The notes under the pieces: model-generated
The model's input: the letters and a program-made list of their open reading frames with translations, nothing else
Told to the model about the DNA's origin: nothing
Database searches by the model: none
In this document: piece by piece, positions 1-64,000 of the stretch
Position numbering within the stretch: the stretch's first letter is position 1
Layout of the letters: each line of letters starts with the position of its first letter
Sequence record: MH719082.1
DNA: 64,000 bases
Strand: one strand, 5' to 3'
Origin: Escherichia phage vB_EcoM_IME392
Program-made: the position numbers and the translations under genes

Positions 1-58
1 GTCCAGATTCGATCAATTTTTGAGCTTCAGACACGATGTTCTCATCTAAGATCTGCAT
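1..58 (-). CDS. hypothetical protein (partial; only N-terminus in window)
   Basis: ATG at 56-58 on minus strand with AGGAG RBS; frame open to window edge. Confidence 0.35.
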   Translation of the reverse strand, partial: MQILDENIVSEAQKLIESG

Positions 59-60
59 CG

Positions 61-240
61 TTACTCCTTAATATTTTTCCATGTTGCTGATTCAATATCG
101 TAGTCGTCTCGGCATGGGTTATCCAGTCTCATGCCTCCGCACTCCCCGAACTCCACATCTACGAAATCCTTAATATCGGAATCAGATGCTGTGTCCGGTA
201 CTTCGACGACTAAGGTTACTTCGATAAATTTGCGGCCCAC
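61..240 (-). CDS. small acidic hypothetical protein (59 aa)
   Basis: GTG start with AGGAG 6 nt upstream; stop overlaps RBS of next gene; below ORF-track length cutoff. Confidence 0.35.
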   Translation of the reverse strand: MGRKFIEVTLVVEVPDTASDSDIKDFVDVEFGECGGMRLDNPCRDDYDIESATWKNIKE

Positions 241-248
241 AGTAACTC

Positions 249-467
249 CTACTTATTCGGAGTAATGATGCATGGTGCAGCAGCAGTGATCACTACCGGA
301 TTACCACTACTGTCCCAGATGGTGGTTGCGGCAGTCTCAATTACGTAGCGTTGCGCATTAGGCTCGCTATACAGAGACCGACCATCCGGACCGAAGCATT
401 CGATATTTACTGATGCACTAGCCATTCCGCTTGTTGCAAGAAGAGCAACTACAAGAATCTTTTTCAT
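249..467 (-). CDS. small secreted protein (signal-peptide-like N-terminus)
   Basis: ORF track; N-terminal MKKILVVALLATSGMASA hydrophobic segment. Confidence 0.45.
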   Translation of the reverse strand: MKKILVVALLATSGMASASVNIECFGPDGRSLYSEPNAQRYVIETAATTIWDSSGNPVVITAAAPCIITPNK

Positions 468-627
468 CGTTAGTTCCTTTCGTTTTACGTAAATCGTTAC
501 ACTTACCCAGCAAAGTCTTAACTGAATTAAGATCTGAGTTTAGCTTAGATAAGCGATCTTTTAATAAAGCCAATCTGAACAGGAGTATCATAACTACCCC
601 TATCAATACTCCGATCGTTATAGCCAT
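418..627 (-). CDS. small membrane-anchored protein (N-terminal TM helix)
   Basis: ORF track; AITIGVLIGVVMILLF hydrophobic helix; overlaps start of 249-467 ORF. Confidence 0.45.
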   Translation of the reverse strand: MAITIGVLIGVVMILLFRLALLKDRLSKLNSDLNSVKTLLGKCNDLRKTKGTNDEKDSCSCSSCNKRNG

Positions 628-629
628 GG

Positions 630-962
630 TTACCCCAGTTCGATGAATATCCTCTCGTTGCGGTAGTTAGAGGACATAGAGTAGCTTACCTTAAATCCTA
701 GAGCACGGTACAGATTAGACAGCACCGTAGTGTTGGTAGTCTTGCCATCCTTATTCAGGAGTGCTCGGTCTCCCTTAAATGCTTCGTCCAGCTGGGTAAG
801 ATGGACATCCGCACTGAAGTGAGTGATCAGCATCTTATTGATAGCGTCGAAACCATCGTTCCAGTGTTCGTCCAGGAACTTCAGGGCATTCTCTTTATCT
901 ACCTGCTGCTTATGTTCACGAGCCAGACGTACGTGTTCTGCAGTTGCAATAATGTTACTCAT
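630..962 (-). CDS. hypothetical protein (110 aa)
   Basis: Internal ATG at 962 with AGGAGA RBS; ORF-track start at 1016 is probably over-extended. Confidence 0.5.
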   Translation of the reverse strand: MSNIIATAEHVRLAREHKQQVDKENALKFLDEHWNDGFDAINKMLITHFSADVHLTQLDEAFKGDRALLNKDGKTTNTTVLSNLYRALGFKVSYSMSSNYRNERIFIELG

Positions 963-1024
963 AATATCTCCTAAGATTAACAGCAATATTAATAGATGGT
1001 ACTCATAGAGCACCATCGATAATA

Positions 1025-1270
1025 CTACTCAGCGAAACTAACGCCTAACCTCTCCAGCTCTAGTCGCTTATCATCAATACGGCGAGATAACTCGCTAAGA
1101 ACTGCTGGACGTATTGCATCAATGAAGGCATCGTCCTGGTACTGAGATTGGATAGTGATACCCAACGCCACATGACCAGTACTTTCTTCGATGATATTGT
1201 ACTGCCTTTCCAGTTCTTTAAGAGCCTGCATACCGTAGTGAATCTTATCTACATCGGCTGCCTTAACCAT
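1025..1270 (-). CDS. hypothetical protein
   Basis: ORF track; co-directional tight packing. Confidence 0.45.
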   Translation of the reverse strand: MVKAADVDKIHYGMQALKELERQYNIIEESTGHVALGITIQSQYQDDAFIDAIRPAVLSELSRRIDDKRLELERLGVSFAE

Positions 1271-1271
1271 A

Positions 1272-1469
1272 TTACCCTATTTTAGTAAATCGCCCATCCT
1301 CCATCTCGGAGGCGCGTCGGACCCATTTCTTAAAGTCCTTACCACGATAGACATAGGCACGCTCATTAGTTTCTTCCAGATATACTTCATCATCCAGAAT
1401 ATGATAATGATTACCAGACTTCTCGTGTAGGACTTTATCCCCAGGATTAAACATGCTCATTATGTGCAA
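1272..1469 (-). CDS. hypothetical protein
   Basis: ORF track; co-directional tight packing. Confidence 0.4.
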   Translation of the reverse strand: MHIMSMFNPGDKVLHEKSGNHYHILDDEVYLEETNERAYVYRGKDFKKWVRRASEMEDGRFTKIG

Positions 1470-1645
1470 TGTGCTCCCACTTCACGAATAATGACATCCT
1501 GCTGTTCCGGAGTCATGGGATTAGCAATAGCGCTAGCCATCTCTCCGAAGTTACCGATTAACTCATGGCCTACCTGCATCTGGGTAAGCAGCTCTGATAA
1601 CTTAACATAGTCATCAGTCTTTACTCTGATCTGCACAAACTTCAT
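1460..1645 (-). CDS. hypothetical protein
   Basis: ORF track; overlaps neighbours by a few nt as in operon. Confidence 0.4.
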   Translation of the reverse strand: MKFVQIRVKTDDYVKLSELLTQMQVGHELIGNFGEMASAIANPMTPEQQDVIIREVGAHCT

Positions 1646-1899
1646 TTACGGAGATCCGTGTAGACATAGTTCTGATGCTCGGTACGAGTTACCAGACCCA
1701 GCTTACCTTTACTGGTGACTGCGTACTGAACACCATCTTCGTTGATCAGTTTGTAGTTATCAGCACGTACCCTCTCGCCACGTTTATCTTCAGGCTCAAG
1801 AATAGTTGCTTCTATGGTGTTATTGGGATGAATGATGGCTTTCTCCACCACCATATCCACATGTACCGATACACCTAATCGGCCATCAAGAGAAGGCAT
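1642..1899 (-). CDS. hypothetical protein
   Basis: ORF track; ATG at 1897-1899. Confidence 0.45.
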   Translation of the reverse strand: MPSLDGRLGVSVHVDMVVEKAIIHPNNTIEATILEPEDKRGERVRADNYKLINEDGVQYAVTSKGKLGLVTRTEHQNYVYTDLRK

Positions 1900-2062
1900 G
1901 TAATTTAACTCCCATCTTTTGGTATTTCTTGCGGATCTTCTGAACTACGCGATCCTGGTTACGTCTGGTATTCTTACGCATACCATTAATAGCTTCTTCC
2001 ATCTCACGATGCATAGCGTTACGCATCTTATCGTTAAGACTCAATTCCTGACGTTCTCCCAT
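1886..2062 (-). CDS. small basic protein (58 aa, Lys/Arg-rich)
   Basis: ATG at 2062 preceded by GAGGAGG RBS; stop overlaps next start; below ORF-track cutoff. Confidence 0.45.
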   Translation of the reverse strand: MGERQELSLNDKMRNAMHREMEEAINGMRKNTRRNQDRVVQKIRKKYQKMGVKLHAFS

Positions 2063-2083
2063 GTGTCCTCCTCTTTGAACACT

Positions 2084-2114
2084 TTAACAGCCTTTGGAAC
2101 CCTATAAAGAGCGG
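2084..2114 (-). promoter_or_regulatory. 31-bp conserved intergenic motif (putative phage-RNAP promoter)
   Basis: TTAACAGCCTTT..AAAGAGCGG on + strand; about 22 nt upstream of minus-strand start at 2062. Confidence 0.5.
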
Positions 2115-2116
2115 TT

Positions 2117-2746
2117 TTATTTAGGTATCCATGAATACTTCAAATCCCATGGTCTCGGAGTACCATGGAAGCATACTACCGCAACTCCATTAGGCACCGA
2201 CCCGTTTCCGGTAGACCTATGACAGTAATGCTCCTGGTCAGGACCTACTACTGATACCTTGTAGGAACAGAATTTACCTGGGTATAGATCCTGTATGCGA
2301 GGTACTCCATTAAAGAATGGGCAGATAAACTCCTGATCACCACCTACAGAGTGATTAGCCATGAATCTATCTGGGCTAACTATCCAGGCATTCCAGATGC
2401 GCTCAGCTAAGATAGGCTCAACACGCATCACGCTACTGTTAACCATCCCAGTATGATACCAGTCACGAAGAATAGTTGATTCGTCGCAATTAAGCAAGAA
2501 CGTAATATCGTCGATAATTGCTGTGTCTAAGTCGAAGAACACGAACGGCTCCTGGATAGTGAATAACTCCATCTTACTCCACCAGCCAGGATAATCATAC
2601 TTCATAGGTATCCACTCAACTCCTTCGATAGGCTCTTTAGAGATACATGCATATCTCGTACCCTCTGGGAGTTGTCTACCTACCCATTTAACGTGATCTT
2701 CTGTGAAGTCCTTACCCTTACGAAATACCGTAACCACTAACGACAT
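2117..2746 (-). CDS. hypothetical protein (209 aa)
   Basis: ORF track; adjacent to glycosyltransferase genes. Confidence 0.55.
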   Translation of the reverse strand: MSLVVTVFRKGKDFTEDHVKWVGRQLPEGTRYACISKEPIEGVEWIPMKYDYPGWWSKMELFTIQEPFVFFDLDTAIIDDITFLLNCDESTILRDWYHTGMVNSSVMRVEPILAERIWNAWIVSPDRFMANHSVGGDQEFICPFFNGVPRIQDLYPGKFCSYKVSVVGPDQEHYCHRSTGNGSVPNGVAVVCFHGTPRPWDLKYSWIPK

Positions 2747-3705
2747 TTAGTCTTCTCCATATGTTTAAATCCCTGGATCATGTTCTTAGCCACGTTATCC
2801 CAGGTACAATCTTTAACCTTATCAGCAATCTTGGTTCTGTTAAGCTTAGGGAGTATTTCATCCCAGTTTATCTTAGCACCAACTATGTGATGCTCCACAG
2901 ATTCCAGACGATCCTTAGGAATTAGTCCTTCCTTAGTTACTACCAGAGCTCCGCACCGAGCCGCTTCCAGGACAGTAAGACCTAACGACTCTTTATGAGT
3001 AACTATGAAGATGTCGCAGCATCTGATTAATGCAGCGAACTCCTGACTGCTTACTCCTCCCCGACGATACTCCTCAACACTTATATTCTCCTCGTCGATA
3101 ACGCATAATCCATTATCGGTAAGAGTGTAAGATACGTGAGGAACCGGAATATGCTTAAGGTTCATCATCATGGTTAGGGAGTAATCGAAGTCCGACAGAT
3201 CAAATAGAGGATGGTCTACGAATATCCTAAGTATACCATCTGACATTTTCTCTGGGTGGAATAGCTTATCATCAGCTGCCCACCCTACCTGCCAGTTATT
3301 ATCCAGATGTCTTTTCAGACGACTCGGATTGTCTAAGTACTTATAGGTATCATCTCGAAGAGTGAAAGTTACATCTACCTGTTTACAGTCCAGCATCGAA
3401 CCATCATAGATATGGGTAACTAATCCCTTAAAGTTCTTTTTAAGGTACTCACCTATCTCGTGAGGGATCTGGGTGAATGGTCTTACTCCTACGTATAGGA
3501 TATGATCACACTCCTCTTCCCTAGCTATTTCTAATACCTGATCGGCATAAACATGTGGATTAATCGAATCGTGGTATTCTGGCCAGAATACCAACTCTAC
3601 TCCGTTATCCTCCAGAGCGCCTCGGAGATGATATTTCCACATGGTACTGAAGTTGGTTATCTGATGTGAACTACCAGGACAATTCGCTATATACAGTAAC
3701 TTCAT
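2737..3705 (-). CDS. GT-B fold glycosyltransferase (GT4-like)
   Basis: C-terminal ESLGLTVLEAARCGALVV matches the E-x7-E sugar-donor motif region of GT4 enzymes. Confidence 0.6.
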   Translation of the reverse strand: MKLLYIANCPGSSHQITNFSTMWKYHLRGALEDNGVELVFWPEYHDSINPHVYADQVLEIAREEECDHILYVGVRPFTQIPHEIGEYLKKNFKGLVTHIYDGSMLDCKQVDVTFTLRDDTYKYLDNPSRLKRHLDNNWQVGWAADDKLFHPEKMSDGILRIFVDHPLFDLSDFDYSLTMMMNLKHIPVPHVSYTLTDNGLCVIDEENISVEEYRRGGVSSQEFAALIRCCDIFIVTHKESLGLTVLEAARCGALVVTKEGLIPKDRLESVEHHIVGAKINWDEILPKLNRTKIADKVKDCTWDNVAKNMIQGFKHMEKTKCR

Positions 3706-4306
3706 TCACCCATTCCTCAACAGTAGTTTTACGAGTCCCACCAATCCCTGATAAGGACTGAATATTTATCTTCTCTGTAGCCGACTTAATTAAAATAGGA
3801 AGATGGCTAAGGTTATTTGGTACCCCACCAGATATTCTTGGTTCTGGACTACCATCTACCCCAACCAACAAGAGATCAGTGTAACCCATATGATAAGCTA
3901 ATCCGATCGCCCCATAAGCGCTATTCCCAGAACTGATTACATCAGGATCCTCAGATAACCCAGGAACTGCTCTCCATCTCCACAACCACCATAGGGGAGT
4001 GCCGTAGATAGGCTCCTCCCCACGATGTTCGTCCCGCTTAAGTAAGTGTGCTCCATAATCTGAATACAGATGCATATCTGCTTCGTCAACAGCTAGATAA
4101 TAACGAGTACCCATCTTAGGGTTTTGGATACGACATAGATTAGCTTGGCTAGGGTCTAGGGTAAAGAAGTAATTAGCTCTGGGTAGCCACTCTATCGCTC
4201 CGTTAACTGCAAATATCGGTATCTCATGTGGAGGAGTAAATCCTCTTGCCGATGGTCCATCTGCTACAATTATAGCAGGTCTTCTATACTTAGCCTCTCG
4301 AAGCAT
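3671..4306 (-). CDS. MptE/Maf-like (DUF115) or GT42-like transferase, paralog 1
   Basis: ADGPS motif and VGVDGS block resembling the GNGPS / GxDF motifs of sialyltransferase-like and Maf proteins; paralogous to next gene. Confidence 0.4.
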   Translation of the reverse strand: MLREAKYRRPAIIVADGPSARGFTPPHEIPIFAVNGAIEWLPRANYFFTLDPSQANLCRIQNPKMGTRYYLAVDEADMHLYSDYGAHLLKRDEHRGEEPIYGTPLWWLWRWRAVPGLSEDPDVISSGNSAYGAIGLAYHMGYTDLLLVGVDGSPEPRISGGVPNNLSHLPILIKSATEKINIQSLSGIGGTRKTTVEEWVNEVTVYSELSW

Positions 4307-4806
4307 GTTATTTTAGTCCTTCTGGTACAATTGATTACAGCAATACTATCTGGAAGGTATTTCTTGACCAAGTAATAGTCCTCCATCCATTTAGCAACTG
4401 TTTCCAGATCGGGATTAGTTAATTTACCAATATGATCCCCGTGGAAATGGCTGCCCTCAGAGATATCGCAGTCATATCCAAGAAGTACTATCTCTTTAGG
4501 AGCGAATACGCTGGCTAAGAAGATAGCTTGAGCACCTGAGTTATAGCAACTATTCAAGTAGAAGAACTGTTTCACATCTGGATGATTCTCTACCGGAAGA
4601 TGGCTATACTTAGAGCAAGTGCTTGGAATATTATCATAATTATACTCCCACCAGATAGGATCGAATCCATAAACTATGTTGGGAGGTCTGGATGAGAACA
4701 TGGCGTTGTTAGCGCTAATAACCAAGTCGGACTTACTAGCAAGTAGTAAATAATCCTCCTCGGTTAGAGAAGGACCGCTAGCTACACACATTATTCTCTT
4801 TATCAT
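4270..4806 (-). CDS. MptE/Maf-like (DUF115) or GT42-like transferase, paralog 2
   Basis: ASGPSLTEEDY and LLGYDCD...HFHGDH motifs; tandem paralog of 3671-4306. Confidence 0.4.
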   Translation of the reverse strand: MIKRIMCVASGPSLTEEDYLLLASKSDLVISANNAMFSSRPPNIVYGFDPIWWEYNYDNIPSTCSKYSHLPVENHPDVKQFFYLNSCYNSGAQAIFLASVFAPKEIVLLGYDCDISEGSHFHGDHIGKLTNPDLETVAKWMEDYYLVKKYLPDSIAVINCTRRTKITCFERLSIEDLL

Positions 4807-5519
4807 AAGTACTGTCTAACCTCTGGGCTAAGGATCGTATCCATAATAGCTGAAGTACATTCCCCATCAACCCAGTCACCAAGTACTTCAGTCAATGCTG
4901 AGTTAATTGCGGTAGTCATGTACTCTTTAAGGAGTAATGCCTCTTCGTTAATGTAGTCGGTTACGTCCTTAACGAAAGTAGCTACTGACTCAAAAGCACC
5001 ATCCAGAGTAGCCTTAAGTTCCTGAGCCTTAGCCAGAAGATCTTCAGTATCGTCCAGACCCAGGAACTCTGCAATACTATCGGCTGCTCCCCCAACGGCC
5101 TCGGTGACAGTATTCAGTACTCGTTGCCCAATACCACCGACGATACCCATCACAGAATTAAATGGGGTACATGCAGTAGCTACACCGAATTTATCCATAG
5201 CTGCTGCGTAGTTCTTGGCTATGTTAATTCGGGAGTACATATTCTGTACAGATTCATCACCGTAGGCAACTAGCGTAGAGATGCTGGATAGGTTACCATC
5301 CATAGCCAACTGAACCATGTTAATGTAGGATGAGTCAATACCAGCCTTACGAAGAGCCTCAGCCTTAAGTGCCGAAGGATTCTGCAGCTGGCTTAATCCG
5401 CTAACCACAGACTGGGTTTTCTCACCAGCTACTGCACCTATATCGCTGAGTGGGTTAACAGTGCCACGACCAGCTTGTAGAATCTGGAATACTTTATTCT
5501 TATCAACCATTATCCCCAT
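4803..5519 (-). CDS. hypothetical protein (Ala/Gly-rich)
   Basis: ORF track. Confidence 0.5.
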   Translation of the reverse strand: MGIMVDKNKVFQILQAGRGTVNPLSDIGAVAGEKTQSVVSGLSQLQNPSALKAEALRKAGIDSSYINMVQLAMDGNLSSISTLVAYGDESVQNMYSRINIAKNYAAAMDKFGVATACTPFNSVMGIVGGIGQRVLNTVTEAVGGAADSIAEFLGLDDTEDLLAKAQELKATLDGAFESVATFVKDVTDYINEEALLLKEYMTTAINSALTEVLGDWVDGECTSAIMDTILSPEVRQYL

Positions 5520-5740
5520 ACCTCTTTTCGTTCTAAGTAGCCACGACCTTCACATACTGGGCAAGTTATTATATCTCTGCCATCTCCGGATGGAGACGTC
5601 TTGCCAGTACCATCACAAGATCGACATTCTTTTATATCCCCAGACTTTCTTTTACGCTCTCTATTTAGAGCAGCTTCTTCGGTGTCCCATAAGGATCCGT
5701 CATTAGCTCTATACTTAGTTGTTACTATCTTGTCAACCAT
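5510..5740 (-). CDS. DnaJ-type zinc-finger small protein
   Basis: Two CxxCxGxG repeats (CRSCDGTGK, CPVCEGRGY). Confidence 0.5.
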   Translation of the reverse strand: MVDKIVTTKYRANDGSLWDTEEAALNRERKRKSGDIKECRSCDGTGKTSPSGDGRDIITCPVCEGRGYLERKEVWG

Positions 5741-5765
5741 CGTTAAACTCCGTACGTAAAAATAA

Positions 5766-5783
5766 GGGAGACCGAAGTCTCCC
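5766..5783 (-). terminator. intrinsic terminator (UUCG-tetraloop hairpin plus U-tract)
   Basis: Minus-strand RNA GGGAGAC-UUCG-GUCUCCC followed by UUAUUUUU. Confidence 0.6.
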
Positions 5784-5788
5784 TATGA

Positions 5789-6106
5789 TTATTTTATTCT
5801 GGTGATTCTTCTGTAGTCTGTGTCTATATGCTCGCCTACTTCCAGCTTAAGGACATACCCATCCCAGAACCATGATGAGTCCATAGTGGAACCGGGAGCA
5901 CGAGTAGCCAGGAAATCTGGAGGCATGTTACCCTTACAGAAAATAGGCTTAGAGTTCTCGAAATCCAGATGAGTAATCTTGAACTCTTTCTCACGAATAC
6001 CCTGGCACCCTTCGCAGTTACACGGTCTCTCGAGTGGTCTGCAGAATACGCAATGACAGTTATTCATAAGATAGTTTTCTTTCTTATGAGGATGTACGTG
6101 ACTCAT
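5789..6106 (-). CDS. Cys-rich putative zinc-binding protein
   Basis: CHCVFC...CNCEGC cluster near N-terminus. Confidence 0.45.
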   Translation of the reverse strand: MSHVHPHKKENYLMNNCHCVFCRPLERPCNCEGCQGIREKEFKITHLDFENSKPIFCKGNMPPDFLATRAPGSTMDSSWFWDGYVLKLEVGEHIDTDYRRITRIK

Positions 6107-6522
6107 TTGCTTAAGTCCGTAATCTGGATGATGCGAGAAGCATTCTGGGCAAAGTCTTCTGCAGTACTAATCGGATAGCATACTGCCCAGGAGTGTACTT
6201 CACGAAGACGAGCTGTCAGCTTATCGATAACTTCAGCAGCACGATACATGAGATCATACTCTTCACTATCACAGTTTTCCTGACTGGCTATGGAGCGAAG
6301 AGCCATGGTGATGGGTACAGTACGGTTATGGAAGTGCGGGCTAGTTACAGTCAGCAGCTCTCCCTTCTCGTCCTTATCTCCCTCCAGATTAATGACATCT
6401 TCAATAGTCATCAGGAGGCTAGGCAGATCCAGTTGTTGGATATCTTCACGGATGATGCCTTTAGCTACCAGCATTTTAGTTACTGCGGCCGCCAGGATCT
6501 CATAAGCATTATCTTTGTTCAT
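6103..6522 (-). CDS. hypothetical protein (139 aa)
   Basis: Internal ATG at 6522 with GGAGA RBS. Confidence 0.45.
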   Translation of the reverse strand: MNKDNAYEILAAAVTKMLVAKGIIREDIQQLDLPSLLMTIEDVINLEGDKDEKGELLTVTSPHFHNRTVPITMALRSIASQENCDSEEYDLMYRAAEVIDKLTARLREVHSWAVCYPISTAEDFAQNASRIIQITDLSK

Positions 6523-6742
6523 CGTACTTCTCCAATGTATAGTTACCACTGCTGCTAGGATAGAGGTGAATAACTCCTTCAGGAAATCCCCTATGACCTC
6601 TTAATTCGTCCTCGGTCTGGGGAGCTTTAACGCAGTCTTTAGGGCTAACCCTATACAGCTCGCATAATCTGTGGAATGATATATGATGCATATCACCATC
6701 GGCACTTAATACAGGTCCTGGGTGAACAACATATTTAACCAT
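6509..6742 (-). CDS. hypothetical protein (77 aa)
   Basis: ATG at 6742 with GAGGAT RBS; ORF-track start at 6775 is GTG. Confidence 0.4.
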   Translation of the reverse strand: MVKYVVHPGPVLSADGDMHHISFHRLCELYRVSPKDCVKAPQTEDELRGHRGFPEGVIHLYPSSSGNYTLEKYDEQR

Positions 6743-6769
6743 TATTTTATCCTCAATGATACCGACATA

Positions 6770-6787
6770 GGACACCCGAAGATGTCC
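6770..6787 (-). terminator. UUCG-tetraloop hairpin (terminator-like)
   Basis: GGACAUC-UUCG-GGUGUCC downstream of ACP-like gene; weak U-tract. Confidence 0.4.
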
Positions 6788-6796
6788 TATAGCTTA

Positions 6797-7051
6797 TCAC
6801 TGGTTCAGAACTGCCACGATCTTTTCTGCCACCTGCTCCAGAGTATCGTCGCTATCATAGTCGAAGTCTGGGATACAGTCTTCCATACCCAGTTCATCTT
6901 CAACACGCATGATGATCTCCACTTCATCCAGAGAATCTGCACCTAACTGCTCACCAGTAGTAGTTTCAGTTACTTCCAGAATATCAACCATCATGATGTC
7001 AGCTACTGCAGATCGCAGCGCATCTTTAACCTGTTCCAAAGTTACAGACAT
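6797..7051 (-). CDS. acyl carrier protein-like
   Basis: QLGADSLDEVEIIMRVEDELG matches the ACP phosphopantetheine-attachment DSL motif and helix II; 84 aa, acidic. Confidence 0.7.
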   Translation of the reverse strand: MSVTLEQVKDALRSAVADIMMVDILEVTETTTGEQLGADSLDEVEIIMRVEDELGMEDCIPDFDYDSDDTLEQVAEKIVAVLNQ

Positions 7052-8994
7052 TATTCAGCTCCAATGATTTTACGGAATTGATCTTCGGTAACGATCTTGG
7101 TACCCTTAGCTTCGGCAGCCTTAAACTTACTGGACTGACTCGGCTTGTCGCATACCAGATATTCTGCGTCGCCGATACCGACTTCGACTACGCCGTATTT
7201 GATCCAGGAGTTAACCAGTTCGCTACGAGGCTTACTAAGCTTACCAGTTAAGCAGATCTTGAACTTGCCTTCCGGAAGCGGTTCCTCTACCTTAGAGGCT
7301 ACCCAGTTCAGAGGAAGATTCAGTACCTTCAGGATTACTTCCTGATTCTCTGCAATCTTCTTAGCTACGGAACCCATGCAGGCATCATAGATTGCCTTAC
7401 AGATTTCGTAGTCCTCGGTATTGACCTGGATACCATCATTAACCATGTCGTGGAAGCTATTGTTACGCAATACACGAATCATCTGGTCGCGAGTCACCGC
7501 AGTGGCAATACGCACTCCTGTTGCATAACCAAGACCATCCGTCCAGGTACAGGTCAGCATGTGGTCCATAGAGATAGGACGATCCTTCATATTGAAGAAG
7601 GACTGACGAGTAAGCTGGAGAGGGCCATCGTACATCTCTACCATACTGAACACTGGATGAGATGGGCCAGTCTCGATGATATCGTTCATCATGGCAACAT
7701 CATCCAGTTTAGCCTGCTCGGCAAACTTGTTGATATTCATGCCACCGAGACCCTTAGGAGCGAAGTCACGGATTATTGTACGAATAACCATCGGGTCTAA
7801 CTTAGTCTTGATGCGGATGTGCACACCATCCCAGAAGGTACGTACCCCATCGACAAACTCAGGAATTACCGCAGTGACGGGTTCCACGACTTCTTCGATA
7901 TGAGGAATTACCTCGTTACGGCGACTGATCTTGATCTTAGCGCCAGGTCCGATACCAGCACTCTTGATGTACTCAGCATTCCACCCGGATGCATAAGTTA
8001 CATTAACGCCACTCATGTCTACCGTCTCGAACTCAACAGTAGGCACGACTCGGCCGTAACCACTAACTACCCAGTGTACTTTAACCACGGTAGTGTCGTA
8101 GAATGCTGATTGGTACTTGATCTTATAGTGGACAGTATTCTTGCCCAGCATATTCTCATCCCAGTCAACATTCAGAGATCCCAGAACTACGCCATCCAGC
8201 AGGTAGTTGCAGATGGGATCTTCGCGGAACTTAGATGGCGGGTTAGCCACCAGCCAGGTATTGACATAACCAGCAGGAAGAACGAAGTACTTAACCACTT
8301 TGAAACCAGCCTTACTTAAGCATAGCAGCAGCTGGTTGTAGTCATCCATCCATGTCTCGTGATCCACATCCTCGTAGAATGCGGTTACAGAATATGCAAC
8401 CACATCCAGCAGTTCCATTAATGCAGGATCACTGTATTTAGCCAGAGCAATACCAGAGGCAGCATTACGCTGGTTACTGTACTCGTGGCTGATACGCTCG
8501 AACTTATCATCAGGAATAACGATTTCGCAGCGGACTTCTTTAATACCCTTAGGAACCTGGCGAGGAAACTCGGCACACTCCAGATTCTTCGTGATGTCCA
8601 GACCAGTGACGCCGTCGTGACGAGTTAAGCCACGGACGAAGTTACCGTCGTAGTCGTAATACAGAACTACCGAGATGCCGTCCAGTTTAGCCGAAGCGAC
8701 GAATCCCTTAACTTCTTCGTGACCATGGAGGAAGTTAAATCCCTCTTCCACAGCACCGATCTTAACCTGGTCAAGACCACCCACGAATGAACCATGTGGA
8801 CACTTAGCCAGATGTTCAGCAGCTTCGGTTACTCCCCAGCCTGGGGTGGTGAGGAGTGGGTTAGTAGGATCCAGCTCAGCTAATTTCTCGGTAAGAGCAT
8901 CGAACTCTTCGTCCGTAATAATGGGCTGGTCACCATTATAATATGCATTAGCCGCATTCTTAATTTGCTCTATCAGAGCAGCGACTTTTTCCAT
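7051..8994 (-). CDS. ligA: NAD-dependent DNA ligase
   Basis: N-terminal NAD-ligase block (YYNGDQPIITDEEFDAL), 647 aa, C-terminal BRCT-like segment. Confidence 0.85.
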   Translation of the reverse strand: MEKVAALIEQIKNAANAYYNGDQPIITDEEFDALTEKLAELDPTNPLLTTPGWGVTEAAEHLAKCPHGSFVGGLDQVKIGAVEEGFNFLHGHEEVKGFVASAKLDGISVVLYYDYDGNFVRGLTRHDGVTGLDITKNLECAEFPRQVPKGIKEVRCEIVIPDDKFERISHEYSNQRNAASGIALAKYSDPALMELLDVVAYSVTAFYEDVDHETWMDDYNQLLLCLSKAGFKVVKYFVLPAGYVNTWLVANPPSKFREDPICNYLLDGVVLGSLNVDWDENMLGKNTVHYKIKYQSAFYDTTVVKVHWVVSGYGRVVPTVEFETVDMSGVNVTYASGWNAEYIKSAGIGPGAKIKISRRNEVIPHIEEVVEPVTAVIPEFVDGVRTFWDGVHIRIKTKLDPMVIRTIIRDFAPKGLGGMNINKFAEQAKLDDVAMMNDIIETGPSHPVFSMVEMYDGPLQLTRQSFFNMKDRPISMDHMLTCTWTDGLGYATGVRIATAVTRDQMIRVLRNNSFHDMVNDGIQVNTEDYEICKAIYDACMGSVAKKIAENQEVILKVLNLPLNWVASKVEEPLPEGKFKICLTGKLSKPRSELVNSWIKYGVVEVGIGDAEYLVCDKPSQSSKFKAAEAKGTKIVTEDQFRKIIGAE

Positions 8995-9026
8995 CTTTGT
9001 TATTCCTTACGGTTGGATTGACACTT

Positions 9027-9056
9027 TAACAGCCTTTTAGCACCCTAAAAGAGCGG
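9027..9056 (-). promoter_or_regulatory. 31-bp conserved intergenic motif (putative phage-RNAP promoter)
   Basis: Abuts stop of upstream gene; about 33 nt upstream of ligase start at 8994; internal hairpin CTTTTAG-cacc-CTAAAAG. Confidence 0.5.
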
Positions 9057-9058
9057 AA

Positions 9059-9832
9059 TTAGCGATTCTCAGGTTCTACGTATTCCAGGCCCAGCAGCTG
9101 ATACAGTTCTTCCTCAGAGGAATTAGTATCCACACGCTCACCAGTCTCTACATTAAACAGGCCGTACTCATTAAGAGTCATGCCCATACGCTTAGCCACC
9201 GAACGCATGTGTACGTTATTCTGCATTGATCCTGTGGAGTGAAGTAAGCATGCATTCCAGGATTCTTCTGGACATATCTTGATATCGAACTCCAGACCAG
9301 TAGCGCAGTGTACGAAGCGGATCTTTTTATCCCCACCATAAACTTCTTCCATACCGGTAAGACGGAAGGCATGGCGAACCACTTCTGGAGGGTAAGTAGT
9401 GATCAGATCAACATCGCGAATCCACATCTTACCGCGACGTACTGAACCAGCAGTAGAGATCCGACCAGCAGATCCTTCAGCTAATCCTAACTTAGCCACT
9501 TCCATAAGGTAGGATTCTATGATATCCTTAAACTCGGTAGAGTAGGCAACACGCCCTTCTGGGACTTTAGACATAAGTTCAATGAACTTAGGAGTCATGG
9601 TACCATACTTGGCGAATGCTTCTAACTCGCTAGCAATCCCAGCACCGATCCATGGGATTGTAGTGAAGTTCATCTGGGAAGTTACACCATACGGGTAATC
9701 ATCCAGGGAACGGGCTGCACGATCATACGCCCGAACATGCCACATCGAGTCACCATGAGCTTTCTTAAGCTCGGCTATTTGGCGAAGGTGGCGAACAGCA
9801 TCAATACGGAAGGTCATCCTAACAGGCTCCAA
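9059..9832 (-). CDS. DNA polymerase beta-like (family X) nucleotidyltransferase
   Basis: GSVRRGKMWIRDVDLI matches Pol beta GSFRRG...DMDVLL catalytic motif. Confidence 0.6.
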   Translation of the reverse strand: MEPVRMTFRIDAVRHLRQIAELKKAHGDSMWHVRAYDRAARSLDDYPYGVTSQMNFTTIPWIGAGIASELEAFAKYGTMTPKFIELMSKVPEGRVAYSTEFKDIIESYLMEVAKLGLAEGSAGRISTAGSVRRGKMWIRDVDLITTYPPEVVRHAFRLTGMEEVYGGDKKIRFVHCATGLEFDIKICPEESWNACLLHSTGSMQNNVHMRSVAKRMGMTLNEYGLFNVETGERVDTNSSEEELYQLLGLEYVEPENR

Positions 9833-9982
9833 AACAGAGTTCTAAAAGTGGCGAATCCGCTGATAATGATGGTGGCCAACACCACCATCCAGAAATACTT
9901 TTTAGGGATATTCCAGACCAGACGACGAATCACCGTGTGCATTGCTGTGGTGAGTAATTGATCAAGAGTCGGAATTTTCATT

Positions 9983-10354
9983 TTATCGTACCTGAACTTG
10001 CTCGAGACCCACAATTCCTTCCAGGCTAGGAAGGAGCATCGACATCAGCTTGATATAACGAGCTGTGTCGCCTTCGCTAAGATCAACACACCAGAGATTC
10101 GGAGAACCGAAGATGCCTGGCCACTTAGGAGTGCGAGGACCGTATGTAACCATCAGGCCAGTATTAGCTTTTGAGGCTTCGTGGATTTTAGCCTTCCACT
10201 CATCGTAGACTTCTGGGTTAGCTTTAGGATCCATCACGAAATAGGCGAGGCAGTGACTTCCCTCCAGATAAGTGGAGTTAGACAGCATTGTACGCTCACC
10301 AGGCTGGTAAGAATCAACACGACAAACGGTAACGTCTTTTTCTAAGTTAGTCAT
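9983..10354 (-). CDS. hypothetical protein
   Basis: ORF track; AAGGAA RBS. Confidence 0.5.
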   Translation of the reverse strand: MTNLEKDVTVCRVDSYQPGERTMLSNSTYLEGSHCLAYFVMDPKANPEVYDEWKAKIHEASKANTGLMVTYGPRTPKWPGIFGSPNLWCVDLSEGDTARYIKLMSMLLPSLEGIVGLEQVQVR

Positions 10355-10365
10355 GATAGGGTTCC

Positions 10366-10473
10366 TTATGCGAAGTGGAAGATAGAAATAACAGCAGCCC
10401 AGAATGCAAAGCTCACGCCAAATACCAGAGCCCAGCTGTAACGATCTACGAAGCGGATGAGTTTAGTTGACAT
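10366..10473 (-). CDS. small hydrophobic peptide (35 aa, one predicted TM helix)
   Basis: ATG at 10473 with GGAG RBS; MSTKLIRFVDRYSWALVFGVSFAFWAAVISIFHFA; not in ORF track (short). Confidence 0.35.
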   Translation of the reverse strand: MSTKLIRFVDRYSWALVFGVSFAFWAAVISIFHFA

Positions 10474-10511
10474 TATTTTCTCCAAAATTAGATTATACTA
10501 AGTTAGTGGAC

Positions 10512-10586
10512 TGGGGCCGCCGGAGGCCGCCCCACCCAAAAGAACGGGCTTTAAACCCGTTCATAATTCGTTTATTTGAAAAATAA
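10512..10586 (-). repeat. composite conserved intergenic element, family B, copy 1
   Basis: GC-rich hairpin + CACCCAAAAGAACGGGCTTTA + spacer + CGTTTATTTGAAAAATAA. Confidence 0.5.
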
Positions 10587-10588
10587 TT

Positions 10589-10831
10589 TTACCACTGCTC
10601 GATAGACTTCTCTACTGCTTGTGGAAAGAGAGTCTTAGCCTTTTCCATAGCCATCTGGGATGGACCACTATGGTCCCAGTTAGGCAGCAAGTGCATCTCA
10701 GTAGGCTTAGGGAACAGACCGCGCAGCTTATTAACGCAGCTGGCGTAGACAGCATCAGAGCGAGTAAGGTGCTGGGAGCGGATATAATCGTTATACTGCC
10801 GTTGATCTTTGGCGAATACCAGAATGGCCAT
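10589..10831 (-). CDS. hypothetical protein
   Basis: ORF track. Confidence 0.45.
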   Translation of the reverse strand: MAILVFAKDQRQYNDYIRSQHLTRSDAVYASCVNKLRGLFPKPTEMHLLPNWDHSGPSQMAMEKAKTLFPQAVEKSIEQW

Positions 10832-11286
10832 TATTTATAATCCCTAATTAATTTTAAGATATCTTCGTTTAATACAGATGCGAGGTTAGGCTTATCTTCC
10901 AGAATACGTTTAGCATTCAGGATCTCAGACTTCCTCTTAGATAGAGGCTTATCCCGATTAATGAGATAAGCCAATTTCTCCTGGGTATCGACTAAGATAC
11001 CAGTAAGAGTCGGATGGAACCACTTAACCTGCTTGTCATAAGCATCCTGTTCAGTAGTTCCGTGGAAGAGTAATCCTTCGCTCACCAGCTTCAGACAGGT
11101 AGAGATGTTTGCCATGTTCACAGAATTATTATCTGTGCGGCATTCATAACCACCATTCTCTACAGCTGTATGCAGGATCTTGGTTCTGTCCATTAATTTA
11201 AAAGCCATCAGCGAACCTATAGATTCCGATTTCAGATTTATCCTGGTCAGATAAGTGACCCTGACGGTACATAACCAATCCATCAC
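10831..11286 (-). CDS. hypothetical protein
   Basis: ORF track; true start may be internal. Confidence 0.45.
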   Translation of the reverse strand: MMDWLCTVRVTYLTRINLKSESIGSLMAFKLMDRTKILHTAVENGGYECRTDNNSVNMANISTCLKLVSEGLLFHGTTEQDAYDKQVKWFHPTLTGILVDTQEKLAYLINRDKPLSKRKSEILNAKRILEDKPNLASVLNEDILKLIRDYK

Positions 11287-11358
11287 GAGTCCGGATTATG
11301 TCATCTGGGCAGATAGGCTTTAGCCTACTTATGACCATCAATGCTCTTACCCATTCCA

Positions 11359-11565
11359 TTAGCGGACCTTAGTTAAGTTGCCTCCGCTCACGTAAGGATG
11401 TTGTGAGCGGTAGACTGTTGAACTGAATTCCTGGGTAATAGACTTACATCCACTTCTATACCCAGGATCGTCAGGACTGCGAGGAGTATTCATGGCGGAG
11501 CCTTCCCGAATCATCTTCAGGAAGCGCTCCTCCTGCTCCTTAGTTTTAAAGAGCTTATATCCCAT
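11359..11565 (-). CDS. hypothetical protein (68 aa)
   Basis: Internal ATG at 11565 with GAGGT RBS. Confidence 0.4.
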   Translation of the reverse strand: MGYKLFKTKEQEERFLKMIREGSAMNTPRSPDDPGYRSGCKSITQEFSSTVYRSQHPYVSGGNLTKVR

Positions 11566-11572
11566 AATTACC

Positions 11573-11869
11573 TCAGAAGGAGATATGGACGTCGACAGGA
11601 TGCTTCGTAGCAGGAGTAGACTGCTCCACATCTGACAGTTTAGAGAACAGATCCTGGAGAGGAATGATCTCGCCTTCGACGAAGAGGTTATCCACGCTCT
11701 TGATTACTTTCGCCTTATTTTTATCCAGCACGATAAACGTCGTGGAGATAAAGTAGTCATGGTAGCGAGTATTCGGATGGAGATCGATATTAGTGATCTC
11801 TGCCAGATTCTTAGACTGGGCCGCACGCAGCAGGGCTCGGTGCTTAGACTTAATGATTACGGAAGGCAT
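11573..11869 (-). CDS. hypothetical protein
   Basis: ATG at 11869 with GGAG RBS. Confidence 0.45.
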   Translation of the reverse strand: MPSVIIKSKHRALLRAAQSKNLAEITNIDLHPNTRYHDYFISTTFIVLDKNKAKVIKSVDNLFVEGEIIPLQDLFSKLSDVEQSTPATKHPVDVHISF

Positions 11870-11871
11870 GG

Positions 11872-12252
11872 TTAGCTCCACATTAGATTTGTTGTTATCA
11901 GTGTATAGGTATGACTGATTGCAGCTAAGGCGGTCAGCATCTTCGACAATTTAACCAGGAACTTAATTTGATCCACAGCCAGATTCTCGTGTTGCTCATC
12001 AAGAAGAGCTGAGGTCCTTAAGGACAGACCCAGCAGATCTATAGGTTGAGCAACTCGCTCCGCTAAGCTTCCGCATAGACCATCTTCGGTTTCCACCTGA
12101 ATTAATTGGTCTACAATAGTGTTGTAGTGAATCGGGAGGAGGTCATCCTTGTTAATAGTGTCCCGTAACCCAACAAGACTCGTCGTTACGATCTTGACGT
12201 TATCTTCATCTACTACGTGGCCACCAACTACGGCTCTGAAGTATACAGACAT
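11872..12252 (-). CDS. hypothetical protein
   Basis: ORF track. Confidence 0.45.
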   Translation of the reverse strand: MSVYFRAVVGGHVVDEDNVKIVTTSLVGLRDTINKDDLLPIHYNTIVDQLIQVETEDGLCGSLAERVAQPIDLLGLSLRTSALLDEQHENLAVDQIKFLVKLSKMLTALAAISHTYTLITTNLMWS

Positions 12253-12261
12253 AGCGGCACC

Positions 12262-12573
12262 TTACTTATTCAGGTCGAGGAAGAAACGAGCACGATGGCT
12301 TAGAGAGTATAAATTGCACGGACGACCACCCTCTTCCGAGGCAGTAGTCGTTTTGATCAACCAGCCATCCTTCTCCAACTTATTACATACATAGTAGATG
12401 GATGTACGAGGGATTTGACCCAGTGATGCTTTGCTATCAGCAAAGACAGTTAACTCGTTGATCGTGGCTCCCGAAGCGGTTCCGGAGATATACCACAGAA
12501 TCATCGAGGAAGAATTAGATAGACGATACAGACGAGAGATAAGGAACAGTTTAGCGATATCGATGTTTTTCAT
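12262..12573 (-). CDS. putative winged-helix DNA-binding regulator
   Basis: Small protein with helix-turn-helix-like core; TATAAT and AGGAG upstream. Confidence 0.45.
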   Translation of the reverse strand: MKNIDIAKLFLISRLYRLSNSSSMILWYISGTASGATINELTVFADSKASLGQIPRTSIYYVCNKLEKDGWLIKTTTASEEGGRPCNLYSLSHRARFFLDLNK

Positions 12574-12604
12574 AATAACTCCTAACAGATTAGATTATAC
12601 TATA

Positions 12605-13018
12605 TTAACGGAAAGATTCGTTCGCAGCTACGGTGCATAGGGACGGAAGGATCAGATCATTAGCGTCACTGAGATCTTCCTTAGTCGCACCAGTTTTCTC
12701 TACGGATAGAGTTGTAACTACTTCTACCGGATCCAGATGAATCAGGGAGCGGATCACTGCTGGCTTACCATCAGACCCTATACCATTAAACTGGACGATT
12801 GCTGACTTATGCCCATGATCCATAACAGGCAGGACCATCGCTTCTTTAGCAGAGTACAACACTTCAGCAAGACTGTACTCTGGACACTCTTCCACATACG
12901 ACTTAGCCAAGAGTGCAGTAATGACATCAGCTTCCATAGCAGAAGCTACACGAGGATCTTTACCAGCATGGGCTGTGACTGATGCCAGAATCAAAGAAGC
13001 AGCAATTAATTTCTTCAT
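12605..13018 (-). CDS. secreted/periplasmic protein
   Basis: N-terminal signal peptide MKKLIAASLILASVTAHA. Confidence 0.55.
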   Translation of the reverse strand: MKKLIAASLILASVTAHAGKDPRVASAMEADVITALLAKSYVEECPEYSLAEVLYSAKEAMVLPVMDHGHKSAIVQFNGIGSDGKPAVIRSLIHLDPVEVVTTLSVEKTGATKEDLSDANDLILPSLCTVAANESFR

Positions 13019-13030
13019 TTTATCACCAAG

Positions 13031-13249
13031 TTATGCAATACGAGTTACGGAAAGTTCGGTTTTAACATCGCGTGTGTCAGCACGCATCGGCAGGTACTCT
13101 ATCTCCTGATAAGCAAGCTCCGGCTCCATAAATTTGTACCACGTCTGGAATTGCTCTATCAGCTTACGAGCACTCGGAGCATTACCCTGGATGGTGAAGG
13201 AGTGGACACCATTGACCTGGACAGCAAGACGGTAGCGGAGCTTGTTCAT
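13031..13249 (-). CDS. hypothetical protein (72 aa)
   Basis: Internal ATG at 13249 with AAGGGGA RBS. Confidence 0.4.
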   Translation of the reverse strand: MNKLRYRLAVQVNGVHSFTIQGNAPSARKLIEQFQTWYKFMEPELAYQEIEYLPMRADTRDVKTELSVTRIA

Positions 13250-13259
13250 GAGGATCCCC

Positions 13260-13634
13260 TTATTTTGCTTCTTTAGTGAAAGTCGGACGACGAACCATGA
13301 TTTCGCCATTCATACCAACCACGAACTGAGCAATACGGTGGCCATTCGAACCACCATCGTGGTGCTCGTAGCGGTAACCAACTTCGAACCATGCACCAGT
13401 CTTGTCATCCAGAGGGCCTCCGGAGATATGGATCCACATGGATTTGAACATCGGGATGTTCATCTGGCACATAACGTCCTCGGTAGAACCACTCACGTAA
13501 ACCTGACCACGTACTTCGCGGACTTCTGGAGTAGCCACCAAACCGGACATATTGATCATTGATTCTACTTCTGCCAGCATGTTCTCGAAAGCAGTTTTAG
13601 CGTCGAACTTTTGAATGAATTCTTGGTTAGTCAT
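13260..13634 (-). CDS. hypothetical protein (124 aa)
   Basis: ATG at 13634 with GGAG RBS; ORF-track start at 13748 runs through a terminator hairpin. Confidence 0.5.
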   Translation of the reverse strand: MTNQEFIQKFDAKTAFENMLAEVESMINMSGLVATPEVREVRGQVYVSGSTEDVMCQMNIPMFKSMWIHISGGPLDDKTGAWFEVGYRYEHHDGGSNGHRIAQFVVGMNGEIMVRRPTFTKEAK

Positions 13635-13666
13635 AATTAGCTCCAAATTATAAAGGGGAAGAATTA

Positions 13667-13684
13667 GGAGGACCGAAGTCCTCC
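13667..13684 (-). terminator. UUCG-tetraloop hairpin (terminator-like)
   Basis: GGAGGAC-UUCG-GUCCUCC followed by U-rich sequence. Confidence 0.5.
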
Positions 13685-13693
13685 AGATTGGAA

Positions 13694-13978
13694 TCAGAAC
13701 TGGACGTCTACTTCTTCGAAGATCGCTTCGAACAGACCATCCTCGCACTTAGCCACCACGGCACCGGTACCTGGGTCCAGCATCTCGACTGTATCAGAAC
13801 CGTCGGAAGCGAAGTGACTTTCTTCAGGAAACACTTCTGGACCAGTGTAAGCTTTGAAACCGATGATCTTTTCACCAACCGCACTTACCCAGTTGGAATT
13901 GTAGTTTACTGAAACACCCATGTAGTCAGTTACCAGAGTGTCATTTGCCAGAGCAGCGAGCAGTTGAGCGATTTTCAT
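13694..13978 (-). CDS. hypothetical protein (94 aa)
   Basis: ATG at 13978; ORF-track start at 14038 would overlap a conserved intergenic element. Confidence 0.45.
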   Translation of the reverse strand: MKIAQLLAALANDTLVTDYMGVSVNYNSNWVSAVGEKIIGFKAYTGPEVFPEESHFASDGSDTVEMLDPGTGAVVAKCEDGLFEAIFEEVDVQF

Positions 13979-14011
13979 AGTTTTATCCCAAATTAGACGA
14001 TTTGATGAACC

Positions 14012-14093
14012 GGGAAGCGCCTTGACGCCCCCGCCCACAAGAACGGGCTTTAGGACGGTTCAAAAATCGTTTATTTGAAAAATAAAACGTTTT
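14012..14093 (-). repeat. composite conserved intergenic element, family B, copy 2
   Basis: Same core CCCACAAGAACGGGCTTTA...AAAAATCGTTTATTTGAAAAATAA. Confidence 0.5.
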
Positions 14094-14442
14094 ATTTTTC
14101 GTGTCGAACGATGGTATCAATACAGTCCATATCCATGATAACGAAGATTACAGACTCCCCATTATCTTCCACTACCTTAAGCACCTGCCATCCTTGCTCC
14201 ATAAAGACTTCTCTCATAGCGGCAAGATCTCGCACATGCATAAGCTCGGTAACTGTAATCACTCTGGGACGAATGAACTTCTTCAGAGTTATCTCGTAAA
14301 GATAGGTCCCATAGTTCTTGTAGAGATTATCTACATTACAGGTATACAGACCTAACTCGGGACCCCACCCCTGCGATAAGGTCTGGATGAGCTCATAACT
14401 AGGCCAATCCCATTTATGCTTACTACGATGATACAGAATCAT
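14092..14442 (-). CDS. hypothetical protein
   Basis: ORF track. Confidence 0.45.
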   Translation of the reverse strand: MILYHRSKHKWDWPSYELIQTLSQGWGPELGLYTCNVDNLYKNYGTYLYEITLKKFIRPRVITVTELMHVRDLAAMREVFMEQGWQVLKVVEDNGESVIFVIMDMDCIDTIVRHEK

Positions 14443-14728
14443 TAGCTACCACCTTATGATAAAATCTTCCGGTAGTGTGGATTACAGTAGCTATGTACTT
14501 AGCGTCCACTTCAGTGCCTAGCAGATTAGATACCGCCTTAATTACAGTTGCTGCTGGGTGTTTATGGTTAATTACCACATCCAGCATCTTACGATCGGCA
14601 GATGGGAAGAACTTCTTATTCCGACGAGCAATATTCTTAACCACCATGTTGGGATCATCGGATGTGTAACCAGCTATGGCCATGGTGGTCAGTAAGTCAA
14701 AGAATTCGACTGGTTTAGTGGACTTCAT
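14423..14728 (-). CDS. hypothetical protein
   Basis: ORF track. Confidence 0.45.
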   Translation of the reverse strand: MKSTKPVEFFDLLTTMAIAGYTSDDPNMVVKNIARRNKKFFPSADRKMLDVVINHKHPAATVIKAVSNLLGTEVDAKYIATVIHTTGRFYHKVVANDSVSS

Positions 14729-14783
14729 ATCGTACCTTAACGAGTAAATAAAAATAGGCTGTTAACCGAGGGCGCTCCCCAAG

Positions 14784-14813
14784 TTAACAGCCTTTGGACC
14801 GTATTAAACGGCG
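14784..14813 (-). promoter_or_regulatory. 31-bp conserved intergenic motif (variant)
   Basis: TTAACAGCCTTTGG...AAACGGCGG; additional upstream inverted copy GGCTGTTAAC forming 10-bp stem. Confidence 0.45.
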
Positions 14814-15148
14814 GCAGTCAGGAAGTTACTGGAGATCAGGAAATCATCCAGAGCTACTTCTGTATTCTTAGGAGTATTGTCTAACTCCCATTCACCTACT
14901 CCCAAACGGATCTTAGCCACGCCAGGAGCAATCTCTTCAATAGCTAGCTTAGAGCCACCGATTATCTGGAGGCGAAGAGCATTTACAGCTACTGCATACC
15001 CAGAGAACGCAGTCTCTACCTGGTGACGGAACTCCTGGTCGGAATTAACCTTAGCAGCGTAAGCAGCAGGTTCCATACCCAGTTGCTTAGCATACATCAG
15101 ATGAAACATGTCCAGGTTAATTTTGTTACCAGTAGTCTTCTTAGTCAT
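14804..15148 (-). CDS. hypothetical protein
   Basis: ORF track. Confidence 0.45.
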   Translation of the reverse strand: MTKKTTGNKINLDMFHLMYAKQLGMEPAAYAAKVNSDQEFRHQVETAFSGYAVAVNALRLQIIGGSKLAIEEIAPGVAKIRLGVGEWELDNTPKNTEVALDDFLISSNFLTAAV

Positions 15149-15665
15149 TCTTGATTTCCTCAGCAGTTACGCCAGTGATGTTTAAATACAGATCGGTAGG
15201 TAATTCTGGTAGGGTAGAGACATCCAGATTCTCTACGTCCTTAGCCAGAGTTATGTGAGGAGAGTATTCCGCACTGATCTCAGACGGCACCTCTCCAGAG
15301 GCACGGAGTCGATAGTTAAACGACTGTAGCAGATCGCTATCGAACGCCAGCACCAGGTAGTTAGCATTCTCACCAAAGATCTCATAGCGAGGATTCTTCA
15401 GATGAAGTTTGCTACCCACCAGATCAGCAATAGTTCCCTCATCCGGAGCACCAGTCCCCGGAGCATACATAAGGGTGCAGTGGTTATCGTGACCGGTATC
15501 GAAGTTAAGCTTATCATAATCAGCTACTTCGGAGATAACCTGCTTAAGATTATCTATCCAGGCATCAGAGTCTGGACAGAATTTTACCGAGGAGTAACCC
15601 TCGTCCACGGACTGTACAAGTCCTAACACTACTTCAGCTTTATTCATTTTTATCACCATGGCCAT
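15141..15665 (-). CDS. 2H phosphoesterase superfamily protein (LigT-like)
   Basis: Two H-x-T-x motifs (HCTLMY, HITLAK) with spacing typical of 2H phosphoesterases. Confidence 0.5.
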   Translation of the reverse strand: MAMVIKMNKAEVVLGLVQSVDEGYSSVKFCPDSDAWIDNLKQVISEVADYDKLNFDTGHDNHCTLMYAPGTGAPDEGTIADLVGSKLHLKNPRYEIFGENANYLVLAFDSDLLQSFNYRLRASGEVPSEISAEYSPHITLAKDVENLDVSTLPELPTDLYLNITGVTAEEIKND

Positions 15666-15952
15666 GGTAGTTTATTTTCGGGCTCCTGCCTATAGTAGGA
15701 GCATTTGATACCCAACGATTCCACAATACTTACAGGAATCTTATCAGTTACTTCAGAGTCTTGATAGATTGGTCCGAATACTGATACGTTTGGATCTTGC
15801 AACAGTTCAGATACTAATCCGGCTTCTTCATAAGTATCGAAGAATGCTGCGGTAGTATCCGGATTACAGCCGAGACCGGTCCATGAGGTGTAAAACTCGT
15901 TTACTCCACAGAGAGCACCGTGCTCCTTATGCACCACTAAAAATCCCAGCAT
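15653..15952 (-). CDS. hypothetical protein
   Basis: ORF track. Confidence 0.4.
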   Translation of the reverse strand: MLGFLVVHKEHGALCGVNEFYTSWTGLGCNPDTTAAFFDTYEEAGLVSELLQDPNVSVFGPIYQDSEVTDKIPVSIVESLGIKCSYYRQEPENKLPWPW

Positions 15953-16457
15953 CTGTGTATCCTTTAAGTTTATTTCTATACTTAACCATTTCCTGCTTAG
16001 CTATCTCATCGCAGAGATTATTTACTTTGTAGCGAGGATTATTGAACTTCTGATGACCTTTGACATGCTTAACCTTAATGGACTTAGGGTTAAGATCGCG
16101 AAGCATTTCCATATGCTTATCTATGAATTCCTTTAGTGCCCATTCGCAATCGCATTGGACGACTACTCTAACGCCATCGAACGCTGTCTTAGTCATGGCG
16201 AACCATAAGGTCTTCATGATCCCTTCTAGCTCTGCCCAGTTATTATCTGCAGCAGTAAATCCTCCGCGAGTTATATGAGCTCGCTGCTCACCAGGAAGAC
16301 GAATCCATCCTCCGAAGCCAGCAGCCTTACTCTTATGACAGTACGATGCATCTGAGAAGATTGTTATATACCCAGTAGGGTCCAGACCGCGTTCGGGAGT
16401 ACCCTCAAAGTGGATAACTCTACCAACATCTTTCTCACCGATAGCAGGTTTCTTCAT
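15927..16457 (-). CDS. RNase H (type 1-like)
   Basis: IFSDASY, WAELEGI and VKHVKGH...NNLCDEIAKQ blocks matching RNase HI catalytic DEDD arrangement. Confidence 0.7.
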   Translation of the reverse strand: MKKPAIGEKDVGRVIHFEGTPERGLDPTGYITIFSDASYCHKSKAAGFGGWIRLPGEQRAHITRGGFTAADNNWAELEGIMKTLWFAMTKTAFDGVRVVVQCDCEWALKEFIDKHMEMLRDLNPKSIKVKHVKGHQKFNNPRYKVNNLCDEIAKQEMVKYRNKLKGYTDAGIFSGA

Positions 16458-18025
16458 TACATATCCACCGTAGTTGCCTGGAATAAACCGACTACCATTT
16501 CATGGCTTGGTTTGACTACCGGACTATCGAAGTCGATAGAGCTATTGATGTTCTGGTTAACCATCATCAGGCTACGTACTTCCCAGCAAGCACGATCAGT
16601 CAGTACACGGTGAATTGCTGCGGTATCACCATCCACGTCCATGTTCTGACCACCCATAGCCATCGGAGGAACCTGAATCTCCTTACCCATGTGAGGTCTG
16701 ACCTTAAATCCCCATACTGAGTAACGGTGTAGGGATGGCGCACGGTTCATGAACACCGTAGCATTCTCACACAGTCTCCAGCATACTTCCAGAGCTACTC
16801 GGGACTTATTCTTGTACATACGCTGGACTTTATTGCTGATGTCGTACATGTTGTACCCTTCGTTAGTCGGGCCACCATATAAGTTCTCCAGCTCACCCAG
16901 GATGTCTGGCTGAAGTAATTCGTACATCATCTTGAACGGTACACCAAGAGTATCCAGCGGAAGATGAGGAGCCGAAGTAACTACAGAACGACCGGAGTAA
17001 TCAACGCGCTTACCTAACAGGTTACCACGGATTCGACCACCCTTACCTTTAAGGTTATTGATCATCGGCTTAATTAAATTACCTCGATAGTCCTTAGTAC
17101 CCTCCAGGATTAGTCCGTTAACCATCTTCTGCATTACAATAGATTCACGAGGAATCAGAGATAACAGCGCTTCGCTGGCCTCGGCAGTATCGCGAATACT
17201 TCTGATACGGATAGCATGGCGCAGGATTCGCAGGTAGAGTAAGTTAGTTGGATGATACGACATTACCCCATTACTGATACCAACATCACGATAGCTAGGA
17301 GGATTCACCAGCACCGTAGTGTTATAGAAGTCGCTGAACTCCGTATAACCACTATTGATTACTGTAGGATCTTCGCATTCTTCGATATAGGCTTTCATAT
17401 CAGCATGGTTAGCTACCAATGCCTGGATAAGGCTTAGGAGACCTAATTCAGATGACTCATGCTCGGACATACGGCGGATCTTGATCATTACTACTGCGAG
17501 GCGCTTCGTGCTATCCTGAACTGGGATAGTGTTAGAGTAGAACATCGCATACTTCTCACGATCTTCATATTCCGGAAGAGCAGCATTAGCCTCACGAACC
17601 CGCTCCCGATCATCGCCAACCATCTTAGCTGCCAAACCAGCTTCCTGGACTACGAAGCGGTATTTACCGATAAGGAACTGACCGAACTCTCGCTCTGGAA
17701 ACCCGAATAACGCAGCCATGCGTTTGATAGCTAATGGATTCACATAAGGAACGATCGTCTCGATGTGACCCATACGGCGGCGACGAGATTCACGATGCAT
17801 CGCTACCATACCGCATACATTACACGGAGGCGCTCCCATAACCATCTGGTTACCACACTCACACTTACCAGTTACCAGAGGTCCGAAGATACGCTGGCAG
17901 AATAACCCACCAGTGAATGGCTTAGGATCATGGAACTTAAGGTTATACATGCCCATACTGGTTACTTCACCACTGGACTCGGCACGGATTACAGCATCAG
18001 TTGCAATAGATAACTTTAATTTCAT
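16457..18025 (-). CDS. multisubunit RNA polymerase beta-prime subunit, N-terminal portion
   Basis: GLFCQRIFGP...CECG zinc motif, RRRRMGHIE, NLLGKRVDYSGRSVV, NRAPSLHR and NMDVDGD (variant of NADFDGD) in canonical order. Confidence 0.85.
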   Translation of the reverse strand: MKLKLSIATDAVIRAESSGEVTSMGMYNLKFHDPKPFTGGLFCQRIFGPLVTGKCECGNQMVMGAPPCNVCGMVAMHRESRRRRMGHIETIVPYVNPLAIKRMAALFGFPEREFGQFLIGKYRFVVQEAGLAAKMVGDDRERVREANAALPEYEDREKYAMFYSNTIPVQDSTKRLAVVMIKIRRMSEHESSELGLLSLIQALVANHADMKAYIEECEDPTVINSGYTEFSDFYNTTVLVNPPSYRDVGISNGVMSYHPTNLLYLRILRHAIRIRSIRDTAEASEALLSLIPRESIVMQKMVNGLILEGTKDYRGNLIKPMINNLKGKGGRIRGNLLGKRVDYSGRSVVTSAPHLPLDTLGVPFKMMYELLQPDILGELENLYGGPTNEGYNMYDISNKVQRMYKNKSRVALEVCWRLCENATVFMNRAPSLHRYSVWGFKVRPHMGKEIQVPPMAMGGQNMDVDGDTAAIHRVLTDRACWEVRSLMMVNQNINSSIDFDSPVVKPSHEMVVGLFQATTVDM

Positions 18026-18040
18026 TTTAATTTCTCCTAA

Positions 18041-18760
18041 TCAAGGCTTAGCGACGACAGTATAGGCTTCACGAACGATTTCACGAGCTACTTTAGCCGC
18101 ATGCTGAGTACCACAATACTGATGCATGTATTTGAACTGCACAGGTTGTTGCTGGCGAAGATGATTGATATAGCGACGAAGAGTAGGATGTGTGACACTC
18201 TGGTCAGCACCACTCACTACCATCATAAACGCAAACATCTTCAAACTAGCTTCACGTTTAGCAGGATATTTCTGCATGATGTAATCGATTACACCGTTCA
18301 CCAGGAGCTTCAGATCACGAGAACGCGCTATGGGTGATTTCTGGTCTGGGCTAATGGAAGCAGGATCGATTAATTCCACACGACTTTCGCCATCATCGTC
18401 CGTTACGAGAGTAGACTCGTTAAAGGACATTATGTGACGACGATCCATCGTTTCTTTATCTTCGTGACGAGTATCACCAGTTTTAGCCATATAACCAGTT
18501 GGGTTAACTACCCGAAGATACTCATGCGACACGATAGAGTCAGCAACGTATGGATTATTATTGACACGAGCAATGTTACGGTCTAGAGAACGTAAATCTC
18601 CTGAATCTAATGCGCTATCATAGAAGGATAAGTCGATGTACTCGTCCCCAGTGTTAGCAATGTTGAATGTTTCATGGAACTTATAGTTAGCGGTCATTGG
18701 TCTATCCCAATTAGAGAATTCAAAGAGCGACCGCGAGGCCGCTCGGTTACCTGCTATCAA
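18041..18760 (-). CDS. hypothetical protein (between the two RNAP genes)
   Basis: ORF track. Confidence 0.5.
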   Translation of the reverse strand: MIAGNRAASRSLFEFSNWDRPMTANYKFHETFNIANTGDEYIDLSFYDSALDSGDLRSLDRNIARVNNNPYVADSIVSHEYLRVVNPTGYMAKTGDTRHEDKETMDRRHIMSFNESTLVTDDDGESRVELIDPASISPDQKSPIARSRDLKLLVNGVIDYIMQKYPAKREASLKMFAFMMVVSGADQSVTHPTLRRYINHLRQQQPVQFKYMHQYCGTQHAAKVAREIVREAYTVVAKP

Positions 18761-19095
18761 AGCGCGAAGTAATACCAGTCACCATAAACGCGAATCAGCA
18801 CTTCCTGACTTTCTGCGTCCACATTAGTGAAGTAGAAGCTACCGAATCCGAACTCCAGAGACTCACCAGTCTGCATGAGATCTGCCATTTCATCCATGAA
18901 CTTATCGAAGTCTGGATCACGGTCCTGAACTACAGCGACTTCCACCTCCTTGGCGTACAATTCAGAACGACCAATATGAGGAGCAGCCTGGCGGAACTCC
19001 ATTACAGCACCACGAGCCAGATTTTCCTCAGCAGCATCCCGAACAGAGTCAGTATCGATTGTAGCGAAAGATTTAATCGCATTTAAACGTGACAT
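18757..19095 (-). CDS. hypothetical protein
   Basis: ORF track. Confidence 0.45.
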   Translation of the reverse strand: MSRLNAIKSFATIDTDSVRDAAEENLARGAVMEFRQAAPHIGRSELYAKEVEVAVVQDRDPDFDKFMDEMADLMQTGESLEFGFGSFYFTNVDAESQEVLIRVYGDWYYFAL

Positions 19096-19123
19096 AGTAT
19101 TAGCTCCAAATTAGATTATCCAG

Positions 19124-19196
19124 TGAAGCGCGACCGCACCCCACCCAAAAGAACGGGCTTTATGAGCTCCCAAAAATCGGTTATTTGAAAAATAAA
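19124..19196 (-). repeat. composite conserved intergenic element, family B, copy 3
   Basis: CACCCAAAAGAACGGGCTTTA...CCCAAAAATCGGTTATTTGAAAAATAA. Confidence 0.5.
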
Positions 19197-19202
19197 TTTC
19201 AA

Positions 19203-19895
19203 TTATTTTTGGTTAGGAGGCATCTTGCGAGAGCGACGATAGTTAATCATCGTACATGCACAGTTACGCTTATCCTGAGTCTCATAGATAATTGCGCTGG
19301 ATAATTCCACATTAGACAATAGCAGAGTCATTACCCGACCTTGGGAAGACAGATCCTGGATGCGCTGCTTATTGATGAACTCTCTTACGGTTTCCTTAGA
19401 GTACAGCTTACGATCTCTACGTCCGCAAGTAATCACGTCTTCTATGGGGACCACCATATCCCCTAGTTCCTTAATTATGAAACGATCATCTGTTATGATA
19501 ATAGGGAACGACTTCAATAGTTCTTCCACAATCCGTAGAATACCATTGCCCATTCCGTAATACCGCCGATTACTAATATCGTCAATAAGATTATGTCGAT
19601 ATTTTTCATTAATATAGGTTTTGTGGGTAGCCAACAGATAGTACAGTTGCATACCACCGAACCCTTCACATGCCAGATTTCTCCGGAGTACCGCCTTACT
19701 TCCTGCGATAGTGAAGTTTCTGATAGGATACCAATCAGTGGTCCAAAAGTCGTCTATGTCGTCTATATGCGACTCTATTCCATTATACCAGACTGGCTGT
19801 AGGGCATCTGTACCTATGAATTTACGACCCTCGTAGCATATACTGTCCCCTACCGTATGGATCAGCAGGGGATTATAGATCTTGCCCACATCCAT
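19203..19895 (-). CDS. hypothetical protein
   Basis: ORF track. Confidence 0.5.
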   Translation of the reverse strand: MDVGKIYNPLLIHTVGDSICYEGRKFIGTDALQPVWYNGIESHIDDIDDFWTTDWYPIRNFTIAGSKAVLRRNLACEGFGGMQLYYLLATHKTYINEKYRHNLIDDISNRRYYGMGNGILRIVEELLKSFPIIITDDRFIIKELGDMVVPIEDVITCGRRDRKLYSKETVREFINKQRIQDLSSQGRVMTLLLSNVELSSAIIYETQDKRNCACTMINYRRSRKMPPNQK

Positions 19896-19903
19896 CTCCC
19901 AAG

Positions 19904-21418
19904 TTATTTGTTATTCAGATTTAACCCAGCAATGATCATCTCGGAACGGGTTCCGAAGCTAACATCACCATTAAGCACCGCCGAGGTAAGACGCTGCTTA
20001 ACGTTACCGTGGCCGATAGACTTCAACCAGCTAGGATGCTTCGTAGGGATGGCATCAGCTTTAATCGCCAGTACCTCACCTTTATCACCCATGCTGCGAA
20101 CGCCGATTCGTCCGTTATTCATCTTAACTAGATCAGTACATCCACGAGCAATGATCTCATGGTGAATCGATGCGATACCGATACCGATGTCGTCGAAGAT
20201 ATGCTTAAGCTGGATTGATGCTAGCTCTGCACCCTTAATAGCCGAACCAGTTTCGTGGGCAAGATCCGTGATGCACTTATACTTAGACTCAGATACCTGA
20301 GCCACCGCAGTACCTCGGCCACCTACCGTCTTCAGGATATCAGCCAAGGTATTACTTACCGAGGTACCGAATTCCTTAAGCGTAGTCGAACCAGATGTAT
20401 GCTTACCACGAAGACCAGCCTGAGTAGATGGTTCAGATATATGCTGCGCCGACGCCGTTCCAATACCGAAGTTAATCGGGAAGAAGTTAGCTGGCTTAGC
20501 CGGATCCATACCGCAGCAATGCTGACATACCCCACCCTTAGTTGATTCACAGGTAATCGGGCTAAGAACTTTCACATTACCTTCTTCATCTGCTAACTGA
20601 TCAACATTCTCTTTAGTGACCATTACTCGGTCGCTAGTGAATCGATACAGTGCCGATTTCTTAGGTAAGGTAATCACTTCCTTAGTTCCACAGTCCTCTT
20701 CGACAATAGACAGCTCTCTGGAACAGTTAACTAGCTGGCGAGCGAACCACCCAGTCGCAGGTACCAGGAAGAAGTTACCAGCCAGACCCTTACGTGCAGG
20801 TCCGCAGGTATTGAAGTAGTTGATCGGAGATAATCCAGAGCTTAAGTTCTCCATGATCGGCATCGGCATGATCTTACCAGTCATACCCACCAGAAGACCC
20901 TTAGCTACCACCATCGAACGAACCTGGGGAGGAGATACACGAGCACCGGATACACCCATCGCATACAGAGGATTATGACGGTCCACTTCTTTGAACCAGC
21001 GATCAGTACATTCGTTGATCACCTTATCAGCAGCAGCCAGACGATCCTCATACCCCATCTTACCAAGCTCCTGGGTCATAGCTGGGAAGTCAATACCGAA
21101 GTCAAACTTAGTATCGTCATAGCACAGGCTAAGTCCAGACATAGTTGCTTTATGGAATCCGAACTGCTGCAACTTATGTAATCTACGCCCAGCTACTTCC
21201 GGAGTGTAGTTATTATTGATGTGAGAGACGATCTTCGCAGATTCCTTCTTATCGATTTCTTTCTCTGGAAGATAGCCACTGATTTCCCAAATAAACAGTC
21301 GACCGATAGTAGTTTCTTTAGGACCATCAGAGAAGTAAAAACGCACCGGAGTGGTGTAGGTTGCTTCTTTCATATCAATAAGACGGTGTAATTCATTCAA
21401 GGACTTTGATACGATCAT
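19904..21418 (-). CDS. multisubunit RNA polymerase beta-prime subunit, C-terminal portion
   Basis: GVSGARVSPPQVRSM...GPARKGLAGN, EEDCGT, GVCQHCCGMD, ASAQHISEPSTQ blocks colinear with bacterial beta-prime C-terminal half. Confidence 0.8.
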   Translation of the reverse strand: MIVSKSLNELHRLIDMKEATYTTPVRFYFSDGPKETTIGRLFIWEISGYLPEKEIDKKESAKIVSHINNNYTPEVAGRRLHKLQQFGFHKATMSGLSLCYDDTKFDFGIDFPAMTQELGKMGYEDRLAAADKVINECTDRWFKEVDRHNPLYAMGVSGARVSPPQVRSMVVAKGLLVGMTGKIMPMPIMENLSSGLSPINYFNTCGPARKGLAGNFFLVPATGWFARQLVNCSRELSIVEEDCGTKEVITLPKKSALYRFTSDRVMVTKENVDQLADEEGNVKVLSPITCESTKGGVCQHCCGMDPAKPANFFPINFGIGTASAQHISEPSTQAGLRGKHTSGSTTLKEFGTSVSNTLADILKTVGGRGTAVAQVSESKYKCITDLAHETGSAIKGAELASIQLKHIFDDIGIGIASIHHEIIARGCTDLVKMNNGRIGVRSMGDKGEVLAIKADAIPTKHPSWLKSIGHGNVKQRLTSAVLNGDVSFGTRSEMIIAGLNLNNK

Positions 21419-21437
21419 TACTTAATTCTCCAAATTA

Positions 21438-21752
21438 TTATGCAGCTACGGATAAGTTTTCAAGGTAACTAACCACTCGGTCGGAATGGCGGAAGATCTT
21501 CGGATCCTGAGGTAAGTCAGTAGCGAAGTTGTGGAAGATCTTGTAGTAGATCTCCCGACGCTGCTCGTCGTTCTTATGAGGAACTCGAACAGTTATGGAA
21601 ATAGTCTGATCTCCCTTATCCACCAGGATGTACGGGAAACCTGTAGAGGAAGCAAATACCCCACGGTAGTTAACACGGTCGAACAGATTACTGAGCATCT
21701 GATACGATTTACGCTGGCGGAAAGTAGCCTTAGACAGATCAAAGTACTGCAT
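21438..21752 (-). CDS. hypothetical protein (104 aa)
   Basis: Internal ATG at 21752 with GGAGA RBS. Confidence 0.4.
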   Translation of the reverse strand: MQYFDLSKATFRQRKSYQMLSNLFDRVNYRGVFASSTGFPYILVDKGDQTISITVRVPHKNDEQRREIYYKIFHNFATDLPQDPKIFRHSDRVVSYLENLSVAA

Positions 21753-22083
21753 TGATAATCTCCTCAGCCTGATGATCAACCAGGAATACTCCACACTGAC
21801 CATCATAACCAATACGCTGCGAATTAAAGCCGTACACAGTAATAACTTCTGATATCCCATCGATAGGATCAGTTTCACCAGAACGAATCACTGGGTAACG
21901 ACCAGACAGGATATACTGCTCAATCACCATGGCCCAGTGATCGTTATGAGACGACCCAGCCACAACCTTATCAGGATCGGTGAGGATCAGGTCAGCGAAC
22001 TTACGCAGAGCGGCCTCCTCGAAGCCATCAACATCTGCCAAGGTTACCAGACCATGCTCCTTCTTGAACTCGTCACTAATCAT
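21739..22083 (-). CDS. hypothetical protein
   Basis: ORF track. Confidence 0.45.
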   Translation of the reverse strand: MISDEFKKEHGLVTLADVDGFEEAALRKFADLILTDPDKVVAGSSHNDHWAMVIEQYILSGRYPVIRSGETDPIDGISEVITVYGFNSQRIGYDGQCGVFLVDHQAEEIINAVL

Positions 22084-22547
22084 AAAGCCTCCAGAACTAA
22101 GTGGACGTTATTCCCTACGCTGTCATTTACAACGATATGGGATTTAAACTTATACATTTCGTTGATCACATCAGTCATGTGAATCACCGGAATATACACT
22201 CGGTCAGAACCAACTACTGCAACTTCATTAAGCCAGTCATAGTCGATTTCATGGGTCTTCAGGAGATTTATGAGATCACGGTACATAAGGCTTACAGACT
22301 TGATTCCACCACTCATACGAGCAGACCAGTCTGTAGCCGGAACTGATTCAATTTCCTTCCTACCTTTCATCTTACGGCGAAAGATGGCGGACTGAACGTT
22401 CCATAACTCTGAGAATTCTTGATCGGGGATTTCTCGACCATGCTTGGTCCGAGAGACCAGTCGAGCTTGAGGATCGGCATTAGGACGGAACTGCTCAGCG
22501 ATAGAAGGAGCAGCTTGTTGGAAGGCAGCGAAAAGGGATGTAGACAT
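22080..22547 (-). CDS. hypothetical protein (155 aa)
   Basis: Internal ATG at 22547 with GGAGA RBS; longer ORF would overlap conserved element. Confidence 0.45.
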   Translation of the reverse strand: MSTSLFAAFQQAAPSIAEQFRPNADPQARLVSRTKHGREIPDQEFSELWNVQSAIFRRKMKGRKEIESVPATDWSARMSGGIKSVSLMYRDLINLLKTHEIDYDWLNEVAVVGSDRVYIPVIHMTDVINEMYKFKSHIVVNDSVGNNVHLVLEAL

Positions 22548-22584
22548 GACTTTCTCCAGTCTTTCAAGGTCGCAGGCAACGCGA

Positions 22585-22675
22585 CGGATCATTCGGCGGG
22601 AAACGCCCCGCCCCAAGTGAACGGGCTGTGGGGCGTCTCAAACTTCGCCAGGAAGCGTCTTTTTGAAACTATTTT
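22585..22675 (-). repeat. composite conserved intergenic element, family B, divergent copy
   Basis: GGCGGG-aaacg-CCCCGCC hairpin + CCCAAGTGAACGGGCT... + T-rich tail. Confidence 0.35.
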
Positions 22676-22678
22676 TGA

Positions 22679-22918
22679 TTAGAATCCCTGGGTAGCAATC
22701 ATGTAAACCAGGTTAGTTATCCCAGCCTCATCCGAGGAATCAAGGCCGATTCCTTTAAGGACTTCTGCAGGAACATGCTCACGAATAGCCGGAACCAGAG
22801 CAGCATGGTTACCTTTATCAAACTCTTCCCAAGACTCAGCTGGGATTGCCTCGACCAGTTCACTGAAAGAGGTGGTAGTGATGATTTCATCGTAGCGGGA
22901 TTGAGAAATGATTGTCAT
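22679..22918 (-). CDS. hypothetical protein
   Basis: ORF track; TATAAT and GGAG upstream. Confidence 0.45.
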   Translation of the reverse strand: MTIISQSRYDEIITTTSFSELVEAIPAESWEEFDKGNHAALVPAIREHVPAEVLKGIGLDSSDEAGITNLVYMIATQGF

Positions 22919-22943
22919 GATTTAACTCCGTATTATAATGAAC

Positions 22944-23048
22944 GGCGAAGCGGCCAACCCGCTCCACCCAAAAGAACGGGCTTATCTGACGTCCAAAGTT
23001 CGTTTTATTTTTCAAAAACATTTCGACAATGAAAAATATTTTTGAAAA
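22944..23048 (-). repeat. composite conserved intergenic element, family B, copy 4
   Basis: CACCCAAAAGAACGGGCTTA...GTTCGTTTTATTTTTCAAAAA...TTTGAAAAATA. Confidence 0.45.
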
Positions 23049-23051
23049 ATA

Positions 23052-23065
23052 GGCCATCCCTGGCC
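23052..23065 (-). terminator. intrinsic terminator-like hairpin
   Basis: GGCCA-GGGA-UGGCC followed by UAUUUUUC, just after stop of 23073-24533. Confidence 0.45.
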
Positions 23066-23072
23066 TAATGAA

Positions 23073-24533
23073 TCAGCGAGCTTTGCTGATTGCCTGGGTA
23101 ATACGTTGGGACTGTTTACGCCAGGATTGCTGCAGACGAGGATTAAGCTTCATGATTACAGACATAATCATGGCTAGTACTCCGCGCTTAGCCTTAGGAC
23201 TACCAGACTTAGCATCCTTCAGGTATTTACGAGCCACAGTTTTAATATCCTGGGATGGCCAGGTCTTAATGACTGGTGACTTAACCTGCTTAGCTAGCGC
23301 TACGAAAATTACCAGAGTGCTGATAAGGTCGGAGGTACGTACAGAGCCTTTACCACCCATCAGTACTTCGATAACCTTGTTAACGCGACGGAGCACTTCC
23401 GACGGAGCTGCTTCGTCTACTCCCTCAGGCATAGCCGTACTCTCAGAAGCAGATAGCTTCCAGGAGTTAGCAGTAGCCATATCGGTAGTGTAACATGCTG
23501 ACAGCTCATCGTCGGATGCTTCGGACAGATTCATGAACTCGTTCTTAGTCGGGTTCCAAACCATATCCTTGTACTTAATGTACCAGCGACCACCATCGTC
23601 TTTGATCATATCAGGGACTTCACCCTTAGACAGATCTTCGTTGACAGATCGTCCCATCAACCAGCGGTAAACAGGTTTCAGATCCCAGCGACCATCAGGA
23701 GTAACCTTCACATCCTGGCCAGTCAGATCCTTAATTACCTGAGTTACGTTATCGCCAGTCTGGTTGATCTTATGGTTAGTCACCAGCTGCGCTACGGACT
23801 TCTTATTACCCTGATCGTCGGTACGTTCTGCACCACGTAAGATCATGGTGGAGTTAATCTGGTCCATAGTGAATCCAGCATCGATAAGACGCTTGATCTG
23901 AGCCATGACCTGATCATACTCCTTCGGCAGCTTATCTACGAACTCGTTGAGCTGCAGACCAGCACCAGCAGTCATGCTACCACGACCCGCCGCATCACCG
24001 GTAGTCAGTCGAGCAATAACAACCAGTTTAGAACTGGAAGATAGCTTAGGATGGTTAATGAATTTCGACAGAAAATCATTTACCGTAGTGATCTCTTCAG
24101 GGTTATTAGCACGGTTGCTAGATGCCAGTTCTGTGAACATACCCATAGCGGAACCATCCGGAGTCTCATAAGCATCCATCATATTCAGCTGGGTAGAACC
24201 ACCTTCCCCATCTTCGGCGAAGAATGCATCAGCTGAGAACGTACCAGAACGAACTTCTTTCTGGACGAACTCACGCATCAGGTTCTTAGCCATCTGAGGA
24301 GACATCATCATCAGGTAGGAATAGTAGTCACGCAGGTTAGCATCACTGGTATTCTGCATCTTGCGGAACATAGTGTACCACTGGGATGAACGACCATTCT
24401 TCTCGATGTCAGCAATCGCATGATCCAACATACGCTGGTCAATAAATCGCTCAACGTCAGCAAGCGCCTCGTCTACTTCTTCGCCGAATCCAGCAACAGA
24501 TAGCAGGACAGCGGCTTTATTTAAGTTTTCCAT
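23073..24533 (-). CDS. hypothetical protein (486 aa)
   Basis: ORF track; followed by hairpin plus U-tract. Confidence 0.55.
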   Translation of the reverse strand: MENLNKAAVLLSVAGFGEEVDEALADVERFIDQRMLDHAIADIEKNGRSSQWYTMFRKMQNTSDANLRDYYSYLMMMSPQMAKNLMREFVQKEVRSGTFSADAFFAEDGEGGSTQLNMMDAYETPDGSAMGMFTELASSNRANNPEEITTVNDFLSKFINHPKLSSSSKLVVIARLTTGDAAGRGSMTAGAGLQLNEFVDKLPKEYDQVMAQIKRLIDAGFTMDQINSTMILRGAERTDDQGNKKSVAQLVTNHKINQTGDNVTQVIKDLTGQDVKVTPDGRWDLKPVYRWLMGRSVNEDLSKGEVPDMIKDDGGRWYIKYKDMVWNPTKNEFMNLSEASDDELSACYTTDMATANSWKLSASESTAMPEGVDEAAPSEVLRRVNKVIEVLMGGKGSVRTSDLISTLVIFVALAKQVKSPVIKTWPSQDIKTVARKYLKDAKSGSPKAKRGVLAMIMSVIMKLNPRLQQSWRKQSQRITQAISKAR

Positions 24534-24638
24534 CTTAAATCCTTATTTAAGTGATCACACGCGAGAAATAAATGGGATGATCAGTCCCTACTCGCTAAGT
24601 GGTGAACGGATTCATCCGTGTAGTCTCCGTCCACCAGA

Positions 24639-24669
24639 TTAACAGCCTTTCGAGTCATCAAAAGAGCGG
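24639..24669 (-). promoter_or_regulatory. 31-bp conserved intergenic motif
   Basis: Consensus match; about 105 nt upstream of start at 24533. Confidence 0.5.
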
Positions 24670-24671
24670 TT

Positions 24672-24941
24672 TTATCGAATTAGCCCATACTTCCATGCCA
24701 TTACATGCGCAGGTTCGTTATGAGCGAAGAATGCGGTACCCTTCTTGGTAGTAAGCACCAAACATGGCTTATTTCCCATCATATCAGCCATGCTAGCTAC
24801 CACAGTCTTCTCAGACCCAGGCTTAGCCGGATCAATGCCCATAGCTATTTTATGAGCAGTTGTCTTACCAGGACGTCTCGGATTAGATACCAAGACTTTA
24901 GGGGAGGCCTTTCGGCCACCCTTACGCTGCTTTCTCGCCAT
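24672..24941 (-). CDS. small basic protein
   Basis: ORF track; Lys/Arg-rich N-terminus. Confidence 0.4.
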   Translation of the reverse strand: MARKQRKGGRKASPKVLVSNPRRPGKTTAHKIAMGIDPAKPGSEKTVVASMADMMGNKPCLVLTTKKGTAFFAHNEPAHVMAWKYGLIR

Positions 24942-27900
24942 GTTTAGGCTCCAGAGTTATTTTAGCCTTAAGCTCGATATACTTACATCCCCAGCCTGTA
25001 CCGTCGGAACGAATACCGGATTTGGAGTTGAAGCTGTTAGCTATAGAGTTTAACTTCTCCTTCTCCTTAAGGATCTCTACGTATGGAGTCCACTGGCTAT
25101 ACTGATCGAGAGCTTCCAGTAGTTTTTCCAATGCAGACTCACGACCCTCAACGATCAGCCATCCGGAACCATCTTCGTTAACTCCATAGTCATCCAGACC
25201 CATCAAGGAACCTCCCCGAGCACCGAATTCGATATCAGTGCGCATAGGCATATCCCAGAGTTCACGAATAGCTCCCTCCATATTCTCACGAGTCTTCTGG
25301 AATACCTTGAACATCTCGTTGATTCCGGATGTGGTATCCAAGGAGTCGTGGACCATGATGTGAGTCTCGGCTTCCATATTGGACTGCTTAAAGTCCTCAT
25401 CCAGGAAATACATACCTGCACCAGCAACCATCGACGAAGTATTCTGGATAGGGTAGTTCACCGAAGTAGAGTTAACGTTGGTACCTTCCAGGTTGATACG
25501 GTTACCGAAGTAGCCATAAGCATACCCAGTCTCGAAGCCATTTTTCTTGGTAGCATCAATCCATGCCTTAAGACCGGTAAACTTACCGAATACCGTGTCC
25601 ATCAGATTCTGAGCACGCTCCATATCACCACCAGTAGCAACCATCGCTACCGATTCAAGGCTAGACTGGTATACTAATGCGAAGTTAATCGCCTTACCAC
25701 CCTTACGCTCAACATCAGTTACTTCAGGTTCAGACTTCTGGTATGCAATAGAGCTAACGAATCGGTGCATGTCACCACCAGATGAGAATACGTTCTTCAT
25801 ATCCGAGTCATCGGCGAACACGCTAACCATCACCAGCTCAGCCTGGCTAAAGTCCTGGTGATACCACAGACCACCCTCCGGCTTAGATACCCAGATGTTA
25901 CGCAGAGTACTGTCGCCAGGAACGTTATGAATACCTGCCTGCCAACGGGATGTAATCGCAGCCAACGAGTTAAAGTCCGGAGTCATGATGTAACAATCTT
26001 CACCATCCTGCAACTTCGGATTATCCCAGTCGTACTTACGAACTCGCAGTGGAGGTAGACCATCACGTAGCTTAGCTGCCCATACCGTCTGACGTCCTAC
26101 CTTACCATCAATGTACGTAGCAATCTGTTTGTAGTGACGCTTATACATCTTCAGGTCAACCATCATACGGAACGATGTATTCCAGGTAGACTCGTCGTCA
26201 GGATTAACTCCCAGCATCAACTGGTGAATAGCCAATTGAGCATCGAGAACATCCGCTTTAAACTTATTCGTGAATCGCTCTTCATAAGCTTCCAGACCGT
26301 CCTGGACGCACATGGCAATTAACTCTCGAACATGCTTAGACTCAGCAGTATCCCCGAATTGGATGATCCTGGTTAAGATCTCATCTACCGGAAACTCCCG
26401 GAAGAATTCCTTCTCCAGCTTCTCCGAATCCTTAGGCACGAATCCCTTAGAGATCGCTAGCAGGGTTTTATCCCAGTAGTCATGCACCTTAAGCTGGTCC
26501 ATTACAGACCATAGCATGGTACACATCTCGACTTCATCGGTAAGATAGGCTTTCCAGAACTTCTCCTTATTAGCCTTATCGTTACTGTTAGGGTTGAAGA
26601 ATCCAGACAGATCAGCAATCTTCCCAGCCAGAGTAGTAACCATCTTACGGCGCTCTTGGCCACCAGGAGTGTACCATACGTTCTCGTACGGCAACTCTCG
26701 ATAGATAAAGTCACGAGCTGTAAGCATCTGGTCAGGAGGTAACTTAAGGTTAGGAATTAGGCTAACCAAGTGCTCCGACATTTTGCTCATGCAATAGTCG
26801 TACTCTTTAGTCGCCTCTTCGTCATCCCAACGAATACCGTTAGCTTCAAAGATAGATGCCAGGTATGGATGTAACATATATACGTTATACCCATCCTTAT
26901 ACTTATCGTAAAACATCTCGTGGATGAACACACCGTACGCGGAGTCATAGCAGCAGTACTCCCCAAGAATCTCACGAGGAATCGCACCCCACTCATATGG
27001 GTAGAACGATGCCAAGTAAATAATCTCGGATTCTTCGAGCTCCTCCGATAGTTCGGCTATCTTATCCAGCATAAACTGGTTGAAGTTAACAGGAACACGA
27101 TTCTTAGCTGCCTTAGTCGGAGCCGCTTCCACGAGTTTCTCGTACTCAGCTTTAAGAGCTAGGTGATGCTCAATATTGAACTCACCGGACTGAATCTCGG
27201 CAATCTGTTCAGGAGTACAACGCTTCTTCATATCCTTGAAGATAGCTGCCCAACGATCCTTCCATTCGTGTACCGACCCTTCCCAGAAGTCTGCATGTAA
27301 ATAACGACGAGCAGCATCTTTCAACGAGCTTCGTTCGCCATGCATAGTCAGAGTTACAATCGCATCTATAAACTTACAGAATACGTCTAACCAGTGCCAC
27401 GTAGTCTTAATCTCGTACGGGCAGTTAAACGCCACGATCTGTTCCTGGAACTTAACCAGGAAGTCACGCAGGAATCCGAGCTGCTCCGGAGTCTCTTTAC
27501 CGGTAACATTATACCATACAGACTTGGCATCCTTATCACCAATCTTCTTAGCGATACTGAATCCAGTGATCCGGAAGTCTACCGAGAATAAATCAGCTGC
27601 GTTAGACTCATAGTCGAGGCCGAGATAGCCTTTGTACCCAGACCACATAATGTCGTTAAGGAACTCCTGGAGGCCGTTCCAGTCGACGAATTCCCACTCT
27701 ACATTATACTCGGATTCTTTCTGGCCGAATACCAGAAACTTAAAACGATCAATCCACGAATCCAGTAGGCCAGGATCAGAATCCAGATTACGTTCAACCT
27801 GGGCATGGTGCATGACTACAGCTAGCTTAAAGTTATACTCCGGTATGTTACCCAGAGGGAACTTCAGCAACTTATCCAGAGTCTTCTTATGCGTGTAACC

Positions 27901-28209
27901 TGGAGATATAGTCGCAGCTAATTGGCGACCCAAAGTCATTACATGCTTAACGCCATGCTTTTCACACAGCTCGTAAAAGTTGAGACCATCCTTATCACGG
28001 ATTTCGTCTATGTTAGACAGCTCTTCGAAAGTACCATCTCTGTTGATCTCTATCAGACCAACTTTGTTATGTACCCCAGCTGTAATTAGCGCTACATCAA
28101 GAGTTTGGCCAGCATTCGATGCAGCAAACGGAGGAGCATCATTATTCTCGCGCTCGTCCCCGATAATGACATAGTCTACTTCGCCAACTAAATTGTGATT
28201 CAGAAACAT
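24922..28209 (-). CDS. family A DNA polymerase
   Basis: Motif A DFSQAELV, motif B RKGGKAINFALVYQ, motif C VHDSLD; ATG at 28209 with GGAG RBS (ORF-track start at 28221 is TTG). Confidence 0.8.
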   Translation of the reverse strand: MFLNHNLVGEVDYVIIGDERENNDAPPFAASNAGQTLDVALITAGVHNKVGLIEINRDGTFEELSNIDEIRDKDGLNFYELCEKHGVKHVMTLGRQLAATISPGYTHKKTLDKLLKFPLGNIPEYNFKLAVVMHHAQVERNLDSDPGLLDSWIDRFKFLVFGQKESEYNVEWEFVDWNGLQEFLNDIMWSGYKGYLGLDYESNAADLFSVDFRITGFSIAKKIGDKDAKSVWYNVTGKETPEQLGFLRDFLVKFQEQIVAFNCPYEIKTTWHWLDVFCKFIDAIVTLTMHGERSSLKDAARRYLHADFWEGSVHEWKDRWAAIFKDMKKRCTPEQIAEIQSGEFNIEHHLALKAEYEKLVEAAPTKAAKNRVPVNFNQFMLDKIAELSEELEESEIIYLASFYPYEWGAIPREILGEYCCYDSAYGVFIHEMFYDKYKDGYNVYMLHPYLASIFEANGIRWDDEEATKEYDYCMSKMSEHLVSLIPNLKLPPDQMLTARDFIYRELPYENVWYTPGGQERRKMVTTLAGKIADLSGFFNPNSNDKANKEKFWKAYLTDEVEMCTMLWSVMDQLKVHDYWDKTLLAISKGFVPKDSEKLEKEFFREFPVDEILTRIIQFGDTAESKHVRELIAMCVQDGLEAYEERFTNKFKADVLDAQLAIHQLMLGVNPDDESTWNTSFRMMVDLKMYKRHYKQIATYIDGKVGRQTVWAAKLRDGLPPLRVRKYDWDNPKLQDGEDCYIMTPDFNSLAAITSRWQAGIHNVPGDSTLRNIWVSKPEGGLWYHQDFSQAELVMVSVFADDSDMKNVFSSGGDMHRFVSSIAYQKSEPEVTDVERKGGKAINFALVYQSSLESVAMVATGGDMERAQNLMDTVFGKFTGLKAWIDATKKNGFETGYAYGYFGNRINLEGTNVNSTSVNYPIQNTSSMVAGAGMYFLDEDFKQSNMEAETHIMVHDSLDTTSGINEMFKVFQKTRENMEGAIRELWDMPMRTDIEFGARGGSLMGLDDYGVNEDGSGWLIVEGRESALEKLLEALDQYSQWTPYVEILKEKEKLNSIANSFNSKSGIRSDGTGWGCKYIELKAKITLEPKHGEKAA

Positions 28210-28238
28210 GTTTAACTCCAAAAATAAACCTCCGCCAA

Positions 28239-28270
28239 TTTAACAGCCTTTTAGGCCGCTAAAAAGGCGG
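28239..28270 (-). promoter_or_regulatory. 31-bp conserved intergenic motif
   Basis: Consensus match immediately upstream of DNA polymerase RBS. Confidence 0.5.
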
Positions 28271-28278
28271 AGGTATCT

Positions 28279-29916
28279 TTAGATGAGGGTCTGTAGGAAC
28301 CACTCGGGCACTTGACCCTTAAGGTTATCCAGCAGTCTCTGGAAGGATGGGTCCATCATGTAGGTTACTGCGAAATCGTCATGGCTACGTACAGCACGAC
28401 CACTACCCTGGATGATGGCTATCATAGGCTGGATATTATACCACTCGGGATCACGCACTTTCTTACGCTCTACCCAGAGATCACCCAGATTAGGATAGGA
28501 GATCTTGAAGAATACCTGGAATCTGGCAAGATCGCCATGTAAGTCCACACCCTCCAGAATAGATGGAGACACGATAATACGACCAGGAGTCATCAGCTTA
28601 GTGATGTCTCGCACTTCCCTAGAGGTGGGAATATACATACGGTCAGCATACTTACTTAACTTCTTGATCTCCTCAGCATTAGCATACGATGCAGAGTGAA
28701 CCAGTCCGCAAGCAGTGTCATCTCCCAGACCCTCCAGGAAGTTATCCAGAGCTTCTACATATTCCGGGAACACATCCGCCTTAGTCTTGAAGTTCATGCT
28801 GGGAAGAGAACGTTCCACAATAAACGGACGATTCTCCAGAGGCCATGCATAATCAGTAGTGATTACTTCCGTATCATCCATGCTCAGTTTCAGATCATAG
28901 ATAAGATTAAACGGAGTAGCAGTCATCAGCAGACGATACTCTGGATGCATAATCAAGCTAGCTGAAGAGTCCAGTACTTCCAGTGGCTTGAACTTAAACA
29001 TCAGATCTCGCTCACCAGTATCTTCGTACAGTACCCACTGATCTGGATCCGTAGCGATGATTGTATTAATCCCGGACACGGTCTCTGAAGCCAGGCTAGC
29101 TCGCGATTCCAGAGGTCCCAGTTTACTCGCGATCAGCGACTCTACCTGAGCCTTGTTACCGATAGCATCGAACTTCTCGATAGCCTTCTCCAGATCACGA
29201 ATCTGGGCGTATAGAACAGATTTAGCCTGGGTAAGATATGGCAGCAGGTCGAAGATGTAGTTGATCTTGAAGTGCTTAGTCTTCTGAATCTCAGCAACCG
29301 GAATGTAATCCCCCATGTCGAATTCTGGAGTTAGGTCCATAAGACGACTGATGTTGATAGTAACTTCGGAGCGATCAATAAGAGATCCTGGCAGAGTATG
29401 GGCTTCATCCGCCACCAGCAGTCCTTCTGCAGTGTACTTACCATCCGCAGTAAAGAAGAATGCATAGTTAAGGTTCTTAAGTGGTGAATCTTTCCACGCA
29501 TTACGAGCTGCCGCATACTCACAGCACCCGTCCGTCTTACGATAGCGGCAGGTAGGGTGATGTTTCTTCTTCGGAGGAATAGGCAGAGTAAGGTCTGTAT
29601 GGCAGCTATAGTTCGTAGCACCCATCAACTGCTTCATATCCTTAAAGTCGCGAAGATACTGCTGCTGGAGAGCGATAGTCTTGGTAATGAATAGAGAATC
29701 GGTCTCGAACAGCTGATTAATTACTTCGGCTACGATTCGAGAGATCCACGATTTACCAGCACCGGTAGGAGCATTCAGCAGCACCGTCTTCTTATTCTTG
29801 TTAATGAACGCATCCAGAATTCTGATAATAGTTTCGCGCTGATTAGCTCGATAGCTAAAGTCCGGGAACGTCTCCTCCACTACGCTATCGAGGATTCCTT
29901 CGACATCATATTGCAT
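28279..29916 (-). CDS. DinG/Rad3-like SF2 DNA helicase with Fe-S cysteine cluster
   Basis: Walker A NAPTGAGKS, DEAH box, Cys cluster CHTD...CRYRKTDGCC, motif VI QGSGRAVR. Confidence 0.6.
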   Translation of the reverse strand: MQYDVEGILDSVVEETFPDFSYRANQRETIIRILDAFINKNKKTVLLNAPTGAGKSWISRIVAEVINQLFETDSLFITKTIALQQQYLRDFKDMKQLMGATNYSCHTDLTLPIPPKKKHHPTCRYRKTDGCCEYAAARNAWKDSPLKNLNYAFFFTADGKYTAEGLLVADEAHTLPGSLIDRSEVTINISRLMDLTPEFDMGDYIPVAEIQKTKHFKINYIFDLLPYLTQAKSVLYAQIRDLEKAIEKFDAIGNKAQVESLIASKLGPLESRASLASETVSGINTIIATDPDQWVLYEDTGERDLMFKFKPLEVLDSSASLIMHPEYRLLMTATPFNLIYDLKLSMDDTEVITTDYAWPLENRPFIVERSLPSMNFKTKADVFPEYVEALDNFLEGLGDDTACGLVHSASYANAEEIKKLSKYADRMYIPTSREVRDITKLMTPGRIIVSPSILEGVDLHGDLARFQVFFKISYPNLGDLWVERKKVRDPEWYNIQPMIAIIQGSGRAVRSHDDFAVTYMMDPSFQRLLDNLKGQVPEWFLQTLI

Positions 29917-30872
29917 ATTAAGTTCTCTCTTCTGTCTAATACGGACTGGATGAACTCATCAGTACCATTCTGCAGTTTCCGTATTAGTAATTCCTCAGGA
30001 TCCTCACCATCGCTGTAGACTACTCGCAGTTGACGAATACTCTTCACCTTCTGTCTTACGCTATTGCGCAGTTCAAAAGATAAATCCGTACTGTCAAGAA
30101 ATATCTGACCTTCTTCCGGGAAGAACTGACTCATCATCCTGGCCTGGGTATCGGTGAGGAAAGATCCCTGGACAGCTAATGGGTTATCGTAGCCTAACAG
30201 CAACATTGCGAAAGCATCAAACATACCCTCGCATAAGCTGAACTTAGTCATACCTCCGTACAGACTAGTCTTCAGAGCACGATTCGGACTATAGATATAC
30301 TTATCCCCAGGAGGAATATGGTATTTCCTTTTACCTATCGGCTCGTACAGACGCATCGTATAAGATATGATCTTACCCTTAAAATACATAGGAGCTGCCA
30401 CACCTACTCCCTTAAGTTCGCGGATCTGGAAATAATCTTCCATACCCTGCAGGAGCGGGTTGCGGTTAGCCAAATATTCTTTACAGAAATCAGATGGAGG
30501 ATCAAACATCCTCTCATACTGAATCTCTGGAACCGAAGATAAACTCCGGACTACCTGCTTATCTGAATGAGCTATCCATCCACGGATAGTTAGCTCTAAT
30601 TCTAACTCTTCCTTACTCTTATTCGAGAAAGGTATGAACTTACAATGGCAACGATGGCATATGCCAGTCTGCTTATTGTAGTTCCAGTAAAATGTCCACT
30701 TAGAGTTTGGTTCCCCCATAAGTTCACAGGTAGGACACAGTCGGAGCTCCTCCCCCTTATGTTCGTTAGCTATCTGGACATTACCAGGATACTTATCTGC
30801 TTCGAACATGTAAACTCTGGGAGTAACCCTAACCAAGTATTCATTTATACGAGTTAGAGACTCAATTTCCAT
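29880..30872 (-). CDS. DnaG-type DNA primase (zinc ribbon plus TOPRIM)
   Basis: CPTC...CHRCHC zinc ribbon; EGMFDAF and DSTD acidic TOPRIM-like motifs. Confidence 0.55.
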   Translation of the reverse strand: MEIESLTRINEYLVRVTPRVYMFEADKYPGNVQIANEHKGEELRLCPTCELMGEPNSKWTFYWNYNKQTGICHRCHCKFIPFSNKSKEELELELTIRGWIAHSDKQVVRSLSSVPEIQYERMFDPPSDFCKEYLANRNPLLQGMEDYFQIRELKGVGVAAPMYFKGKIISYTMRLYEPIGKRKYHIPPGDKYIYSPNRALKTSLYGGMTKFSLCEGMFDAFAMLLLGYDNPLAVQGSFLTDTQARMMSQFFPEEGQIFLDSTDLSFELRNSVRQKVKSIRQLRVVYSDGEDPEELLIRKLQNGTDEFIQSVLDRRENLICNMMSKESSIA

Positions 30873-31185
30873 AGACTAAACTCTGACCTGCATGGATGCG
30901 TACTGCATGGTTCTTGTTAGAGTTAGTCAGACGAATCCACTTATTACCTTCGTCTGTAGAGAATACCTGAGCAGTTAAGCCCAGGTAAGATACAGAAAGA
31001 TTAGAGATAGAGTCTACAGTTACCGTACTATCTACCGGAAACTCTACCGATGAGCCAGCTCCAACAATGTAGCCACTCTTACGCAGCTTCATCGGAGCAA
31101 TACGACTACTGTGCTGATCGTCAGCACCAATTGTCCGAGCGAACGAGCTCTCAACGTAAACAGTTTCAGGAATATTAATCTGCAT
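30862..31185 (-). CDS. hypothetical protein (107 aa)
   Basis: Internal ATG at 31185 with AAGAGG RBS. Confidence 0.4.
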   Translation of the reverse strand: MQINIPETVYVESSFARTIGADDQHSSRIAPMKLRKSGYIVGAGSSVEFPVDSTVTVDSISNLSVSYLGLTAQVFSTDEGNKWIRLTNSNKNHAVRIHAGQSLVYGN

Positions 31186-31774
31186 TGCCAATAGCCTCTT
31201 TAACCAGGTGCTCGATTGAACTACCATGTGCCATATGGAGAAGAGACTGGAGAGTACCCATCCATACATCATCACTCACTTCGTCTTTGTACTTATTGAA
31301 GCAGGTACTGAAGATGTTGCGGCAGTTCTCCAGCTCGCTTTCGCCAAAGAAGATGTTACCCATGCTGAACTCAGTCATGATCTCACGAGATACCGCAATC
31401 GCATCTGCAACTTTACAGATGAACTTAGCTTCGGCAGATGCAGGAGTGCGGAAAGTAGGAAGTACCTCTTCCCAGATTTCCTGCTCAACTTTATTCAGAG
31501 TCTCTTTTAACTCTGGGAAGCGAGCCTTAGCAGTGTAGGGGACATCACCTGTAAAGATCTCTGGAATGTCGTGAACCAACGAGTACTGATTTACTTCCAG
31601 ACCCTGCTCAGCAGTTAAAAATCCATCCATCACCAGTTTCTGAACAATCAGAGTAGAGTAGTAAGTAACTTCGAAGCTATGCTCCGAGATAGTAGAGCGA
31701 TGAGACAGTACTTGCTTACCTGCGAAGCGATTCACGTTATTGGTACACACTGGTACCTTAAAAAGATCTTTCAT
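31175..31774 (-). CDS. HD-domain phosphohydrolase (YfbR-like 5'-deoxynucleotidase)
   Basis: H...HD...D signature (HSFEV ... HDIPEIFTGDVP). Confidence 0.55.
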   Translation of the reverse strand: MKDLFKVPVCTNNVNRFAGKQVLSHRSTISEHSFEVTYYSTLIVQKLVMDGFLTAEQGLEVNQYSLVHDIPEIFTGDVPYTAKARFPELKETLNKVEQEIWEEVLPTFRTPASAEAKFICKVADAIAVSREIMTEFSMGNIFFGESELENCRNIFSTCFNKYKDEVSDDVWMGTLQSLLHMAHGSSIEHLVKEAIGNAD

Positions 31775-31826
31775 GTAATTTCTCCTAAGTTACAAAAATA
31801 AAGGTATGGAAGTTGCCTCCCACACC

Positions 31827-31857
31827 TTAACAGCCTTTCGAGCCCTAAAAAGAGCGG
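31827..31857 (-). promoter_or_regulatory. 31-bp conserved intergenic motif
   Basis: Consensus match upstream of HD-domain gene start at 31774. Confidence 0.5.
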
Positions 31858-32931
31858 TTATTCCAGAATGAACGGAGACTTATCCCAGAGGCGGTTCGCG
31901 ACCCATTTCACGAATGGTGAATTAACCAGATGCTCGCACTGGATAGACATGTGAGCTCCAGTAGTCTTGCACAGGTAATGAGCACCTGCTAACCACATCA
32001 TCACATCCAGAGTTGATCCTGGTTGGAACTCTCGACCAACATCTTCCATTACGTATTCTAGAATACTGTGATCGCTATTATAACGAGAAGCAGCATCTTC
32101 AAGAGTAGCGATGTAATGCTGGAAGTAGGTACGGATCTTATACCAGGAATTAAGTGATCCGAGATCAATCGTAGTTACCGGAGCTTCATTAATGTCGTCA
32201 ACATAAGCTCGGATATTACTTACCTGCTTCTTGATGTTCGACACTTCCGGATACCAGTGGAGATCATCCGTCATCACCACATAGTTGCCCATATCTACTT
32301 TGAGCATAGTTGCGATGATTTCCTGGATGATCGTGAACTCCACCAGATTAACGTTAGTCAATCCCCAGATTAGATCATTACTACGGTTGAATACCGTGCA
32401 GTCCAGACCACCATTACGGTACTTAAACGATAGAGCAATGTTGCAGATCATATCTGCGGTATTGATGCTGCCGATGCTGTTTACCAAACCTACATCAGAA
32501 TCACGGCTGGGATCGTGAATAGTAGCCACGCACTTACGGTTACCCAGGTCAGAACGGAGGCGGTCTGTTACAGTCTGGAGTTGATCGTAGTTATACAGAC
32601 GCTCACCGTAAGCACCACGCCAGGTAACCATATCATCGCTAAACATCTTAGCGCGAGGAACCATAATCGACATCCAGTTATCGATTGCATAGCCACCAGA
32701 CAGTACCCACAATACTTCCCCCATAATTCCGAGGATATTGTCTTTACGTTCTGGATGAGCCATCCAACGATTAATCGGATTACTTAACTCAACTACAGCA
32801 TGACCGATGGATACTACCGCCGAAGAGTTAACAGAAGTTCTGGACTTCTGCAACTCACCAGCCTTATCCATAGTATTGATGCTGTTAACCAGGATTTCAG
32901 TATTACTGTTACCGCGAATTACCGAGATCAT
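31858..32931 (-). CDS. thymidylate synthase-fold pyrimidine methylase/hydroxymethylase
   Basis: ADMICNIALSF...LDCTVFNRSNDLIWGLTNVNLVEFTII colinear with ThyA PCH...[26 protein letters not shown] core, catalytic Cys retained. Confidence 0.6.
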   Translation of the reverse strand: MISVIRGNSNTEILVNSINTMDKAGELQKSRTSVNSSAVVSIGHAVVELSNPINRWMAHPERKDNILGIMGEVLWVLSGGYAIDNWMSIMVPRAKMFSDDMVTWRGAYGERLYNYDQLQTVTDRLRSDLGNRKCVATIHDPSRDSDVGLVNSIGSINTADMICNIALSFKYRNGGLDCTVFNRSNDLIWGLTNVNLVEFTIIQEIIATMLKVDMGNYVVMTDDLHWYPEVSNIKKQVSNIRAYVDDINEAPVTTIDLGSLNSWYKIRTYFQHYIATLEDAASRYNSDHSILEYVMEDVGREFQPGSTLDVMMWLAGAHYLCKTTGAHMSIQCEHLVNSPFVKWVANRLWDKSPFILE

Positions 32932-33662
32932 TTAGAGTCCTTACGCACTGAATCAATAGACTTAACTGCAGAGGACAGTAACTCCAGACGGGCCTCCTGA
33001 GGGATCATACCAGATGGCTCATTCAGGATCATAATACCTTTACCAGTATTAGTAAAACGAGCTGTGATTGATCCAGGATACACCGGATGATTCAGAGTTA
33101 CAGAATTACACAACGCAGCACCGAATCGCTCCTCGTAGGCACGCATAGTTACCTTAAGGAGAGTAGAACTGACTGCTACAGAGTATTCCGGATCAACAAC
33201 ACGGAAGTTATTGTCCTCAATACTCTTATCCTTCGTATTGAAGAACAGAGTCATGTTATAATAATCAATAGACTCGTTACTGAGACGTAATGCCTCATCA
33301 CGAGCTTCCTGGCTAGCAAACATACTGTTATGCAGCAGGAAGTAAACGTACGAATCGAATACCGCACGATCACTGACGATCAACTCGCCACGATTGTAGG
33401 CATCCTTGAACATCTGAGTTCGCTGACGAATAAGACGCAGCTGGAACTCTACCGCTTCCATAGGATCTTCCACAGCTAAGCGCAGAATATCCATATGGGA
33501 TGTTACTCCCAGAGGAAGATGGTCACGAGTCTGTACTGCACGGAAGGTACATTCGGTTGATTCTTCCCAGCCTTTAGCCAGAGTAGATTTACCGGTACCC
33601 TGCGCACCAGACATAATTACACTGTAGCCTGGGATACTATAGTCTCTCATTATTCTCTCCAA
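32928..33662 (-). CDS. P-loop nucleotide/nucleic-acid kinase
   Basis: Walker A SGAQGTGKST near N-terminus; 244 aa. Confidence 0.55.
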   Translation of the reverse strand: MERIMRDYSIPGYSVIMSGAQGTGKSTLAKGWEESTECTFRAVQTRDHLPLGVTSHMDILRLAVEDPMEAVEFQLRLIRQRTQMFKDAYNRGELIVSDRAVFDSYVYFLLHNSMFASQEARDEALRLSNESIDYYNMTLFFNTKDKSIEDNNFRVVDPEYSVAVSSTLLKVTMRAYEERFGAALCNSVTLNHPVYPGSITARFTNTGKGIMILNEPSGMIPQEARLELLSSAVKSIDSVRKDSK

Positions 33663-33682
33663 TTAAGAATCTTTCCCACATT

Positions 33683-33713
33683 TTAACAGCCTTTCAAGAC
33701 CCTAAAAGAGCGG
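33683..33713 (-). promoter_or_regulatory. 31-bp conserved intergenic motif
   Basis: Consensus match about 20 nt upstream of kinase start at 33662. Confidence 0.5.
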
Positions 33714-33739
33714 ACTAAAAAGGCTGGTGTAAATGTGAA

Positions 33740-34711
33740 CTAGCTAAACTTATACCAGCGAGGTCTCATACGGATCTCGTGATTCAGTTTATGTAGTTTC
33801 GAGAATTCGCAGAATGAGTTGGTGAACATCTGACGAGTATAGAACCGCTCATCCTCCGGCATGAAGTGGAACCATTTCTCCGGCTCCCATGCATACCCGA
33901 AATGAGCACATATCTCTTTGATGTTCTGATACCACCATTCCACGAACATCTGGTAGCCGCAAGGAGGGTTCTGGTCATTAAGCATGTACCATACCCCATC
34001 CTGCGTCCCGGGTCCACATACGATAGCATCGTTATCTGTGTACGCAGTCTCTTTAGAGTAGGACATAGTTGCCCAGCATTGATATGCCATGAACGGACCT
34101 AATCCAGATACCTGTAACAGATGCTCGATGGCCTCGGTAGCGAACGGAGACTTCCATGCCAGTAAGATAGGATCACTGTAGGTCTTCACCAGATAGGCTC
34201 TGGCAGCTACACTGTACTTAATATCCTCTGGACATACTTCATTAGCCATCTTAACTGCTGTGCTAAGGAAGTAGGCATTTGATTGCTGTGGAGCAGTGAA
34301 CGGAGGACCATCCTCATAACGACGTAGCTCTTCACGACCCATGTTATGTATGTCGTCATAGCTCATCTCATAAAGAGGAAGGACTCTGCGGAAGCGATCC
34401 ATATATGAATCACCACGGTTTATCATCTGGAAGAGTACCACGTTAAGCGCCTTACTCTCCCAGCTTAGGGAATCGTTCTCCAGAATGTTCTTGATAGCCC
34501 ATACTGTTTCACGATCGTGCTTACGGAACACGTTAGTGAATTTAAACTTACTAATCCACTTATGTTCTGTCCACGGAGGAGGTAGCTTAAGTATCTCCTT
34601 CTTATAATAAACCTCAGTCCGCTCGCGGTTATACTCCACATACTCACGTAGCTCCTCGGGATTTATCATCCCGAGTAACCCGTCGAAGTGCAAACCTAAC
34701 GGTTTAGACAT
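33740..34711 (-). CDS. hypothetical protein (323 aa) in modification cluster
   Basis: ORF track; position between kinase and glycosyltransferase. Confidence 0.5.
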   Translation of the reverse strand: MSKPLGLHFDGLLGMINPEELREYVEYNRERTEVYYKKEILKLPPPWTEHKWISKFKFTNVFRKHDRETVWAIKNILENDSLSWESKALNVVLFQMINRGDSYMDRFRRVLPLYEMSYDDIHNMGREELRRYEDGPPFTAPQQSNAYFLSTAVKMANEVCPEDIKYSVAARAYLVKTYSDPILLAWKSPFATEAIEHLLQVSGLGPFMAYQCWATMSYSKETAYTDNDAIVCGPGTQDGVWYMLNDQNPPCGYQMFVEWWYQNIKEICAHFGYAWEPEKWFHFMPEDERFYTRQMFTNSFCEFSKLHKLNHEIRMRPRWYKFS

Positions 34712-35790
34712 TAAAGAATACCTTCTTTGGTAAAGTAGTCTATTACTTCATCCTGAAGTTCTTGTGCGTAATCCTTGCGCAGATATAGATTCTCATACTG
34801 ATGTTTCAGCAGAGCATCACGATCTTTCAGTTTCTCTGCAATCTCCGCATTACTGGAGACGATCAGAGGAGCCAGTAGCTCTTCGGGGACGCCGCTCCGG
34901 ATTATTGTTCCAGCAGCATCTTTATCCACCAGCATCAGAGTACCAGAGCTCAGGTATTCGTAATAACGGTTAGGTGGGCTGGTATAGAACGAATTACTGG
35001 AGTTCCAGTCTTCGATAAGCAGTACCGCTGCATATTTAGCCACTTCATCCAGCATCTCTGACAGCTTAAACTTAGGCAGCCAGTTAATCGGAGCAGCAGG
35101 TCCCAGCCACTTACGTTCTTTAGGATCCAGCTCTTCCCAGTTTTCCTGCTCGTAGCCGTCAAATCCTGCAAGACCACCAGTATGTTTAGCGATGGACATC
35201 TGAGCTTTGTAGCTCGGCACCGACATAAACAGTTCCAGACCATCTTGCTGGGAGAAGTACTGAGTGAACTTATGGAAGCGGCCTTCACGAGCAGCACCGT
35301 AATACAGCAGGCTATTGTCCGGCTTATCTGACGATCCATAGCGAGGCTTACGACCAGGAACGTAGGTAAGACGGTTCCAGTTAATGTGATGATAGTTCTC
35401 TTCGCTAGGAGAATACTGATTACCCCAGGAAGTACGTTCAAATGCTGCTACAACTTTAAATACAGTAGCTGCGGTGATGTGTCTCCACTGCGGACCCTGG
35501 ATACGCATCTTAGACGAGTAATCCTGTCCAATCCAGTAGAACTTAGCTCCGACATCTGCCTGGTCTACCCAGAACTTATACATCTCGTCGCGGAACTTAC
35601 AGAAGGTAGGAACACCATTGATGGCGATAATCACGTCATATTTAGTGCCATCTTCCATAGCCTTAACGAACTTAGGAGTATCGTCCAACAGGTCAGCTTG
35701 AAGTCCGTAGGCTAACCAGGAAGCCAGAGTATTACTGGCAATGATGGATTTATCGCTGCATGGCGAAAAGTTAGTTACTGCAATCTTCAT
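34711..35790 (-). CDS. putative glycosyltransferase (GT-B-like)
   Basis: N-terminal MKIAVTNFSP and C-terminal GTLMLVDKD segments resemble T-even DNA beta-glucosyltransferase; similarity is weak and from memory. Confidence 0.4.
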   Translation of the reverse strand: MKIAVTNFSPCSDKSIIASNTLASWLAYGLQADLLDDTPKFVKAMEDGTKYDVIIAINGVPTFCKFRDEMYKFWVDQADVGAKFYWIGQDYSSKMRIQGPQWRHITAATVFKVVAAFERTSWGNQYSPSEENYHHINWNRLTYVPGRKPRYGSSDKPDNSLLYYGAAREGRFHKFTQYFSQQDGLELFMSVPSYKAQMSIAKHTGGLAGFDGYEQENWEELDPKERKWLGPAAPINWLPKFKLSEMLDEVAKYAAVLLIEDWNSSNSFYTSPPNRYYEYLSSGTLMLVDKDAAGTIIRSGVPEELLAPLIVSSNAEIAEKLKDRDALLKHQYENLYLRKDYAQELQDEVIDYFTKEGIL

Positions 35791-35817
35791 GTTTAATTTC
35801 TCCGTAGGCTGTCACAA

Positions 35818-35850
35818 TTTAACAGCCTTTTAGCTCATCAAAGAAGCGAG
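35818..35850 (-). promoter_or_regulatory. 31-bp conserved intergenic motif (variant)
   Basis: TTAACAGCCTTTTAG...AAAGAAGCGAG; upstream GGCTGT forms hairpin with ACAGCC. Confidence 0.45.
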
Positions 35851-36872
35851 TTAGCTGATGCCCAGCTCAGCCAGTTATCGTTGAGATCGGTCAGGTAGGA
35901 GTAATCCTTATTCAGACCGAATACAGTACGGTTAGTTCCGTCGAACTTCATTATACCAGCGCCAGGAGCTCTGATGATTGCATCTTCCGTAGCCAGACAA
36001 TATTCTTTCAAGTATTCCTGGATGTTGGGACGAATACGACGGAAGGAACTATCTGCCGAGTCATAGTGGAACATATCTGCGCAGTGCCACTGTACGTAGG
36101 ATTTATCCGGACGGCTGAGTAGTTCATTACGGGTAACCATATCTTTAGGAGAATATCCCAGCTTAGCTACAGTGACTTCGTGAATACCTCCACCATTAGA
36201 CGAAGTATCCATCAGCCAGTTTTCGTCCCAGTAGAACGAAGTACCAGTACCAGTTACCTGTCCAACCTTCCAGCCCATCGCCATACCTTTAAACAACAGG
36301 TAGCAATCTTCTCCTACGGTCAACTGTTGGAAGGTTATATCGAACAGCCAGAACATCTTCTCACTGGTCTTGACCATGATACCGAGGTCAGTGGCCGGAG
36401 CAGTGTTATTATGTGACTGACGATCGCATAGTTCAACAATCTTGTAGTTACGATTCTTGAAGCTACGGACGAACGCCATCTCAAACTCAGATCCCTCGAA
36501 GTCTATAACGGAACGGTCCAGATGGAAAATATTATCTGCGAACCAGACATCATCATCCACGAAGTAGCAGATGTCTGGACACCAGTTCTGATCCTCCATT
36601 AAAATCCATGCCTTATCAAGAGCATGAGCTCGGATTCTTCCGATTACCGGATTATCGTACTTAGGACGATGCCAGAAATTAAACTGCTCGTCCCCACCGA
36701 ACTGCTCTTCCAGAACTGCCTTATCTTCTTCGGAGGCATCCTGCATAAAGTAGAAGAAACGATACTCGATAGAGTCGTCAGTCTTCTTAGCATCTTTGAA
36801 CGACTGAATCTGACGGAGTACCGACTTCATACGATGATAGGTTGGGATGATAAAAGCCACTTTGGTAGTCAT
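35838..36872 (-). CDS. GT-A fold glycosyltransferase (family 2-like)
   Basis: IIPTYHR N-terminal block and DDD (DxD) motif. Confidence 0.5.
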   Translation of the reverse strand: MTTKVAFIIPTYHRMKSVLRQIQSFKDAKKTDDSIEYRFFYFMQDASEEDKAVLEEQFGGDEQFNFWHRPKYDNPVIGRIRAHALDKAWILMEDQNWCPDICYFVDDDVWFADNIFHLDRSVIDFEGSEFEMAFVRSFKNRNYKIVELCDRQSHNNTAPATDLGIMVKTSEKMFWLFDITFQQLTVGEDCYLLFKGMAMGWKVGQVTGTGTSFYWDENWLMDTSSNGGGIHEVTVAKLGYSPKDMVTRNELLSRPDKSYVQWHCADMFHYDSADSSFRRIRPNIQEYLKEYCLATEDAIIRAPGAGIMKFDGTNRTVFGLNKDYSYLTDLNDNWLSWASANSLL

Positions 36873-36878
36873 ATTTAT

Positions 36879-37490
36879 TTATCCAATTTGACGAACTAAG
36901 CGAAACCCTTCGGCGTACGGCCACTGGGCAGAATATCCACGTAAGGTGGCTAGAGCTAAGATACTCTGGGTATCTCGGTCTGACTTAATCTGGGAGTCGA
37001 ATCGTCCCATAGCCTGGCACTTACACTCAATATCGTCCTTATTCAGACGCTCGAAGTAATTAGGTTCCATCTGACCGAACTGGGTCAGGGACTCGGCATA
37101 CTCATATTCCAGGATAAGCCAGTTATACGCTCGGAGAGCTACACGAGCAGCATGATTAACTAGTTGATGGTCCTGGTGTAGGCTACTGAACGGAATATAG
37201 ACTACATCCGGCCTGATTTTAGCAACATAGTCCGCAATATCCTTAGCCAATTGCGGAATATCCTTCTGAGTCATACCATCGCCTGTGGAGGCATCGTTAC
37301 GCTCCAGGCAATGTACTTCTTTGATATTCGGATAGACACCGAATGCTGCTTCGGCTTCACCACGACGGGTCTCGTCCGGAGCAGTTACTTCGAGGATGAA
37401 AAATTGGTCGTCGCGGAATTTGCTCATAATACCTCCGCAACCCAGAATCTCATCATCGTGATGTGGGCTGATAATCAATCGTGACTTCAT
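36879..37490 (-). CDS. PIG-L/LmbE family N-acetylglucosaminyl deacetylase
   Basis: SPHHDDEILGCGG matches the PIG-L zinc-binding HPDDE motif. Confidence 0.7.
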   Translation of the reverse strand: MKSRLIISPHHDDEILGCGGIMSKFRDDQFFILEVTAPDETRRGEAEAAFGVYPNIKEVHCLERNDASTGDGMTQKDIPQLAKDIADYVAKIRPDVVYIPFSSLHQDHQLVNHAARVALRAYNWLILEYEYAESLTQFGQMEPNYFERLNKDDIECKCQAMGRFDSQIKSDRDTQSILALATLRGYSAQWPYAEGFRLVRQIG

Positions 37491-37514
37491 TATTAATCCT
37501 CGCTACACAAAAAT

Positions 37515-37541
37515 GGGGTTAGGCCGTAGAGACCTAACCCC
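37515..37541 (-). terminator. intrinsic terminator (9-bp hairpin plus U-tract)
   Basis: GGGGUUAGG...CCUAACCCC followed by AUUUUUGUG. Confidence 0.55.
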
Positions 37542-37557
37542 GTACGCCTCTGACACC

Positions 37558-37588
37558 TTAACAGCCTTTTAGGTCATCAAACAGGAGG
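37558..37588 (-). promoter_or_regulatory. 31-bp conserved intergenic motif (variant, overlaps 3' end of transporter CDS)
   Basis: Left half conserved; right half diverged where it overlaps last codons of 37577-38959. Confidence 0.4.
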
Positions 37589-38959
37589 AGTTTCCTTAGC
37601 CAAGAATACTTTAGGTACAAAGATCTTGAGGAACCCGAATAGAATACACAATACCCCAATCAGTACCGGAACAGCCGATACAGCTACCAGAGTCTTCGTT
37701 ACAGTTACTACGTCACCACCTGCCCAGTTAAGTGCAGCAGCAACTACACCCATGCTTACAATCCAGAATACACGAGTTCTAGGAGCGGTCATGGACTCTA
37801 CCGTAATACCTGCTGAGTCATGACCTGTAATAAAGAACAGAATCACAGACACGAGGGTAATTACTGAGAATATCCATCCGCCTGGGAAATTAGCCAGAAG
37901 CTGGAAGATATCCTGAGCACCATGTTGCAAACCGGCTACACCGAATACGGTAAACCATACGTTACTGATAATGGTAGGGAACAGTACACATCCCAGGATC
38001 AGTTCGCGAATAGTACGGCCGTAAGAGATACGTGCCACAAACGCTCCGACGAATAATGCCCAACCTACCCAGGCTGCATAGTAAGCATAAGGCCAGCTAG
38101 CCAGCCATTGCTTCTCTTCAGCAGTACTGCCAATGTTTACCGACATAGGAATAATCTGGAGCAGATAGCTGCCAGAATAGGTGATGGTCTTCCAGAGGTA
38201 TTCAAAGAATGTACCACTTACAGCAACGAATGCCATAATAGATAGAGCTACGATTACATTATATCTGGATAACCACTTAACCCCACGATCGACACCAGTT
38301 ACGGCACTAAGTACAGTGCCCAGAGTCAGGAGTGCGATAATGGTGTAAGGACCAACATCCACACCAAGGAACTCTTTAAATCCAGAACTGATCGGGCCTA
38401 CTGCGTAGACGAACGACAGGGTTAAGCCTATGATGGTCGAGAAGAGTAAGCTTATCGTATTAAGGTTATTCAGAGTTCGGGACTTGAATAACTGATTAAG
38501 CGGACGGTCTTCACCACGTACATGCAGTAAGTACCCGAATGCCACCCCTACGACTGCATACACAGCCCATGCATTAAGTCCCCAGTCAAAGAAGGTAGTT
38601 ACCATATTCTGACGTTCGGACATACCCTCCTGATGATGGTACATAGGTTCGAGTACGCCATAATAAATCATGGATACACCCATACCGGTACTAAACATCA
38701 TAGAGTAATAGGTAAAGCGATTGTATTTCGGAGTACCTTTACCCAGCTTAATGTTACCATGTTTGCTGAATACAAAGAATGCCAGGAACGCCAGGAAGAT
38801 CAGCGAAGACCAGGTAAATATGAATCCATACTGAGATATAAATACAGACTTACTCCAGTCCATTACAGCACCAAACTGGGTGGGAGCAAACATAATGGCG
38901 AGTACAATACCCACCGTTACCAGCACCGTCCCCCAGGTAACTACCTTTGAATCGGACAT
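37577..38959 (-). CDS. BCCT family transporter (betaine/carnitine/choline-type)
   Basis: Multi-pass membrane protein; FVGAFVARISYGRTIRE matches the BCCT signature. Confidence 0.8.
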   Translation of the reverse strand: MSDSKVVTWGTVLVTVGIVLAIMFAPTQFGAVMDWSKSVFISQYGFIFTWSSLIFLAFLAFFVFSKHGNIKLGKGTPKYNRFTYYSMMFSTGMGVSMIYYGVLEPMYHHQEGMSERQNMVTTFFDWGLNAWAVYAVVGVAFGYLLHVRGEDRPLNQLFKSRTLNNLNTISLLFSTIIGLTLSFVYAVGPISSGFKEFLGVDVGPYTIIALLTLGTVLSAVTGVDRGVKWLSRYNVIVALSIMAFVAVSGTFFEYLWKTITYSGSYLLQIIPMSVNIGSTAEEKQWLASWPYAYYAAWVGWALFVGAFVARISYGRTIRELILGCVLFPTIISNVWFTVFGVAGLQHGAQDIFQLLANFPGGWIFSVITLVSVILFFITGHDSAGITVESMTAPRTRVFWIVSMGVVAAALNWAGGDVVTVTKTLVAVSAVPVLIGVLCILFGFLKIFVPKVFLAKETPPV

Positions 38960-38962
38960 TGA

Positions 38963-39871
38963 TTATTCCTCAATTACGCCCTTAGCGATTAACTGGCGAC
39001 GGACGTATGCGTAGCCAGCAGGTGAAGTAGCGAGGACGATGTCCGCACTACGGAAGTTGGTTTCGATATAGAAGCACTCCTGAAGATCCCGAGTACAGAA
39101 GAGCTCAGTACTCATCATACCCTCGCGTACGTTACATGCATCTGCAACGAATTGCGCAACATCTTCGAAGTGGTCTACCGAATGACTATAGCCGAATCCA
39201 CGGGCATCAGTAGATATAACGTAGTTAGGGCAGTACGGAGTGAAGTCAGTATCTTCGTAGGATTTACCCTGGATAGTGAAGATATCTGCATAGTCCTTGA
39301 ACCCGCTCGGGCTAACCAGAAGATCCCAGGCAACTACCATACCATCGATAACATCTGCCTGAAGTACCAGAGAGGTAGTATATTCGTCCGGTGCCTTATC
39401 GCAGACCAAAATTGGGGAGTCTCCCAGAAGGTCCGACATAGTGCCCGCACCCTTGCCCCCGTGAACACGATCACGGCGTACAAACGCCTCCTGAGGCCTC
39501 TGGTACAGTCTGAACGACGGTACAATCAGCGAATCAGGCAGAGTTCCCAGGTTAGCTTCGGAGCGAAGGCAGGATAATTGGTCAGCTTTAGACCACGTAC
39601 TTTCGATAGCGTGCAGATCGTTACCGATTTTGGTATAGATATAGCTTTCCGGATTACGGCACTTACCCTGATTCAACTCTTCGATAACCGAGTCGAAATA
39701 AGGAAGTCGTACTGATCCCTCACGAGGAGCAGTTAACGCTACTGAGCCATGCTTGGTATGATCCTGATCAACTACCATAACCTGGTCCAGACTTACACCC
39801 ATCTTAAGAATCTGGGATAATGTAGCTGCCGTGTGATTAGTGCAGCCAATCATCAAATCTAACTTCTTCAT
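38963..39871 (-). CDS. hypothetical enzyme-sized protein (302 aa)
   Basis: ORF track; 4 nt downstream of transporter gene. Confidence 0.5.
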   Translation of the reverse strand: MKKLDLMIGCTNHTAATLSQILKMGVSLDQVMVVDQDHTKHGSVALTAPREGSVRLPYFDSVIEELNQGKCRNPESYIYTKIGNDLHAIESTWSKADQLSCLRSEANLGTLPDSLIVPSFRLYQRPQEAFVRRDRVHGGKGAGTMSDLLGDSPILVCDKAPDEYTTSLVLQADVIDGMVVAWDLLVSPSGFKDYADIFTIQGKSYEDTDFTPYCPNYVISTDARGFGYSHSVDHFEDVAQFVADACNVREGMMSTELFCTRDLQECFYIETNFRSADIVLATSPAGYAYVRRQLIAKGVIEE

Positions 39872-39898
39872 TTTAATTCCTCAGTTAACTTGTACAAC

Positions 39899-39928
39899 CT
39901 AACAGCCTTTCGAACCCTAAAAAGAGCG
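39899..39928 (-). promoter_or_regulatory. 31-bp conserved intergenic motif (variant)
   Basis: CTAACAGCCTTTCGAACCCTAAAAAGAGCG about 27 nt upstream of start at 39871. Confidence 0.45.
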
Positions 39929-39942
39929 AAATAATAGATATC

Positions 39943-39964
39943 TAGCCATCTCGTAAGATGGCTA
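39943..39964 (-). terminator. terminator-like hairpin
   Basis: UAGCCAUC-loop-GAUGGCUA downstream of methyltransferase gene; U-rich tail. Confidence 0.4.
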
Positions 39965-39972
39965 TGTATATA

Positions 39973-40713
39973 TTACTTTAATTCGGAGAGATCTGCGATC
40001 TTCACCTTAGCTGATACATCCCAGATTCCTTCACCAAATCCGGTATCTTCCAGCAGCTTAGGCACTTCACGTTTCTGTACCTTAGATTGCTCGTACTTAA
40101 GCAGAGGAATATTACCGGTCTTATCTGATTGATCCCACAGATAAGTAGCAGCACCGATGTTATCGAACAGTGCGAGATCTGGATTAAACTGGGTAAGGAG
40201 TCGGCAGTCCCAGTGAGACTTATGTTCCTCGAAAGGATTAGTTTCCGTGCCACGCTGACGATACTCATAGTTAGGAGTACCGATCACGATTTTAGCCTTA
40301 GACTGGAATAGCTTAGACAACACCATAAGCCCGTCTTCGCTATCCAGATGCTCCAACACATCCAGCCAGATAATAGTGCCGAATTTATCCAGCTCTTCAA
40401 TAGGAAGATCTTTCAACAGTTCAACGATATTGCAGATATAGATATCGCTATATACATTTACACTGCCTTTGATGTAGTCTTCGCAGATGTCCAGACCTGT
40501 AATCTGACCATCGAATCCTGCGTTACGGAGAGCAAGACCAATTTCTCCACGACCTAATCCCATATCCAGGATTGGCCCGGAGATAATTTCGTTACGGAGC
40601 ATCCATTGGAGAAAGTGCTTCTGGACTAAGTAGGAGGTGCCTCCGTTGCCCAGTGAAGCCTTCGTGACCTTAGTACCAGGAACGAAATTACACTCGATAT
40701 GTTTACCAAACAT
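39973..40713 (-). CDS. class I SAM-dependent methyltransferase
   Basis: Motif I ILDMGLGRGEIG and downstream acidic WLDVLEH block. Confidence 0.6.
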   Translation of the reverse strand: MFGKHIECNFVPGTKVTKASLGNGGTSYLVQKHFLQWMLRNEIISGPILDMGLGRGEIGLALRNAGFDGQITGLDICEDYIKGSVNVYSDIYICNIVELLKDLPIEELDKFGTIIWLDVLEHLDSEDGLMVLSKLFQSKAKIVIGTPNYEYRQRGTETNPFEEHKSHWDCRLLTQFNPDLALFDNIGAATYLWDQSDKTGNIPLLKYEQSKVQKREVPKLLEDTGFGEGIWDVSAKVKIADLSELK

Positions 40714-40739
40714 GTTCTGTCCTCATTAGTTTCGACACC

Positions 40740-40770
40740 TTAACAGCCTTTGGAGCCGTAAAAGAAGTGG
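40740..40770 (-). promoter_or_regulatory. 31-bp conserved intergenic motif
   Basis: Between terminator hairpin and methyltransferase start at 40713. Confidence 0.5.
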
Positions 40771-40792
40771 TATTGTACATATTCAAAAATTA

Positions 40793-40810
40793 GGGTGGCC
40801 GAAGCCACCC
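40793..40810 (-). terminator. intrinsic terminator (UUCG-tetraloop hairpin plus U-tract)
   Basis: GGGUGGC-UUCG-GCCACCC followed by UAAUUUUUG. Confidence 0.6.
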
Positions 40811-40817
40811 TAGTTAG

Positions 40818-42065
40818 TTACAGTTTACCGATCATCTTCTGAATCATCTCGTCAGAAGTCTGATTCTCTACCTTAGCACGACGTTCTTGCAGATTAGCAA
40901 TGCGGTCGTCGTGATCTTTCTTACGTAGCATGCTGATGCTACGGCTAAGGCAGGAATTCAACACTTCCTGGGTAATACCGAGAGCTTTGATGATCTGAGC
41001 ATCAGACTTATCCTGCATAACCAGCTCGCCCACTTTAGGAAGAATCTGGTAAATCTCGATGTCTCGGTCAATCTTCTTAAGAGACTCAGTCTTATGGACG
41101 GAGAATGCCTGATTGTAGAGAGCCATCGTGACTGCAATCCAGTCGCGAATACCCATCGTCACCAGTTGACCATTGTAGGCTACCTGGATACGATGCGAGC
41201 GGTTCATGTAAGCAATATTCATGCATGCTTCGTGAACCTCGTCCATATCGATGGTCCTGATACGGGGAGCCTTCATTACTCGGATATAGATCTTATCCTT
41301 GGACATGTTCTTGACCAGGATCTTACCTTCTGATAACCACTTATTCAGGAACCCGATGCGAGGAGTAATTACCTCACCAGACCCGATGATGTCGATGGTG
41401 TCGGTATTGACGCGAGTTACCTTAAGGGTAAGGCCTAAGCGACCTACACCAGTTTCCCATAAGGACTTAAGGTCTGACTTACTCGGCACGATATCATACC
41501 CGTACTGAGCCTTAAGCAGATTATAATCGTCATGCTTGTAGGCTTCCAGCAGACTCTCGTAAGTGAATGCTGGGATACGGGACTGAATACCAGTAGCCCA
41601 TGAGAAGGTACCATACATCAGAGCATACGGAATAGGCACTGGAAGGTATGCGTATTCCATCTTCTCTTCACCTTCAACCTGCGGAACATAGTCCGCTAGA
41701 CCGAAGTAGTATTCTGCACGATCTTCGTTCAGGCCAACCTTCGTGTAACGAGGAGCAGCACCAGGAACTTCTTCCAGCAACTTAACGCCGAAAGATCCCT
41801 GACCATCAATAGCACCGATGCGAGCAAGACGGGAAATAGTCCCATCGATAGACTGGTCACCGAATGGGTGTAGCGACTGAGTTTCTGAGATAGCGCTCAG
41901 AGTCCCCACCAGCTTCCCACGAGCAATGCTATTCAGAGCCATGTAGATACGGCGCTGGGCAGGAATCAGGCCATCGATACCGGGAACTACACGATGAAGA
42001 GCACAATACACACTGTAGTCAGTGTAGTTCTTGGTGATGAATTCAGAAATCTTTACCTGTTCCAT
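40818..42065 (-). CDS. type II topoisomerase DNA-cleavage subunit (GyrA/gp52-like)
   Basis: DGLIPAQRRI and HPFGD blocks; APRYTK around predicted active-site Tyr. Confidence 0.7.
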   Translation of the reverse strand: MEQVKISEFITKNYTDYSVYCALHRVVPGIDGLIPAQRRIYMALNSIARGKLVGTLSAISETQSLHPFGDQSIDGTISRLARIGAIDGQGSFGVKLLEEVPGAAPRYTKVGLNEDRAEYYFGLADYVPQVEGEEKMEYAYLPVPIPYALMYGTFSWATGIQSRIPAFTYESLLEAYKHDDYNLLKAQYGYDIVPSKSDLKSLWETGVGRLGLTLKVTRVNTDTIDIIGSGEVITPRIGFLNKWLSEGKILVKNMSKDKIYIRVMKAPRIRTIDMDEVHEACMNIAYMNRSHRIQVAYNGQLVTMGIRDWIAVTMALYNQAFSVHKTESLKKIDRDIEIYQILPKVGELVMQDKSDAQIIKALGITQEVLNSCLSRSISMLRKKDHDDRIANLQERRAKVENQTSDEMIQKMIGKL

Positions 42066-42067
42066 AA

Positions 42068-44053
42068 TTACTCCTTAAACAGACCGTAGTCTTCTAACAG
42101 TTGGCGACGAGCACGAGATGAGTACAGCAACTTACGAGCGGCATCGAGATGCTCTTCATTATCATCGTAGGTTACCTGGATAAGACGGCGAGATTTCGAG
42201 TTAATGATGAATTGCTCAGTTTCTTCTTCGGTATATGACCCGAGTCCCTTACGACGTTCAACATAGCACTTATCGAAGTCGATCTTATCCTTCTCGTCAG
42301 CGTAGTAGAACTCGGTCTTCTTACCATTCTTAACTACATAGAACGGAGCTTCGAGTTTATACAGACGACCATCTTTAACCAGCTCTGGAGCATGGATAAG
42401 GAAGATTGAGCTAATGAGGTTACTGATGTGCTGACCATCAACATCAAGGTCGGTCATAATGATGATCTTACCGTAACGAGCCTTATCTATGTCAAACATC
42501 TGGCCCATACCACACCCGATAGTATTGATGATCGCCAGCAGCTCTGGGTTATTCACGAATTCCATGATATCCATGGAAGCCGAGTTACGCATCTTACCGC
42601 GAAGAGGAAGCACCGACTGATACTCATTACGCAACTTGATGATATTACCAGAAGCAGACGGACCCTCTGTGATGAACAGCTCACGAAGATCCCAGCGGTC
42701 GGACGGAGATTCGTAGATCTTCGCCATGTCACCATCCATAGCGGCCTTACGGTGATCATCACCCATCACCAGCTTAGACTTAATGAAGTCCATGTTGGAG
42801 AGTTTATTCAGGCTAGCTTTGTAAGCCAGGATCTTGGCAATCAGAGCATCAAAGAATTGCTTATTCTTCTCGTATACCAGGCTGAAGTAGAATGTGAGCT
42901 GACTCAGGCATTCTTTCTCGTAGAAGAAGTACTCGCCATAATAGTCGTAATCGTTGATTTGCTCATCATTCAGCATCAACTTATTCTTAGCCATGATTTC
43001 CCAGTCGCTCCAGGACATACCGAGGCCAGTTAACTTCTCCTTAGTCTGCGAGGAGAATGCTGTACGATAGCTGGAGAAGACGTTAGTGAACACGATCAAT
43101 CCCAGCTTAGCATCACCAACAGTGATAGCAGAGTTAACTTTATTCAGCATACCGCCGAGCGCTCTCGTGACCAGCTTCTCATGCAGACCACCATGCGGGT
43201 TATTGATCAAGTTGATCATGTCTACATGGGAGTAGGACATATTCTTATCAGAGTAGCCCAACTCACCAGAGAAGGTCAGACGATCGTTGAACGAGAACTC
43301 GTACTTGACTGTAGTATCGAGGAACAGCTTCTCATTCTCTGCAACATCACGACGAAAATCCCAGGTAGCCAGAGCTTCACCATTAACGGTGATAGTTGCA
43401 TCACGACCAATCAGGGAGATCTTCAGAGGAACAGTATCCACATCAGACCAGATGCTGCGGTACAGAGTCGCATCAGGCACCATGAAGACTGCTGTGGAGA
43501 AGTCGGTAGCCTTTAACGTCTCGAGCACTTCGTCTGGGAAGCCATCGTCGTGAAGATCATTCAGATCATTGATCACTCCATCGATTTCCATAACACCACG
43601 GCGGAATCCGAGGACATAGAACTGACCTGGCTCCATAGGGATGTGTGCCTTATCTCCCTGCATTACGCGACGGATTACAACGAATCGCTCGGACACTGCG
43701 TTAACAGCGGAGCTACCTACGCCATGGGTACCAGAGGTAATTTCACGGTTATCGCCCAGCTTAGAGCCAGCATGCAGATCTGTTACAGTAGAGAACAGAA
43801 TAGATTTAGACGGATCTTCCGGATCAGCGTAGATAGGAATACCACGTCCGTTATCGGTAACCAACTTGTAGGCTTCACGGTTAATGATCTGCACTAGGTT
43901 AGCATAACCATTAAGCAGCTCGTCCTCCGCATTATTGATTATTTCCTGGAGAGGATGAGTGTAGTTAATCGGGTCACCGAGATACATGGATACGTTCTGA
44001 CGAACGTTATCAGGGTAACGCAATCTTGTGATTTCAATAGCATGTTCTGACAT
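42068..44053 (-). CDS. type II topoisomerase ATPase/TOPRIM subunit (GyrB/gp39-like)
   Basis: GHKL ATPase motifs DNGRGIP and GTHGVGSS; TOPRIM-like EGPSASG. Confidence 0.75.
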   Translation of the reverse strand: MSEHAIEITRLRYPDNVRQNVSMYLGDPINYTHPLQEIINNAEDELLNGYANLVQIINREAYKLVTDNGRGIPIYADPEDPSKSILFSTVTDLHAGSKLGDNREITSGTHGVGSSAVNAVSERFVVIRRVMQGDKAHIPMEPGQFYVLGFRRGVMEIDGVINDLNDLHDDGFPDEVLETLKATDFSTAVFMVPDATLYRSIWSDVDTVPLKISLIGRDATITVNGEALATWDFRRDVAENEKLFLDTTVKYEFSFNDRLTFSGELGYSDKNMSYSHVDMINLINNPHGGLHEKLVTRALGGMLNKVNSAITVGDAKLGLIVFTNVFSSYRTAFSSQTKEKLTGLGMSWSDWEIMAKNKLMLNDEQINDYDYYGEYFFYEKECLSQLTFYFSLVYEKNKQFFDALIAKILAYKASLNKLSNMDFIKSKLVMGDDHRKAAMDGDMAKIYESPSDRWDLRELFITEGPSASGNIIKLRNEYQSVLPLRGKMRNSASMDIMEFVNNPELLAIINTIGCGMGQMFDIDKARYGKIIIMTDLDVDGQHISNLISSIFLIHAPELVKDGRLYKLEAPFYVVKNGKKTEFYYADEKDKIDFDKCYVERRKGLGSYTEEETEQFIINSKSRRLIQVTYDDNEEHLDAARKLLYSSRARRQLLEDYGLFKE

Positions 44054-44088
44054 AATTTCTCCGGTCAGGTTTAAATAAGCTCACACAG

Positions 44089-44120
44089 TTTAACAGCCTT
44101 TGGAGGCCTCAAAGGAGCGG
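44089..44120 (-). promoter_or_regulatory. 31-bp conserved intergenic motif
   Basis: Upstream of topoisomerase ATPase gene start at 44053. Confidence 0.5.
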
Positions 44121-44752
44121 TTCACGAACAGGACTAAATCCTCTACTCTGGACTTATCTACCCACTCTGTTCTTCCTGGTAAGGACCTATTAGACTCGGA
44201 GAAGAAAGATAATCTCACTTTTGATTCTAAATCCACTCCCTCTTCTTTAGGCATCTCGATTAAGATTAGCGGGGTCATACCGATGCCTAATCCATCTAAT
44301 CTTCTTTCTATATTTGAAGTAATCCCATATTTAGCATTTCCAGATTGGTCCAATACGATATAAAAGACCACCTTACCTTCTGGAATGGTAGATATCGCTA
44401 GGTTCTTAATCACAGAGTTAGCGTATTCAGGATTCAACCATCGTTTATGATTTGAAGAGGATATCACTTTAGACATCTTCTTCTGGTAGTTCTCATCTTC
44501 CCACATTTTAATGTTGCGATTAGTCATGGAAACAGACCTAGCCCTGGTGGCGCATTCTGATCTTCCACATGTAGGACGATAGCCCTTAATCACGGATTTA
44601 AAGGAGCAGGGTTTTCCACATGAACATATTTTTACAGGAAAGAATTTTAAGTAATATTCATGCGGAGTTAAGCCATGAGATTTGGCATGGGAGGGAAATG
44701 CCTGGCCTCTTACTTCGGCAGAGCATATTCTACATTTATGATTCATAATCAT
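44090..44752 (-). CDS. putative GIY-YIG-like endonuclease with N-terminal zinc-binding region
   Basis: FYIVL...YGITSNIERRL resembles GIY-(x10)-YIG with downstream Arg; N-terminal Cys/His cluster. Confidence 0.35.
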   Translation of the reverse strand: MIMNHKCRICSAEVRGQAFPSHAKSHGLTPHEYYLKFFPVKICSCGKPCSFKSVIKGYRPTCGRSECATRARSVSMTNRNIKMWEDENYQKKMSKVISSSNHKRWLNPEYANSVIKNLAISTIPEGKVVFYIVLDQSGNAKYGITSNIERRLDGLGIGMTPLILIEMPKEEGVDLESKVRLSFFSESNRSLPGRTEWVDKSRVEDLVLFVNRSFEASKGC

Positions 44753-44990
44753 ACCACTTAGTTAATTCAAGGAAGTCATCCATCGCGGAATTAAAGAAGG
44801 AGTCTATCTCCTTAGCCATTTCCTTGGCGAAGCGACCAGATTCGGTCGACATCACTACCTTAGCCTCGCCCATAGGGTGCTTGACCACTTCGTAGATTCC
44901 CAGATTTGGGTAATACACTATGCTGGATAGGAAGTTTACAGACTTAACCACCACAGTATTGAATTGAGTTACTTCCACCATCTTAATCAT
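44736..44990 (-). CDS. hypothetical protein
   Basis: ORF track. Confidence 0.4.
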   Translation of the reverse strand: MIKMVEVTQFNTVVVKSVNFLSSIVYYPNLGIYEVVKHPMGEAKVVMSTESGRFAKEMAKEIDSFFNSAMDDFLELTKWYDYES

Positions 44991-45226
44991 GCTTCACCTA
45001 CCATTTTCAGGAAGGTGTCTACCATAATCGGGTCGAAGCTATCGACATCGGCAGTATGCATCAGGGCGGAGAATAATGAGTTAGCCCAGTGCTCCGTAAC
45101 TCCGTCTTTACCTTCGAGAATTACGCAGTACTGATCTTTGGAAGGATGGTACTGAATCTTAGCAACATTGCGATTCGAGGTCAGGACCAAAATCTTGGTT
45201 CCCGAGATAGTGAAGATTCTAGACAT
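44987..45226 (-). CDS. hypothetical protein (79 aa)
   Basis: Internal ATG at 45226; longer ORF would overlap conserved element. Confidence 0.4.
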   Translation of the reverse strand: MSRIFTISGTKILVLTSNRNVAKIQYHPSKDQYCVILEGKDGVTEHWANSLFSALMHTADVDSFDPIMVDTFLKMVGEA

Positions 45227-45249
45227 ATAATAATCCCAAATTAGAAGAT

Positions 45250-45335
45250 CCGCAGCGGGAACGCCCCGCCACCCAAAAGAACGGGCTTTAGGAGGTCCCA
45301 TAAATCGTTTTATTTTTCATTATTTGAAAAATAAA
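45250..45335 (-). repeat. composite conserved intergenic element, family B, copy 5
   Basis: GCGGG-aacgc-CCCGC hairpin + CACCCAAAAGAACGGGCTTTA...AAATCGTTTTATTTTTCATTATTTGAAAAATAA. Confidence 0.5.
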
Positions 45336-45352
45336 ATAATCTACACAAAAAT

Positions 45353-45368
45353 GGGGTCCGAAGACCCC
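45353..45368 (-). terminator. intrinsic terminator (UUCG-tetraloop hairpin plus U-tract)
   Basis: GGGGUC-UUCG-GACCCC followed by AUUUUUGUG, just after stop of SbcCD-like gene. Confidence 0.6.
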
Positions 45369-45373
45369 ATCAA

Positions 45374-48139
45374 CTACTCTTCCATAAACGTAGTTACGTT
45401 ATTGGAAAGGTAGGCACCAATTTTAGTGTTATATCTCTGGAAGGTAGGAACATGGGTAACCAGGATGATGTGGTTAACCGGAATGTCCTGAAGAGCATCA
45501 ATAGCTACGTCCAGAGTATTTACGTCCAGATTTCGCAGAGACTCATCCAGAATCAGACATCCTGCTCCCTTACTGAGGCTAATCAGCTTACCGATGAACA
45601 GTACGTCCACCAGGTTCTGTTGGCCACCAGACAGATCAGCATACGGAATTAACAGATCTCCAACTTTGTATTGAACATCGAAGTCAATCTTGATAGCTCC
45701 GTTAGCCTGTTCACGAACAGTAGAAATTACCATATCTCCACCAGTCATCATAGCAGCTACTTCTTTGAAGATAGAAGCAGTTACATCGCCGCTATTAGTG
45801 AACAGGCTCTGATACTCAACCAGTTTCTGATACTTAGGCTGGAGAATAGCCAACTGCGCATTAGCATCGTCGAGTTTCTTCTGAGCCTCGTCCATACGAG
45901 TCTTCAGACTACGAAGAGTAGCCATAGCGCCGATGGTAGAGTTGATCTCGATTAGCTCCTGCTCCAGCTTAGCCACTTCCTCTTCGAGAACCTGCACGGA
46001 AGGATAGGACTTAGTCTTACTCTTAAGCACTTCCACGTCGCTATTAACGGTATGGATCTTCTGACGAAGAGTAGCCACATCGTTCAGCAGACCGGACTTA
46101 CGTCTTAGTTCGGCTAATTCACTATTCTTAACGTTAAGCTTCTCTCTGAGTTCATCAGACTTAGGAGCCTTACTGATCTCAGCCTCGACAGCATCCAGCT
46201 TAGTAACAGATGCAGATCCTTGGGTTTCGAGATCATCCATCTTAGCTCTGATAGACTTCTCTACTTCTTTAATGTCCTCTTCCTTAAGGGACTGCTTACA
46301 GGTTGGGCACGTAGTAGGGATGTTGCGCATCTCGGTCTCGAGCTTAGTTAACTCCTTCTCTAAGCGAGTTAACTCATTAGTCAGAGATTCACTCTGATTA
46401 TGCAGTGACCGGATGTTACCTTCTACTTCAGATACCTCGGCATCCAGAGTAGTGATTTCGTCCCGGACCTTAGCGAGAGCGGAGTTAACCTCCTCTTCGT
46501 TAAAGTCAATCTTGAACGCAGCCAGAGAATCTTCCAGCATCTGGAGACTCTGTAGCTTACTGTCCAGATTACCCAGCTCACGGATCTTCTGACGAATATC
46601 ATCAATCTGTGGCAGGATTCGAGACTTATCTTCTTCCAGATTACTCACGTCCTTAAGTTTGGAGAAGTCGTGATCCTCCATGGTCTTAAGGACTTCTTCC
46701 TGAGCAGTTACCTGGGTCTGATAGTTACTGATCTCTACCTTACAGTTCTTAGCCGAGGCCTTTGCGACAGCTTCGTACTGGTTAATTACGGTAAGACCGA
46801 GCATCTTCGTGATCAGGTTAATACGTTCGTTGAATCCGAACTGGCTCAAGAACGGAGGACTATTCTGGGAACGATACAGAAGATCGAAGTGTTCGAGGAA
46901 TGGCAACATCTCCCAGAGCTTAGCTTCACGCTCTCGGATACTACCACCATCCATCTCATCACCATCAATCCAGACTCGGAAAGTCTGACCACCAGCCCAA
47001 TGGCGACTGATCAGGAATTCACGACCACCATACTCTAGCATCACTTCTACCAGAAGATGGTCTTGACCGCGTCTCACCACGTTACGAGGACTGTCGCTAC
47101 CAGTTAAGCAGTAGTTAAGAGCTCTCAGCAACGAGGATTTACCGTTACCAGTTTCGCCGTAGAGATAAGTAAGACCTCGCTTAAAGTTAAGCTCCAGCTT
47201 ATCAATACTGCGGAAGTTCTCTACCTTAATACTATTCAAGGTAAAGTTAAGGTCGAAGACCGACTCGGAACGATCAACGTGGGTAGACATCTCATCATGG
47301 ATATCTTTAAGACCCTTTGCCCGAACGACTTTGTCGATTACTTCTTCAACATCGATAGATTTAACTGAGATGCGTGAAGCATCCATCATCTGAGCTCTTT
47401 CACGAACTACCAGATGAGGGTAATTATCCATACCGGCAGGTACTTCATCTTCCCAGTACATCTTGAGGTATTTGTAGGAGTCAGACTCTACCGGAACCCG
47501 CTGCCAGGAAAGATCTTTAAGATCCAGCAGCACCAAGCTACCGTCCTGACAGTCACCCATCCCGTGAGGAATAGGTACGTTAACCGAGTGGGTATGACCG
47601 ATGCTGATAGGACGATGGATGTCACCAGCAAATCCCAGCTCATACTTAGTATCGTCGAACTCCTGACCAAACATAGAGGACAGAGTAATGTGGCCAATAA
47701 GGACATCTACTTTATCTTCGATAAAACTGAAGTCCTGGGTAGGACGCCAGTCGCTAAAGGCGACCTTACGGCCACCTAAGTTCAGGATTTTACCATCGAC
47801 ATATTCTGCCTTACCAGCGAGGATCGGCACCAGTGAGTTCTGGTAGTGATCAGCATCTACTGATTTGGAGTTAATGTCGTGGTTACCCAGAATATAATAA
47901 ATCTCGGTAAACTGCTCACCGAGGATCTCCATAAACTGGGATGTAGCGTGTGCAATTTTAGGCTCATGCTGAGCCTTATGCACTAAGTCGCCAGCGATAG
48001 ACAGACAGGTTACTTTATGTTCCCTGCCCATCTCCGCCATACGATGAGCTAAACCGATAAACTGCTTTAAGCGAAACCCTTCCGAGTTATGCTGCTGAAA
48101 TTCATGGATATGAATATCAGCTACGATCAACATTTTCAT
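45374..48139 (-). CDS. fused SbcD/Mre11-like nuclease and SbcC/Rad50-like ATPase
   Basis: N-terminal metallophosphatase motifs (DIHIHE, GDLVH, GNHD, GHTH); then Walker A GETGNGKS, coiled coils with CPTC zinc hook, signature LSGGQQ and Walker B ILDES in one 921-aa ORF. Confidence 0.8.
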   Translation of the reverse strand: MKMLIVADIHIHEFQQHNSEGFRLKQFIGLAHRMAEMGREHKVTCLSIAGDLVHKAQHEPKIAHATSQFMEILGEQFTEIYYILGNHDINSKSVDADHYQNSLVPILAGKAEYVDGKILNLGGRKVAFSDWRPTQDFSFIEDKVDVLIGHITLSSMFGQEFDDTKYELGFAGDIHRPISIGHTHSVNVPIPHGMGDCQDGSLVLLDLKDLSWQRVPVESDSYKYLKMYWEDEVPAGMDNYPHLVVRERAQMMDASRISVKSIDVEEVIDKVVRAKGLKDIHDEMSTHVDRSESVFDLNFTLNSIKVENFRSIDKLELNFKRGLTYLYGETGNGKSSLLRALNYCLTGSDSPRNVVRRGQDHLLVEVMLEYGGREFLISRHWAGGQTFRVWIDGDEMDGGSIREREAKLWEMLPFLEHFDLLYRSQNSPPFLSQFGFNERINLITKMLGLTVINQYEAVAKASAKNCKVEISNYQTQVTAQEEVLKTMEDHDFSKLKDVSNLEEDKSRILPQIDDIRQKIRELGNLDSKLQSLQMLEDSLAAFKIDFNEEEVNSALAKVRDEITTLDAEVSEVEGNIRSLHNQSESLTNELTRLEKELTKLETEMRNIPTTCPTCKQSLKEEDIKEVEKSIRAKMDDLETQGSASVTKLDAVEAEISKAPKSDELREKLNVKNSELAELRRKSGLLNDVATLRQKIHTVNSDVEVLKSKTKSYPSVQVLEEEVAKLEQELIEINSTIGAMATLRSLKTRMDEAQKKLDDANAQLAILQPKYQKLVEYQSLFTNSGDVTASIFKEVAAMMTGGDMVISTVREQANGAIKIDFDVQYKVGDLLIPYADLSGGQQNLVDVLFIGKLISLSKGAGCLILDESLRNLDVNTLDVAIDALQDIPVNHIILVTHVPTFQRYNTKIGAYLSNNVTTFMEE

Positions 48140-48993
48140 GCCGACTCCAGTATCTTAGCCGTAACGGATCTGTTATATTTACCCAGTACACCATGGAAGT
48201 ACGGAGGGAATCTGAATCCTGGACAGAACTCTTCCAGAGTAGGTAGGATGCGCTGTTGCATCTGTACCTTAGACTCCTGTTCTTTAATGATGCTGTGGAC
48301 TTCTGTATCGGTTAGGATTCTGTCTAGACGCATCAGTTCCATATTAGAACGAATACGGAATTCAACCGATTGGCTTAAGCTACCATCTTTGTAGGCATTA
48401 ATCGCCTCCTTAACAGTGCTTAATCCAGTAGCCACTCCTGGAATGTTGTCGGAGCCGTCCCCGACGATGGCTTTGTAGATGAGATAATCCTTATGATCGT
48501 CCAGATCGTAGGTCTTCATTAACCAAGGAAGATCCACTAAACCATCGTCAGGATTTAAGACACAAGTATTCTCATTAATTGATAAGTACCAGTCACGGTC
48601 ACGAGAATGCAACATAACCGGACGTCCTGAATGAGCATAGTAGTAGCCTAAATCATCGGCTTCCACACCAGACACCTGGATACACTTAATACCCAATGCT
48701 GGGAAGATCTGCTCATGAAGTACATTCATAGCAGCCCACAATGCCTCAAAGCTCTCGTCATACTCACGATTAGCTTTATACTCCGGATTCTTATCTTTAG
48801 GCCTGTATCTCCACTTGCCTCGATCATATAGCATGATTAGCTCGGAGTTATATCCGTCTTCCTTAATCAACTTCGCTACACTACCAATAGTGGAGGAGAC
48901 CGTAGGACCTAAGTCCTGGGACTTACCGGCTGCGAACCAGTTACGAAGAGTCAGCCACTGACAATCGACTGGTATTAACGGGATGTCATTCAT
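48136..48993 (-). CDS. 5'-3' exonuclease / flap endonuclease
   Basis: GDGSDNIPGV helix-hairpin-helix motif typical of FEN / Pol I 5' nuclease family. Confidence 0.7.
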   Translation of the reverse strand: MNDIPLIPVDCQWLTLRNWFAAGKSQDLGPTVSSTIGSVAKLIKEDGYNSELIMLYDRGKWRYRPKDKNPEYKANREYDESFEALWAAMNVLHEQIFPALGIKCIQVSGVEADDLGYYYAHSGRPVMLHSRDRDWYLSINENTCVLNPDDGLVDLPWLMKTYDLDDHKDYLIYKAIVGDGSDNIPGVATGLSTVKEAINAYKDGSLSQSVEFRIRSNMELMRLDRILTDTEVHSIIKEQESKVQMQQRILPTLEEFCPGFRFPPYFHGVLGKYNRSVTAKILESA

Positions 48994-49019
48994 AGTCTAC
49001 CTAGAGCGTCAAAAATAAA

Positions 49020-49033
49020 GGGACCGAAGTCCC
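49020..49033 (-). terminator. intrinsic terminator (UUCG-tetraloop hairpin plus U-tract)
   Basis: GGGAC-UUCG-GUCCC followed by UUUAUUUUUG, after SSB-like gene. Confidence 0.6.
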
Positions 49034-49045
49034 TTTATTAGTTAA

Positions 49046-50056
49046 TTAATTTTTACGGAACTTGGCGAAACGGGAAGCTGCACCACCTTCTTCCTGACCT
49101 TCGTCAGACTTATCTTCGCCGGCATCTTCGACTTTATCTTCAGACTTCTCTTCGGACTTAGTTTCAGATTTATCTTCACCAGCTTCGTCAGACTTAGCCT
49201 GATCTTCGGTAGGCTCGGACTTAGCGTCAGACTTAGTATCTTCAACTTTATCGTCTGATTTAGCTTCTTCAGCCTTAGCCTCTTCCTCAGCTTTGAGCTC
49301 TTCGAAGCCATCTTCACCAACTAACGGCAGACCCTTAGCCTTACGCTGGGAGCGAATTTCGTCCAGATCTTTACGGACACGCTTAACCAGACCTACGTAC
49401 TTATCTTTATCGAAACCTTCACGAATATAAGCCTGAGACAGAGGCTGGTAAGTCTGATCCACAACTACCGGATCAGCTTTGCTGAACAGCGGAGTGAAAG
49501 TTACAGATCCCTGGTTACCACGTACCACGGTAATTTTAACCGGAGATCCTTTGACGTCTTTATCCAGCATACCTTCCAGAACTTCTGGAGAGTCTTCCGC
49601 CAGCGCCGTAATGAAGTCGGTCAGTGCGTTAGCCACTTTACCGTTACCGATCACCGCATACAGAGTATTCGGCTTCCAGTTATCAGACGGAGTGTCGGTT
49701 TTCTGCAGGAAGAAGTAGAACAGGATGTTGTACTTCAGACCGTATTTCCAGTGATTGTACTCATTCAGCTCTTCGAGCATGTCATCCAGCTCGGCATAGT
49801 TGAAGTTCTCAGGAAGATCTTCACAGTCAGACGGAGTCTGAATACCATAACTGAAGTAACCGTGAGTACGGACTTCGCGATACAGGTTACCGACAGGGTC
49901 AGTGATGATACGACCCTGATGGCTACCTTCTGGTAAGAACGTAGCATTTGGGAAGTTACCGGTACCGCCGGACTTCTCTTTACGTTCTTTCATTTTACCT
50001 GCGAGGGCTTTGATACCGGCTACGTCTAACTTCTTAACTTGAGTTTGTTCAGTCAT
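49046..50056 (-). CDS. putative ssDNA-binding protein with acidic low-complexity tail
   Basis: Position between nuclease and helicase genes; long acidic C-terminal region; terminator downstream; no diagnostic motif. Confidence 0.35.
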   Translation of the reverse strand: MTEQTQVKKLDVAGIKALAGKMKERKEKSGGTGNFPNATFLPEGSHQGRIITDPVGNLYREVRTHGYFSYGIQTPSDCEDLPENFNYAELDDMLEELNEYNHWKYGLKYNILFYFFLQKTDTPSDNWKPNTLYAVIGNGKVANALTDFITALAEDSPEVLEGMLDKDVKGSPVKITVVRGNQGSVTFTPLFSKADPVVVDQTYQPLSQAYIREGFDKDKYVGLVKRVRKDLDEIRSQRKAKGLPLVGEDGFEELKAEEEAKAEEAKSDDKVEDTKSDAKSEPTEDQAKSDEAGEDKSETKSEEKSEDKVEDAGEDKSDEGQEEGGAASRFAKFRKN

Positions 50057-50117
50057 CTTTGTGATCTCTATTTAAACAATGTTTCAACAATCATAATCAG
50101 AGTTGCCCTCTGACACC

Positions 50118-50148
50118 TTAACAGCCTTTCGACCCTCCAAAAGAGCGG
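50118..50148 (-). promoter_or_regulatory. 31-bp conserved intergenic motif
   Basis: Upstream of SSB-like gene start at 50056. Confidence 0.5.
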
Positions 50149-50152
50149 CGGA

Positions 50153-51193
50153 CTACACTTTACGCAATCGATCTATCATTTTAGCACGATGCTGCTCTTC
50201 TGTATTGATGATCGAGTACATACGAACCAACACTGACGGATCATTATCCACTCTGTTAGCCAACTTATCCAGAGCTCCTAAGTAGATACTGGTTTCTTCC
50301 TTGATTACCTTACGGACTGAGTCAGCGAAGGTAAATCCAATACTGTCTGGGTCGAACGTAATACCGTCCAGCATCACAGCCAGCATGACATTATCCTGGA
50401 AGATATCTGACTTAATGGAATCCAGCACGCTATTCTTGCGCACTGCTTCCAATATAGAAACTACCTTAGATACCTTCGGGAACCCTTTCCGGCCATTTAG
50501 TAATTCCAGGAAGGTAAAGAACTTGCCTATGTCTTTGATAGATGTGAGCAGCAGAAACAGTTCCGGATGGTGCTCTGCTAGGATCGACAGAAACATCATC
50601 TTCTCTGTATTCGTCTTAGGAATCAGATCCTGTATCGCTTTAATATCTACGTCGGTCACGATTGCTCCCATGTGTTCGAGTATGCGAGTCACGATGATCC
50701 TGTCTGTAAGATCAAGATGCTCGACCATAACCACTCCCCAGTCTAAATATAGCTGGATGATAGGTTTAAATCGTTTAGGGAGGAACTGATTCCAAAGATT
50801 AACATAGCGATGGACAGCTACCTCCTGTCGCACGCTGTAACTATTGCCTAACTCCAGAGCCTTGTAAAAATCTGAGTTCTCGGCTAATTCGGGTTCTAAC
50901 ATGTCGATCGATACTTGCTTTACTTCTTTCTTAATTATCGATTCTAGATGATCCCGAGTAACTTCTTCTGTAGTAGTTAACAGCATGTAGGTCAGGCTGG
51001 TTACTGCAGAAGATAATGCCTCTTCGGTCTGTCCTCTGAATTTATAATAAGTACACACCCGTCGGACGATCGCCAGGGATAGGGTGAATAGGGTACGAGA
51101 ATCCCTCTTCACTGAATTAATTTCCCTATTCACCAGTTCCACTAGCTTATCGACGGTAGCGTTCTCGAGGATCTCTACCATCTCTTTTATCAT
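50153..51193 (-). CDS. hypothetical protein (346 aa)
   Basis: ORF track. Confidence 0.5.
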   Translation of the reverse strand: MIKEMVEILENATVDKLVELVNREINSVKRDSRTLFTLSLAIVRRVCTYYKFRGQTEEALSSAVTSLTYMLLTTTEEVTRDHLESIIKKEVKQVSIDMLEPELAENSDFYKALELGNSYSVRQEVAVHRYVNLWNQFLPKRFKPIIQLYLDWGVVMVEHLDLTDRIIVTRILEHMGAIVTDVDIKAIQDLIPKTNTEKMMFLSILAEHHPELFLLLTSIKDIGKFFTFLELLNGRKGFPKVSKVVSILEAVRKNSVLDSIKSDIFQDNVMLAVMLDGITFDPDSIGFTFADSVRKVIKEETSIYLGALDKLANRVDNDPSVLVRMYSIINTEEQHRAKMIDRLRKV

Positions 51194-51417
51194 TTAAATA
51201 TCTTCCTTAAGCCAGCATCTGGATCTCCTTCGTCAACCAGATCTTGCTTCATGCTAACAGCATCATTGATAGATATTTTGAACTCCTCGTCTGTTACACG
51301 AGTTATAGTTCCGTACTTACTTTCTATGGAATTACCTGGGCTGATGGAACTAAGCACCATGAATACCATAGCTTCGTTGGGCAGGGTACCTACGATATCG
51401 GACAGCTTTACACTCAT
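51190..51417 (-). CDS. hypothetical protein
   Basis: ORF track. Confidence 0.4.
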   Translation of the reverse strand: MSVKLSDIVGTLPNEAMVFMVLSSISPGNSIESKYGTITRVTDEEFKISINDAVSMKQDLVDEGDPDAGLRKIFK

Positions 51418-51420
51418 ATA

Positions 51421-51870
51421 TTACCCCATACTTGATAAAGAGATAGACTTTTCGTCTAGTTCGCATACCTCCATGATTAAAATCAGGTATTCGTAATTAT
51501 CTTTATCGTTTATTAGTTTATCCATATTTAAGGTGATGGTGAACCGATCATCTATGCTAATAGCTTCCTTGACAGCATCTTCCACTGCTTTAATTAGGTT
51601 AGATACGTCACGAGTCCAGAATGACTGGCTAAACGAGAATATCATCCTAATATTCAGCATCACAGGCTTACCTTTATATACCAGGAAGTCTTCACGAGCT
51701 CCTTGCATATCTAGGGAGGATTTAACCCACTCTTTAAAGTCCTTGATGCTGGGGTCGAGATAGACCCATGATCTTCCTCCACGAGCCCTCCCGACTTTAT
51801 ACATCTCGTTTACGGAGGGGAAGTTCCCTCCGTATTGCAGCAGGTAGTTATGAGTTCCTAATACTTCCAT
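51421..51870 (-). CDS. RusA-like Holliday junction resolvase
   Basis: FPSVNEMY...RDVSNLIKAVEDA...DDRF pattern resembling RusA PPSxN...RDLDNLxKAxxDA...DD. Confidence 0.45.
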   Translation of the reverse strand: MEVLGTHNYLLQYGGNFPSVNEMYKVGRARGGRSWVYLDPSIKDFKEWVKSSLDMQGAREDFLVYKGKPVMLNIRMIFSFSQSFWTRDVSNLIKAVEDAVKEAISIDDRFTITLNMDKLINDKDNYEYLILIMEVCELDEKSISLSSMG

Positions 51871-53129
51871 TAGTTCCTCCGGCCACCTCTGCCACCATAA
51901 GTCTGCATACGTGAGTATACATCACGACCGATCTGCTCGATTTCACCATGAGATCGCATAATCCATGGAGAACTAACTCCATCTTTACCACGACGGCATT
52001 TAGCTACTTTCAAGATCCCGCAGTGTTTCTCACTACGAGGACTCAGACCTACGGTTATCATCATATCCACGTTCTGCTGTTTACGAGCAGACTCACCAGC
52101 CGAGTCGATATTCAGTTCTTCCTCGCCCCAGTATTGAATCTTAGGCTGGGAAGCAACGAATACCAGACGAGCAGGTTCGTAGATAGGTTTAGCAATAGAT
52201 GTAAGTATGTCATAGATATGACCACCATCATCATACATGCTACCAGTTTCAGGACGCTTAAGGTTAGAGTCATAGTCGACTACCAGACAGTCATAGCGTT
52301 TCTTACCGCGGCAACTATCCAGATACTCTTCCAAATCTTCAGCACCTAAGCTACGAGACGGAACCGTAATCAGATCGATATAGTTCAGGATCTCACGAAC
52401 GTCGTCGGTGAGATGTTTATTAAGTTCGGCAACTACCTTGGCATAAGGAGTACCGGTGATCACTGCCGTAGCACGAGATAGGAAGTCATAGCGAGTTAAG
52501 TCTCCAAGAGCTACCCATAACGTGCGGCGACCCTGTGTAGCAAATCCGAGGACTTCCTGTAGCATGATAGCAGACTTACCACCACCAGGACGACCTACGA
52601 ACTGAATTACCTGACCAGGAATATAGCCATTGAATACTGATGCTTCAGTAACCACATCCAGAGTAGACTGGAATACGCCATCTAAACCACCGATGTCATG
52701 CTCCATTACAGTATCTACATCCAGACCACCCAGAGTATGTACCGGAATAGTTGAAGTAAGACTACGAGGAATCTCGCGAATCATATCAATCAACATTCCG
52801 GTATCTTCGGAGTTAGCCTTCATGATCTCGGTCAGTTTACGTTCCTGATAGAACTTGAAGAAGTTATTTACAATCTTCTCTATTTCTTTAGGATCCGTAA
52901 CCAGACGGAAGTTTTCAGCTAACTCCACAAAGTTAGATATGTCCTCGGCAGGACATATTTCACCAAGTATCGAATGAATTACAGCTGGGGTAGCATCCGG
53001 TAACTTAATACCGGACTCCACGAGGGCTCTTGCAATCTCAGTAGACCAGGGAAGATCATTAATAGTGAGTCCCATAGACTCTTTGATCTTAGGGTTAAAC
53101 AAACTTGCTACGTGTGTGATCTCTGACAT
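51870..53129 (-). CDS. DnaB-like replicative helicase (RecA-fold ATPase)
   Basis: Walker A GRPGGGKS after a ~170-aa N-terminal domain; Walker B-like VVDYD. Confidence 0.55.
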   Translation of the reverse strand: MSEITHVASLFNPKIKESMGLTINDLPWSTEIARALVESGIKLPDATPAVIHSILGEICPAEDISNFVELAENFRLVTDPKEIEKIVNNFFKFYQERKLTEIMKANSEDTGMLIDMIREIPRSLTSTIPVHTLGGLDVDTVMEHDIGGLDGVFQSTLDVVTEASVFNGYIPGQVIQFVGRPGGGKSAIMLQEVLGFATQGRRTLWVALGDLTRYDFLSRATAVITGTPYAKVVAELNKHLTDDVREILNYIDLITVPSRSLGAEDLEEYLDSCRGKKRYDCLVVDYDSNLKRPETGSMYDDGGHIYDILTSIAKPIYEPARLVFVASQPKIQYWGEEELNIDSAGESARKQQNVDMMITVGLSPRSEKHCGILKVAKCRRGKDGVSSPWIMRSHGEIEQIGRDVYSRMQTYGGRGGRRN

Positions 53130-53138
53130 TTCTATGTC

Positions 53139-54779
53139 CTATTTGCGAAATGATACCTTAGCGTGACTGATTACTTTCAGTCTACTTTTAATAGTTTCCA
53201 TCTTGGACTTCATCTGCTTATTCAGCATATAGTTATGCTTATCGAAGAAGAGTCCTACCTTAACTGCATCACCACGAGCCGAACGACCGATCGTCTGAAT
53301 TACGCTCTTGTATGACTTACCAGTTAATGGTATAATAGAATCTAAGTTAGGGATGTCGATCCCTTCGGTACCTACGGATGTAGTAATCAGCACTTTGAAT
53401 GCTAAATCCTGAGCTAGTTCCTTGAGTTCATCAAGTCCCAACCCATCCGCTTCGCCTACAGGTGTCCAAACTACCGAACTCGAGAAGAATACAGTATCAA
53501 TTCCAATAGCATTCAGATTCTTAGCGATCTGAACACCATCCTCGACCTGCACCATCGGGATATAGGTTATTCCTTTACCACCGAATACTTCATTATAGGT
53601 TCGTTTAATAGCCTCAGCAGTCATCATGCTACCCATATGCAGGTACAAACTACCTAACATATACTCGGGTCGCTCTTTCTGATACTTGGCAATAACAGAT
53701 CTGTCTTCTGACATCTCAACCAGTATTTCTGTCAACTCTACCGGAACAGGTAGGTCGTGCTCAATAATGGATGGTCCGCAATATGCTAATACAGCCATCC
53801 CTTTACTTGATGCTCCGAACTTAAATCCTTCTACGAGTAAACTGACGCCTTCCAGAGAATCTCCGGTAGCCGTAGTTCCCCAGATATACTCGGGATCAAT
53901 TAGTTCGGTAAGTCTCTGCCAACCAGATGCAGAGAAGTGGTGAGCCTCGTCGGCTATAATACAGTTTACCTGTTTAAAGAACTCGGCATACTCACCTTTC
54001 TTGTATTTATTAGTTCTCTGGAGTCCAGCAGGATTAATAACGTTAATCGGGCTATTTACATCCAGATCCCACGGAATAGTTACCCCGTACTTCTCAGCAC
54101 GTAGAATAATCTCTTCCTTAACTCTGTTAGCGAAAGTATAGATTAGTACTTTCTCTGTCAGACCCGCTTCCAGTACAGATTCGGCAGTACCGATCAGCAG
54201 TTCTGTCTTACCAGCACCGGTATATAAGCCAATAATTCCGAACTTAGAGTGGCAGATAGCATCTGCTGCACTCATCTGAATTTTACCCTTCTCTGGCTTA
54301 GGGTGATTCTGATAGATATCTATCCATTTCTGGCTAAAGTTAAATGCTGGATCTTCCAGACTATTATCGAACTGGGTAGGATCATCAGCAGTAGCGAACG
54401 CTGTAGCTCCTGGAATTACATCAGCTCCAGAGTTAATCAGCTGATATAACATCTGACCGACGCCTAATTGGCAGTTAACCTCTCCAGAGAATAGACTCGT
54501 ATATTTAATTTCTTTACGAGTCGGTAACATTCTCTTCATCCGCCAATTGTATTCCATAACATCTTCGATGGCGGTAGCGAACATGTGAATCTGTTTCAGA
54601 GCTTCCTGATCGTCAGCCGTGATCTTGCACAGCATACGAGGCTCGCGAGTAAAATGTACATTGTACGTTTTACCTACAGACTCGTTCTTAATCTTGGCCA
54701 GTTCCATGCGGATAGCTTTAGACACATCCGGATTTACTTTAGCCTTCTTACCTACAAGATCCTCTAGCTTTACAGACAT
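53139..54779 (-). CDS. SF2 DEAH-box helicase (UvsW/Res-like)
   Basis: Walker A GAGKT, DEAH box IIADEAHH, motif VI TIGRSARG. Confidence 0.6.
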   Translation of the reverse strand: MSVKLEDLVGKKAKVNPDVSKAIRMELAKIKNESVGKTYNVHFTREPRMLCKITADDQEALKQIHMFATAIEDVMEYNWRMKRMLPTRKEIKYTSLFSGEVNCQLGVGQMLYQLINSGADVIPGATAFATADDPTQFDNSLEDPAFNFSQKWIDIYQNHPKPEKGKIQMSAADAICHSKFGIIGLYTGAGKTELLIGTAESVLEAGLTEKVLIYTFANRVKEEIILRAEKYGVTIPWDLDVNSPINVINPAGLQRTNKYKKGEYAEFFKQVNCIIADEAHHFSASGWQRLTELIDPEYIWGTTATGDSLEGVSLLVEGFKFGASSKGMAVLAYCGPSIIEHDLPVPVELTEILVEMSEDRSVIAKYQKERPEYMLGSLYLHMGSMMTAEAIKRTYNEVFGGKGITYIPMVQVEDGVQIAKNLNAIGIDTVFFSSSVVWTPVGEADGLGLDELKELAQDLAFKVLITTSVGTEGIDIPNLDSIIPLTGKSYKSVIQTIGRSARGDAVKVGLFFDKHNYMLNKQMKSKMETIKSRLKVISHAKVSFRK

Positions 54780-54781
54780 AA

Positions 54782-55321
54782 TTACTCCTCTTTACTCTGG
54801 TAAAGTAACTGGATATCTGCCGAGTTCTCGACATATTCCTGAGCTATTCGAATAGCTCTAACGACCATAGCCTTCTCTCCCCAGCTTAGGAATTCTGGGG
54901 TAGCAGCCATCTTAACTACTAACTCGCGAGAAAGATCTTCGATACACTTAATCTTGTTCGAGACCTTAGGGAACGCAAGTCTATTATTAATAGTTATACG
55001 ATCAGCAGGAATCTGGGTGAAGGTCTCGCTGAATAGTCTATCGAAATCTCCGATATTTAATTCAGTGAAATAACCCTTACCCTCTTCTGTATCGAATATA
55101 CCATGAACAACTACTTCTTGTCGAATAGATACATTTAGTAAGTACTTCGAGTTCAACAAGATAACGTAGATGCTCGAATAGCTCCGAAGATCTCGTTTCC
55201 ATGCTGATAGGGACTCAGTAGGTGATCCCTTGTATTCTACTCCCGAATTCAGAAGCATCTTACAAAATGGGTCTAGGCTGTTAATTACTACAGTACTCAT
55301 TGTATTCTCCTCACGTGCCAC
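54782..55321 (-). CDS. hypothetical protein
   Basis: ORF track. Confidence 0.45.
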   Translation of the reverse strand: MAREENTMSTVVINSLDPFCKMLLNSGVEYKGSPTESLSAWKRDLRSYSSIYVILLNSKYLLNVSIRQEVVVHGIFDTEEGKGYFTELNIGDFDRLFSETFTQIPADRITINNRLAFPKVSNKIKCIEDLSRELVVKMAATPEFLSWGEKAMVVRAIRIAQEYVENSADIQLLYQSKEE

Positions 55322-55323
55322 AG

Positions 55324-55355
55324 TTTAACAGCCTTTCGACGCTAATTAAAGGTGG
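55324..55355 (-). promoter_or_regulatory. 31-bp conserved intergenic motif (variant)
   Basis: Immediately upstream of start at 55321; overlaps stop of 55346-55657. Confidence 0.45.
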
Positions 55356-55657
55356 TCTTTAACAGTTCCCAGGATAGCTTCTCTGGTGTGGATTAGGCCA
55401 GATCGATTAATCTCTACTTTGGTGGTAGTCACCATTTCGAATACTTCCAGCTCAATACCAGGATGAGCCATGCATGTATGAATCAATACAGACAGAGCAT
55501 CATCATAGCTGGGATAACCAGTGGCATATTTATGATTGTCGTTCCACAGGCGGTCGGTTGCATGCCTGCGTTCGCTGATGTAAGATATCTTACCTTCTTT
55601 CATCCGGCCTACATAATACTTAGCTTCGGAATTATCCGAAATATGTAACGTTTCCAT
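55346..55657 (-). CDS. hypothetical protein (103 aa)
   Basis: ATG at 55657 with AGGAGA RBS; ORF-track start at 55696 is over-extended. Confidence 0.5.
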   Translation of the reverse strand: METLHISDNSEAKYYVGRMKEGKISYISERRHATDRLWNDNHKYATGYPSYDDALSVLIHTCMAHPGIELEVFEMVTTTKVEINRSGLIHTREAILGTVKDHL

Positions 55658-55701
55658 AATTTCTCCTAATGGGGAGTTTTTACCTCCCCCGAGCAAAGGT
55701 A

Positions 55702-55947
55702 TTAGAATGGGCTATGACGAGATTCCGTTACTTGCAGACCGGAGAGGATCTGACCGATAAAGTCATAGCTTACACCATCTTCTACAGATGTAATCTTAAC
55801 TTCATTGGTATTTTCGATCTTCTGGCCAGTTGCCAGTAATCCGTTAGGGAGGACGACGCCTACGAATTCACGAGTATCGACTGGCTTACGAAAGTGCTTC
55901 TTAGCTGGTTTCTTATGTCTCATGAACGGATTGTTATTATAAGGCAT
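55702..55947 (-). CDS. small basic protein
   Basis: ORF track; Lys/Arg-rich N-terminus. Confidence 0.4.
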   Translation of the reverse strand: MPYNNNPFMRHKKPAKKHFRKPVDTREFVGVVLPNGLLATGQKIENTNEVKITSVEDGVSYDFIGQILSGLQVTESRHSPF

Positions 55948-56254
55948 TGTCTGATTCCCCTTTTATAGTATGATCTTTGAAAACTCTTAAACTATACGGA
56001 TTCTCTATTTCTTCGAACTGTAGACCATCAAAGCCATGTATCATATTCACATAGTTCATACTATACATAGTAATTCTGATTTGCCAGATCGTCGAATTAG
56101 AGGACTTACGAAATACTCTACACGGCTCACTAACTACAGCACCCTTAATCTTCCCAAGTTCCCTGAGAATACCAGTTATGTCCTCGATCTCGCAGAACGA
56201 TTGAAAGATGCGGGATGGACATCGTCTTATGGGACTAACGTCTGAACCATACAT
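55937..56254 (-). CDS. doubtful ORF
   Basis: ORF track only; no convincing RBS at any candidate start. Confidence 0.25.
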   Translation of the reverse strand: MYGSDVSPIRRCPSRIFQSFCEIEDITGILRELGKIKGAVVSEPCRVFRKSSNSTIWQIRITMYSMNYVNMIHGFDGLQFEEIENPYSLRVFKDHTIKGESDNAL

Positions 56255-56310
56255 AATTTTACATAATAGGTAAGTTGGACACAGAAGGACGCAGTCACGC
56301 CTCCACCGTT

Positions 56311-56341
56311 TTAACAGCCTTTTAGGTCATTAAAACGGCGG
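56311..56341 (-). promoter_or_regulatory. 31-bp conserved intergenic motif (variant)
   Basis: TTAACAGCCTTTTAGGTCATTAAAACGGCGG; abuts stop of GT32-like gene. Confidence 0.45.
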
Positions 56342-56348
56342 AGTTCAA

Positions 56349-57140
56349 TCAGTACCGAGGATCAGTATCCTGATAGTCGCGAATTAGGTCATAGACGAGC
56401 ACATCCAGACGAGTAGCATCTTCACGTTTCATGCGGGTAGGTCTGTACATATGGATACATACACAATGCTTAGACCAGACCTTAGCAGTCTGACGCTCCG
56501 TAAGTTCTTTACGGTCGATAATGTACTTCTCGAATGCGTGATAAGAGATAGGCTTTGATACTTCGACATGCTGGCACATATCGAGGAACTGCGGGTAGTC
56601 GTCAGTTAAGAAGCGACTGAATACGTCCTGGTAATAAGAGTAGTTAGGGAATTTACCACCCTGCTCCAGAGATAACGCATGAGTCTCGATCTCCTTCAAC
56701 ATCAGAGCCATAAATTCCTGATTATTGCTGGGAGAGGTCCACATGTTTATCTCGCAGTAATCTAACCGAGGGGAATAAACACGTACCTGAGTCTCGTGAG
56801 GAGTATACGTTTCGTGAGGGCTTCTGATAAAGAGAGTATCAGCATCTACATAGGAGTAACCACGAAGATCCATCATTACCTGAATCTTGAGTCGCAGATA
56901 GTCACATACAGAGGCCATCTTAGCCTTAGTTTTCAGGATATTATACGCCTTCTCCATAATAGGATCTCTGGCGAATAAATCCTGGATCATAACGCAACGG
57001 CAACCTTCGATAATATTCTCTTCGTTATCGATCACCAGTACATGATCATTAGGTCCGTATTTCTGTAAGGACTTAATGCATTCCCGAACATGGATAGGCA
57101 TTTTGGGTCCTACCCAAAGCTGGAAATAATTCTGACTCAT
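56349..57140 (-). CDS. putative DXD-type glycosyltransferase (GT32-like)
   Basis: N-terminal YFQLWVG and CDYLRLKI...GYSYVDADT resembling the GT32 sugar-binding region. Confidence 0.4.
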   Translation of the reverse strand: MSQNYFQLWVGPKMPIHVRECIKSLQKYGPNDHVLVIDNEENIIEGCRCVMIQDLFARDPIMEKAYNILKTKAKMASVCDYLRLKIQVMMDLRGYSYVDADTLFIRSPHETYTPHETQVRVYSPRLDYCEINMWTSPSNNQEFMALMLKEIETHALSLEQGGKFPNYSYYQDVFSRFLTDDYPQFLDMCQHVEVSKPISYHAFEKYIIDRKELTERQTAKVWSKHCVCIHMYRPTRMKREDATRLDVLVYDLIRDYQDTDPRY

Positions 57141-57239
57141 AGTTACCTCTATGTTATTTATTTTAAACTGGATAGGGACTAATAAAGTAAATAGTAATTA
57201 AATACTTATTAATCTTCCTCTTATCTAATGCTAAGGGAA

Positions 57240-57770
57240 GCGTACTCGAGGAGTACAGAAGCTTAGCGAAGAGCGGAGTAACCATTTGATTTAAACAGTC
57301 ACCGTAGAGAGCGAAGGAGTCGCGCCCGCTTGAGGCGGCGCGACCTCCGCTTCACCAATCCTACCGGATGGACGCCTGCGACCACCCGAGCCTACCCCTG
57401 CCTCACTCACTAAAGCCACTTCGGGCTTTACCTCGTTCCGCTACGCGATACGCAGGCAGATAGCTACACTAAGTCCCCTGGAGATGGCTAGTAAGTATCC
57501 GTTACCAGACCATGTCCAACCTAACATTGACGAAGCCAGGGACTAGGCACTCCTCGCCAATAAGCTACATTAGGATTTATGTCCGTATTTCGAAGATAGG
57601 CCGATCGGGGAGACTATGCATTCATCTCTGCTCAACCAGGAAGCACCGATTAGGGTAAATACCCAAACTATCTTCTTAATGTCACTCCTCCCAGACCGCT
57701 TCGGGACTTAGCTTAAGTCTTATCCGAATAATCTGGCATCTACGACGGACCGTAGTGTATGGAGCGTACT
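57240..57770 (-). ncRNA. ORF-free structured region (candidate ncRNA or long structured leader)
   Basis: No ORF of 60 aa or more in any frame; multiple strong hairpins (e.g. GGAGUCGCGCCCGC-loop-GCGGCGCGACCUCC at 57313-57347); lies between a 31-bp motif copy and gene start at 57140. Confidence 0.35.
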
Positions 57771-57774
57771 GCAA

Positions 57775-57805
57775 TTTAACAGCCTTTTGACTCATCAAAA
57801 GAGCG
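57775..57805 (-). promoter_or_regulatory. 31-bp conserved intergenic motif
   Basis: Internal perfect hairpin CTTTTGA-ctca-TCAAAAG; precedes the ORF-free structured region. Confidence 0.5.
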
Positions 57806-57923
57806 TAATTAGGGCCCGATTATTTCACTTAGCTTCCATCCGTTCGGGCCAACACGGATCGTACATGACGTTACCGTCGTTTCAAGTCACTCGGATTATT
57901 AGTTCCCGGTGCTCATATAAAGA

Positions 57924-58002
57924 TGGTGCCACGTAGGGAATCGAACCCTATATCAGGTAAACGTCTAGCCGTAGACTGCTGAGTGCCCTCAGCTACCCTA
58001 TC
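57924..58002 (-). ncRNA. tRNA-like element (canonical T-arm and CACCA 3' end, no canonical anticodon arm)
   Basis: UAGGG-UUCGAUU-CCCUA T-arm followed by ACGUGGCACCA; upstream perfect hairpin GCUGAG-GGCA-CUCAGC; acceptor pairing not found. Confidence 0.3.
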
Positions 58003-58104
58003 ACTTAACCGAACCATCGGCAAATCTTTCACAGATACTTACACGTGATTTTCTCTGATCGGATCTGGTGATTCCTCGGAGTCGAACCGAGGAGTGGCAT
58101 AATA

Positions 58105-58180
58105 TGGTGGTCCATACTGGTTTCGAACCAGTGACCAAGCGATTATGAGTCGCCTGCTCTCACCACTGAGCTAATGGACC
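58105..58180 (-). tRNA. tRNA-Met (anticodon CAU; could be initiator, elongator or lysidine-Ile)
   Basis: Manual cloverleaf: acceptor GGUCCAU/AUGGACC, D-arm GCUC/GAGC, anticodon stem GGCGA/UCGCU with loop CUCAUAA, T-arm ACUGG-UUCGAAA-CCAGU, encoded ACCA. Confidence 0.8.
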
Positions 58181-58649
58181 GAACTAGATTGAGCGATAGG
58201 CTATGGAGTACCTTACCATCGGGCGTCTTTCGCTAAATAGCCCATCATGGGCTACCGCAGGGGCATGACACCTATCGCTCAAATTGGTCGGGATCGTGGC
58301 CCACGTCGGAGGATTTGCCAAACTCCCCATTATCATAGCCTAAGCTATCCAGACGGCCGTAACTACCCTGCTCCGGTACATGCGATAATGGGGACGTATC
58401 CAAAGATGTGGAGATCCCGTTAAAATATCTTAAGCTTCTCGCTATGTGTGTCCTACACTCTACCCTTGCGGGGTACCGGAGGATGAATCCGAACTTCCTG
58501 CGACCACACACGGAGGCCCTTGCAGACGTGCTTTATTGCGCTCATCCTGGCATAGCGAGAACTTAAGATATCTATTGATGCGCACCAGATAAGTATTTCC
58601 CAAGCCATGAACTTAATCTGGGATCTTGACCTATCCAGTGCGACTTATG
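58181..58649 (-). ncRNA. structured inter-tRNA region with long-range helices
   Basis: 12-bp inverted repeat TTGAGCGATAGG / CCTATCGCTCAA (58190-58201 and 58271-58282); 17-bp interrupted repeat 58431-58448 / 58551-58567. Confidence 0.3.
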
Positions 58650-58725
58650 TGGTACTCCCTACTGGATTCGAACCAGTGACCGTCGGTTTAGAAGACCGAT
58701 GCTCTATCCTCTGAGCTAAGGGAGC
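58650..58725 (-). tRNA. tRNA-Arg (anticodon UCU)
   Basis: Manual cloverleaf: acceptor GCUCCCU/AGGGAGU, D-arm GCUC-AGAGGAUA-GAGC, anticodon stem UCGGU/ACCGA with loop CUUCUAA, T-arm ACUGG-UUCGAAU-CCAGU, encoded CCA. Confidence 0.8.
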
Positions 58726-59302
58726 TTAACTTTAGGATGACCTCTTAGCTTACCATCGCGAAAGCTACATGGAGTGTAGTTAACGTGAACTAAGAGGTCA
58801 TCATAAAATCAGTTACTGACGAATTATACTTTCCCAACCATCCACATATACTGCGTTGGCTATGTAAAGAATGCAGAACAAGCCAACGATTAAAGGATTA
58901 ATCATTGTACTTCTCCATTTAATTAAGTTACCTGCTTACTGTTACAGGGACGCCGTTCGTCGCGCCAGATTACCAATTGGCGTATTAAGCCAATCTCGCC
59001 AACCGCGTAACGCCATTGGCTGGTATCACATAGGCTTGTAGCCCTCAGTCAACCTATCCTGAGGATGAAGATCAGATACTCTCTAACGGCGGGATTGATA
59101 GTCCCAGAGTACGATCTCTTTGCCATTCTCGTATGACCTAGGAGACGACTGCCCTGGTTAAGGAGACCAGACAGCTGATATGGTTTAGTTTATTTTTAAT
59201 TTGAGTCCCACTCATACCTTACAGACTCAAGCACTGCAGACCACCATGAAGCCGACTCGTACGCTAACAGTCGACACCACGGATCCATGAAACTCCAACA
59301 AT

Positions 59303-59332
59303 TTAACAGCCTTTCGACTCATCAAAAGAGTG
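59303..59332 (-). promoter_or_regulatory. 31-bp conserved intergenic motif
   Basis: Consensus match at upstream edge of tRNA region. Confidence 0.5.
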
Positions 59333-59485
59333 TTAAATTGTCCGCTCCCTATCACCGAGCACTGTGATGATGGGAAAATAGGGAGCGAAGCGATTCCTAA
59401 GTTTTATCTCTTCTCTAAGTGATTAACCGTTACATACGATGTACCTTCTCGAAAGAATTAAGCCGGTATTGGCACTTCAGACACT

Positions 59486-59516
59486 TTAACAGCCTTTCGA
59501 CCGTACAAAAGAGCGG
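59486..59516 (-). promoter_or_regulatory. 31-bp conserved intergenic motif
   Basis: Exact 31-mer identical to copy at 61173-61203. Confidence 0.5.
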
Positions 59517-59521
59517 CGTAA

Positions 59522-60064
59522 TTAGACGCTCGCCTCAGGCACTTTAACAGCCTTTGGACGTGTAAAAAGAGCGGGATTATACCATTCTGGGGTACGATAG
59601 AAAGAGATCTTACGACCCTCTTTCTTCCAGAAGTAGAATTTATCGTTGAGGTAGTTACGGTACTTCTCGTAGACTGTCTCACCAGGAGCACCTGATACAC
59701 ATGCATACGGAGTCATATCGGTCTCTGGACCTACTACCAGATTTTTAGGTAGTGCCACAAGACGGGATAAAATTTCTTCGGTTGCATGGAGCCGTCCGGT
59801 ACGTTCAAAGAATAGCATGCATAAATAGCTTGCCAAGTCACGAACGAAGTTGTAGTTACCTGACGATTCACGAACCCACTTAGCACACGGATGATTAACA
59901 TGCGTCTGCTTATAAATACCCTCGATAGCGTTTTCGCCATCCAGAACATGATGAGCAGTAGATAATAACTGAGCACACTCAATAATCATTTTATTCTGGT
60001 GCATAGGCATACAGTGGTCCATAGCACATTCTAACGCATCTTCGTGAGTACGGAAAATATTCAC
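59522..60064 (-). CDS. hypothetical protein (C-terminal 23 codons coincide with a copy of the 31-bp motif)
   Basis: ORF track; GTG start with AGGAG RBS. Confidence 0.45.
   Translation of the reverse strand: MNIFRTHEDALECAMDHCMPMHQNKMIIECAQLLSTAHHVLDGENAIEGIYKQTHVNHPCAKWVRESSGNYNFVRDLASYLCMLFFERTGRLHATEEILSRLVALPKNLVVGPETDMTPYACVSGAPGETVYEKYRNYLNDKFYFWKKEGRKISFYRTPEWYNPALFTRPKAVKVPEASV
59544..59574 (-). promoter_or_regulatory. 31-bp conserved motif copy inside annotated CDS 3' end
   Basis: Tandem with copy at 59486; encodes last 23 codons of ORF 59522-60064. Confidence 0.4.
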
Positions 60065-60148
60065 AATAATTACTCCTAACGTGGTTGCTTACTTTAAGTC
60101 TCTCGTGAAAGATTTAGAGTAAGCATCGGAGGAATTACCTCCGACACT

Positions 60149-60179
60149 TTAACAGCCTTTCGACGGCACAAAAGAGCGG
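60149..60179 (-). promoter_or_regulatory. 31-bp conserved intergenic motif
   Basis: About 85 nt upstream of start at 60064. Confidence 0.5.
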
Positions 60180-60181
60180 TT

Positions 60182-60343
60182 TTAAATTTTACATGCATCT
60201 CCGCAGTCGTCGTCACCAGGCTGGCTGATAACTTCGTCTACGTTAACCATGCGATCTTCTACACGACGAGATGCCTCGTCTAATTCTTCCTGAGATGGGA
60301 GATTGGAGAAATCCAATTCTTCACCAGATTTATTGCCTGACAT
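60182..60343 (-). CDS. small acidic protein (53 aa)
   Basis: Internal ATG at 60343 with GGAG RBS. Confidence 0.35.
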   Translation of the reverse strand: MSGNKSGEELDFSNLPSQEELDEASRRVEDRMVNVDEVISQPGDDDCGDACKI

Positions 60344-60812
60344 AATCACTCCACACGTTAATAACTTCTTTACCACAGGATTTAGCATAGGCTACACAGT
60401 TACCTGTGCCACCCGAACTACCATCCCATAGGGCTAATCCCATCTGACTACGGTTAACCATGTATCGGTTACGCACCATCATCTTGAAGGAATCATACCC
60501 AGGCTCGGACACTATAATTGTGCGACGACTTTTTCTGCATAGCTCAGTCCATTTTTCTGTATCTGCAGATCGCCACATTTTGGGTTGGTCAATCATAGGG
60601 ATTGTTGCAAAGTATGGTATTCCGAGATTGGCACATGCCTGAGCACATGCCATATCCCATCCTAACGCCATACCTATAAACCAGCAGTCCACGCTATTCT
60701 TAGCTGTAAGCTCCTGGATGTGATGTTCGGCAAACTGGGTAAGATGATCATGGCTAAAGTTATCCCATCCACCCAGCTTATCTGGCCTATGACCAGTCAC
60801 GAACATAAACAT
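60330..60812 (-). CDS. YpsA/DUF1273-like (SLOG superfamily) nucleotide-binding protein
   Basis: FVTGHRP N-terminal block and IGMALGWDMACAQAC resemble YpsA LAITGYKP ... ISGQLGVELWAAEAA. Confidence 0.45.
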   Translation of the reverse strand: MFMFVTGHRPDKLGGWDNFSHDHLTQFAEHHIQELTAKNSVDCWFIGMALGWDMACAQACANLGIPYFATIPMIDQPKMWRSADTEKWTELCRKSRRTIIVSEPGYDSFKMMVRNRYMVNRSQMGLALWDGSSGGTGNCVAYAKSCGKEVINVWSDYVRQ

Positions 60813-61153
60813 TACTTCTTGCCCATCTTAGCCTGCATAGCACGGACGGTATCCATGGCGCTGGCCAATTTGGCTGAAGTATCCTGCGGACCATCTTCTT
60901 CTAGCTGTTTCTTAAGGGACTCCATACGATCAGTAGTACCCTTAGTATCCATCTCGATTAATTCGTTGATGGTCGAACCACCCACGTTAGGTAACTTACC
61001 CAGCTGAGTAAGATCCTTAACTTCTGGGATTTTAACATGAAGTTGAATAGACTGGGATGCTCTCGCGAACGACCCAGCACGACGATTGTCTCCTACCTTA
61101 TTGTACAGGGAAGATAGGTTACCCAGGAACGTAATGATATCAGCAGTTTTCAT
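60812..61153 (-). CDS. small helix-hairpin-helix-like protein
   Basis: ATG at 61153 with GGAGG RBS; LPNVGGSTINELIE resembles an HhH motif; ORF-track start at 61195 lies inside the 31-bp motif. Confidence 0.35.
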   Translation of the reverse strand: MKTADIITFLGNLSSLYNKVGDNRRAGSFARASQSIQLHVKIPEVKDLTQLGKLPNVGGSTINELIEMDTKGTTDRMESLKKQLEEDGPQDTSAKLASAMDTVRAMQAKMGKK

Positions 61154-61172
61154 ATTTGATTCCTCCAACAAG

Positions 61173-61203
61173 TTAACAGCCTTTCGACCGTACAAAAGAG
61201 CGG
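61173..61203 (-). promoter_or_regulatory. 31-bp conserved intergenic motif (outermost copy at strand-switch region)
   Basis: 20 nt upstream of start at 61153; identical to copy at 59486. Confidence 0.5.
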
Positions 61204-61349
61204 TTTTTACTCAAAAAGACTCTTAAAATTATGTTTTCGAGCTTTACAGGACGCCCCTGCGGTCTAAAGATAGGCCTCAAAAGGGTGTTTTTGTGAAGGT
61301 TGTCCGAGGCCCGTCCGTGACGTCTTCAATTATAAACAGGAGAAATACA

Positions 61350-61823
61350 ATGGGCGAGTTAGCTAAGCAAAACTTAAGTACTATTCAAAAGGGTCTTTCC
61401 TTAGTTAATTCGGAGGGCTCTGAATCCGTAAACGTTAAAGCCCTACAAGGTAAAGAAATAGGCTTACAGATTCTTCAGTTAGGTCTGGCAGAATCCGAGG
61501 CTAACCGAGTAGCAAAGCTTAACGGGATTATAGAGATCCTGGAAAAGAAAATATTCGATCCTGAGCGATTAGATAGACTTACCGAGAAGGAGCAGATCGA
61601 GAGATATCAGCTGGCCTTAGCTAGCGCATCTCAATCGGCAGCATTCGTTAAATCGACCATCGGCTCGATTAACTGGACAGCTATCGAAGTTTCTCTCTTA
61701 AGTCTGGCATCCGCCATTGAGACAGCCAACGAAGGTCAGTCTCCTAAGGATCGTAAAGACATGTCTACTATTGCCAATAACTTGATTAAGCAGTTGGCAG
61801 AAGGCATTGGTCCTAAGGGGTAA
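61350..61823 (+). CDS. hypothetical protein (possible small terminase subunit by position)
   Basis: ATG at 61350 with AGGAG RBS; immediately upstream of terminase-like ATPase. Confidence 0.45.
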   Translation: MGELAKQNLSTIQKGLSLVNSEGSESVNVKALQGKEIGLQILQLGLAESEANRVAKLNGIIEILEKKIFDPERLDRLTEKEQIERYQLALASASQSAAFVKSTIGSINWTAIEVSLLSLASAIETANEGQSPKDRKDMSTIANNLIKQLAEGIGPKG

Positions 61824-61826
61824 GCC

Positions 61827-63653
61827 ATGGCTGATGCATTAGATGAGTTTATTGAAGCATGTGGCTCTAGACTCGAAGCTATGCATCAGTTAGCATTGAT
61901 GAGTGGCTACGAGGAGCGGGTTCCAACGATCCAAGAGTTCGTAATGGATCCATACTACCTGGGTAAGTCCTTGGTAGATGCTGATGGTGTCTGCTCGGTC
62001 TATCCTATTTGGATGGATGCTCTGGCTAAGATTTATCCTACTCCGTACACTTCACCAGCCGTAGAGATTTATCTCACTGGTGGTATCGGTCTTGGTAAGT
62101 CTACTGCTGCTAAGATTATCACTCTCTATGACTTGTGCAAATTGCTATGTCTTAGAGATCCTCGTGCACATTTTAAACTTCTGCCATCCACAGTAATTCG
62201 CTGGATGCTGATGAACGCCACTAAAGGTCTGTCCTACGATGTACTCTATGCAGAGATCATCGAGTGGATAGAGAATAGCCCATTCTTCAAAGGTAAGATG
62301 ACTGGTGGTAAGAATCCTCGTACTCTGTTCATTAAGAACGTAGACTTAGGATTCGGTTCTCGTGGTCAAGATGCTCTGGGTCAGGCTACCGTAGGTGCCA
62401 TCTTCTCAGAGATAAACGACATGACCGTAGTTCACGGTCAAGCAGAAGATAACTTTGATACCATCTATACTCGTATGAACTCTCGTTTCGGGGGTAAAGG
62501 GGTAGAGATGATTGGCCACTTGATTCTGGACTCTTCGAATAAGGGAAACCGTTCCTTTATCGATGTTCGTCTAGAGGATAAGGCCAAGAAAGGAATTCAC
62601 GACTATCTGTTATTCAGATACGCTCACTGGGAAGCTAAATGGCACCTCGGCGGGTATTCTGGGGAAATGTTCTACGTCTATGCTGGTGACCAGTATCGAG
62701 ATCCGTTTATCTTCGATGAGAATACTCTCAAGATTAAAGACGGTCTGGAGCCATCTCGTATTATCTCTGTACCTGTTGAACATAGACAGGAATTCGAGAC
62801 TAACATTGTTAAGTCTCTTAGGGATCTTGCAGGTGTGTCCACATTCGGTACATGGTCGTTCATCTCGTCCTACGAGGTGCTTAACCGAGCTGCTGATCAC
62901 ATTAACCCTACTGAATCTAACGTGGTGGTTCTGGACTTCTTCGATAAGGAGCAGACTCTTCACCAGACTATAGATATTCCTAGACTTGCCTTCCTTAATA
63001 AGAAGGATAGGTTCATCCATATTGACTTGGGTCTTAAGAACGACTCAACTGGTATAGCCTGTTCCTATCTCGATGGTTATGTTGACCAAGAGACTTACGA
63101 TCCTCTAACCAGTACGCGCATGGTTACTCGTGAACCTAAGATCGTTACTGAGTGGGCGTTAGAAATTACCTGCCAGCCTGGTCAGGAAGTTCCTATCTAC
63201 AAGATTAAGAACTTCTTAATAGAAGCATCTCAGCAGGGTTACCCAATTAAAATGGTAACCACCGATGGATACCAATCCACTAACTTACGTCAGGATTTAA
63301 CTCTGGCTGGGTTCGAGACTGCTCTGCTATCTGTTGACCGGACTAAAGATCCATATAACTACTTAAGGAACTCGATTCTCGAAGGTCGCAGCACTATTCC
63401 AGCTGTACCTAAGTTGATCAAAGAACTTAAGGAGCTAGAGGAAGGCGAAGGTAAATTCGACCATCCACCAGATGGCTCTAAGGATATCGCGGATGCCGTA
63501 TGTGGATCCCAATGGTCTGTTAAGGAGAATATCCATAAGATCGGGTCTACTGCTACGGTTGAAGATCTTCAAGTTGCACTCCACGAACTTAATAAGTCTA
63601 GGGATGCGAAGGAGATGTTTCGGAACATTATTAAGCAACGAGTGGGTGGCTAA
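61827..63653 (+). CDS. putative terminase large subunit
   Basis: 608 aa; Walker A GGIGLGKST near N-terminus; first gene pair after strand switch. Confidence 0.5.
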   Translation: MADALDEFIEACGSRLEAMHQLALMSGYEERVPTIQEFVMDPYYLGKSLVDADGVCSVYPIWMDALAKIYPTPYTSPAVEIYLTGGIGLGKSTAAKIITLYDLCKLLCLRDPRAHFKLLPSTVIRWMLMNATKGLSYDVLYAEIIEWIENSPFFKGKMTGGKNPRTLFIKNVDLGFGSRGQDALGQATVGAIFSEINDMTVVHGQAEDNFDTIYTRMNSRFGGKGVEMIGHLILDSSNKGNRSFIDVRLEDKAKKGIHDYLLFRYAHWEAKWHLGGYSGEMFYVYAGDQYRDPFIFDENTLKIKDGLEPSRIISVPVEHRQEFETNIVKSLRDLAGVSTFGTWSFISSYEVLNRAADHINPTESNVVVLDFFDKEQTLHQTIDIPRLAFLNKKDRFIHIDLGLKNDSTGIACSYLDGYVDQETYDPLTSTRMVTREPKIVTEWALEITCQPGQEVPIYKIKNFLIEASQQGYPIKMVTTDGYQSTNLRQDLTLAGFETALLSVDRTKDPYNYLRNSILEGRSTIPAVPKLIKELKELEEGEGKFDHPPDGSKDIADAVCGSQWSVKENIHKIGSTATVEDLQVALHELNKSRDAKEMFRNIIKQRVGG

Positions 63654-64000
63654 ATGGCAGAAAACGAAGTGGTCTCTAAGCAAGACTTAGATGACAAACC
63701 TGGTTCTCGCCAGGAGGTCTTAGCAAAGTTGCTAGACGATACCATCACTATGAAGCATAGTGATGGATTGTTGGGCACGGTACAGGCTTACCTTACCGAT
63801 CGCCTTACCAATATGGTAACCACTCGTGAAAAGTATTTCAACGAGCTGGCGAGATTTCGCTATAACTATATCACAGCTGGTATCTATGATATCATCTGCA
63901 ATGACGTGCTCACCAATACGGATGATGGTGGATTCGTCATAGAGATTGAAGGTGATGAAGAACTGACTCAGGAGGCGAACGAGCTAATTAAGGCTCTGGC
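63654..64000 (+). CDS. hypothetical protein (partial, continues past window end; portal by position?)
   Basis: ATG at 63654 overlapping stop of terminase gene; open to window edge. Confidence 0.35.
   Translation, partial: MAENEVVSKQDLDDKPGSRQEVLAKLLDDTITMKHSDGLLGTVQAYLTDRLTNMVTTREKYFNELARFRYNYITAGIYDIICNDVLTNTDDGGFVIEIEGDEELTQEANELIKAL

What the first reader, a model, noticed from the sequence alone, without database searches (positions are those of the whole stretch)
31175..37490. Candidate DNA hypermodification pathway: HD nucleotidase, ThyA-fold enzyme, kinase, glycosyltransferases, PIG-L deacetylase
Seven consecutive co-oriented genes combine (i) an HD-domain 5'-deoxynucleotidase, (ii) a thymidylate-synthase-fold enzyme with the catalytic Cys retained, (iii) a P-loop kinase, (iv) an unassigned 323-aa protein, (v) a GT-B and (vi) a GT-A glycosyltransferase, and (vii) a PIG-L family N-acetyl-sugar deacetylase. 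In phages, ThyA homologues make hydroxymethyl-pyrimidine nucleotides (T4 dCMP hydroxymethylase, SPO1 dUMP hydroxymethylase), and glycosyltransferases then decorate the hydroxymethyl group. Post-replicative thymidine hypermodification pathways use a P-loop kinase (5-HMUDK) to activate hydroxymethyl-dU in DNA. A PIG-L deacetylase in this context would imply an amino-sugar (GlcNAc to GlcN) step, which I do not recognise from described phage DNA modifications. The combination sits inside the replication module, not with tail or lysis genes, which argues for DNA rather than cell-envelope targets.
Basis: partly seen in the sequence, partly recalled or inferred. Interest (0 to 1): 0.85.

Follow-up and report, generated by a model that had tools for sequence, protein, structure and literature searches.

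The report
Phage thymine-glycosylation gene cluster
A virulent E. coli phage carries a co-regulated block of genes that most likely replaces thymine in its DNA with hydroxymethyluracil and then attaches sugars to it, using a previously unrecognised relative of the phage T4 DNA glucosyltransferase.

Summary
The seven co-oriented genes exist as described and evolve under strong purifying selection. The window is Escherichia phage vB_EcoM_IME392 (94% identical to EP_H11).

**Assignments confirmed**
- YfbR-like HD phosphohydrolase.
- ThyA-fold enzyme of the dUMP-hydroxymethylase clade. It keeps the catalytic Cys and the uracil-type Asn and lacks the thymidylate synthase C-terminus.
- A P-loop kinase.
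- A PIG-L deacetylase.
- The "unassigned" 323-aa protein is Pfam HMUDK_hel, the former aGPT-Pplase clade 1.

**Main result**
- The 359-aa "GT-B" protein is a distant homologue of T4 beta-glucosyl-HMC transferase. A 12-member family HMM hits T4 BGT at E=2e-8, and hhalign gives 89.5%.
- In seven of ten metagenomic phage loci this family sits with HMUDK_hel, a uracil-type ThyA homologue and an HD gene.

**Claims not met or unverified**
- The kinase is not a canonical 5-hmdU DNA kinase. It travels with ThyA and HD as a nucleotide-precursor module.
- No 5-HMUDK, HMUD2 or amino-acid:DNA transferase was detected in the ORFs scanned.
- The "GT-A" call rests on motifs only.

**Reading**
- 5-hmdU is probably built into the DNA and then glycosylated directly, as in base J. 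Amino-sugar tailoring by PIG-L may follow.
- Published work only says these phages are probably T-modified; the pathway itself is not described.
- This is a new variant of a known kind. The chemistry is untested.

The parts
31175..31774 (-). HD-domain phosphohydrolase (YfbR-like 5'-deoxynucleotidase family). Its inferred role is clearing dTMP/dTTP or other competing nucleotides.
   Evidence: Pfam YfbR-like 1.6e-14 and HD_3 2.6e-6. PHROG 7076 5.9e-19. The same ThyA-HD pairing occurs in M6 (gp58-gp59), Ab1-TPeters and the metagenomic loci. The substrate is inferred.
31858..32931 (-). ThyA-fold enzyme, predicted to be a dUMP 5-hydroxymethylase.
   Evidence: Pfam Thymidylat_synt 4.7e-12 and PHROG 3676 6.5e-71. 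The best PDB match is CMP hydroxymethylase MilA at 3e-13, against 6e-5 for thymidylate synthases. It is 41-42% identical to ViI-like enzymes and 32% to M6 gp58. C163 and N195 align with E. coli C146 and N177, and the TS C-terminus is absent.
32928..33662 (-). P-loop kinase (AAA_28/dNK/Tmk-like), predicted to be a 5-hmdUMP (dNMP) kinase. Its stop overlaps the ThyA start by 4 nt.
   Evidence: Pfam AAA_28 2.1e-9, with no hit to PF18748 or PF18747. PHROG 2107 'thymidylate kinase' 1.2e-11. Phage homologues occur only in EP_H11, Ab1-TPeters and RP13. It is syntenic with ThyA-HD in Ab1-TPeters. Similarity to M6 gp54 is confined to the P-loop.
33740..34711 (-). HMUDK_hel protein, the former aGPT-Pplase clade 1. 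It is a predicted DNA-glycosylase-like helical protein that partners hmdU-DNA enzymes. Its start overlaps the stop of the BGT-like gene.
   Evidence: Pfam PF18723 3.2e-35. PHROG 2396 5.3e-41. 32% identical to RP13 ORF120, with 359 phage records matching by tblastn. Family-invariant PWT, F.N..R..D, GPG and CE..K motifs are kept.
34711..35790 (-). BGT-like glycosyltransferase, a distant homologue of T4 beta-glucosyl-HMC transferase (GT-B fold). It is predicted to glycosylate 5-hmdU in DNA.
   Evidence: BLASTP against T4 BGT gives E=0.009. Smith-Waterman shuffle z is 6.7 for the window protein and 10.2 for P0002, with controls at or below 1.7. The family HMM hits T4 BGT at E=2.1e-8 as the only non-family hit among 3352 ORFs, and hhalign gives 89.5%, E=2e-6, over 246 columns. 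Residues aligned with BGT D100, R191, R195, R269 and E272 are invariant. The family recurs next to HMUDK_hel and ThyA-like genes.
35838..36872 (-). Candidate GT-A-type glycosyltransferase, supported only by motifs.
   Evidence: No family or PDB hit. Three homologues exist in the protein collection. IPTYHR, VDDD and GEDCYLL are invariant in all four sequences. The AF2 model has pLDDT 36. No similarity to the T6 beta-alpha-glucosyltransferase.
36879..37490 (-). PIG-L/LmbE-family N-acetyl-sugar deacetylase. Its stop lies 6 nt upstream of the GT-A candidate's start.
   Evidence: Pfam PIG-L 6.7e-14. NCBIfam BshB1 1.3e-5. HHDD at residue 10 and HQDH at residue 105. Homologues occur in 33 phage records. 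RP13 has a PIG-L near its HMUDK_hel.
37577..38959 (-). BCCT-family transporter (betaine/carnitine/choline type) in the same lineage-specific island. A role in the pathway is speculative.
   Evidence: Pfam BCCT 1e-92. NCBIfam betaine BCCT 1.8e-72, below its cutoff. Apart from EP_H11, the 'phage' records with BCCT look mostly like host contigs or fragments (my reading).
38963..39871 (-). 302-aa protein of unknown family, 3 nt upstream of BCCT. Its motifs resemble an ATP-grasp ligase, which is my reading and is unverified.
   Evidence: No Pfam, NCBIfam or PDB hit. Four homologues exist, one at 37% identity. FVRRDRVHGGKxAG and FYIExNFR are invariant.
39973..40713 (-). Class I SAM-dependent methyltransferase of the small-molecule type. 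It is the first gene of the island, just after topoisomerase II.
   Evidence: Pfam Methyltransf_25/23/31/11 at 4e-5 to 1e-3, all below cutoff. NCBIfam UbiG 1.4e-5.
40735..40751 (-). Phage promoter-like motif AAAGGCTGTTARRNTGT upstream of the methyltransferase. Further copies lie at 39894-39910, 37553-37569, 35814-35830, 33678-33694 and 31822-31838.
   Evidence: 18 copies in the window, all on the gene strand, against 0.01 expected. Six lie in the intergenic gaps of the cluster.
37515..37541 (-). Terminator-like GC-rich hairpin followed by a T-run, between BCCT and PIG-L. Similar hairpins lie at 40791-40812, 39943-39964 and 31801-31828.
   Evidence: Consensus scan found 17 sites in the region against 7.6 expected.
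24922..28221 (-). A-family DNA polymerase of the SP15-like subfamily, described in the literature as UDG-fused. It is listed as context: the polymerase that must copy the modified DNA.
   Evidence: Best PDB matches are 9qhs at 2.4e-39 and the 1306-aa chains 9qlh/9qli at 6e-21. EP_H11 and IME392 are placed in this polymerase group by bioRxiv 10.1101/2025.03.26.645540 and PMC12686479.

Best explanation
The cluster is a thymidine-hypermodification pathway of phage vB_EcoM_IME392. It builds 5-hydroxymethyl-dU into DNA and then glycosylates it directly.

**Nucleotide level**
1. dUMP is supplied by a dCTP-deaminase-like protein and a dUTPase. These were seen in the sister phage EP_H11, in the part of the genome outside the window.
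2. The ThyA-fold enzyme converts dUMP to 5-hmdUMP.
3. The translationally coupled P-loop kinase makes the diphosphate, and host NDP kinase makes the triphosphate.
4. The HD hydrolase removes competing thymidine nucleotides.
5. The SP15-like polymerase incorporates hmdU.

**DNA level**
1. The BGT-like glycosyltransferase, encoded in one unit with the HMUDK_hel protein, transfers a sugar from a nucleotide sugar onto the 5-hydroxymethyl group. This is what T4 beta-glucosyltransferase does on hmC and what JGT does for base J.
2. HMUDK_hel is proposed to be the hmdU-DNA recognition or base-flipping partner, not a kinase appendage.
3. The next promoter unit (PIG-L plus the GT-A candidate) would add an N-acetyl-hexosamine and deacetylate it to an amino sugar.
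4. The 302-aa protein, BCCT transporter and methyltransferase units may tailor that amine further.

**Shown here:** family memberships, homology to T4 BGT, recurrent gene linkage, a shared promoter motif, and purifying selection.
**Inferred:** every substrate and product, and the order of steps.
For: **Hydroxymethylase, not thymidylate synthase**
- Best PDB hit is the hydroxymethylase MilA at 3e-13, against 6e-5 for thymidylate synthases.
- Closest phage relatives are the ViI-like and M6-like enzymes, and their host distribution tracks that of the HMUDK_hel hits.
- Cys146 and Asn177 equivalents are present, and the TS C-terminus is absent.

**HMUDK_hel:** PF18723 at 3.2e-35.

**BGT homology**
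- The family HMM hits T4 BGT at E=2.1e-8; the next hit is 0.33.
- hhalign gives 89.5% over 246 columns.
- Shuffle z is 6.7 and 10.2, with negative controls.
- BGT active-site equivalents are invariant in the 11 full-length members.

**Linkage**
- In 7 of 10 IMG/VR loci the BGT-like gene lies with HMUDK_hel, a uracil-type ThyA homologue and HD.
- One of these (L054) is cut at the contig end and shows no HMUDK_hel.
- No HMUDK, ADDT or window-type kinase homologue was detected in the flanks held, up to 8 kb.
- T4 itself has b-gt adjacent to gene 42.

**Kinase as precursor enzyme**
- No PF18748 or PF18747 hit.
- Synteny with ThyA-HD in Ab1-TPeters, where tblastn finds no HMUDK_hel.
- RP13 has both this kinase type and a separate HMUD2 DNA kinase.

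**Canonical partners not detected**
- No HMUDK, HMUD2 or ADDT hit in the 40 window ORFs or the 10 EP_H11 early-region ORFs scanned.
- No other small Walker-A protein was found.

**Co-regulation and reality of the genes**
- Six copies of one promoter-like motif lie in the cluster.
- pN/pS is at most 0.11.

**Phage group context**
- The polymerase matches the SP15-like PDB chains 9qhs and 9qlh.
- Relatives carry oligosaccharide-modified thymidine, and Carin-5's includes a HexNAc (PMC12686479).
Against: - No chemistry was measured. Nothing shows that IME392 DNA is modified.
- Homology to T4 BGT is remote. Pfam and the PDB sequence searches did not return it, and no usable structure model was obtained.
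- The sugar donor and acceptor are inferred.
- The roles I assign to the BGT residues come from my memory of the BGT structural literature. A search did not find a source.
- HMUDK_hel has no demonstrated function, and its published partners are kinases.
- The window kinase is adjacent to HMUDK_hel, as in M6 and in the SP10 fusion, so a DNA-kinase role is not excluded.
- The GT-A candidate and the 302-aa protein have no detectable homology to any characterised family.
- PIG-L could act on a soluble intermediate rather than on DNA.
- The structural-gene region of the genome was not scanned with Pfam.
Confidence: 0.6

Rival explanations
1. Canonical activation and substitution route. The P-loop kinase plus the adjacent HMUDK_hel form a split 5-hmdU DNA kinase, like the SP10 gp186 fusion. 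They make 5-phosphomethyl-dU in DNA. An unrecognised transferase then displaces or extends the phosphate with a linker, and the glycosyltransferases and PIG-L build an oligosaccharide on it. The product would be a linker-phosphate-sugar adduct like those of SP-15, YerA41 and Carin-5.
For: - The kinase and HMUDK_hel are adjacent, 77 nt apart.
- The same adjacency occurs in M6 (gp54-gp55), and the two are fused in SP10 (PMC5889632).
- It is the only small P-loop kinase found.
- Relatives with the same polymerase type carry a phosphate in their thymidine adduct (PMC12686479).
- 5-HMUDKs themselves give weak hits to Tmk and dNK models, so fold alone does not discriminate.
Against: - The kinase hits neither PF18748 nor PF18747.
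- Its similarity to M6 gp54 is limited to the P-loop.
- It is conserved with ThyA-HD in Ab1-TPeters, where tblastn finds no HMUDK_hel homologue.
- RP13 carries a separate HMUD2 kinase as well as this kinase type.
- HMUDK_hel occurs with the BGT-like gene and no detected kinase in several metagenomic loci.
- No ADDT-type transferase was detected.
Confidence: 0.22
2. Only the ThyA, kinase and HD genes concern DNA, producing plain hmdU or T. The glycosyltransferase-like proteins, PIG-L, transporter, 302-aa protein and methyltransferase act on a non-DNA target: virion proteins, host envelope glycans, or a small molecule made in a mycothiol- or bacillithiol-like way.
For: - The best NCBIfam match of the PIG-L is the bacillithiol deacetylase BshB1.
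- PIG-L homologues occur in mycobacteriophages and Arthrobacter phages annotated as glucosaminyl deacetylase.
- GT plus deacetylase plus ligase is the logic of mycothiol and bacillithiol synthesis (my knowledge).
- A membrane transporter in the island points to small-molecule traffic.
- A second glycosyltransferase cluster elsewhere in the window shows the phage has other glycosylation activities.
Against: - The 359-aa protein is homologous specifically to the DNA glucosyltransferase of T4, and ordinary GT4 enzymes score at background against BGT.
- Its gene overlaps HMUDK_hel, and the family recurs beside dUMP-hydroxymethylase genes.
- All units share one promoter motif and sit inside the replication module.
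- The sister phage Ab1-TPeters has two GT4 genes at the same genomic position.
- No bacterial envelope homologues were found for the GT candidates in 5.8 billion proteins.
Confidence: 0.12
3. An ordinary nucleotide-metabolism block. The ThyA homologue is a plain thymidylate synthase, the kinase is a thymidylate kinase, and the DNA is unmodified.
For: GenBank annotation of EP_H11 and Ab1-TPeters calls these genes thymidylate synthase and thymidylate kinase. PHROG names say the same.
Against: - NCBIfam thymidylate synthase equivalog scores are far below cutoff, 29-44 bits against cutoffs of 108-405.
- The TS C-terminus is absent.
- The best PDB hit is a hydroxymethylase.
- The closest relatives come from hmdU-hypermodifying phages.
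- HMUDK_hel and a BGT homologue are present.
Confidence: 0.04

Closest known systems
T-even phage hmC glucosylation (T4 gene 42 dCMP hydroxymethylase, gene 1 dNMP kinase, beta-glucosyltransferase)
   Same: - A ThyA-fold hydroxymethylase makes a hydroxymethyl-pyrimidine nucleotide.
- A phage kinase phosphorylates it.
- After replication, a BGT-type GT-B enzyme is predicted to glycosylate the hydroxymethyl group in DNA.
- The glycosyltransferase gene lies next to the hydroxymethylase gene in T4 and in most loci of the new family.
- The 359-aa protein is homologous to T4 BGT.
   Different: - The hydroxymethylase is uracil-type, with Asn where T4 gp42 has Asp nearby. The base is therefore hmU replacing T, not hmC replacing C.
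- An HMUDK_hel protein accompanies the glycosyltransferase, which T-even phages lack as far as I know.
- Identity to BGT is only about 21-25%.
- There are extra genes for deacetylation and other tailoring.
Thymidine hypermodification of ViI, M6, PaMx11, phiW-14 and SP10 (5-HMUDK plus amino-acid:DNA transferase; Lee et al. 2018, 2022)
   Same: - The same dUMP-hydroxymethylase clade.
- The same HD partner.
- The same HMUDK_hel family as M6 gp55.
- Post-replicative modification of hmdU.
   Different: - No PF18748 or PF18747 DNA kinase and no PF18724 transferase was detected.
- No PLP or radical-SAM homologue of M6 gp52 or gp53 was found in the window by jackhmmer.
- Glycosyltransferase-type genes take their place. 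In M6-like metagenomic backbones the gp51-gp54 cassette is not found, and the BGT-like gene sits next to HMUDK_hel.
[quoted passage not shown]
   Same: The predicted first product is the same type of base: a hexose O-linked to the hydroxymethyl group of hmU in DNA.
   Different: - There, hmU is made in DNA by JBP dioxygenases and glucosylated by JGT, a different enzyme (my knowledge).
- Here, hmU would be made at the nucleotide level and glycosylated by a BGT homologue.
- The literature searched holds no phage example.
SP-15 / YerA41 / Carin-5 / RP13 group (SP15-like UDG-fused PolA phages with oligosaccharide-modified thymidine)
   Same: - The same polymerase subfamily.
- EP_H11 and IME392 are listed in this group and presumed T-modified.
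- Glycosyltransferase and deacetylase genes lie near the polymerase in Carin-5.
- RP13 has PIG-L, a GT1 and HMUDK_hel.
   Different: - Those adducts have a C5 alkyl linker and a phosphate (PMC12686479).
- The tailoring genes are not detectably orthologous between RP13 and the window.
- The BGT-like gene was found only in EP_H11 among 50,697 phage records.
- RP13 has an HMUD2 kinase that was not detected here.
Mycothiol and bacillithiol biosynthesis (GT-B GlcNAc transferase, PIG-L deacetylase, ligase)
   Same: The order of chemistry suggested by the gene set is the same: transfer GlcNAc, deacetylate with a PIG-L enzyme (best NCBIfam match BshB1), then acylate the free amine.
   Different: The acceptor would be DNA rather than malate or inositol phosphate. 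The ligase assignment of the 302-aa protein is unverified. This is an analogy of logic only.

Membership tests
Thymidylate synthase / pyrimidine hydroxymethylase superfamily (PF00303) | Significant match to the family model above the curated cutoff | tested here: met
   46 bits against a cutoff of 24.3, E=4.7e-12.
Thymidylate synthase / pyrimidine hydroxymethylase superfamily (PF00303) | Catalytic cysteine and nucleotide-binding Arg-Ser-x-Asp, His and Tyr residues | tested here: met
   C163, R183, S184, D186, H225 and Y227 are invariant against E. coli ThyA, M6 gp58 and the Ab1-TPeters enzyme.
Bona fide thymidylate synthase (dTMP-forming) | Reaches NCBIfam equivalog cutoffs and has the conserved C-terminal tail that closes the active site | tested here: not met
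   NCBIfam scores are 29-44 bits against cutoffs of 108-405. The C-terminal region is a roughly 120-aa unrelated extension.
dUMP hydroxymethylase of hmdU phages | Clusters with enzymes of hmdU-hypermodifying phages, and has a uracil-type Asn at the base-discriminating position | tested here: met
   41-42% identical to ViI-like enzymes and 32% to M6 gp58. N195 aligns with E. coli N177. The best PDB hit is a hydroxymethylase.
dUMP hydroxymethylase of hmdU phages | Produces 5-hmdUMP from dUMP and methylene-tetrahydrofolate | not testable with these tools
   This needs an enzyme assay.
5-hmdU DNA kinase (PF18748 HMUDK_HMUD1 / PF18747 HMUD2) | Match to either Pfam model | tested here: not met
   The window kinase hits only AAA_28 and AAA_25 at E up to 0.01. 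The positive controls hit: M6 gp54 matches PF18748 at 7.7e-18 and RP13 ORF133 matches PF18747 at 1.4e-13.
5-hmdU DNA kinase (PF18748 HMUDK_HMUD1 / PF18747 HMUD2) | Co-occurrence that depends on HMUDK_hel or ADDT | tested here: not met
   The kinase is kept with ThyA-HD in Ab1-TPeters, where tblastn finds no HMUDK_hel homologue.
5-hmdU DNA kinase (PF18748 HMUDK_HMUD1 / PF18747 HMUD2) | Phosphorylates hmdU within DNA | not testable with these tools
   This needs an assay on SP8 or SPO1 DNA.
HMUDK_hel / aGPT-Pplase clade 1 (PF18723) | Match above cutoff over the full length of the model | tested here: met
   122.3 bits against a cutoff of 25, covering profile positions 5-277 of 281. PHROG 2396. 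The M6 gp55 and RP13 ORF120 controls hit the same model.
Amino-acid:DNA transferase (PF18724 ADDT, formerly aGPT-Pplase clade 2) | Match to the model by the 323-aa protein or any other ORF | tested here: not met
   No hit in 40 window ORFs or 10 EP_H11 ORFs. BLASTP against M6 gp51 gives E=0.35.
T4 beta-glucosyltransferase family (GT63, GT-B fold) | Statistically supported sequence homology to T4 BGT | tested here: met
   The family HMM gives E=2.1e-8 among 3352 ORFs. hhalign gives 89.5%, E=2e-6. Shuffle z is 6.7 and 10.2.
T4 beta-glucosyltransferase family (GT63, GT-B fold) | Recognised by the curated library models or by PDB sequence search | tested here: not met
   No BGT-family Pfam hit at E up to 10. 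T4 BGT chains were not returned by three PDB searches.
T4 beta-glucosyltransferase family (GT63, GT-B fold) | Conservation of the catalytic Asp and the UDP-binding Arg/Arg/Arg/Glu | tested here: met
   D90, R168, R171, R275 and E278 align with BGT D100, R191, R195, R269 and E272. They are invariant in the 11 full-length members; D90 lies outside the truncated L054 fragment. The roles of the BGT residues are from my own knowledge and were not verified here.
T4 beta-glucosyltransferase family (GT63, GT-B fold) | GT-B two-domain fold | tested here: inconclusive
   The single-sequence AF2 model has pLDDT 33.8.
GT-A glycosyltransferase (GT2-like) | Match to a GT-A family model or structure | tested here: not met
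   No Pfam, PHROG, NCBIfam or PDB hit for the protein or its homologues.
GT-A glycosyltransferase (GT2-like) | N-terminal beta-strand/PTY motif, a DxD about 95 residues later, and an ED motif about 80 residues after that | tested here: met
   IPTYHR at 10-14, VDDD at 105-108 and GEDCYLL at 187-193 are invariant in four sequences at 61-95% identity. That this spacing is typical of GT-A enzymes is my own knowledge.
GT-A glycosyltransferase (GT2-like) | Rossmann-like GT-A fold | tested here: inconclusive
   The AF2 model has pLDDT 36. Only the first 60 residues (strand-helix-strand-helix) exceed 50.
PIG-L / LmbE deacetylase (PF02585) | Match above cutoff, and metal-binding His/Asp motifs | tested here: met
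   52.9 bits against a cutoff of 28.2. HHDD at residue 10 and HQDH at residue 105.
YfbR-like HD 5'-deoxynucleotidase (PF12917) | Match above cutoff | tested here: met
   54.4 bits against a cutoff of 25.9. The NCBIfam equivalog cutoff is not reached, at 27 against 122 bits, so the substrate may differ.
SP15-like / RP13-like phage group (UDG-fused A-family polymerase) | Polymerase most similar to the phiLo/YerA41-type polymerases | tested here: met
   The top PDB hits are 9qhs at 2.4e-39 and 9qlh/9qli (1306 aa) at 6e-21, ahead of most canonical Pol I chains. The literature places EP_H11 and IME392 in this group. The N-terminal UDG domain itself was not tested.

The most novel reading that the evidence does not exclude
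The island from 33.7 to 40.7 kb may encode a multi-step decoration not known on any DNA.
1. hmdU is glycosylated by the BGT-like enzyme with HMUDK_hel acting as its base-recognition subunit.
2. A HexNAc is added and then deacetylated by PIG-L to a free amino sugar.
3. The amine is acylated by the 302-aa ATP-grasp-like protein with a compound imported by the phage's own BCCT transporter, such as a betaine-type quaternary amine, and/or is methylated.

The product would be a cationic glyco-conjugate on thymine. A corollary is that HMUDK_hel is a general hmU-DNA adaptor that can serve glycosyltransferases as well as kinases.
Probability: 0.12. Interest if true: 0.9.

Novelty: new variant of a known kind. 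Interest (0 to 1): 0.72.

Why it matters
**A third route for thymidine hypermodification.** If confirmed, phages would be known to elaborate hmdU in three ways:
- amino-acid transfer via a phosphorylated intermediate (ViI, M6);
- the poorly understood alkyl-linker adducts (SP-15, YerA41);
- direct glycosylation by a T4-BGT-type enzyme, giving a phage counterpart of base J.

**A candidate partner role for HMUDK_hel.** This widespread protein (former aGPT-Pplase clade 1) still has no demonstrated function. The linkage found here makes its role testable.

**An experimental handle.** The family of about a dozen BGT-like genes gives a defined set of enzymes to express. They could become tools for selective labelling of 5-hmU in DNA, as T4 BGT is for 5-hmC.

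**Practical consequences.** The modification probably shapes the phage's resistance to restriction and other DNA-targeting defences. It probably also affects how well such phages can be sequenced. Both matter for metagenomic 'dark matter' and for therapeutic use of coliphages.

Tried and rejected
**Structure route.**
- Single-sequence models of the 359-aa and 344-aa proteins had pLDDT 34 and 36. No fold search was run.

The 24.5-kb Logan contig that carries 61-75% homologues of three island genes could not be read.

**PDB searches that gave nothing.** This covers sequence and profile searches for the 359-aa, 344-aa, 302-aa, kinase and L010 335-aa proteins.

**Pfam on homologues.** Nothing was found for P0002 to P0009.

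**hhalign against GT4 enzymes.** Comparing the 359-aa pair with the two Ab1-TPeters GT4 enzymes showed no relationship.

**GT-A candidate against known enzymes.** No similarity to the T6 beta-glucosyl-HMC-alpha-glucosyltransferase (z=-1.5) or to the window's own DXD protein at 56349-57140.

**Collection scans.**
- Single proteins and the GT-A alignment found nothing in IMG/VR.
- The GT-A alignment found nothing in JGI metagenomes.
- Only the HMUDK_hel and BGT-like alignments succeeded.

**Orthology with RP13.** phmmer between RP13 neighbours and the window ORFs found no orthology for PIG-L, GT or HMUD2.

**Literature.**
- Iyer et al. 2013 is not held.
- No source was found for the BGT residue roles.
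- No paper analyses the IME392 or EP_H11 modification beyond a table entry.

**Sigma-70 promoters.** The scan was at background, 19 found against 20.6 expected.

Full report
**Identity of the window and check of the observation**

The window is Escherichia phage vB_EcoM_IME392. The 359-aa protein is 100% identical to one of its hypothetical proteins, on a 116,460-bp contig. The only DNA-level relative among 50,697 phage records is Escherichia phage EP_H11, which is 94.2% identical over the whole region. Against EP_H11, all seven genes and the three upstream neighbours have pN/pS of 0.00-0.11. They are functional genes. The block lies between the topoisomerase II subunits and primase, helicase and PolA, so "inside the replication module" is correct.

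**Family assignments**

Confirmed by Pfam, PHROG or NCBIfam:
- HD (31175-31774): YfbR-like, 1.6e-14.
- ThyA fold (31858-32931): 4.7e-12, and PHROG 3676 at 6.5e-71.
- P-loop kinase (32928-33662): AAA_28, 2.1e-9.
- PIG-L (36879-37490): 6.7e-14, with HHDD at residue 10 and HQDH at residue 105.

The "unassigned" 323-aa protein matches PF18723 HMUDK_hel at 3.2e-35. Control scans of phage M6 show the current Pfam names:
- PF18723 matches M6 gp55, the former aGPT-Pplase clade 1.
- PF18724 ADDT matches gp51, the characterised amino-acid:DNA transferase.
- PF18748 matches gp54, the 5-hmdU DNA kinase.

The two glycosyltransferase calls had almost no library support. The 359-aa protein gave one marginal hit (Glyco_trans_1_2, E=0.023). 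The 344-aa protein gave none.

**The ThyA homologue is a hydroxymethylase-type enzyme acting on uracil**
- Its best solved relative is CMP hydroxymethylase MilA at 3e-13, against 6e-5 for any thymidylate synthase.
- NCBIfam thymidylate synthase equivalogs score 29-44 bits against cutoffs of 108-405.
- Outside its own lineage, the nearest phage homologues are those of ViI-like Ackermannviridae (41-42%) and M6 (32%). These phages make hmdU as the precursor of hypermodified thymidine (PMC8989533).
- In an alignment with E. coli ThyA, the catalytic Cys (C163 = C146), the nucleotide-binding residues and the uracil-specifying Asn (N195 = N177) are kept. The C-terminal tail of thymidylate synthases is replaced by an unrelated extension of about 120 residues.

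**The kinase is probably not the DNA kinase**
- It hits neither Pfam 5-hmdU DNA kinase model.
- It resembles M6 gp54 only at the P-loop.
- It has phage homologues only in EP_H11, Acinetobacter phage Ab1-TPeters (38%) and Ralstonia phage RP13 (35%).
- Ab1-TPeters has the same order: kinase, ThyA, HD, primase, helicase, PolA. tblastn finds there no homologue of HMUDK_hel or of any of the six genes upstream of it.
- RP13 has this kinase type and also a separate protein matching PF18747 "5-hmdU DNA kinase 2" at 1.4e-13. A preprint could not find that kinase.

Kinase, ThyA and HD therefore form a conserved precursor module. The kinase stop overlaps the ThyA start. The most economical role is hmdUMP kinase. 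A DNA-kinase role cannot be excluded, for two reasons. It is the only small Walker-A protein in the window and in the rest of EP_H11. It also sits next to HMUDK_hel, as gp54 does in M6.

**No canonical hypermodification core**

Forty window ORFs and ten EP_H11 early-region ORFs were scanned. None hit PF18748, PF18747 or PF18724. The structural region was not scanned. EP_H11 does encode a dCTP-deaminase-like protein and a dUTPase, which would supply dUMP.

**The 359-aa protein is a relative of T4 beta-glucosyltransferase**

The protein has only two entries in the 5.8-billion-protein collection. Searching IMG/VR with an HMUDK_hel alignment brought in an M6-like contig, L010, at 64% GC. That contig encodes, with overlapping stops and starts:
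- HMUDK_hel;
- a 335-aa protein whose termini look like a GT-B enzyme (my reading);
- a homologue of the 359-aa protein (BLASTP 3e-15);
- a ThyA homologue;
- HD.

Reading the three sequences, I recognised motifs of T4 beta-glucosyl-HMC transferase and fetched the T4 gene to test this. The results were:

| Test | Result |
|---|---|
| BLASTP, window protein vs T4 BGT | E=0.009 over 211 residues |
| Smith-Waterman shuffle, window protein | z=6.7, 0 of 500 shuffles reach the score |
| Smith-Waterman shuffle, 75% homologue P0002 | z=10.2, 0 of 500 |
| Smith-Waterman shuffle, L010 member alone | z=1.1, not significant |
| Six controls, including three ordinary GT-B-type proteins | z from -1.4 to 1.7 |
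| 12-member family HMM, filters off, vs all 3352 ORFs of the fetched loci | T4 BGT at E=2.1e-8; next hit 0.33 |
| hhalign, family vs T4 BGT | 89.5%, E=2e-6, 246 columns |

The residues aligned with BGT D100, R191, R195, R269 and E272 are invariant in the 11 full-length members. I recall those BGT residues as the catalytic base and the UDP ligands, but this is unverified. Curated libraries and PDB sequence searches miss the relationship, so it is remote.

**Recurrent linkage**

Of the ten IMG/VR loci with this family, seven also carry a ThyA homologue and an HD gene:
- Four (L049, L050, L052, L053) have the strict order HMUDK_hel, BGT-like, ThyA.
- L055, the same contig as L010, has one extra gene between HMUDK_hel and the BGT-like gene.
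- L051 has HMUDK_hel, ThyA and HD about 5 kb from the BGT-like gene.
- L054 is cut at the contig end and shows no HMUDK_hel.

These seven sit on M6-like backbones. No HMUDK, ADDT or window-type kinase homologue was detected in the flanks held, which reach up to 8 kb. More than twenty ordinary M6-like loci keep both HMUDK and ADDT. All the neighbouring ThyA homologues are uracil-type. T4 itself places b-gt next to gene 42. The module HMUDK_hel, BGT-like, uracil hydroxymethylase and HD thus exists on two unrelated phage backbones. This argues that the glycosyltransferase acts on hmdU in DNA and that HMUDK_hel works with it. I found no paper describing glycosyl-hmU made this way in phages. The literature on glucosyl-hmU that I found concerns base J.

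**Extent and organisation of the island**

Comparison with Ab1-TPeters shows that 33740-40713 is lineage-specific cargo between topoisomerase II and the kinase. It holds HMUDK_hel, the BGT-like gene, the GT-A candidate, PIG-L, a BCCT transporter, the 302-aa protein and a methyltransferase. At the same position Ab1-TPeters has two bona fide GT4 glycosyltransferases, and it has sugar-activation genes elsewhere.

A 17-nt motif, AAAGGCTGTTARRNTGT, occurs 18 times in the window. All copies are on the gene strand, against 0.01 expected. Six copies sit in the cluster's intergenic gaps and define short units:
- methyltransferase;
- 302-aa protein with BCCT;
- PIG-L with the GT-A candidate;
- BGT-like gene with HMUDK_hel;
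- kinase with ThyA;
- HD onward.

Strong terminator-like hairpins lie after topoisomerase II, the methyltransferase, BCCT and ThyA. The units are therefore co-regulated. Each may correspond to one chemical step, which is inference.

**What remains uncertain**
- The GT-A label rests on three invariant motifs in the right order and spacing. The protein is unrelated to the T6 second-sugar transferase.
- The 302-aa protein has ATP-grasp-like motifs but no detectable homology.
- PIG-L family deacetylases occur in 33 other phage records. One lies near the HMUDK_hel of RP13 together with a GT1 and a WbqC-like protein. Carin-5, a phage with the same polymerase type, has a deacetylase and glycosyltransferases next to its polymerase, and a HexNAc in its 1073-Da thymidine adduct (PMC12686479).
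- An amino-sugar step on DNA is therefore plausible and has circumstantial precedent. It has not been shown anywhere.
- The BCCT transporter is almost unique among genuine phage genomes. Its link to the pathway is only positional.

**Relation to the literature and verdict**

Two papers from one group list EP_H11 and IME392 among phages with SP15-like UDG-fused polymerases. They infer that these phages are T-modified from the aGPT-Pplase gene and the ThyA homologue. The window polymerase matches those PDB structures best. Nothing more specific has been published in the library searched.

The 5-HMUDK step is not supported. The best reading is direct BGT-type glycosylation of hmdU assisted by HMUDK_hel, with probable amino-sugar tailoring. 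This is a new variant of known phage DNA hypermodification. It is supported by comparative genomics and has no chemical data yet.

Noticed in passing
window, 18 sites on the minus strand, e.g. 2079-2095, 9021-9037, 28235-28251, 44085-44101, 50113-50129, 59298-59314, 60144-60160: A conserved 17-nt motif, AAAGGCTGTTARRNTGT, occurs 18 times, only on the gene strand, against 0.01 expected by chance. It is often preceded by CGCTCTTTTTAGGG. It looks like a phage-specific promoter for the replication and nucleotide genes, and may be read by the phage's own Rpb1-like RNA polymerase.
   Followed up: partly
window 2117-5519, minus strand: A second glycosylation-like cluster. It contains DUF7217 (1.7e-79), two weak MptE-like/Maf-like proteins (PF01973 at 5e-4 and 1.5e-3, below cutoff), a Glycos_transf_1 GT-B protein (6.7e-6) and an unassigned 209-aa ORF. 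MptE is a hydroxymethylpterin pyrophosphokinase, so these could be a lead for hmU activation, or they could simply be Maf-type glycosyltransferases.
   Followed up: partly
window 56349-57140, minus strand: A 263-aa protein with a weak match to the DXD sugar-binding glycosyltransferase region (Gly_transf_sug, 5.5e-4, below cutoff). This is a further possible glycosyltransferase outside the cluster.
   Followed up: no
window 37577-38959: A full-length BCCT (betaine/carnitine/choline) transporter encoded by a virulent coliphage. Among phage records, essentially only EP_H11 shares it. Most other hits look like host contigs or fragments filed as phage.
   Followed up: partly
L002 (Ralstonia phage RP13) 23341-24597, 6098-6739, 9481-10593: RP13 ORF133 matches Pfam HMUD2 '5-hmdU DNA kinase 2' at 1.4e-13, although a preprint states that no 5-HMUDK could be detected in RP13. 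ORF106 is a PIG-L (1e-18) and ORF112 a GT1. A WbqC-like protein and an inositol-1-phosphate synthase lie in the same neighbourhood as its HMUDK_hel.
   Followed up: partly
L006 13327-15593; L003 30514 to L007 1015 (Acinetobacter phage Ab1-TPeters): This phage shares the replication, ThyA, kinase and HD core with the window. It has two GT4 glycosyltransferases (one also matching GT4-conflict) directly after topoisomerase II. It also has a heptose kinase/adenylyltransferase annotation and a phosphomannomutase-like gene. It may glycosylate hmdU in a different way.
   Followed up: partly
window 31175-31774 compared with L001: The HD gene is 99.8% identical in nucleotides between the window and EP_H11, while all neighbouring genes are 90.6-95.0% identical. 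This suggests a recent recombinational exchange of that segment.
   Followed up: no
window 9059-9832 and other ORFs among those scanned: The window also encodes a PolX-type polymerase (beta-thumb and HHH_8 domains), an NAD-dependent ligase, proteins with RNA polymerase Rpb1 domains 1-5, an Acb1 anti-CBASS homologue, a YpsA SLOG protein, RusA and RNase H. PolX plus ligase fits the base-excision-repair set described for SP15-like polymerase phages.
   Followed up: no
L046, L047, L048 (IMG/VR contigs), BGT-like genes at about 8000-8980: Three members of the BGT-like family lie in contexts with no detectable HMUDK_hel, ThyA or HD within 8 kb. The family may also work with another source of hydroxymethyl-pyrimidine, such as a DNA dioxygenase.
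   Followed up: no
window 30862-31275: The mechanical 137-aa GTG ORF overlaps the 3' end of the HD gene by about 100 nt. EP_H11 annotates a shorter, 106-aa version that overlaps by only 11 nt, so the long start is probably not used. The kinase ORF likewise starts at TTG four codons upstream of the start annotated in EP_H11.
   Followed up: no

What the first reader, a model, noticed from the sequence alone, without database searches (positions are those of the whole stretch)
37577..40713. Phage-encoded BCCT-family transporter flanked by an unassigned enzyme and a SAM methyltransferase
The 460-aa multi-pass membrane protein carries the BCCT signature FVGAFVARISYGRTIRE; secondary transporters are rare in phage genomes. 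It is followed 4 nt later by a 302-aa unassigned protein and then a class I SAM-dependent methyltransferase, directly downstream of the glycosyltransferase/deacetylase genes. Two non-exclusive readings: import of a small amine or quaternary ammonium substrate that feeds the adjacent modification pathway, or an auxiliary metabolic module that manipulates host osmolyte status during infection.
Basis: partly seen in the sequence, partly recalled or inferred. Interest (0 to 1): 0.7.

Follow-up and report, generated by a model that had tools for sequence, protein, structure and literature searches.

The report
Phage importer wired to DNA-hypermodification genes
An E. coli phage carries an intact betaine/choline-type membrane importer that is translationally coupled to a previously unrecognised ATP-grasp enzyme inside its thymidine-hypermodification gene cluster, which suggests the phage scavenges an outside compound to decorate its own DNA.

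Summary
Window 37577-38959 (-) encodes an intact 460-aa BCCT transporter (Pfam E=1e-92). It lies 3 nt downstream of a 302-aa ORF, and a weak class I methyltransferase lies further upstream. An exact protein match identifies the source as Escherichia phage vB_EcoM_IME392, where the transporter is already annotated.

New here:
- The "unassigned" 302-aa protein has an ATP-grasp fold (AF2 pLDDT 84.7; Foldseek hits RimK, Ddl, LysX).
- The ATP-grasp→BCCT gene pair is conserved, overlapping or nearly so, in five divergent phage lineages (GC 30-46%; BCCT identity down to 34-42%).
- In each lineage with enough flanking sequence (all but the 1.9-kb L013 fragment) the pair sits among 5-hmdU hypermodification genes. 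In three lineages a PIG-L de-N-acetylase follows directly.
- BCCT dN/dS is 0.03-0.07.
- The methyltransferase is lineage-specific and is swapped for other tailoring genes in sister phages.

Best reading (inferred, not shown): the transporter imports an onium compound, probably one bearing a carboxylate. The ATP-grasp enzyme then ligates it onto the de-acetylated amino-sugar of a glycosylated thymidine. The osmolyte-AMG reading is disfavoured. The substrate and the target are not established. The decisive test is LC-MS of virion DNA with labelled betaines.

The parts
37577..38959 (-). BCCT-family secondary transporter, 460 aa. It is a minimal 12-TM core without N- or C-terminal regulatory domains.
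   Evidence: Pfam PF02028 E=1e-92. Best solved relative is BetP, 168 bits. The TM4 aromatic box (BetP W189/W194/Y197) and TM8 W374/W377 are kept. W371 becomes Y, W373 becomes A, the G153 position is Ser, and TM10 carries a phage-specific 'GHD'. dN/dS is 0.03-0.07.
38963..39871 (-). Divergent ATP-grasp enzyme, 302 aa: a putative carboxylate-amine ligase, less likely a kinase. It is translationally coupled to the BCCT gene.
   Evidence: No Pfam, PHROG, NCBIfam or PDB sequence hit. AF2 model from 10 sequences has pLDDT 84.7 and pTM 0.86. Foldseek against PDB gave 290 hits at E<=1e-3; the 50 listed are ATP-grasp enzymes, led by RimK, Ddl, LysX and PsnB. Foldseek against BFVD hits phage ATP-grasp proteins. 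Invariant residues are F130, R132, G138, K140, E256, E270, R274 and D277, with N272 conserved in 9 of 10 sequences (E-x-N-x-R).
39973..40713 (-). Probable class I SAM-dependent methyltransferase, 246 aa. It is a lineage-specific tailoring gene, not part of the conserved core.
   Evidence: Sub-threshold Pfam Methyltransf_25/23/31/11 hits. Weak NCBIfam and PDB similarity to UbiG, BchM and Hen1-type O-methyltransferases. Among the related loci recovered it is present only in EP_H11 and is replaced by five genes in L007/L014. dN/dS is 0.03.
36879..37490 (-). PIG-L / LmbE-family zinc de-N-acetylase, 203 aa.
   Evidence: Pfam PF02585 E=6.7e-14. Nearest NCBIfam hits are BshB1/BshB2, below cutoff. PDB hits are TT1542 and diacetylchitobiose deacetylase. 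The PHHDDE and HQDH motifs are visible in the translation. It follows the BCCT gene in the window, L007, L014 and L002.
35838..36872 (-). 344-aa protein, putative GT-A-type glycosyltransferase. This assignment is unverified.
   Evidence: No HMM hit even at E<=10. Only close homologues exist. The N-terminal 'FIIPTYHR' and 'VDDDVWF' motifs are seen by eye. A paralogue is duplicated in L007/L014.
34711..35790 (-). 359-aa protein, possible GT-B-type glycosyltransferase. Support is weak.
   Evidence: Pfam Glyco_trans_1_2 at E=0.023, below cutoff. Conserved in L007 at 75% identity.
33740..34711 (-). aGPT-Pplase-type enzyme (alpha-glutamyl/putrescinyl thymine pyrophosphorylase clade 1 homologue; Pfam HMUDK_hel).
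   Evidence: Pfam PF18723 E=3.2e-35. tblastn hits genes annotated as aGPT-Pplase clade 1 in ViI-like phages and a gene in RP13.
32928..33662 (-). P-loop kinase (AAA_28), a candidate 5-hmdU DNA kinase.
   Evidence: Pfam AAA_28 E=2.1e-9. PHROG 'thymidylate kinase'. Syntenic with the TS-like gene in L002, L007 and L012.
31858..32931 (-). Thymidylate-synthase homologue, a probable dUMP hydroxymethylase.
   Evidence: Pfam PF00303 E=4.7e-12. PHROG 3676 E=6.5e-71.
31175..31774 (-). HD-domain YfbR-like 5'-deoxynucleotidase.
   Evidence: Pfam PF12917 E=1.6e-14.
39943..39964 (-). Terminator-like hairpin between the methyltransferase and ATP-grasp genes.
   Evidence: 9-bp stem. A hairpin sits at the equivalent position in L007, 7600-7628.
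37515..37541 (-). Strong terminator-like hairpin plus T-run directly after the BCCT stop codon. It closes the two-gene ATP-grasp/BCCT unit.
   Evidence: 11-bp stem with 7 GC pairs and tail ATTTTTGTGT. Conserved in L007 at 9975-10000.
40791..40812 (-). Terminator-like hairpin between the topoisomerase II subunit gene and the methyltransferase gene.
   Evidence: 9-bp stem, tail ATTTTTG. The equivalent hairpin in L007 is at 3628-3649.

Best explanation
The BCCT gene is the import arm of a substrate-scavenging branch of the phage's thymidine hypermodification pathway. It is not a free-standing osmolyte gene.

Shown:
- The carrier is intact and under strong purifying selection.
- It is the second gene of a hairpin-bounded bicistron whose first gene encodes an ATP-grasp-fold enzyme.
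- This pair recurs in five divergent phage lineages. Wherever the flanks are long enough to see, it lies among 5-hmdU-type modification genes.
- In three lineages a PIG-L de-N-acetylase follows the pair directly. In L002 all three ORFs overlap.

Inferred mechanism:
1. The phage replaces T with 5-hmdU (TS-like hydroxymethylase, HD nucleotidase).
2. It elaborates that base through the kinase and aGPT-Pplase and through glycosyltransferases into a glycan that contains GlcNAc.
3. The PIG-L enzyme removes the N-acetyl group, either on DNA or on the nucleotide-sugar precursor, and exposes a free amine.
4. The BCCT carrier imports an onium compound that the host does not reliably hold in its cytoplasm. 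A carboxylate-bearing one is most plausible: glycine betaine, gamma-butyrobetaine or carnitine.
5. The ATP-grasp enzyme activates a carboxylate as an acyl-phosphate and ligates the imported compound to the exposed amine. This is an 'acetyl swap' with the same logic as MshA/B/C and BshA/B/C.

The predicted product is DNA carrying a tethered permanent positive charge. That fits the general theme of cationic thymidine hypermodifications, which block nucleases and offset backbone charge. The methyltransferase would add a lineage-specific O- or N-methyl decoration.
For: Intact BCCT. Purifying selection: dN/dS 0.03-0.07. The BCCT is more conserved between the window and L007 (89% aa) than topo II-A (75%), PIG-L (76%) or the ATP-grasp protein (70%).

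ATP-grasp fold. Conserved Gly-rich loop and E-x-N-x-R motif.

Gene coupling:
- Window: TAA-TCA-ATG with an internal RBS.
- L012: 1-nt overlap.
- L013: 8-nt overlap.
- L002: ATP-grasp/BCCT overlap of 35 nt and BCCT/PIG-L overlap of 32 nt.
- L007/L014: same order as the window.

The lineages span GC 30-46% and BCCT identity 34-90%. A sixth, more distant ATP-grasp homologue (P0110) is followed immediately by a different importer, an MFS Sugar_tr protein. The enzyme-plus-importer pairing is therefore the conserved feature.

The pair is bounded by terminator-like hairpins in both the window and L007.

The phage group (SP15-like UDG-PolA phages: YerA41, Carin-5, RP13, EP_H11) is reported or predicted to carry oligosaccharide-hypermodified T, and Carin-5 has a GlcNAc deacetylase in its gene block (PMC12686479; bioRxiv 10.1101/2025.03.26.645540).

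The cation-pi box residues of BetP are largely retained, and W373 is replaced by Ala, which would enlarge the pocket. The closest named bacterial homologue (Zobellella, 40% identity) sits in a carnitine/gamma-butyrobetaine catabolic island.

Independent precedent for 'phage BCCT = substrate supply': two Vibrio phages carry a cytidylyltransferase-choline-kinase fusion, a BCCT-like carrier and LicD in a row.

From established knowledge: E. coli does not make betaine or carnitine de novo, and it expresses BetT, ProP, ProU and CaiT only under particular conditions. That would explain why the phage needs its own importer.
Against: Everything beyond gene linkage and fold is inference.
- No chemistry of IME392 or EP_H11 DNA is known.
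- The transported substrate cannot be read from the sequence. The protein fails all substrate-specific NCBIfam cutoffs, and two of the four TM8 tryptophans are replaced.
- The two 'glycosyltransferases' next to PIG-L have no significant HMM support, so the GlcNAc step is assumed.
- L012 has the pair but no PIG-L in the 14.5 kb seen.
- ATP-grasp folds include kinases, and ITPK1 is among the hits. The MFS partner in L010 is of the sugar/polyol-porter type, which fits a kinase as well as it fits a ligase.
- The ATP-grasp protein is acidic (pI 4.85), with no sign of a DNA-binding surface. It may act on a soluble precursor, or not on the DNA pathway at all.
- A DNA modification that depends on an external nutrient would be conditional, which is unusual.
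Confidence: 0.5

Rival explanations
1. Kinase / phospho-head-group variant. The ATP-grasp protein is a small-molecule kinase of the ITPK1 type. It phosphorylates an imported alcohol such as choline or carnitine. The phospho-compound is then attached as a phosphodiester to the thymidine-linked glycan, in the manner of the Lic phosphocholine pathway.
For: ITPK1 kinases appear among the fold hits with E-values like those of the ligases. Relatives of this phage group carry phosphate or glycerol-phosphate within their T modifications (PMC12686479). L012 has a CTP_transf_like cytidylyltransferase four genes downstream of the pair. The distant homologue in L010 pairs with a sugar/polyol-type MFS porter. 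Vibrio phages show that a phage BCCT can serve a choline-kinase / cytidylyltransferase / LicD route.
Against: None of the window ORFs scanned (all ORFs of about 170 aa or more, plus the cluster genes) matched a cytidylyltransferase, a LicD or another phospho-head-group transferase. Most ATP-grasp enzymes with an N-terminal pre-ATP-grasp domain are carboxylate-amine or carboxylate-thiol ligases. The directly adjacent PIG-L deacetylase is explained better by a ligase that re-acylates the freed amine.
Confidence: 0.2
2. Auxiliary metabolic gene for host osmolyte status. The carrier loads the infected cell with compatible solutes to sustain turgor and metabolism or to time lysis, independently of DNA modification.
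For: BCCT carriers are classically osmoprotectant importers. The best HMM and PDB similarity is to glycine-betaine carriers. A BCCT gene in an algal virus has been discussed in these terms (PMC13431477).
Against: This reading does not explain the conserved translational coupling to an ATP-grasp gene in five lineages, the overlap with PIG-L in L002, or the constant placement inside hypermodification clusters. The protein has no BetP-type osmosensing termini.
Confidence: 0.1
3. The ATP-grasp/BCCT pair decorates something other than DNA, such as a virion protein, the host envelope or a soluble metabolite. On this view it merely sits in the early-gene region next to the DNA-modification genes.
For: The pair is insulated by terminator-like hairpins, as a moron-type cassette would be. 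The ATP-grasp protein is acidic. RimK, LysX and TTL-type ATP-grasp enzymes modify proteins. The target of the Vibrio-phage Lic-like module is equally unknown.
Against: In the four lineages with enough flanking sequence, the pair lies within a few genes of the TS-like and kinase genes. In L012 it is flanked on both sides by hypermodification genes. PIG-L and GT genes are its immediate neighbours.
Confidence: 0.12
4. The carrier works as an exporter or antiporter that removes a toxic or inhibitory by-product of the modification chemistry, for example trimethylamine.
For: A BCCT trimethylamine transporter (8zw8) scores almost as well as BetP, 161.5 against 168 bits. CaiT is an antiporter.
Against: No gene in the cluster would obviously generate such a by-product. 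Coupling an exporter to an ATP-grasp enzyme has no clear rationale.
Confidence: 0.03

Closest known systems
BCCT carriers of the BetP/OpuD glycine-betaine type (TC 2.A.15)
   Same: Full-length LeuT-fold BCCT core (Pfam E=1e-92). The TM4 aromatic box and TM8 W374/W377 are conserved, as is the 'ARIS.GRTIRE' loop.
   Different: Only about 30% identical. It falls below the NCBIfam cutoffs for betaine_BCCT, BetT, CaiT and YeaV, and even below the TIGR00842 subfamily cutoff. BetP W371 becomes Y and W373 becomes A. The G153 position is Ser, which is neither the Gly of betaine carriers nor (from my own recollection of the BetP G153D work, not checked here) the Asp of choline carriers. TM10 carries a phage-specific 'GHD'. 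There are no N- or C-terminal regulatory domains. The gene is phage-encoded and operonic with an ATP-grasp gene.
Thymidine hypermodification pathways built on 5-hmdU (Lee et al. 2018 PNAS; Lee et al. 2022 NAR, PMC8989533) and the glycan-type T modifications of SP15, YerA41 and Carin-5 (PMC12686479)
   Same: It has a TS-like hydroxymethylase, a P-loop kinase, an aGPT-Pplase homologue and an HD nucleotidase. GT-like genes and a GlcNAc-type deacetylase are present. The phage belongs to the SP15-like UDG-PolA group.
   Different: The NAR 2022 pathway paper contains none of the words 'transporter', 'ATP-grasp', 'deacetylase', 'betaine' or 'choline'. tblastn with the BCCT and the ATP-grasp protein gave no hit in YerA41 or RP13 in the phage collection. 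This would be an added branch that draws on an imported building block.
Mycothiol (MshA/MshB/MshC) and bacillithiol (BshA/BshB/BshC) biosynthesis
   Same: Same chemical logic: glycosyltransfer of GlcNAc, then PIG-L/LmbE-family de-N-acetylation, then ATP-dependent ligation of a carboxylate to the freed amine. The window's PIG-L gives its best NCBIfam hits to BshB1/BshB2.
   Different: The ligase here has an ATP-grasp fold and is not an MshC or BshC homologue. The acceptor would be a DNA-linked or nucleotide-linked sugar. The acyl donor would be imported rather than cysteine. The GT step is not verified. This is a functional analogy, not family membership.
Lic phosphocholine-decoration pathway (LicB importer, LicA kinase, LicC cytidylyltransferase, LicD transferase; PMC8890701)
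   Same: A dedicated importer of an onium compound is genetically coupled to the enzymes that attach it to a macromolecule. Vibrio phages 1.031.O and 150E35-1 carry such a module with a BCCT-like carrier in the LicB role.
   Different: None of the window ORFs scanned matched a choline kinase, a cytidylyltransferase or LicD. The coupled enzyme is an ATP-grasp protein. To my knowledge LicB belongs to the DMT superfamily rather than to the BCCT family (not checked here).
Virus-encoded BCCT genes interpreted as auxiliary metabolic genes (e.g. Micromonas polaris virus MpoV-44T.A, PMC13431477)
   Same: A viral genome encodes a BCCT carrier.
   Different: In that case the gene is an isolated accessory gene discussed only in terms of osmoregulation. 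Here it is embedded in an enzyme operon that is conserved across lineages.

Membership tests
BCCT transporter family (Pfam PF02028) | Full-length match to the family profile above the curated threshold | tested here: met
   311.6 bits against a cutoff of 27, E=1e-92, covering model positions 1-481 of 485.
BCCT transporter family (Pfam PF02028) | Aromatic (cation-pi) substrate box: TM4 W189/W194/Y197 and the TM8 Trp cluster (BetP numbering) | tested here: inconclusive
   All three TM4 residues are conserved. In TM8, W362, W366, W374 and W377 are conserved, but W371 becomes Y and W373 becomes A.
BCCT transporter family (Pfam PF02028) | Membership of a substrate-defined equivalog (glycine betaine BCCT, BetT choline, CaiT carnitine antiporter, YeaV) | tested here: not met
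   Scores of 244, 155, 104 and 111 bits against cutoffs of 650, 695, 541 and 647. TIGR00842 scores 232 against 407.55.
BCCT transporter family (Pfam PF02028) | Demonstrated transport of an onium compound | not testable with these tools
   Needs uptake assays.
BetP-type osmoregulated betaine carriers | Extended N-terminal domain and C-terminal osmosensing helix | tested here: not met
   The protein starts a few residues before TM1 and ends about 15 residues after TM12. The alignment to BetP covers only the core.
ATP-grasp superfamily | Three-domain ATP-grasp fold | tested here: met
   AF2 model pLDDT 84.7. Foldseek probability is 1.00 to RimK, Ddl, LysX, PsnB, PurK, CPSase and ITPK1. The model matches an independent BFVD model of the same protein at TM 0.98.
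ATP-grasp superfamily | Sequence-profile match to an ATP-grasp family | tested here: not met
   No Pfam, PHROG, NCBIfam or PDB hit.
ATP-grasp superfamily | Nucleotide and Mg2+ binding motifs (basic residue plus Gly-rich loop; E-x-N near the C-terminus) | tested here: inconclusive
   Invariant F130-x-R132...G138-x-K140 and E270-x-N272-x-R274...D277 (N272 conserved in 9 of 10 sequences) in the 10-sequence alignment. These were assigned by eye, not by structural superposition.
ATP-grasp superfamily | ATP-dependent carboxylate activation or ligation | not testable with these tools
   Needs enzymology.
PIG-L / LmbE de-N-acetylases | Profile match and zinc/catalytic motifs (HxDD near the N-terminus; HxxH) | tested here: met
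   PF02585 at 52.9 bits against 28.2. PHHDDE and HQDH are present in the translation. PDB relatives are TT1542 and diacetylchitobiose deacetylase.
5-hmdU-based thymidine hypermodification clusters | TS-like dUMP hydroxymethylase, 5-hmdU DNA kinase-type P-loop protein and aGPT-Pplase/AADT-type transferase encoded together | tested here: met
   PF00303, AAA_28 and PF18723 on adjacent genes. tblastn of the 323-aa protein hits annotated aGPT-Pplase clade 1 genes.
5-hmdU-based thymidine hypermodification clusters | Chemically modified thymidine in virion DNA | not testable with these tools
   No data for IME392 or EP_H11. It is predicted in bioRxiv 10.1101/2025.03.26.645540.
Class I SAM-dependent methyltransferases | Profile match above threshold and SAM-binding motif I | tested here: inconclusive
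   Four Pfam MT families hit at E between 4e-5 and 1e-3, all just below their gathering scores. Motif I, ILDMGLGRGE, is visible. The best PDB hit has E=1.9e-4.
Lic-type phosphocholine decoration pathway | Choline kinase, CTP:phosphocholine cytidylyltransferase and LicD transferase next to the importer | tested here: not met
   None was found among the window ORFs scanned. All three are present in Vibrio phages 1.031.O and 150E35-1.
Mycothiol/bacillithiol-type GT-deacetylase-ligase triad | GlcNAc-transferring GT, LmbE-family deacetylase and MshC/BshC-type ligase | tested here: not met
   The deacetylase is present. The GT identity is unverified. The ligase has an ATP-grasp fold and is not an MshC or BshC homologue. 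This is an analogy only.

The most novel reading that the evidence does not exclude
A lineage of phages decorates its DNA with a quaternary-ammonium compound (betaine, gamma-butyrobetaine or carnitine type) scavenged from the environment. A phage-encoded BCCT importer brings it in, and an ATP-grasp ligase attaches it to a de-acetylated amino-sugar on hypermodified thymidine. This would be the first DNA-modification pathway with its own membrane transporter. It would also be the first nucleobase modification whose building block is an exogenous nutrient, which would make the phage's epigenetic armour dependent on the environment.
Probability: 0.4. Interest if true: 0.85.

Novelty: new variant of a known kind. 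Interest (0 to 1): 0.72.

Why it matters
The known nucleobase hypermodifications that I am aware of are built from ordinary intracellular metabolites such as amino acids, polyamines and nucleotide sugars. A dedicated importer, conserved in operon with a ligase-type enzyme inside such a cluster, points to a new chemical class of DNA adduct that is cationic and derived from an onium compound. It also points to a new principle: a virus takes over membrane transport to obtain a building block for its genome chemistry.

Practical consequences follow. Such DNA is likely to resist restriction and CRISPR nucleases, standard polymerases and standard sequencing, as already seen for the relatives YerA41 and Carin-5. 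The modification level could depend on the growth medium. The ATP-grasp enzyme and the minimal BCCT carrier would be new tools for DNA derivatisation and for studying BCCT specificity.

The hypothesis can be tested directly with two cultured phages, IME392 and EP_H11.

Tried and rejected
- **IMG/VR scans.** Scans with the BCCT, the 302-aa protein and the 10-sequence ATP-grasp alignment found no relatives.
- **Metagenome scan.** The JGI metagenome scan with a phage-BCCT alignment returned only one unrelated 25%-identity BCCT.
- **GTDB genome scan.** This could not be run because the alignment lacked a stretch conserved enough to search with.
- **First structure prediction.** The model built from five close sequences was unusable (pLDDT 39.5). 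It worked only after adding the distant members found by the exhaustive HMM search.
- **Sequence-level links of the 302-aa family.** No link to any known family was found.
- **The 344-aa 'glycosyltransferase'.** The last large homology search returned only close relatives with no Pfam domain, so the GT assignment of the two genes next to PIG-L remains unverified.
- **Literature.** Searches combining BCCT, transporter or ATP-grasp with phage hypermodification found nothing relevant.
- **Recent capture from the host.** Rejected. The nearest bacterial BCCTs are only 40-44% identical, and the characterised E. coli BCCT types BetT, CaiT and YeaV score far below family cutoffs.
- **Pseudogene or chance ORF.** Rejected.
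- **pI as a clue to DNA binding.** Uninformative, because all the cluster proteins are acidic.

Full report
**1. The observation**

The three ORFs are real and lie on the minus strand: a 246-aa ORF at 39973-40713, a 302-aa ORF at 38963-39871, and a 460-aa ORF at 37577-38959.

- The 460-aa protein matches Pfam BCCT end to end (E=1e-92, model positions 1-481 of 485). Its best solved relative is BetP, at 168 bits.
- An exact-sequence look-up identifies the window as Escherichia phage vB_EcoM_IME392. There the gene is already labelled 'putative Bcct family transporter' and its neighbour 'hypothetical protein'.
- The only close relative in the phage collection is EP_H11 (92% nt identity), where the gene is labelled BetT.
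- Transcription runs from high to low coordinates.
- The junction reads TAA-TCA-ATG, with a GAGGAA ribosome-binding site inside the upstream gene.
- Phage BCCT genes are indeed rare. Of 26 tblastn hits among 50,697 phage records, only EP_H11 and two Vibrio phages look like genuine phage genomes. Most of the others I judge to be bacterial contigs filed as phage.

**2. The neighbourhood**

Downstream on the same strand lie:

- a PIG-L de-N-acetylase;
- two proteins without HMM support that may be glycosyltransferases;
- an aGPT-Pplase homologue (Pfam HMUDK_hel E=3e-35, with tblastn hits to annotated aGPT-Pplase clade 1 genes);
- a P-loop kinase, a TS-like protein and an HD nucleotidase.

The window also encodes a 1099-aa PolA, split RNAP beta' pieces, topoisomerase II subunits and further GT-like ORFs. 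Two papers place EP_H11 in the SP15-like UDG-PolA phage group with YerA41, Carin-5 and RP13. Members of that group carry, or are predicted to carry, oligosaccharide- and phosphate-bearing thymidines. Carin-5 has a GlcNAc deacetylase in its modification gene block. Neither paper mentions a transporter.

**3. The 302-aa protein is an ATP-grasp enzyme**

It has no hit in Pfam, PHROGs, NCBIfam or PDB sequences. An exhaustive HMM search of 1.8 billion cluster representatives found only nine hits at E<=1e-3, seven of them full-length family members.

A first AF2 model from five close sequences failed (pLDDT 39.5). With ten diverse members the model reached pLDDT 84.7 and pTM 0.86. Foldseek against the PDB returned 290 hits at E<=1e-3. 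The 50 listed are ATP-grasp enzymes: RimK, D-Ala-D-Ala ligases, LysX/ArgX, PsnB/MdnC, L-amino-acid ligases, PurK, CPSase and ITPK1. BFVD returned the protein's own UniProt model (TM 0.98) followed by phage and giant-virus ATP-grasp proteins.

The family alignment has an invariant F-x-R...G-x-K Gly-rich segment and an E-x-N-x-R...D motif in which only the Asn varies, in one of ten sequences. By eye, these correspond to the nucleotide and Mg2+ motifs of the superfamily.

**4. The conserved unit is ATP-grasp followed by BCCT, often followed by PIG-L**

| Locus | GC | Arrangement |
|---|---|---|
| L007 / L014 | 45-46% | ATP-grasp (71% id), BCCT (89% id), PIG-L, same order as the window |
| L002 | 31% | ATP-grasp overlaps BCCT by 35 nt; BCCT overlaps PIG-L by 32 nt; next to topo II, kinase, TS-like and HD genes |
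| L012 | 30% | ATP-grasp and BCCT overlap by 1 nt; TS/kinase/HD on one side; GT4, cupin, cytidylyltransferase, AADT-like, inositol-1-P-synthase-like, HMUD2 and aGPT-Pplase genes on the other |
| L013 | 36.5% | GT32-like, ATP-grasp, BCCT (8-nt overlap); only 1.9 kb recovered |
| L010 | 40% | More distant ATP-grasp homologue followed directly by an MFS Sugar_tr importer |

- In six of the eight family lineages (the window, L007/L014, L002, L012, L013 and L010), the gene after the ATP-grasp gene encodes an importer.
- In the window and in L007 the pair is bracketed by terminator-like hairpins.
- The BCCT is under strong purifying selection (dN/dS 0.03-0.07). Between the window and L007 it is more conserved than the topoisomerase subunit.
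- The methyltransferase is confined to IME392 and EP_H11 among the related loci recovered. In L007/L014 five genes take its place: a GT32-like gene, a paralogue of the 344-aa protein, a PS-decarboxylase-like gene, a second weak ATP-grasp-like gene and a 151-aa ORF. It is therefore a lineage-specific tailoring gene.

**5. What the transporter sequence says**

- The BetP TM4 box (W189, W194, Y197) and TM8 W374 and W377 are kept.
- W371 becomes Tyr and W373 becomes Ala.
- The G153 position is Ser.
- TM10 reads FFITGHDSAG in all the phage members, against ...TSADSA... in canonical carriers.
- The N- and C-terminal regulatory extensions are absent.
- The protein fails every substrate-defined NCBIfam cutoff.

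An onium-type substrate is likely, but which one cannot be read off. The closest bacterial relatives are only 40-44% identical. One of them stands alone in a bacterial contig. The other, from Zobellella aerophila, sits in an island with carnitine dehydrogenase-type, BKACE, gamma-butyrobetaine-hydroxylase-like, Rieske oxygenase and esterase genes. That is a lead towards carnitine or gamma-butyrobetaine-type substrates and nothing more.

**6. Mechanism**

Shown: an intact carrier, an ATP-grasp fold, a PIG-L deacetylase, their conserved coupling, and the hypermodification context.

Inferred: the carrier imports an onium compound that the host does not reliably hold in its cytoplasm. The ATP-grasp enzyme ligates it, most simply carboxylate to amine, onto the amino-sugar exposed by PIG-L on a glycosylated 5-hmdU derivative or its nucleotide-sugar precursor. 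This is the GT, deacetylase, ligase logic of mycothiol and bacillithiol synthesis, with a different ligase fold.

An independent precedent supports the idea that a phage BCCT supplies substrate to a decoration pathway. Vibrio phages 1.031.O and 150E35-1 carry, in a row, a cytidylyltransferase-choline-kinase fusion, a BCCT-like carrier and a LicD transferase.

My estimates: about 0.65 that the pair serves the thymidine-modification pathway, and about 0.5 for the ligase / acetyl-swap version.

Rivals:
- a kinase / phospho-head-group route (0.2);
- a non-DNA target (0.12);
- an osmolyte AMG (0.1);
- an exporter (0.03).

**7. Comparison and novelty**

The parts are members, or structural members, of known families: the BCCT by HMM, ATP-grasp by fold only, and PIG-L by HMM. 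The cluster is a known kind of system. The combination is not described in the literature I could search.

I rate this a new variant of a known kind, with a substantial chance of leading to a new class of DNA adduct. The main weaknesses are these:
- there is no chemical evidence;
- the neighbouring 'GT' genes are unverified;
- PIG-L is absent from the visible part of L012;
- the ATP-grasp enzyme could be either a ligase or a kinase.

Noticed in passing
L008 7824-10822 (Vibrio phage 1.031.O, MG592415) and L017 1827-4828 (Vibrio phage 150E35-1, OX241562): Three adjacent genes encode a fusion of a CTP_transf_like cytidylyltransferase with a choline-kinase/APH domain, a 411-aa BCCT-like carrier, and a LicD-family transferase. 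Together these make a complete Lic-like choline -> CDP-choline -> phosphocholine-transfer pathway in a phage. The records annotate the first two genes only as 'coil' and 'TMhelix' proteins. The target is unknown.
   Followed up: partly
window 15141-15665 (-): This 174-aa ORF matches Pfam Acb1 (anti-CBASS cyclic-nucleotide phosphodiesterase) just at the gathering score (27.7 against 27 bits).
   Followed up: no
window 16457-18025 and 19904-21418 (-): Two separate ORFs carry RNA polymerase Rpb1/beta' domains 1-2 and domains 3-5. This is a split multisubunit RNAP of the kind seen in jumbo and AR9-like phages, here in a phage of about 116 kb.
   Followed up: no
window 45374-48139 (-): This 921-aa ORF fuses an Mre11-type metallophosphoesterase with a Rad50/SMC ATPase in a single polypeptide. 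The zinc-hook match is weak.
   Followed up: no
window 2737-3705 (-) and 56349-57140 (-): Two further GT-like ORFs lie far from the cluster. One matches Glycos_transf_1 at 26.2 bits. The other is a weak Gly_transf_sug/DXD match and is 26% identical to the GT32-like gene that replaces the methyltransferase in L007. This suggests that a multi-sugar glycan is built.
   Followed up: partly
L007 3674-7578 and L014 1808-5712: Sister phages replace the methyltransferase with a five-gene cassette. It includes a phosphatidylserine-decarboxylase-like protein (31 bits against a cutoff of 22) and a second, weak ATP-grasp_3-like protein. This hints at a different tailoring chemistry, for example decarboxylation of an appended serine or aspartate.
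   Followed up: partly
L012 5912-14536: In an AT-rich relative (30% GC) the pair sits next to a GT4, a cupin/mannose-6-P-isomerase-like gene, a CTP_transf_like cytidylyltransferase, an AADT-like gene, a myo-inositol-1-phosphate-synthase-like gene, and HMUD2 and aGPT-Pplase genes. This is an unusually elaborate thymidine-modification cluster, possibly containing inositol or phosphodiester groups.
   Followed up: no
L002 9312-11708: In this relative the topoisomerase II A-subunit gene is interrupted by an intein with an HNH endonuclease domain.
   Followed up: no
L015 (Zobellella aerophila BAABCX010000002.1, 185158-202549): This bacterial island holds three BCCT genes interleaved with carnitine/gamma-butyrobetaine catabolic genes (BKACE, 3HCDH, GBBH-like TauD, a Rieske oxygenase with its reductase, an esterase and AraC regulators). 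The short 463-aa BCCT in it is the closest named relative of the phage carrier.
   Followed up: partly
window 37577-38959 versus L007 8557-9939: The BCCT is 89% identical between IME392 and the L007 phage, while the flanking ATP-grasp, PIG-L and topoisomerase genes are 70-76% identical. Either the carrier is under unusually strong constraint or it has been exchanged more recently.
   Followed up: partly
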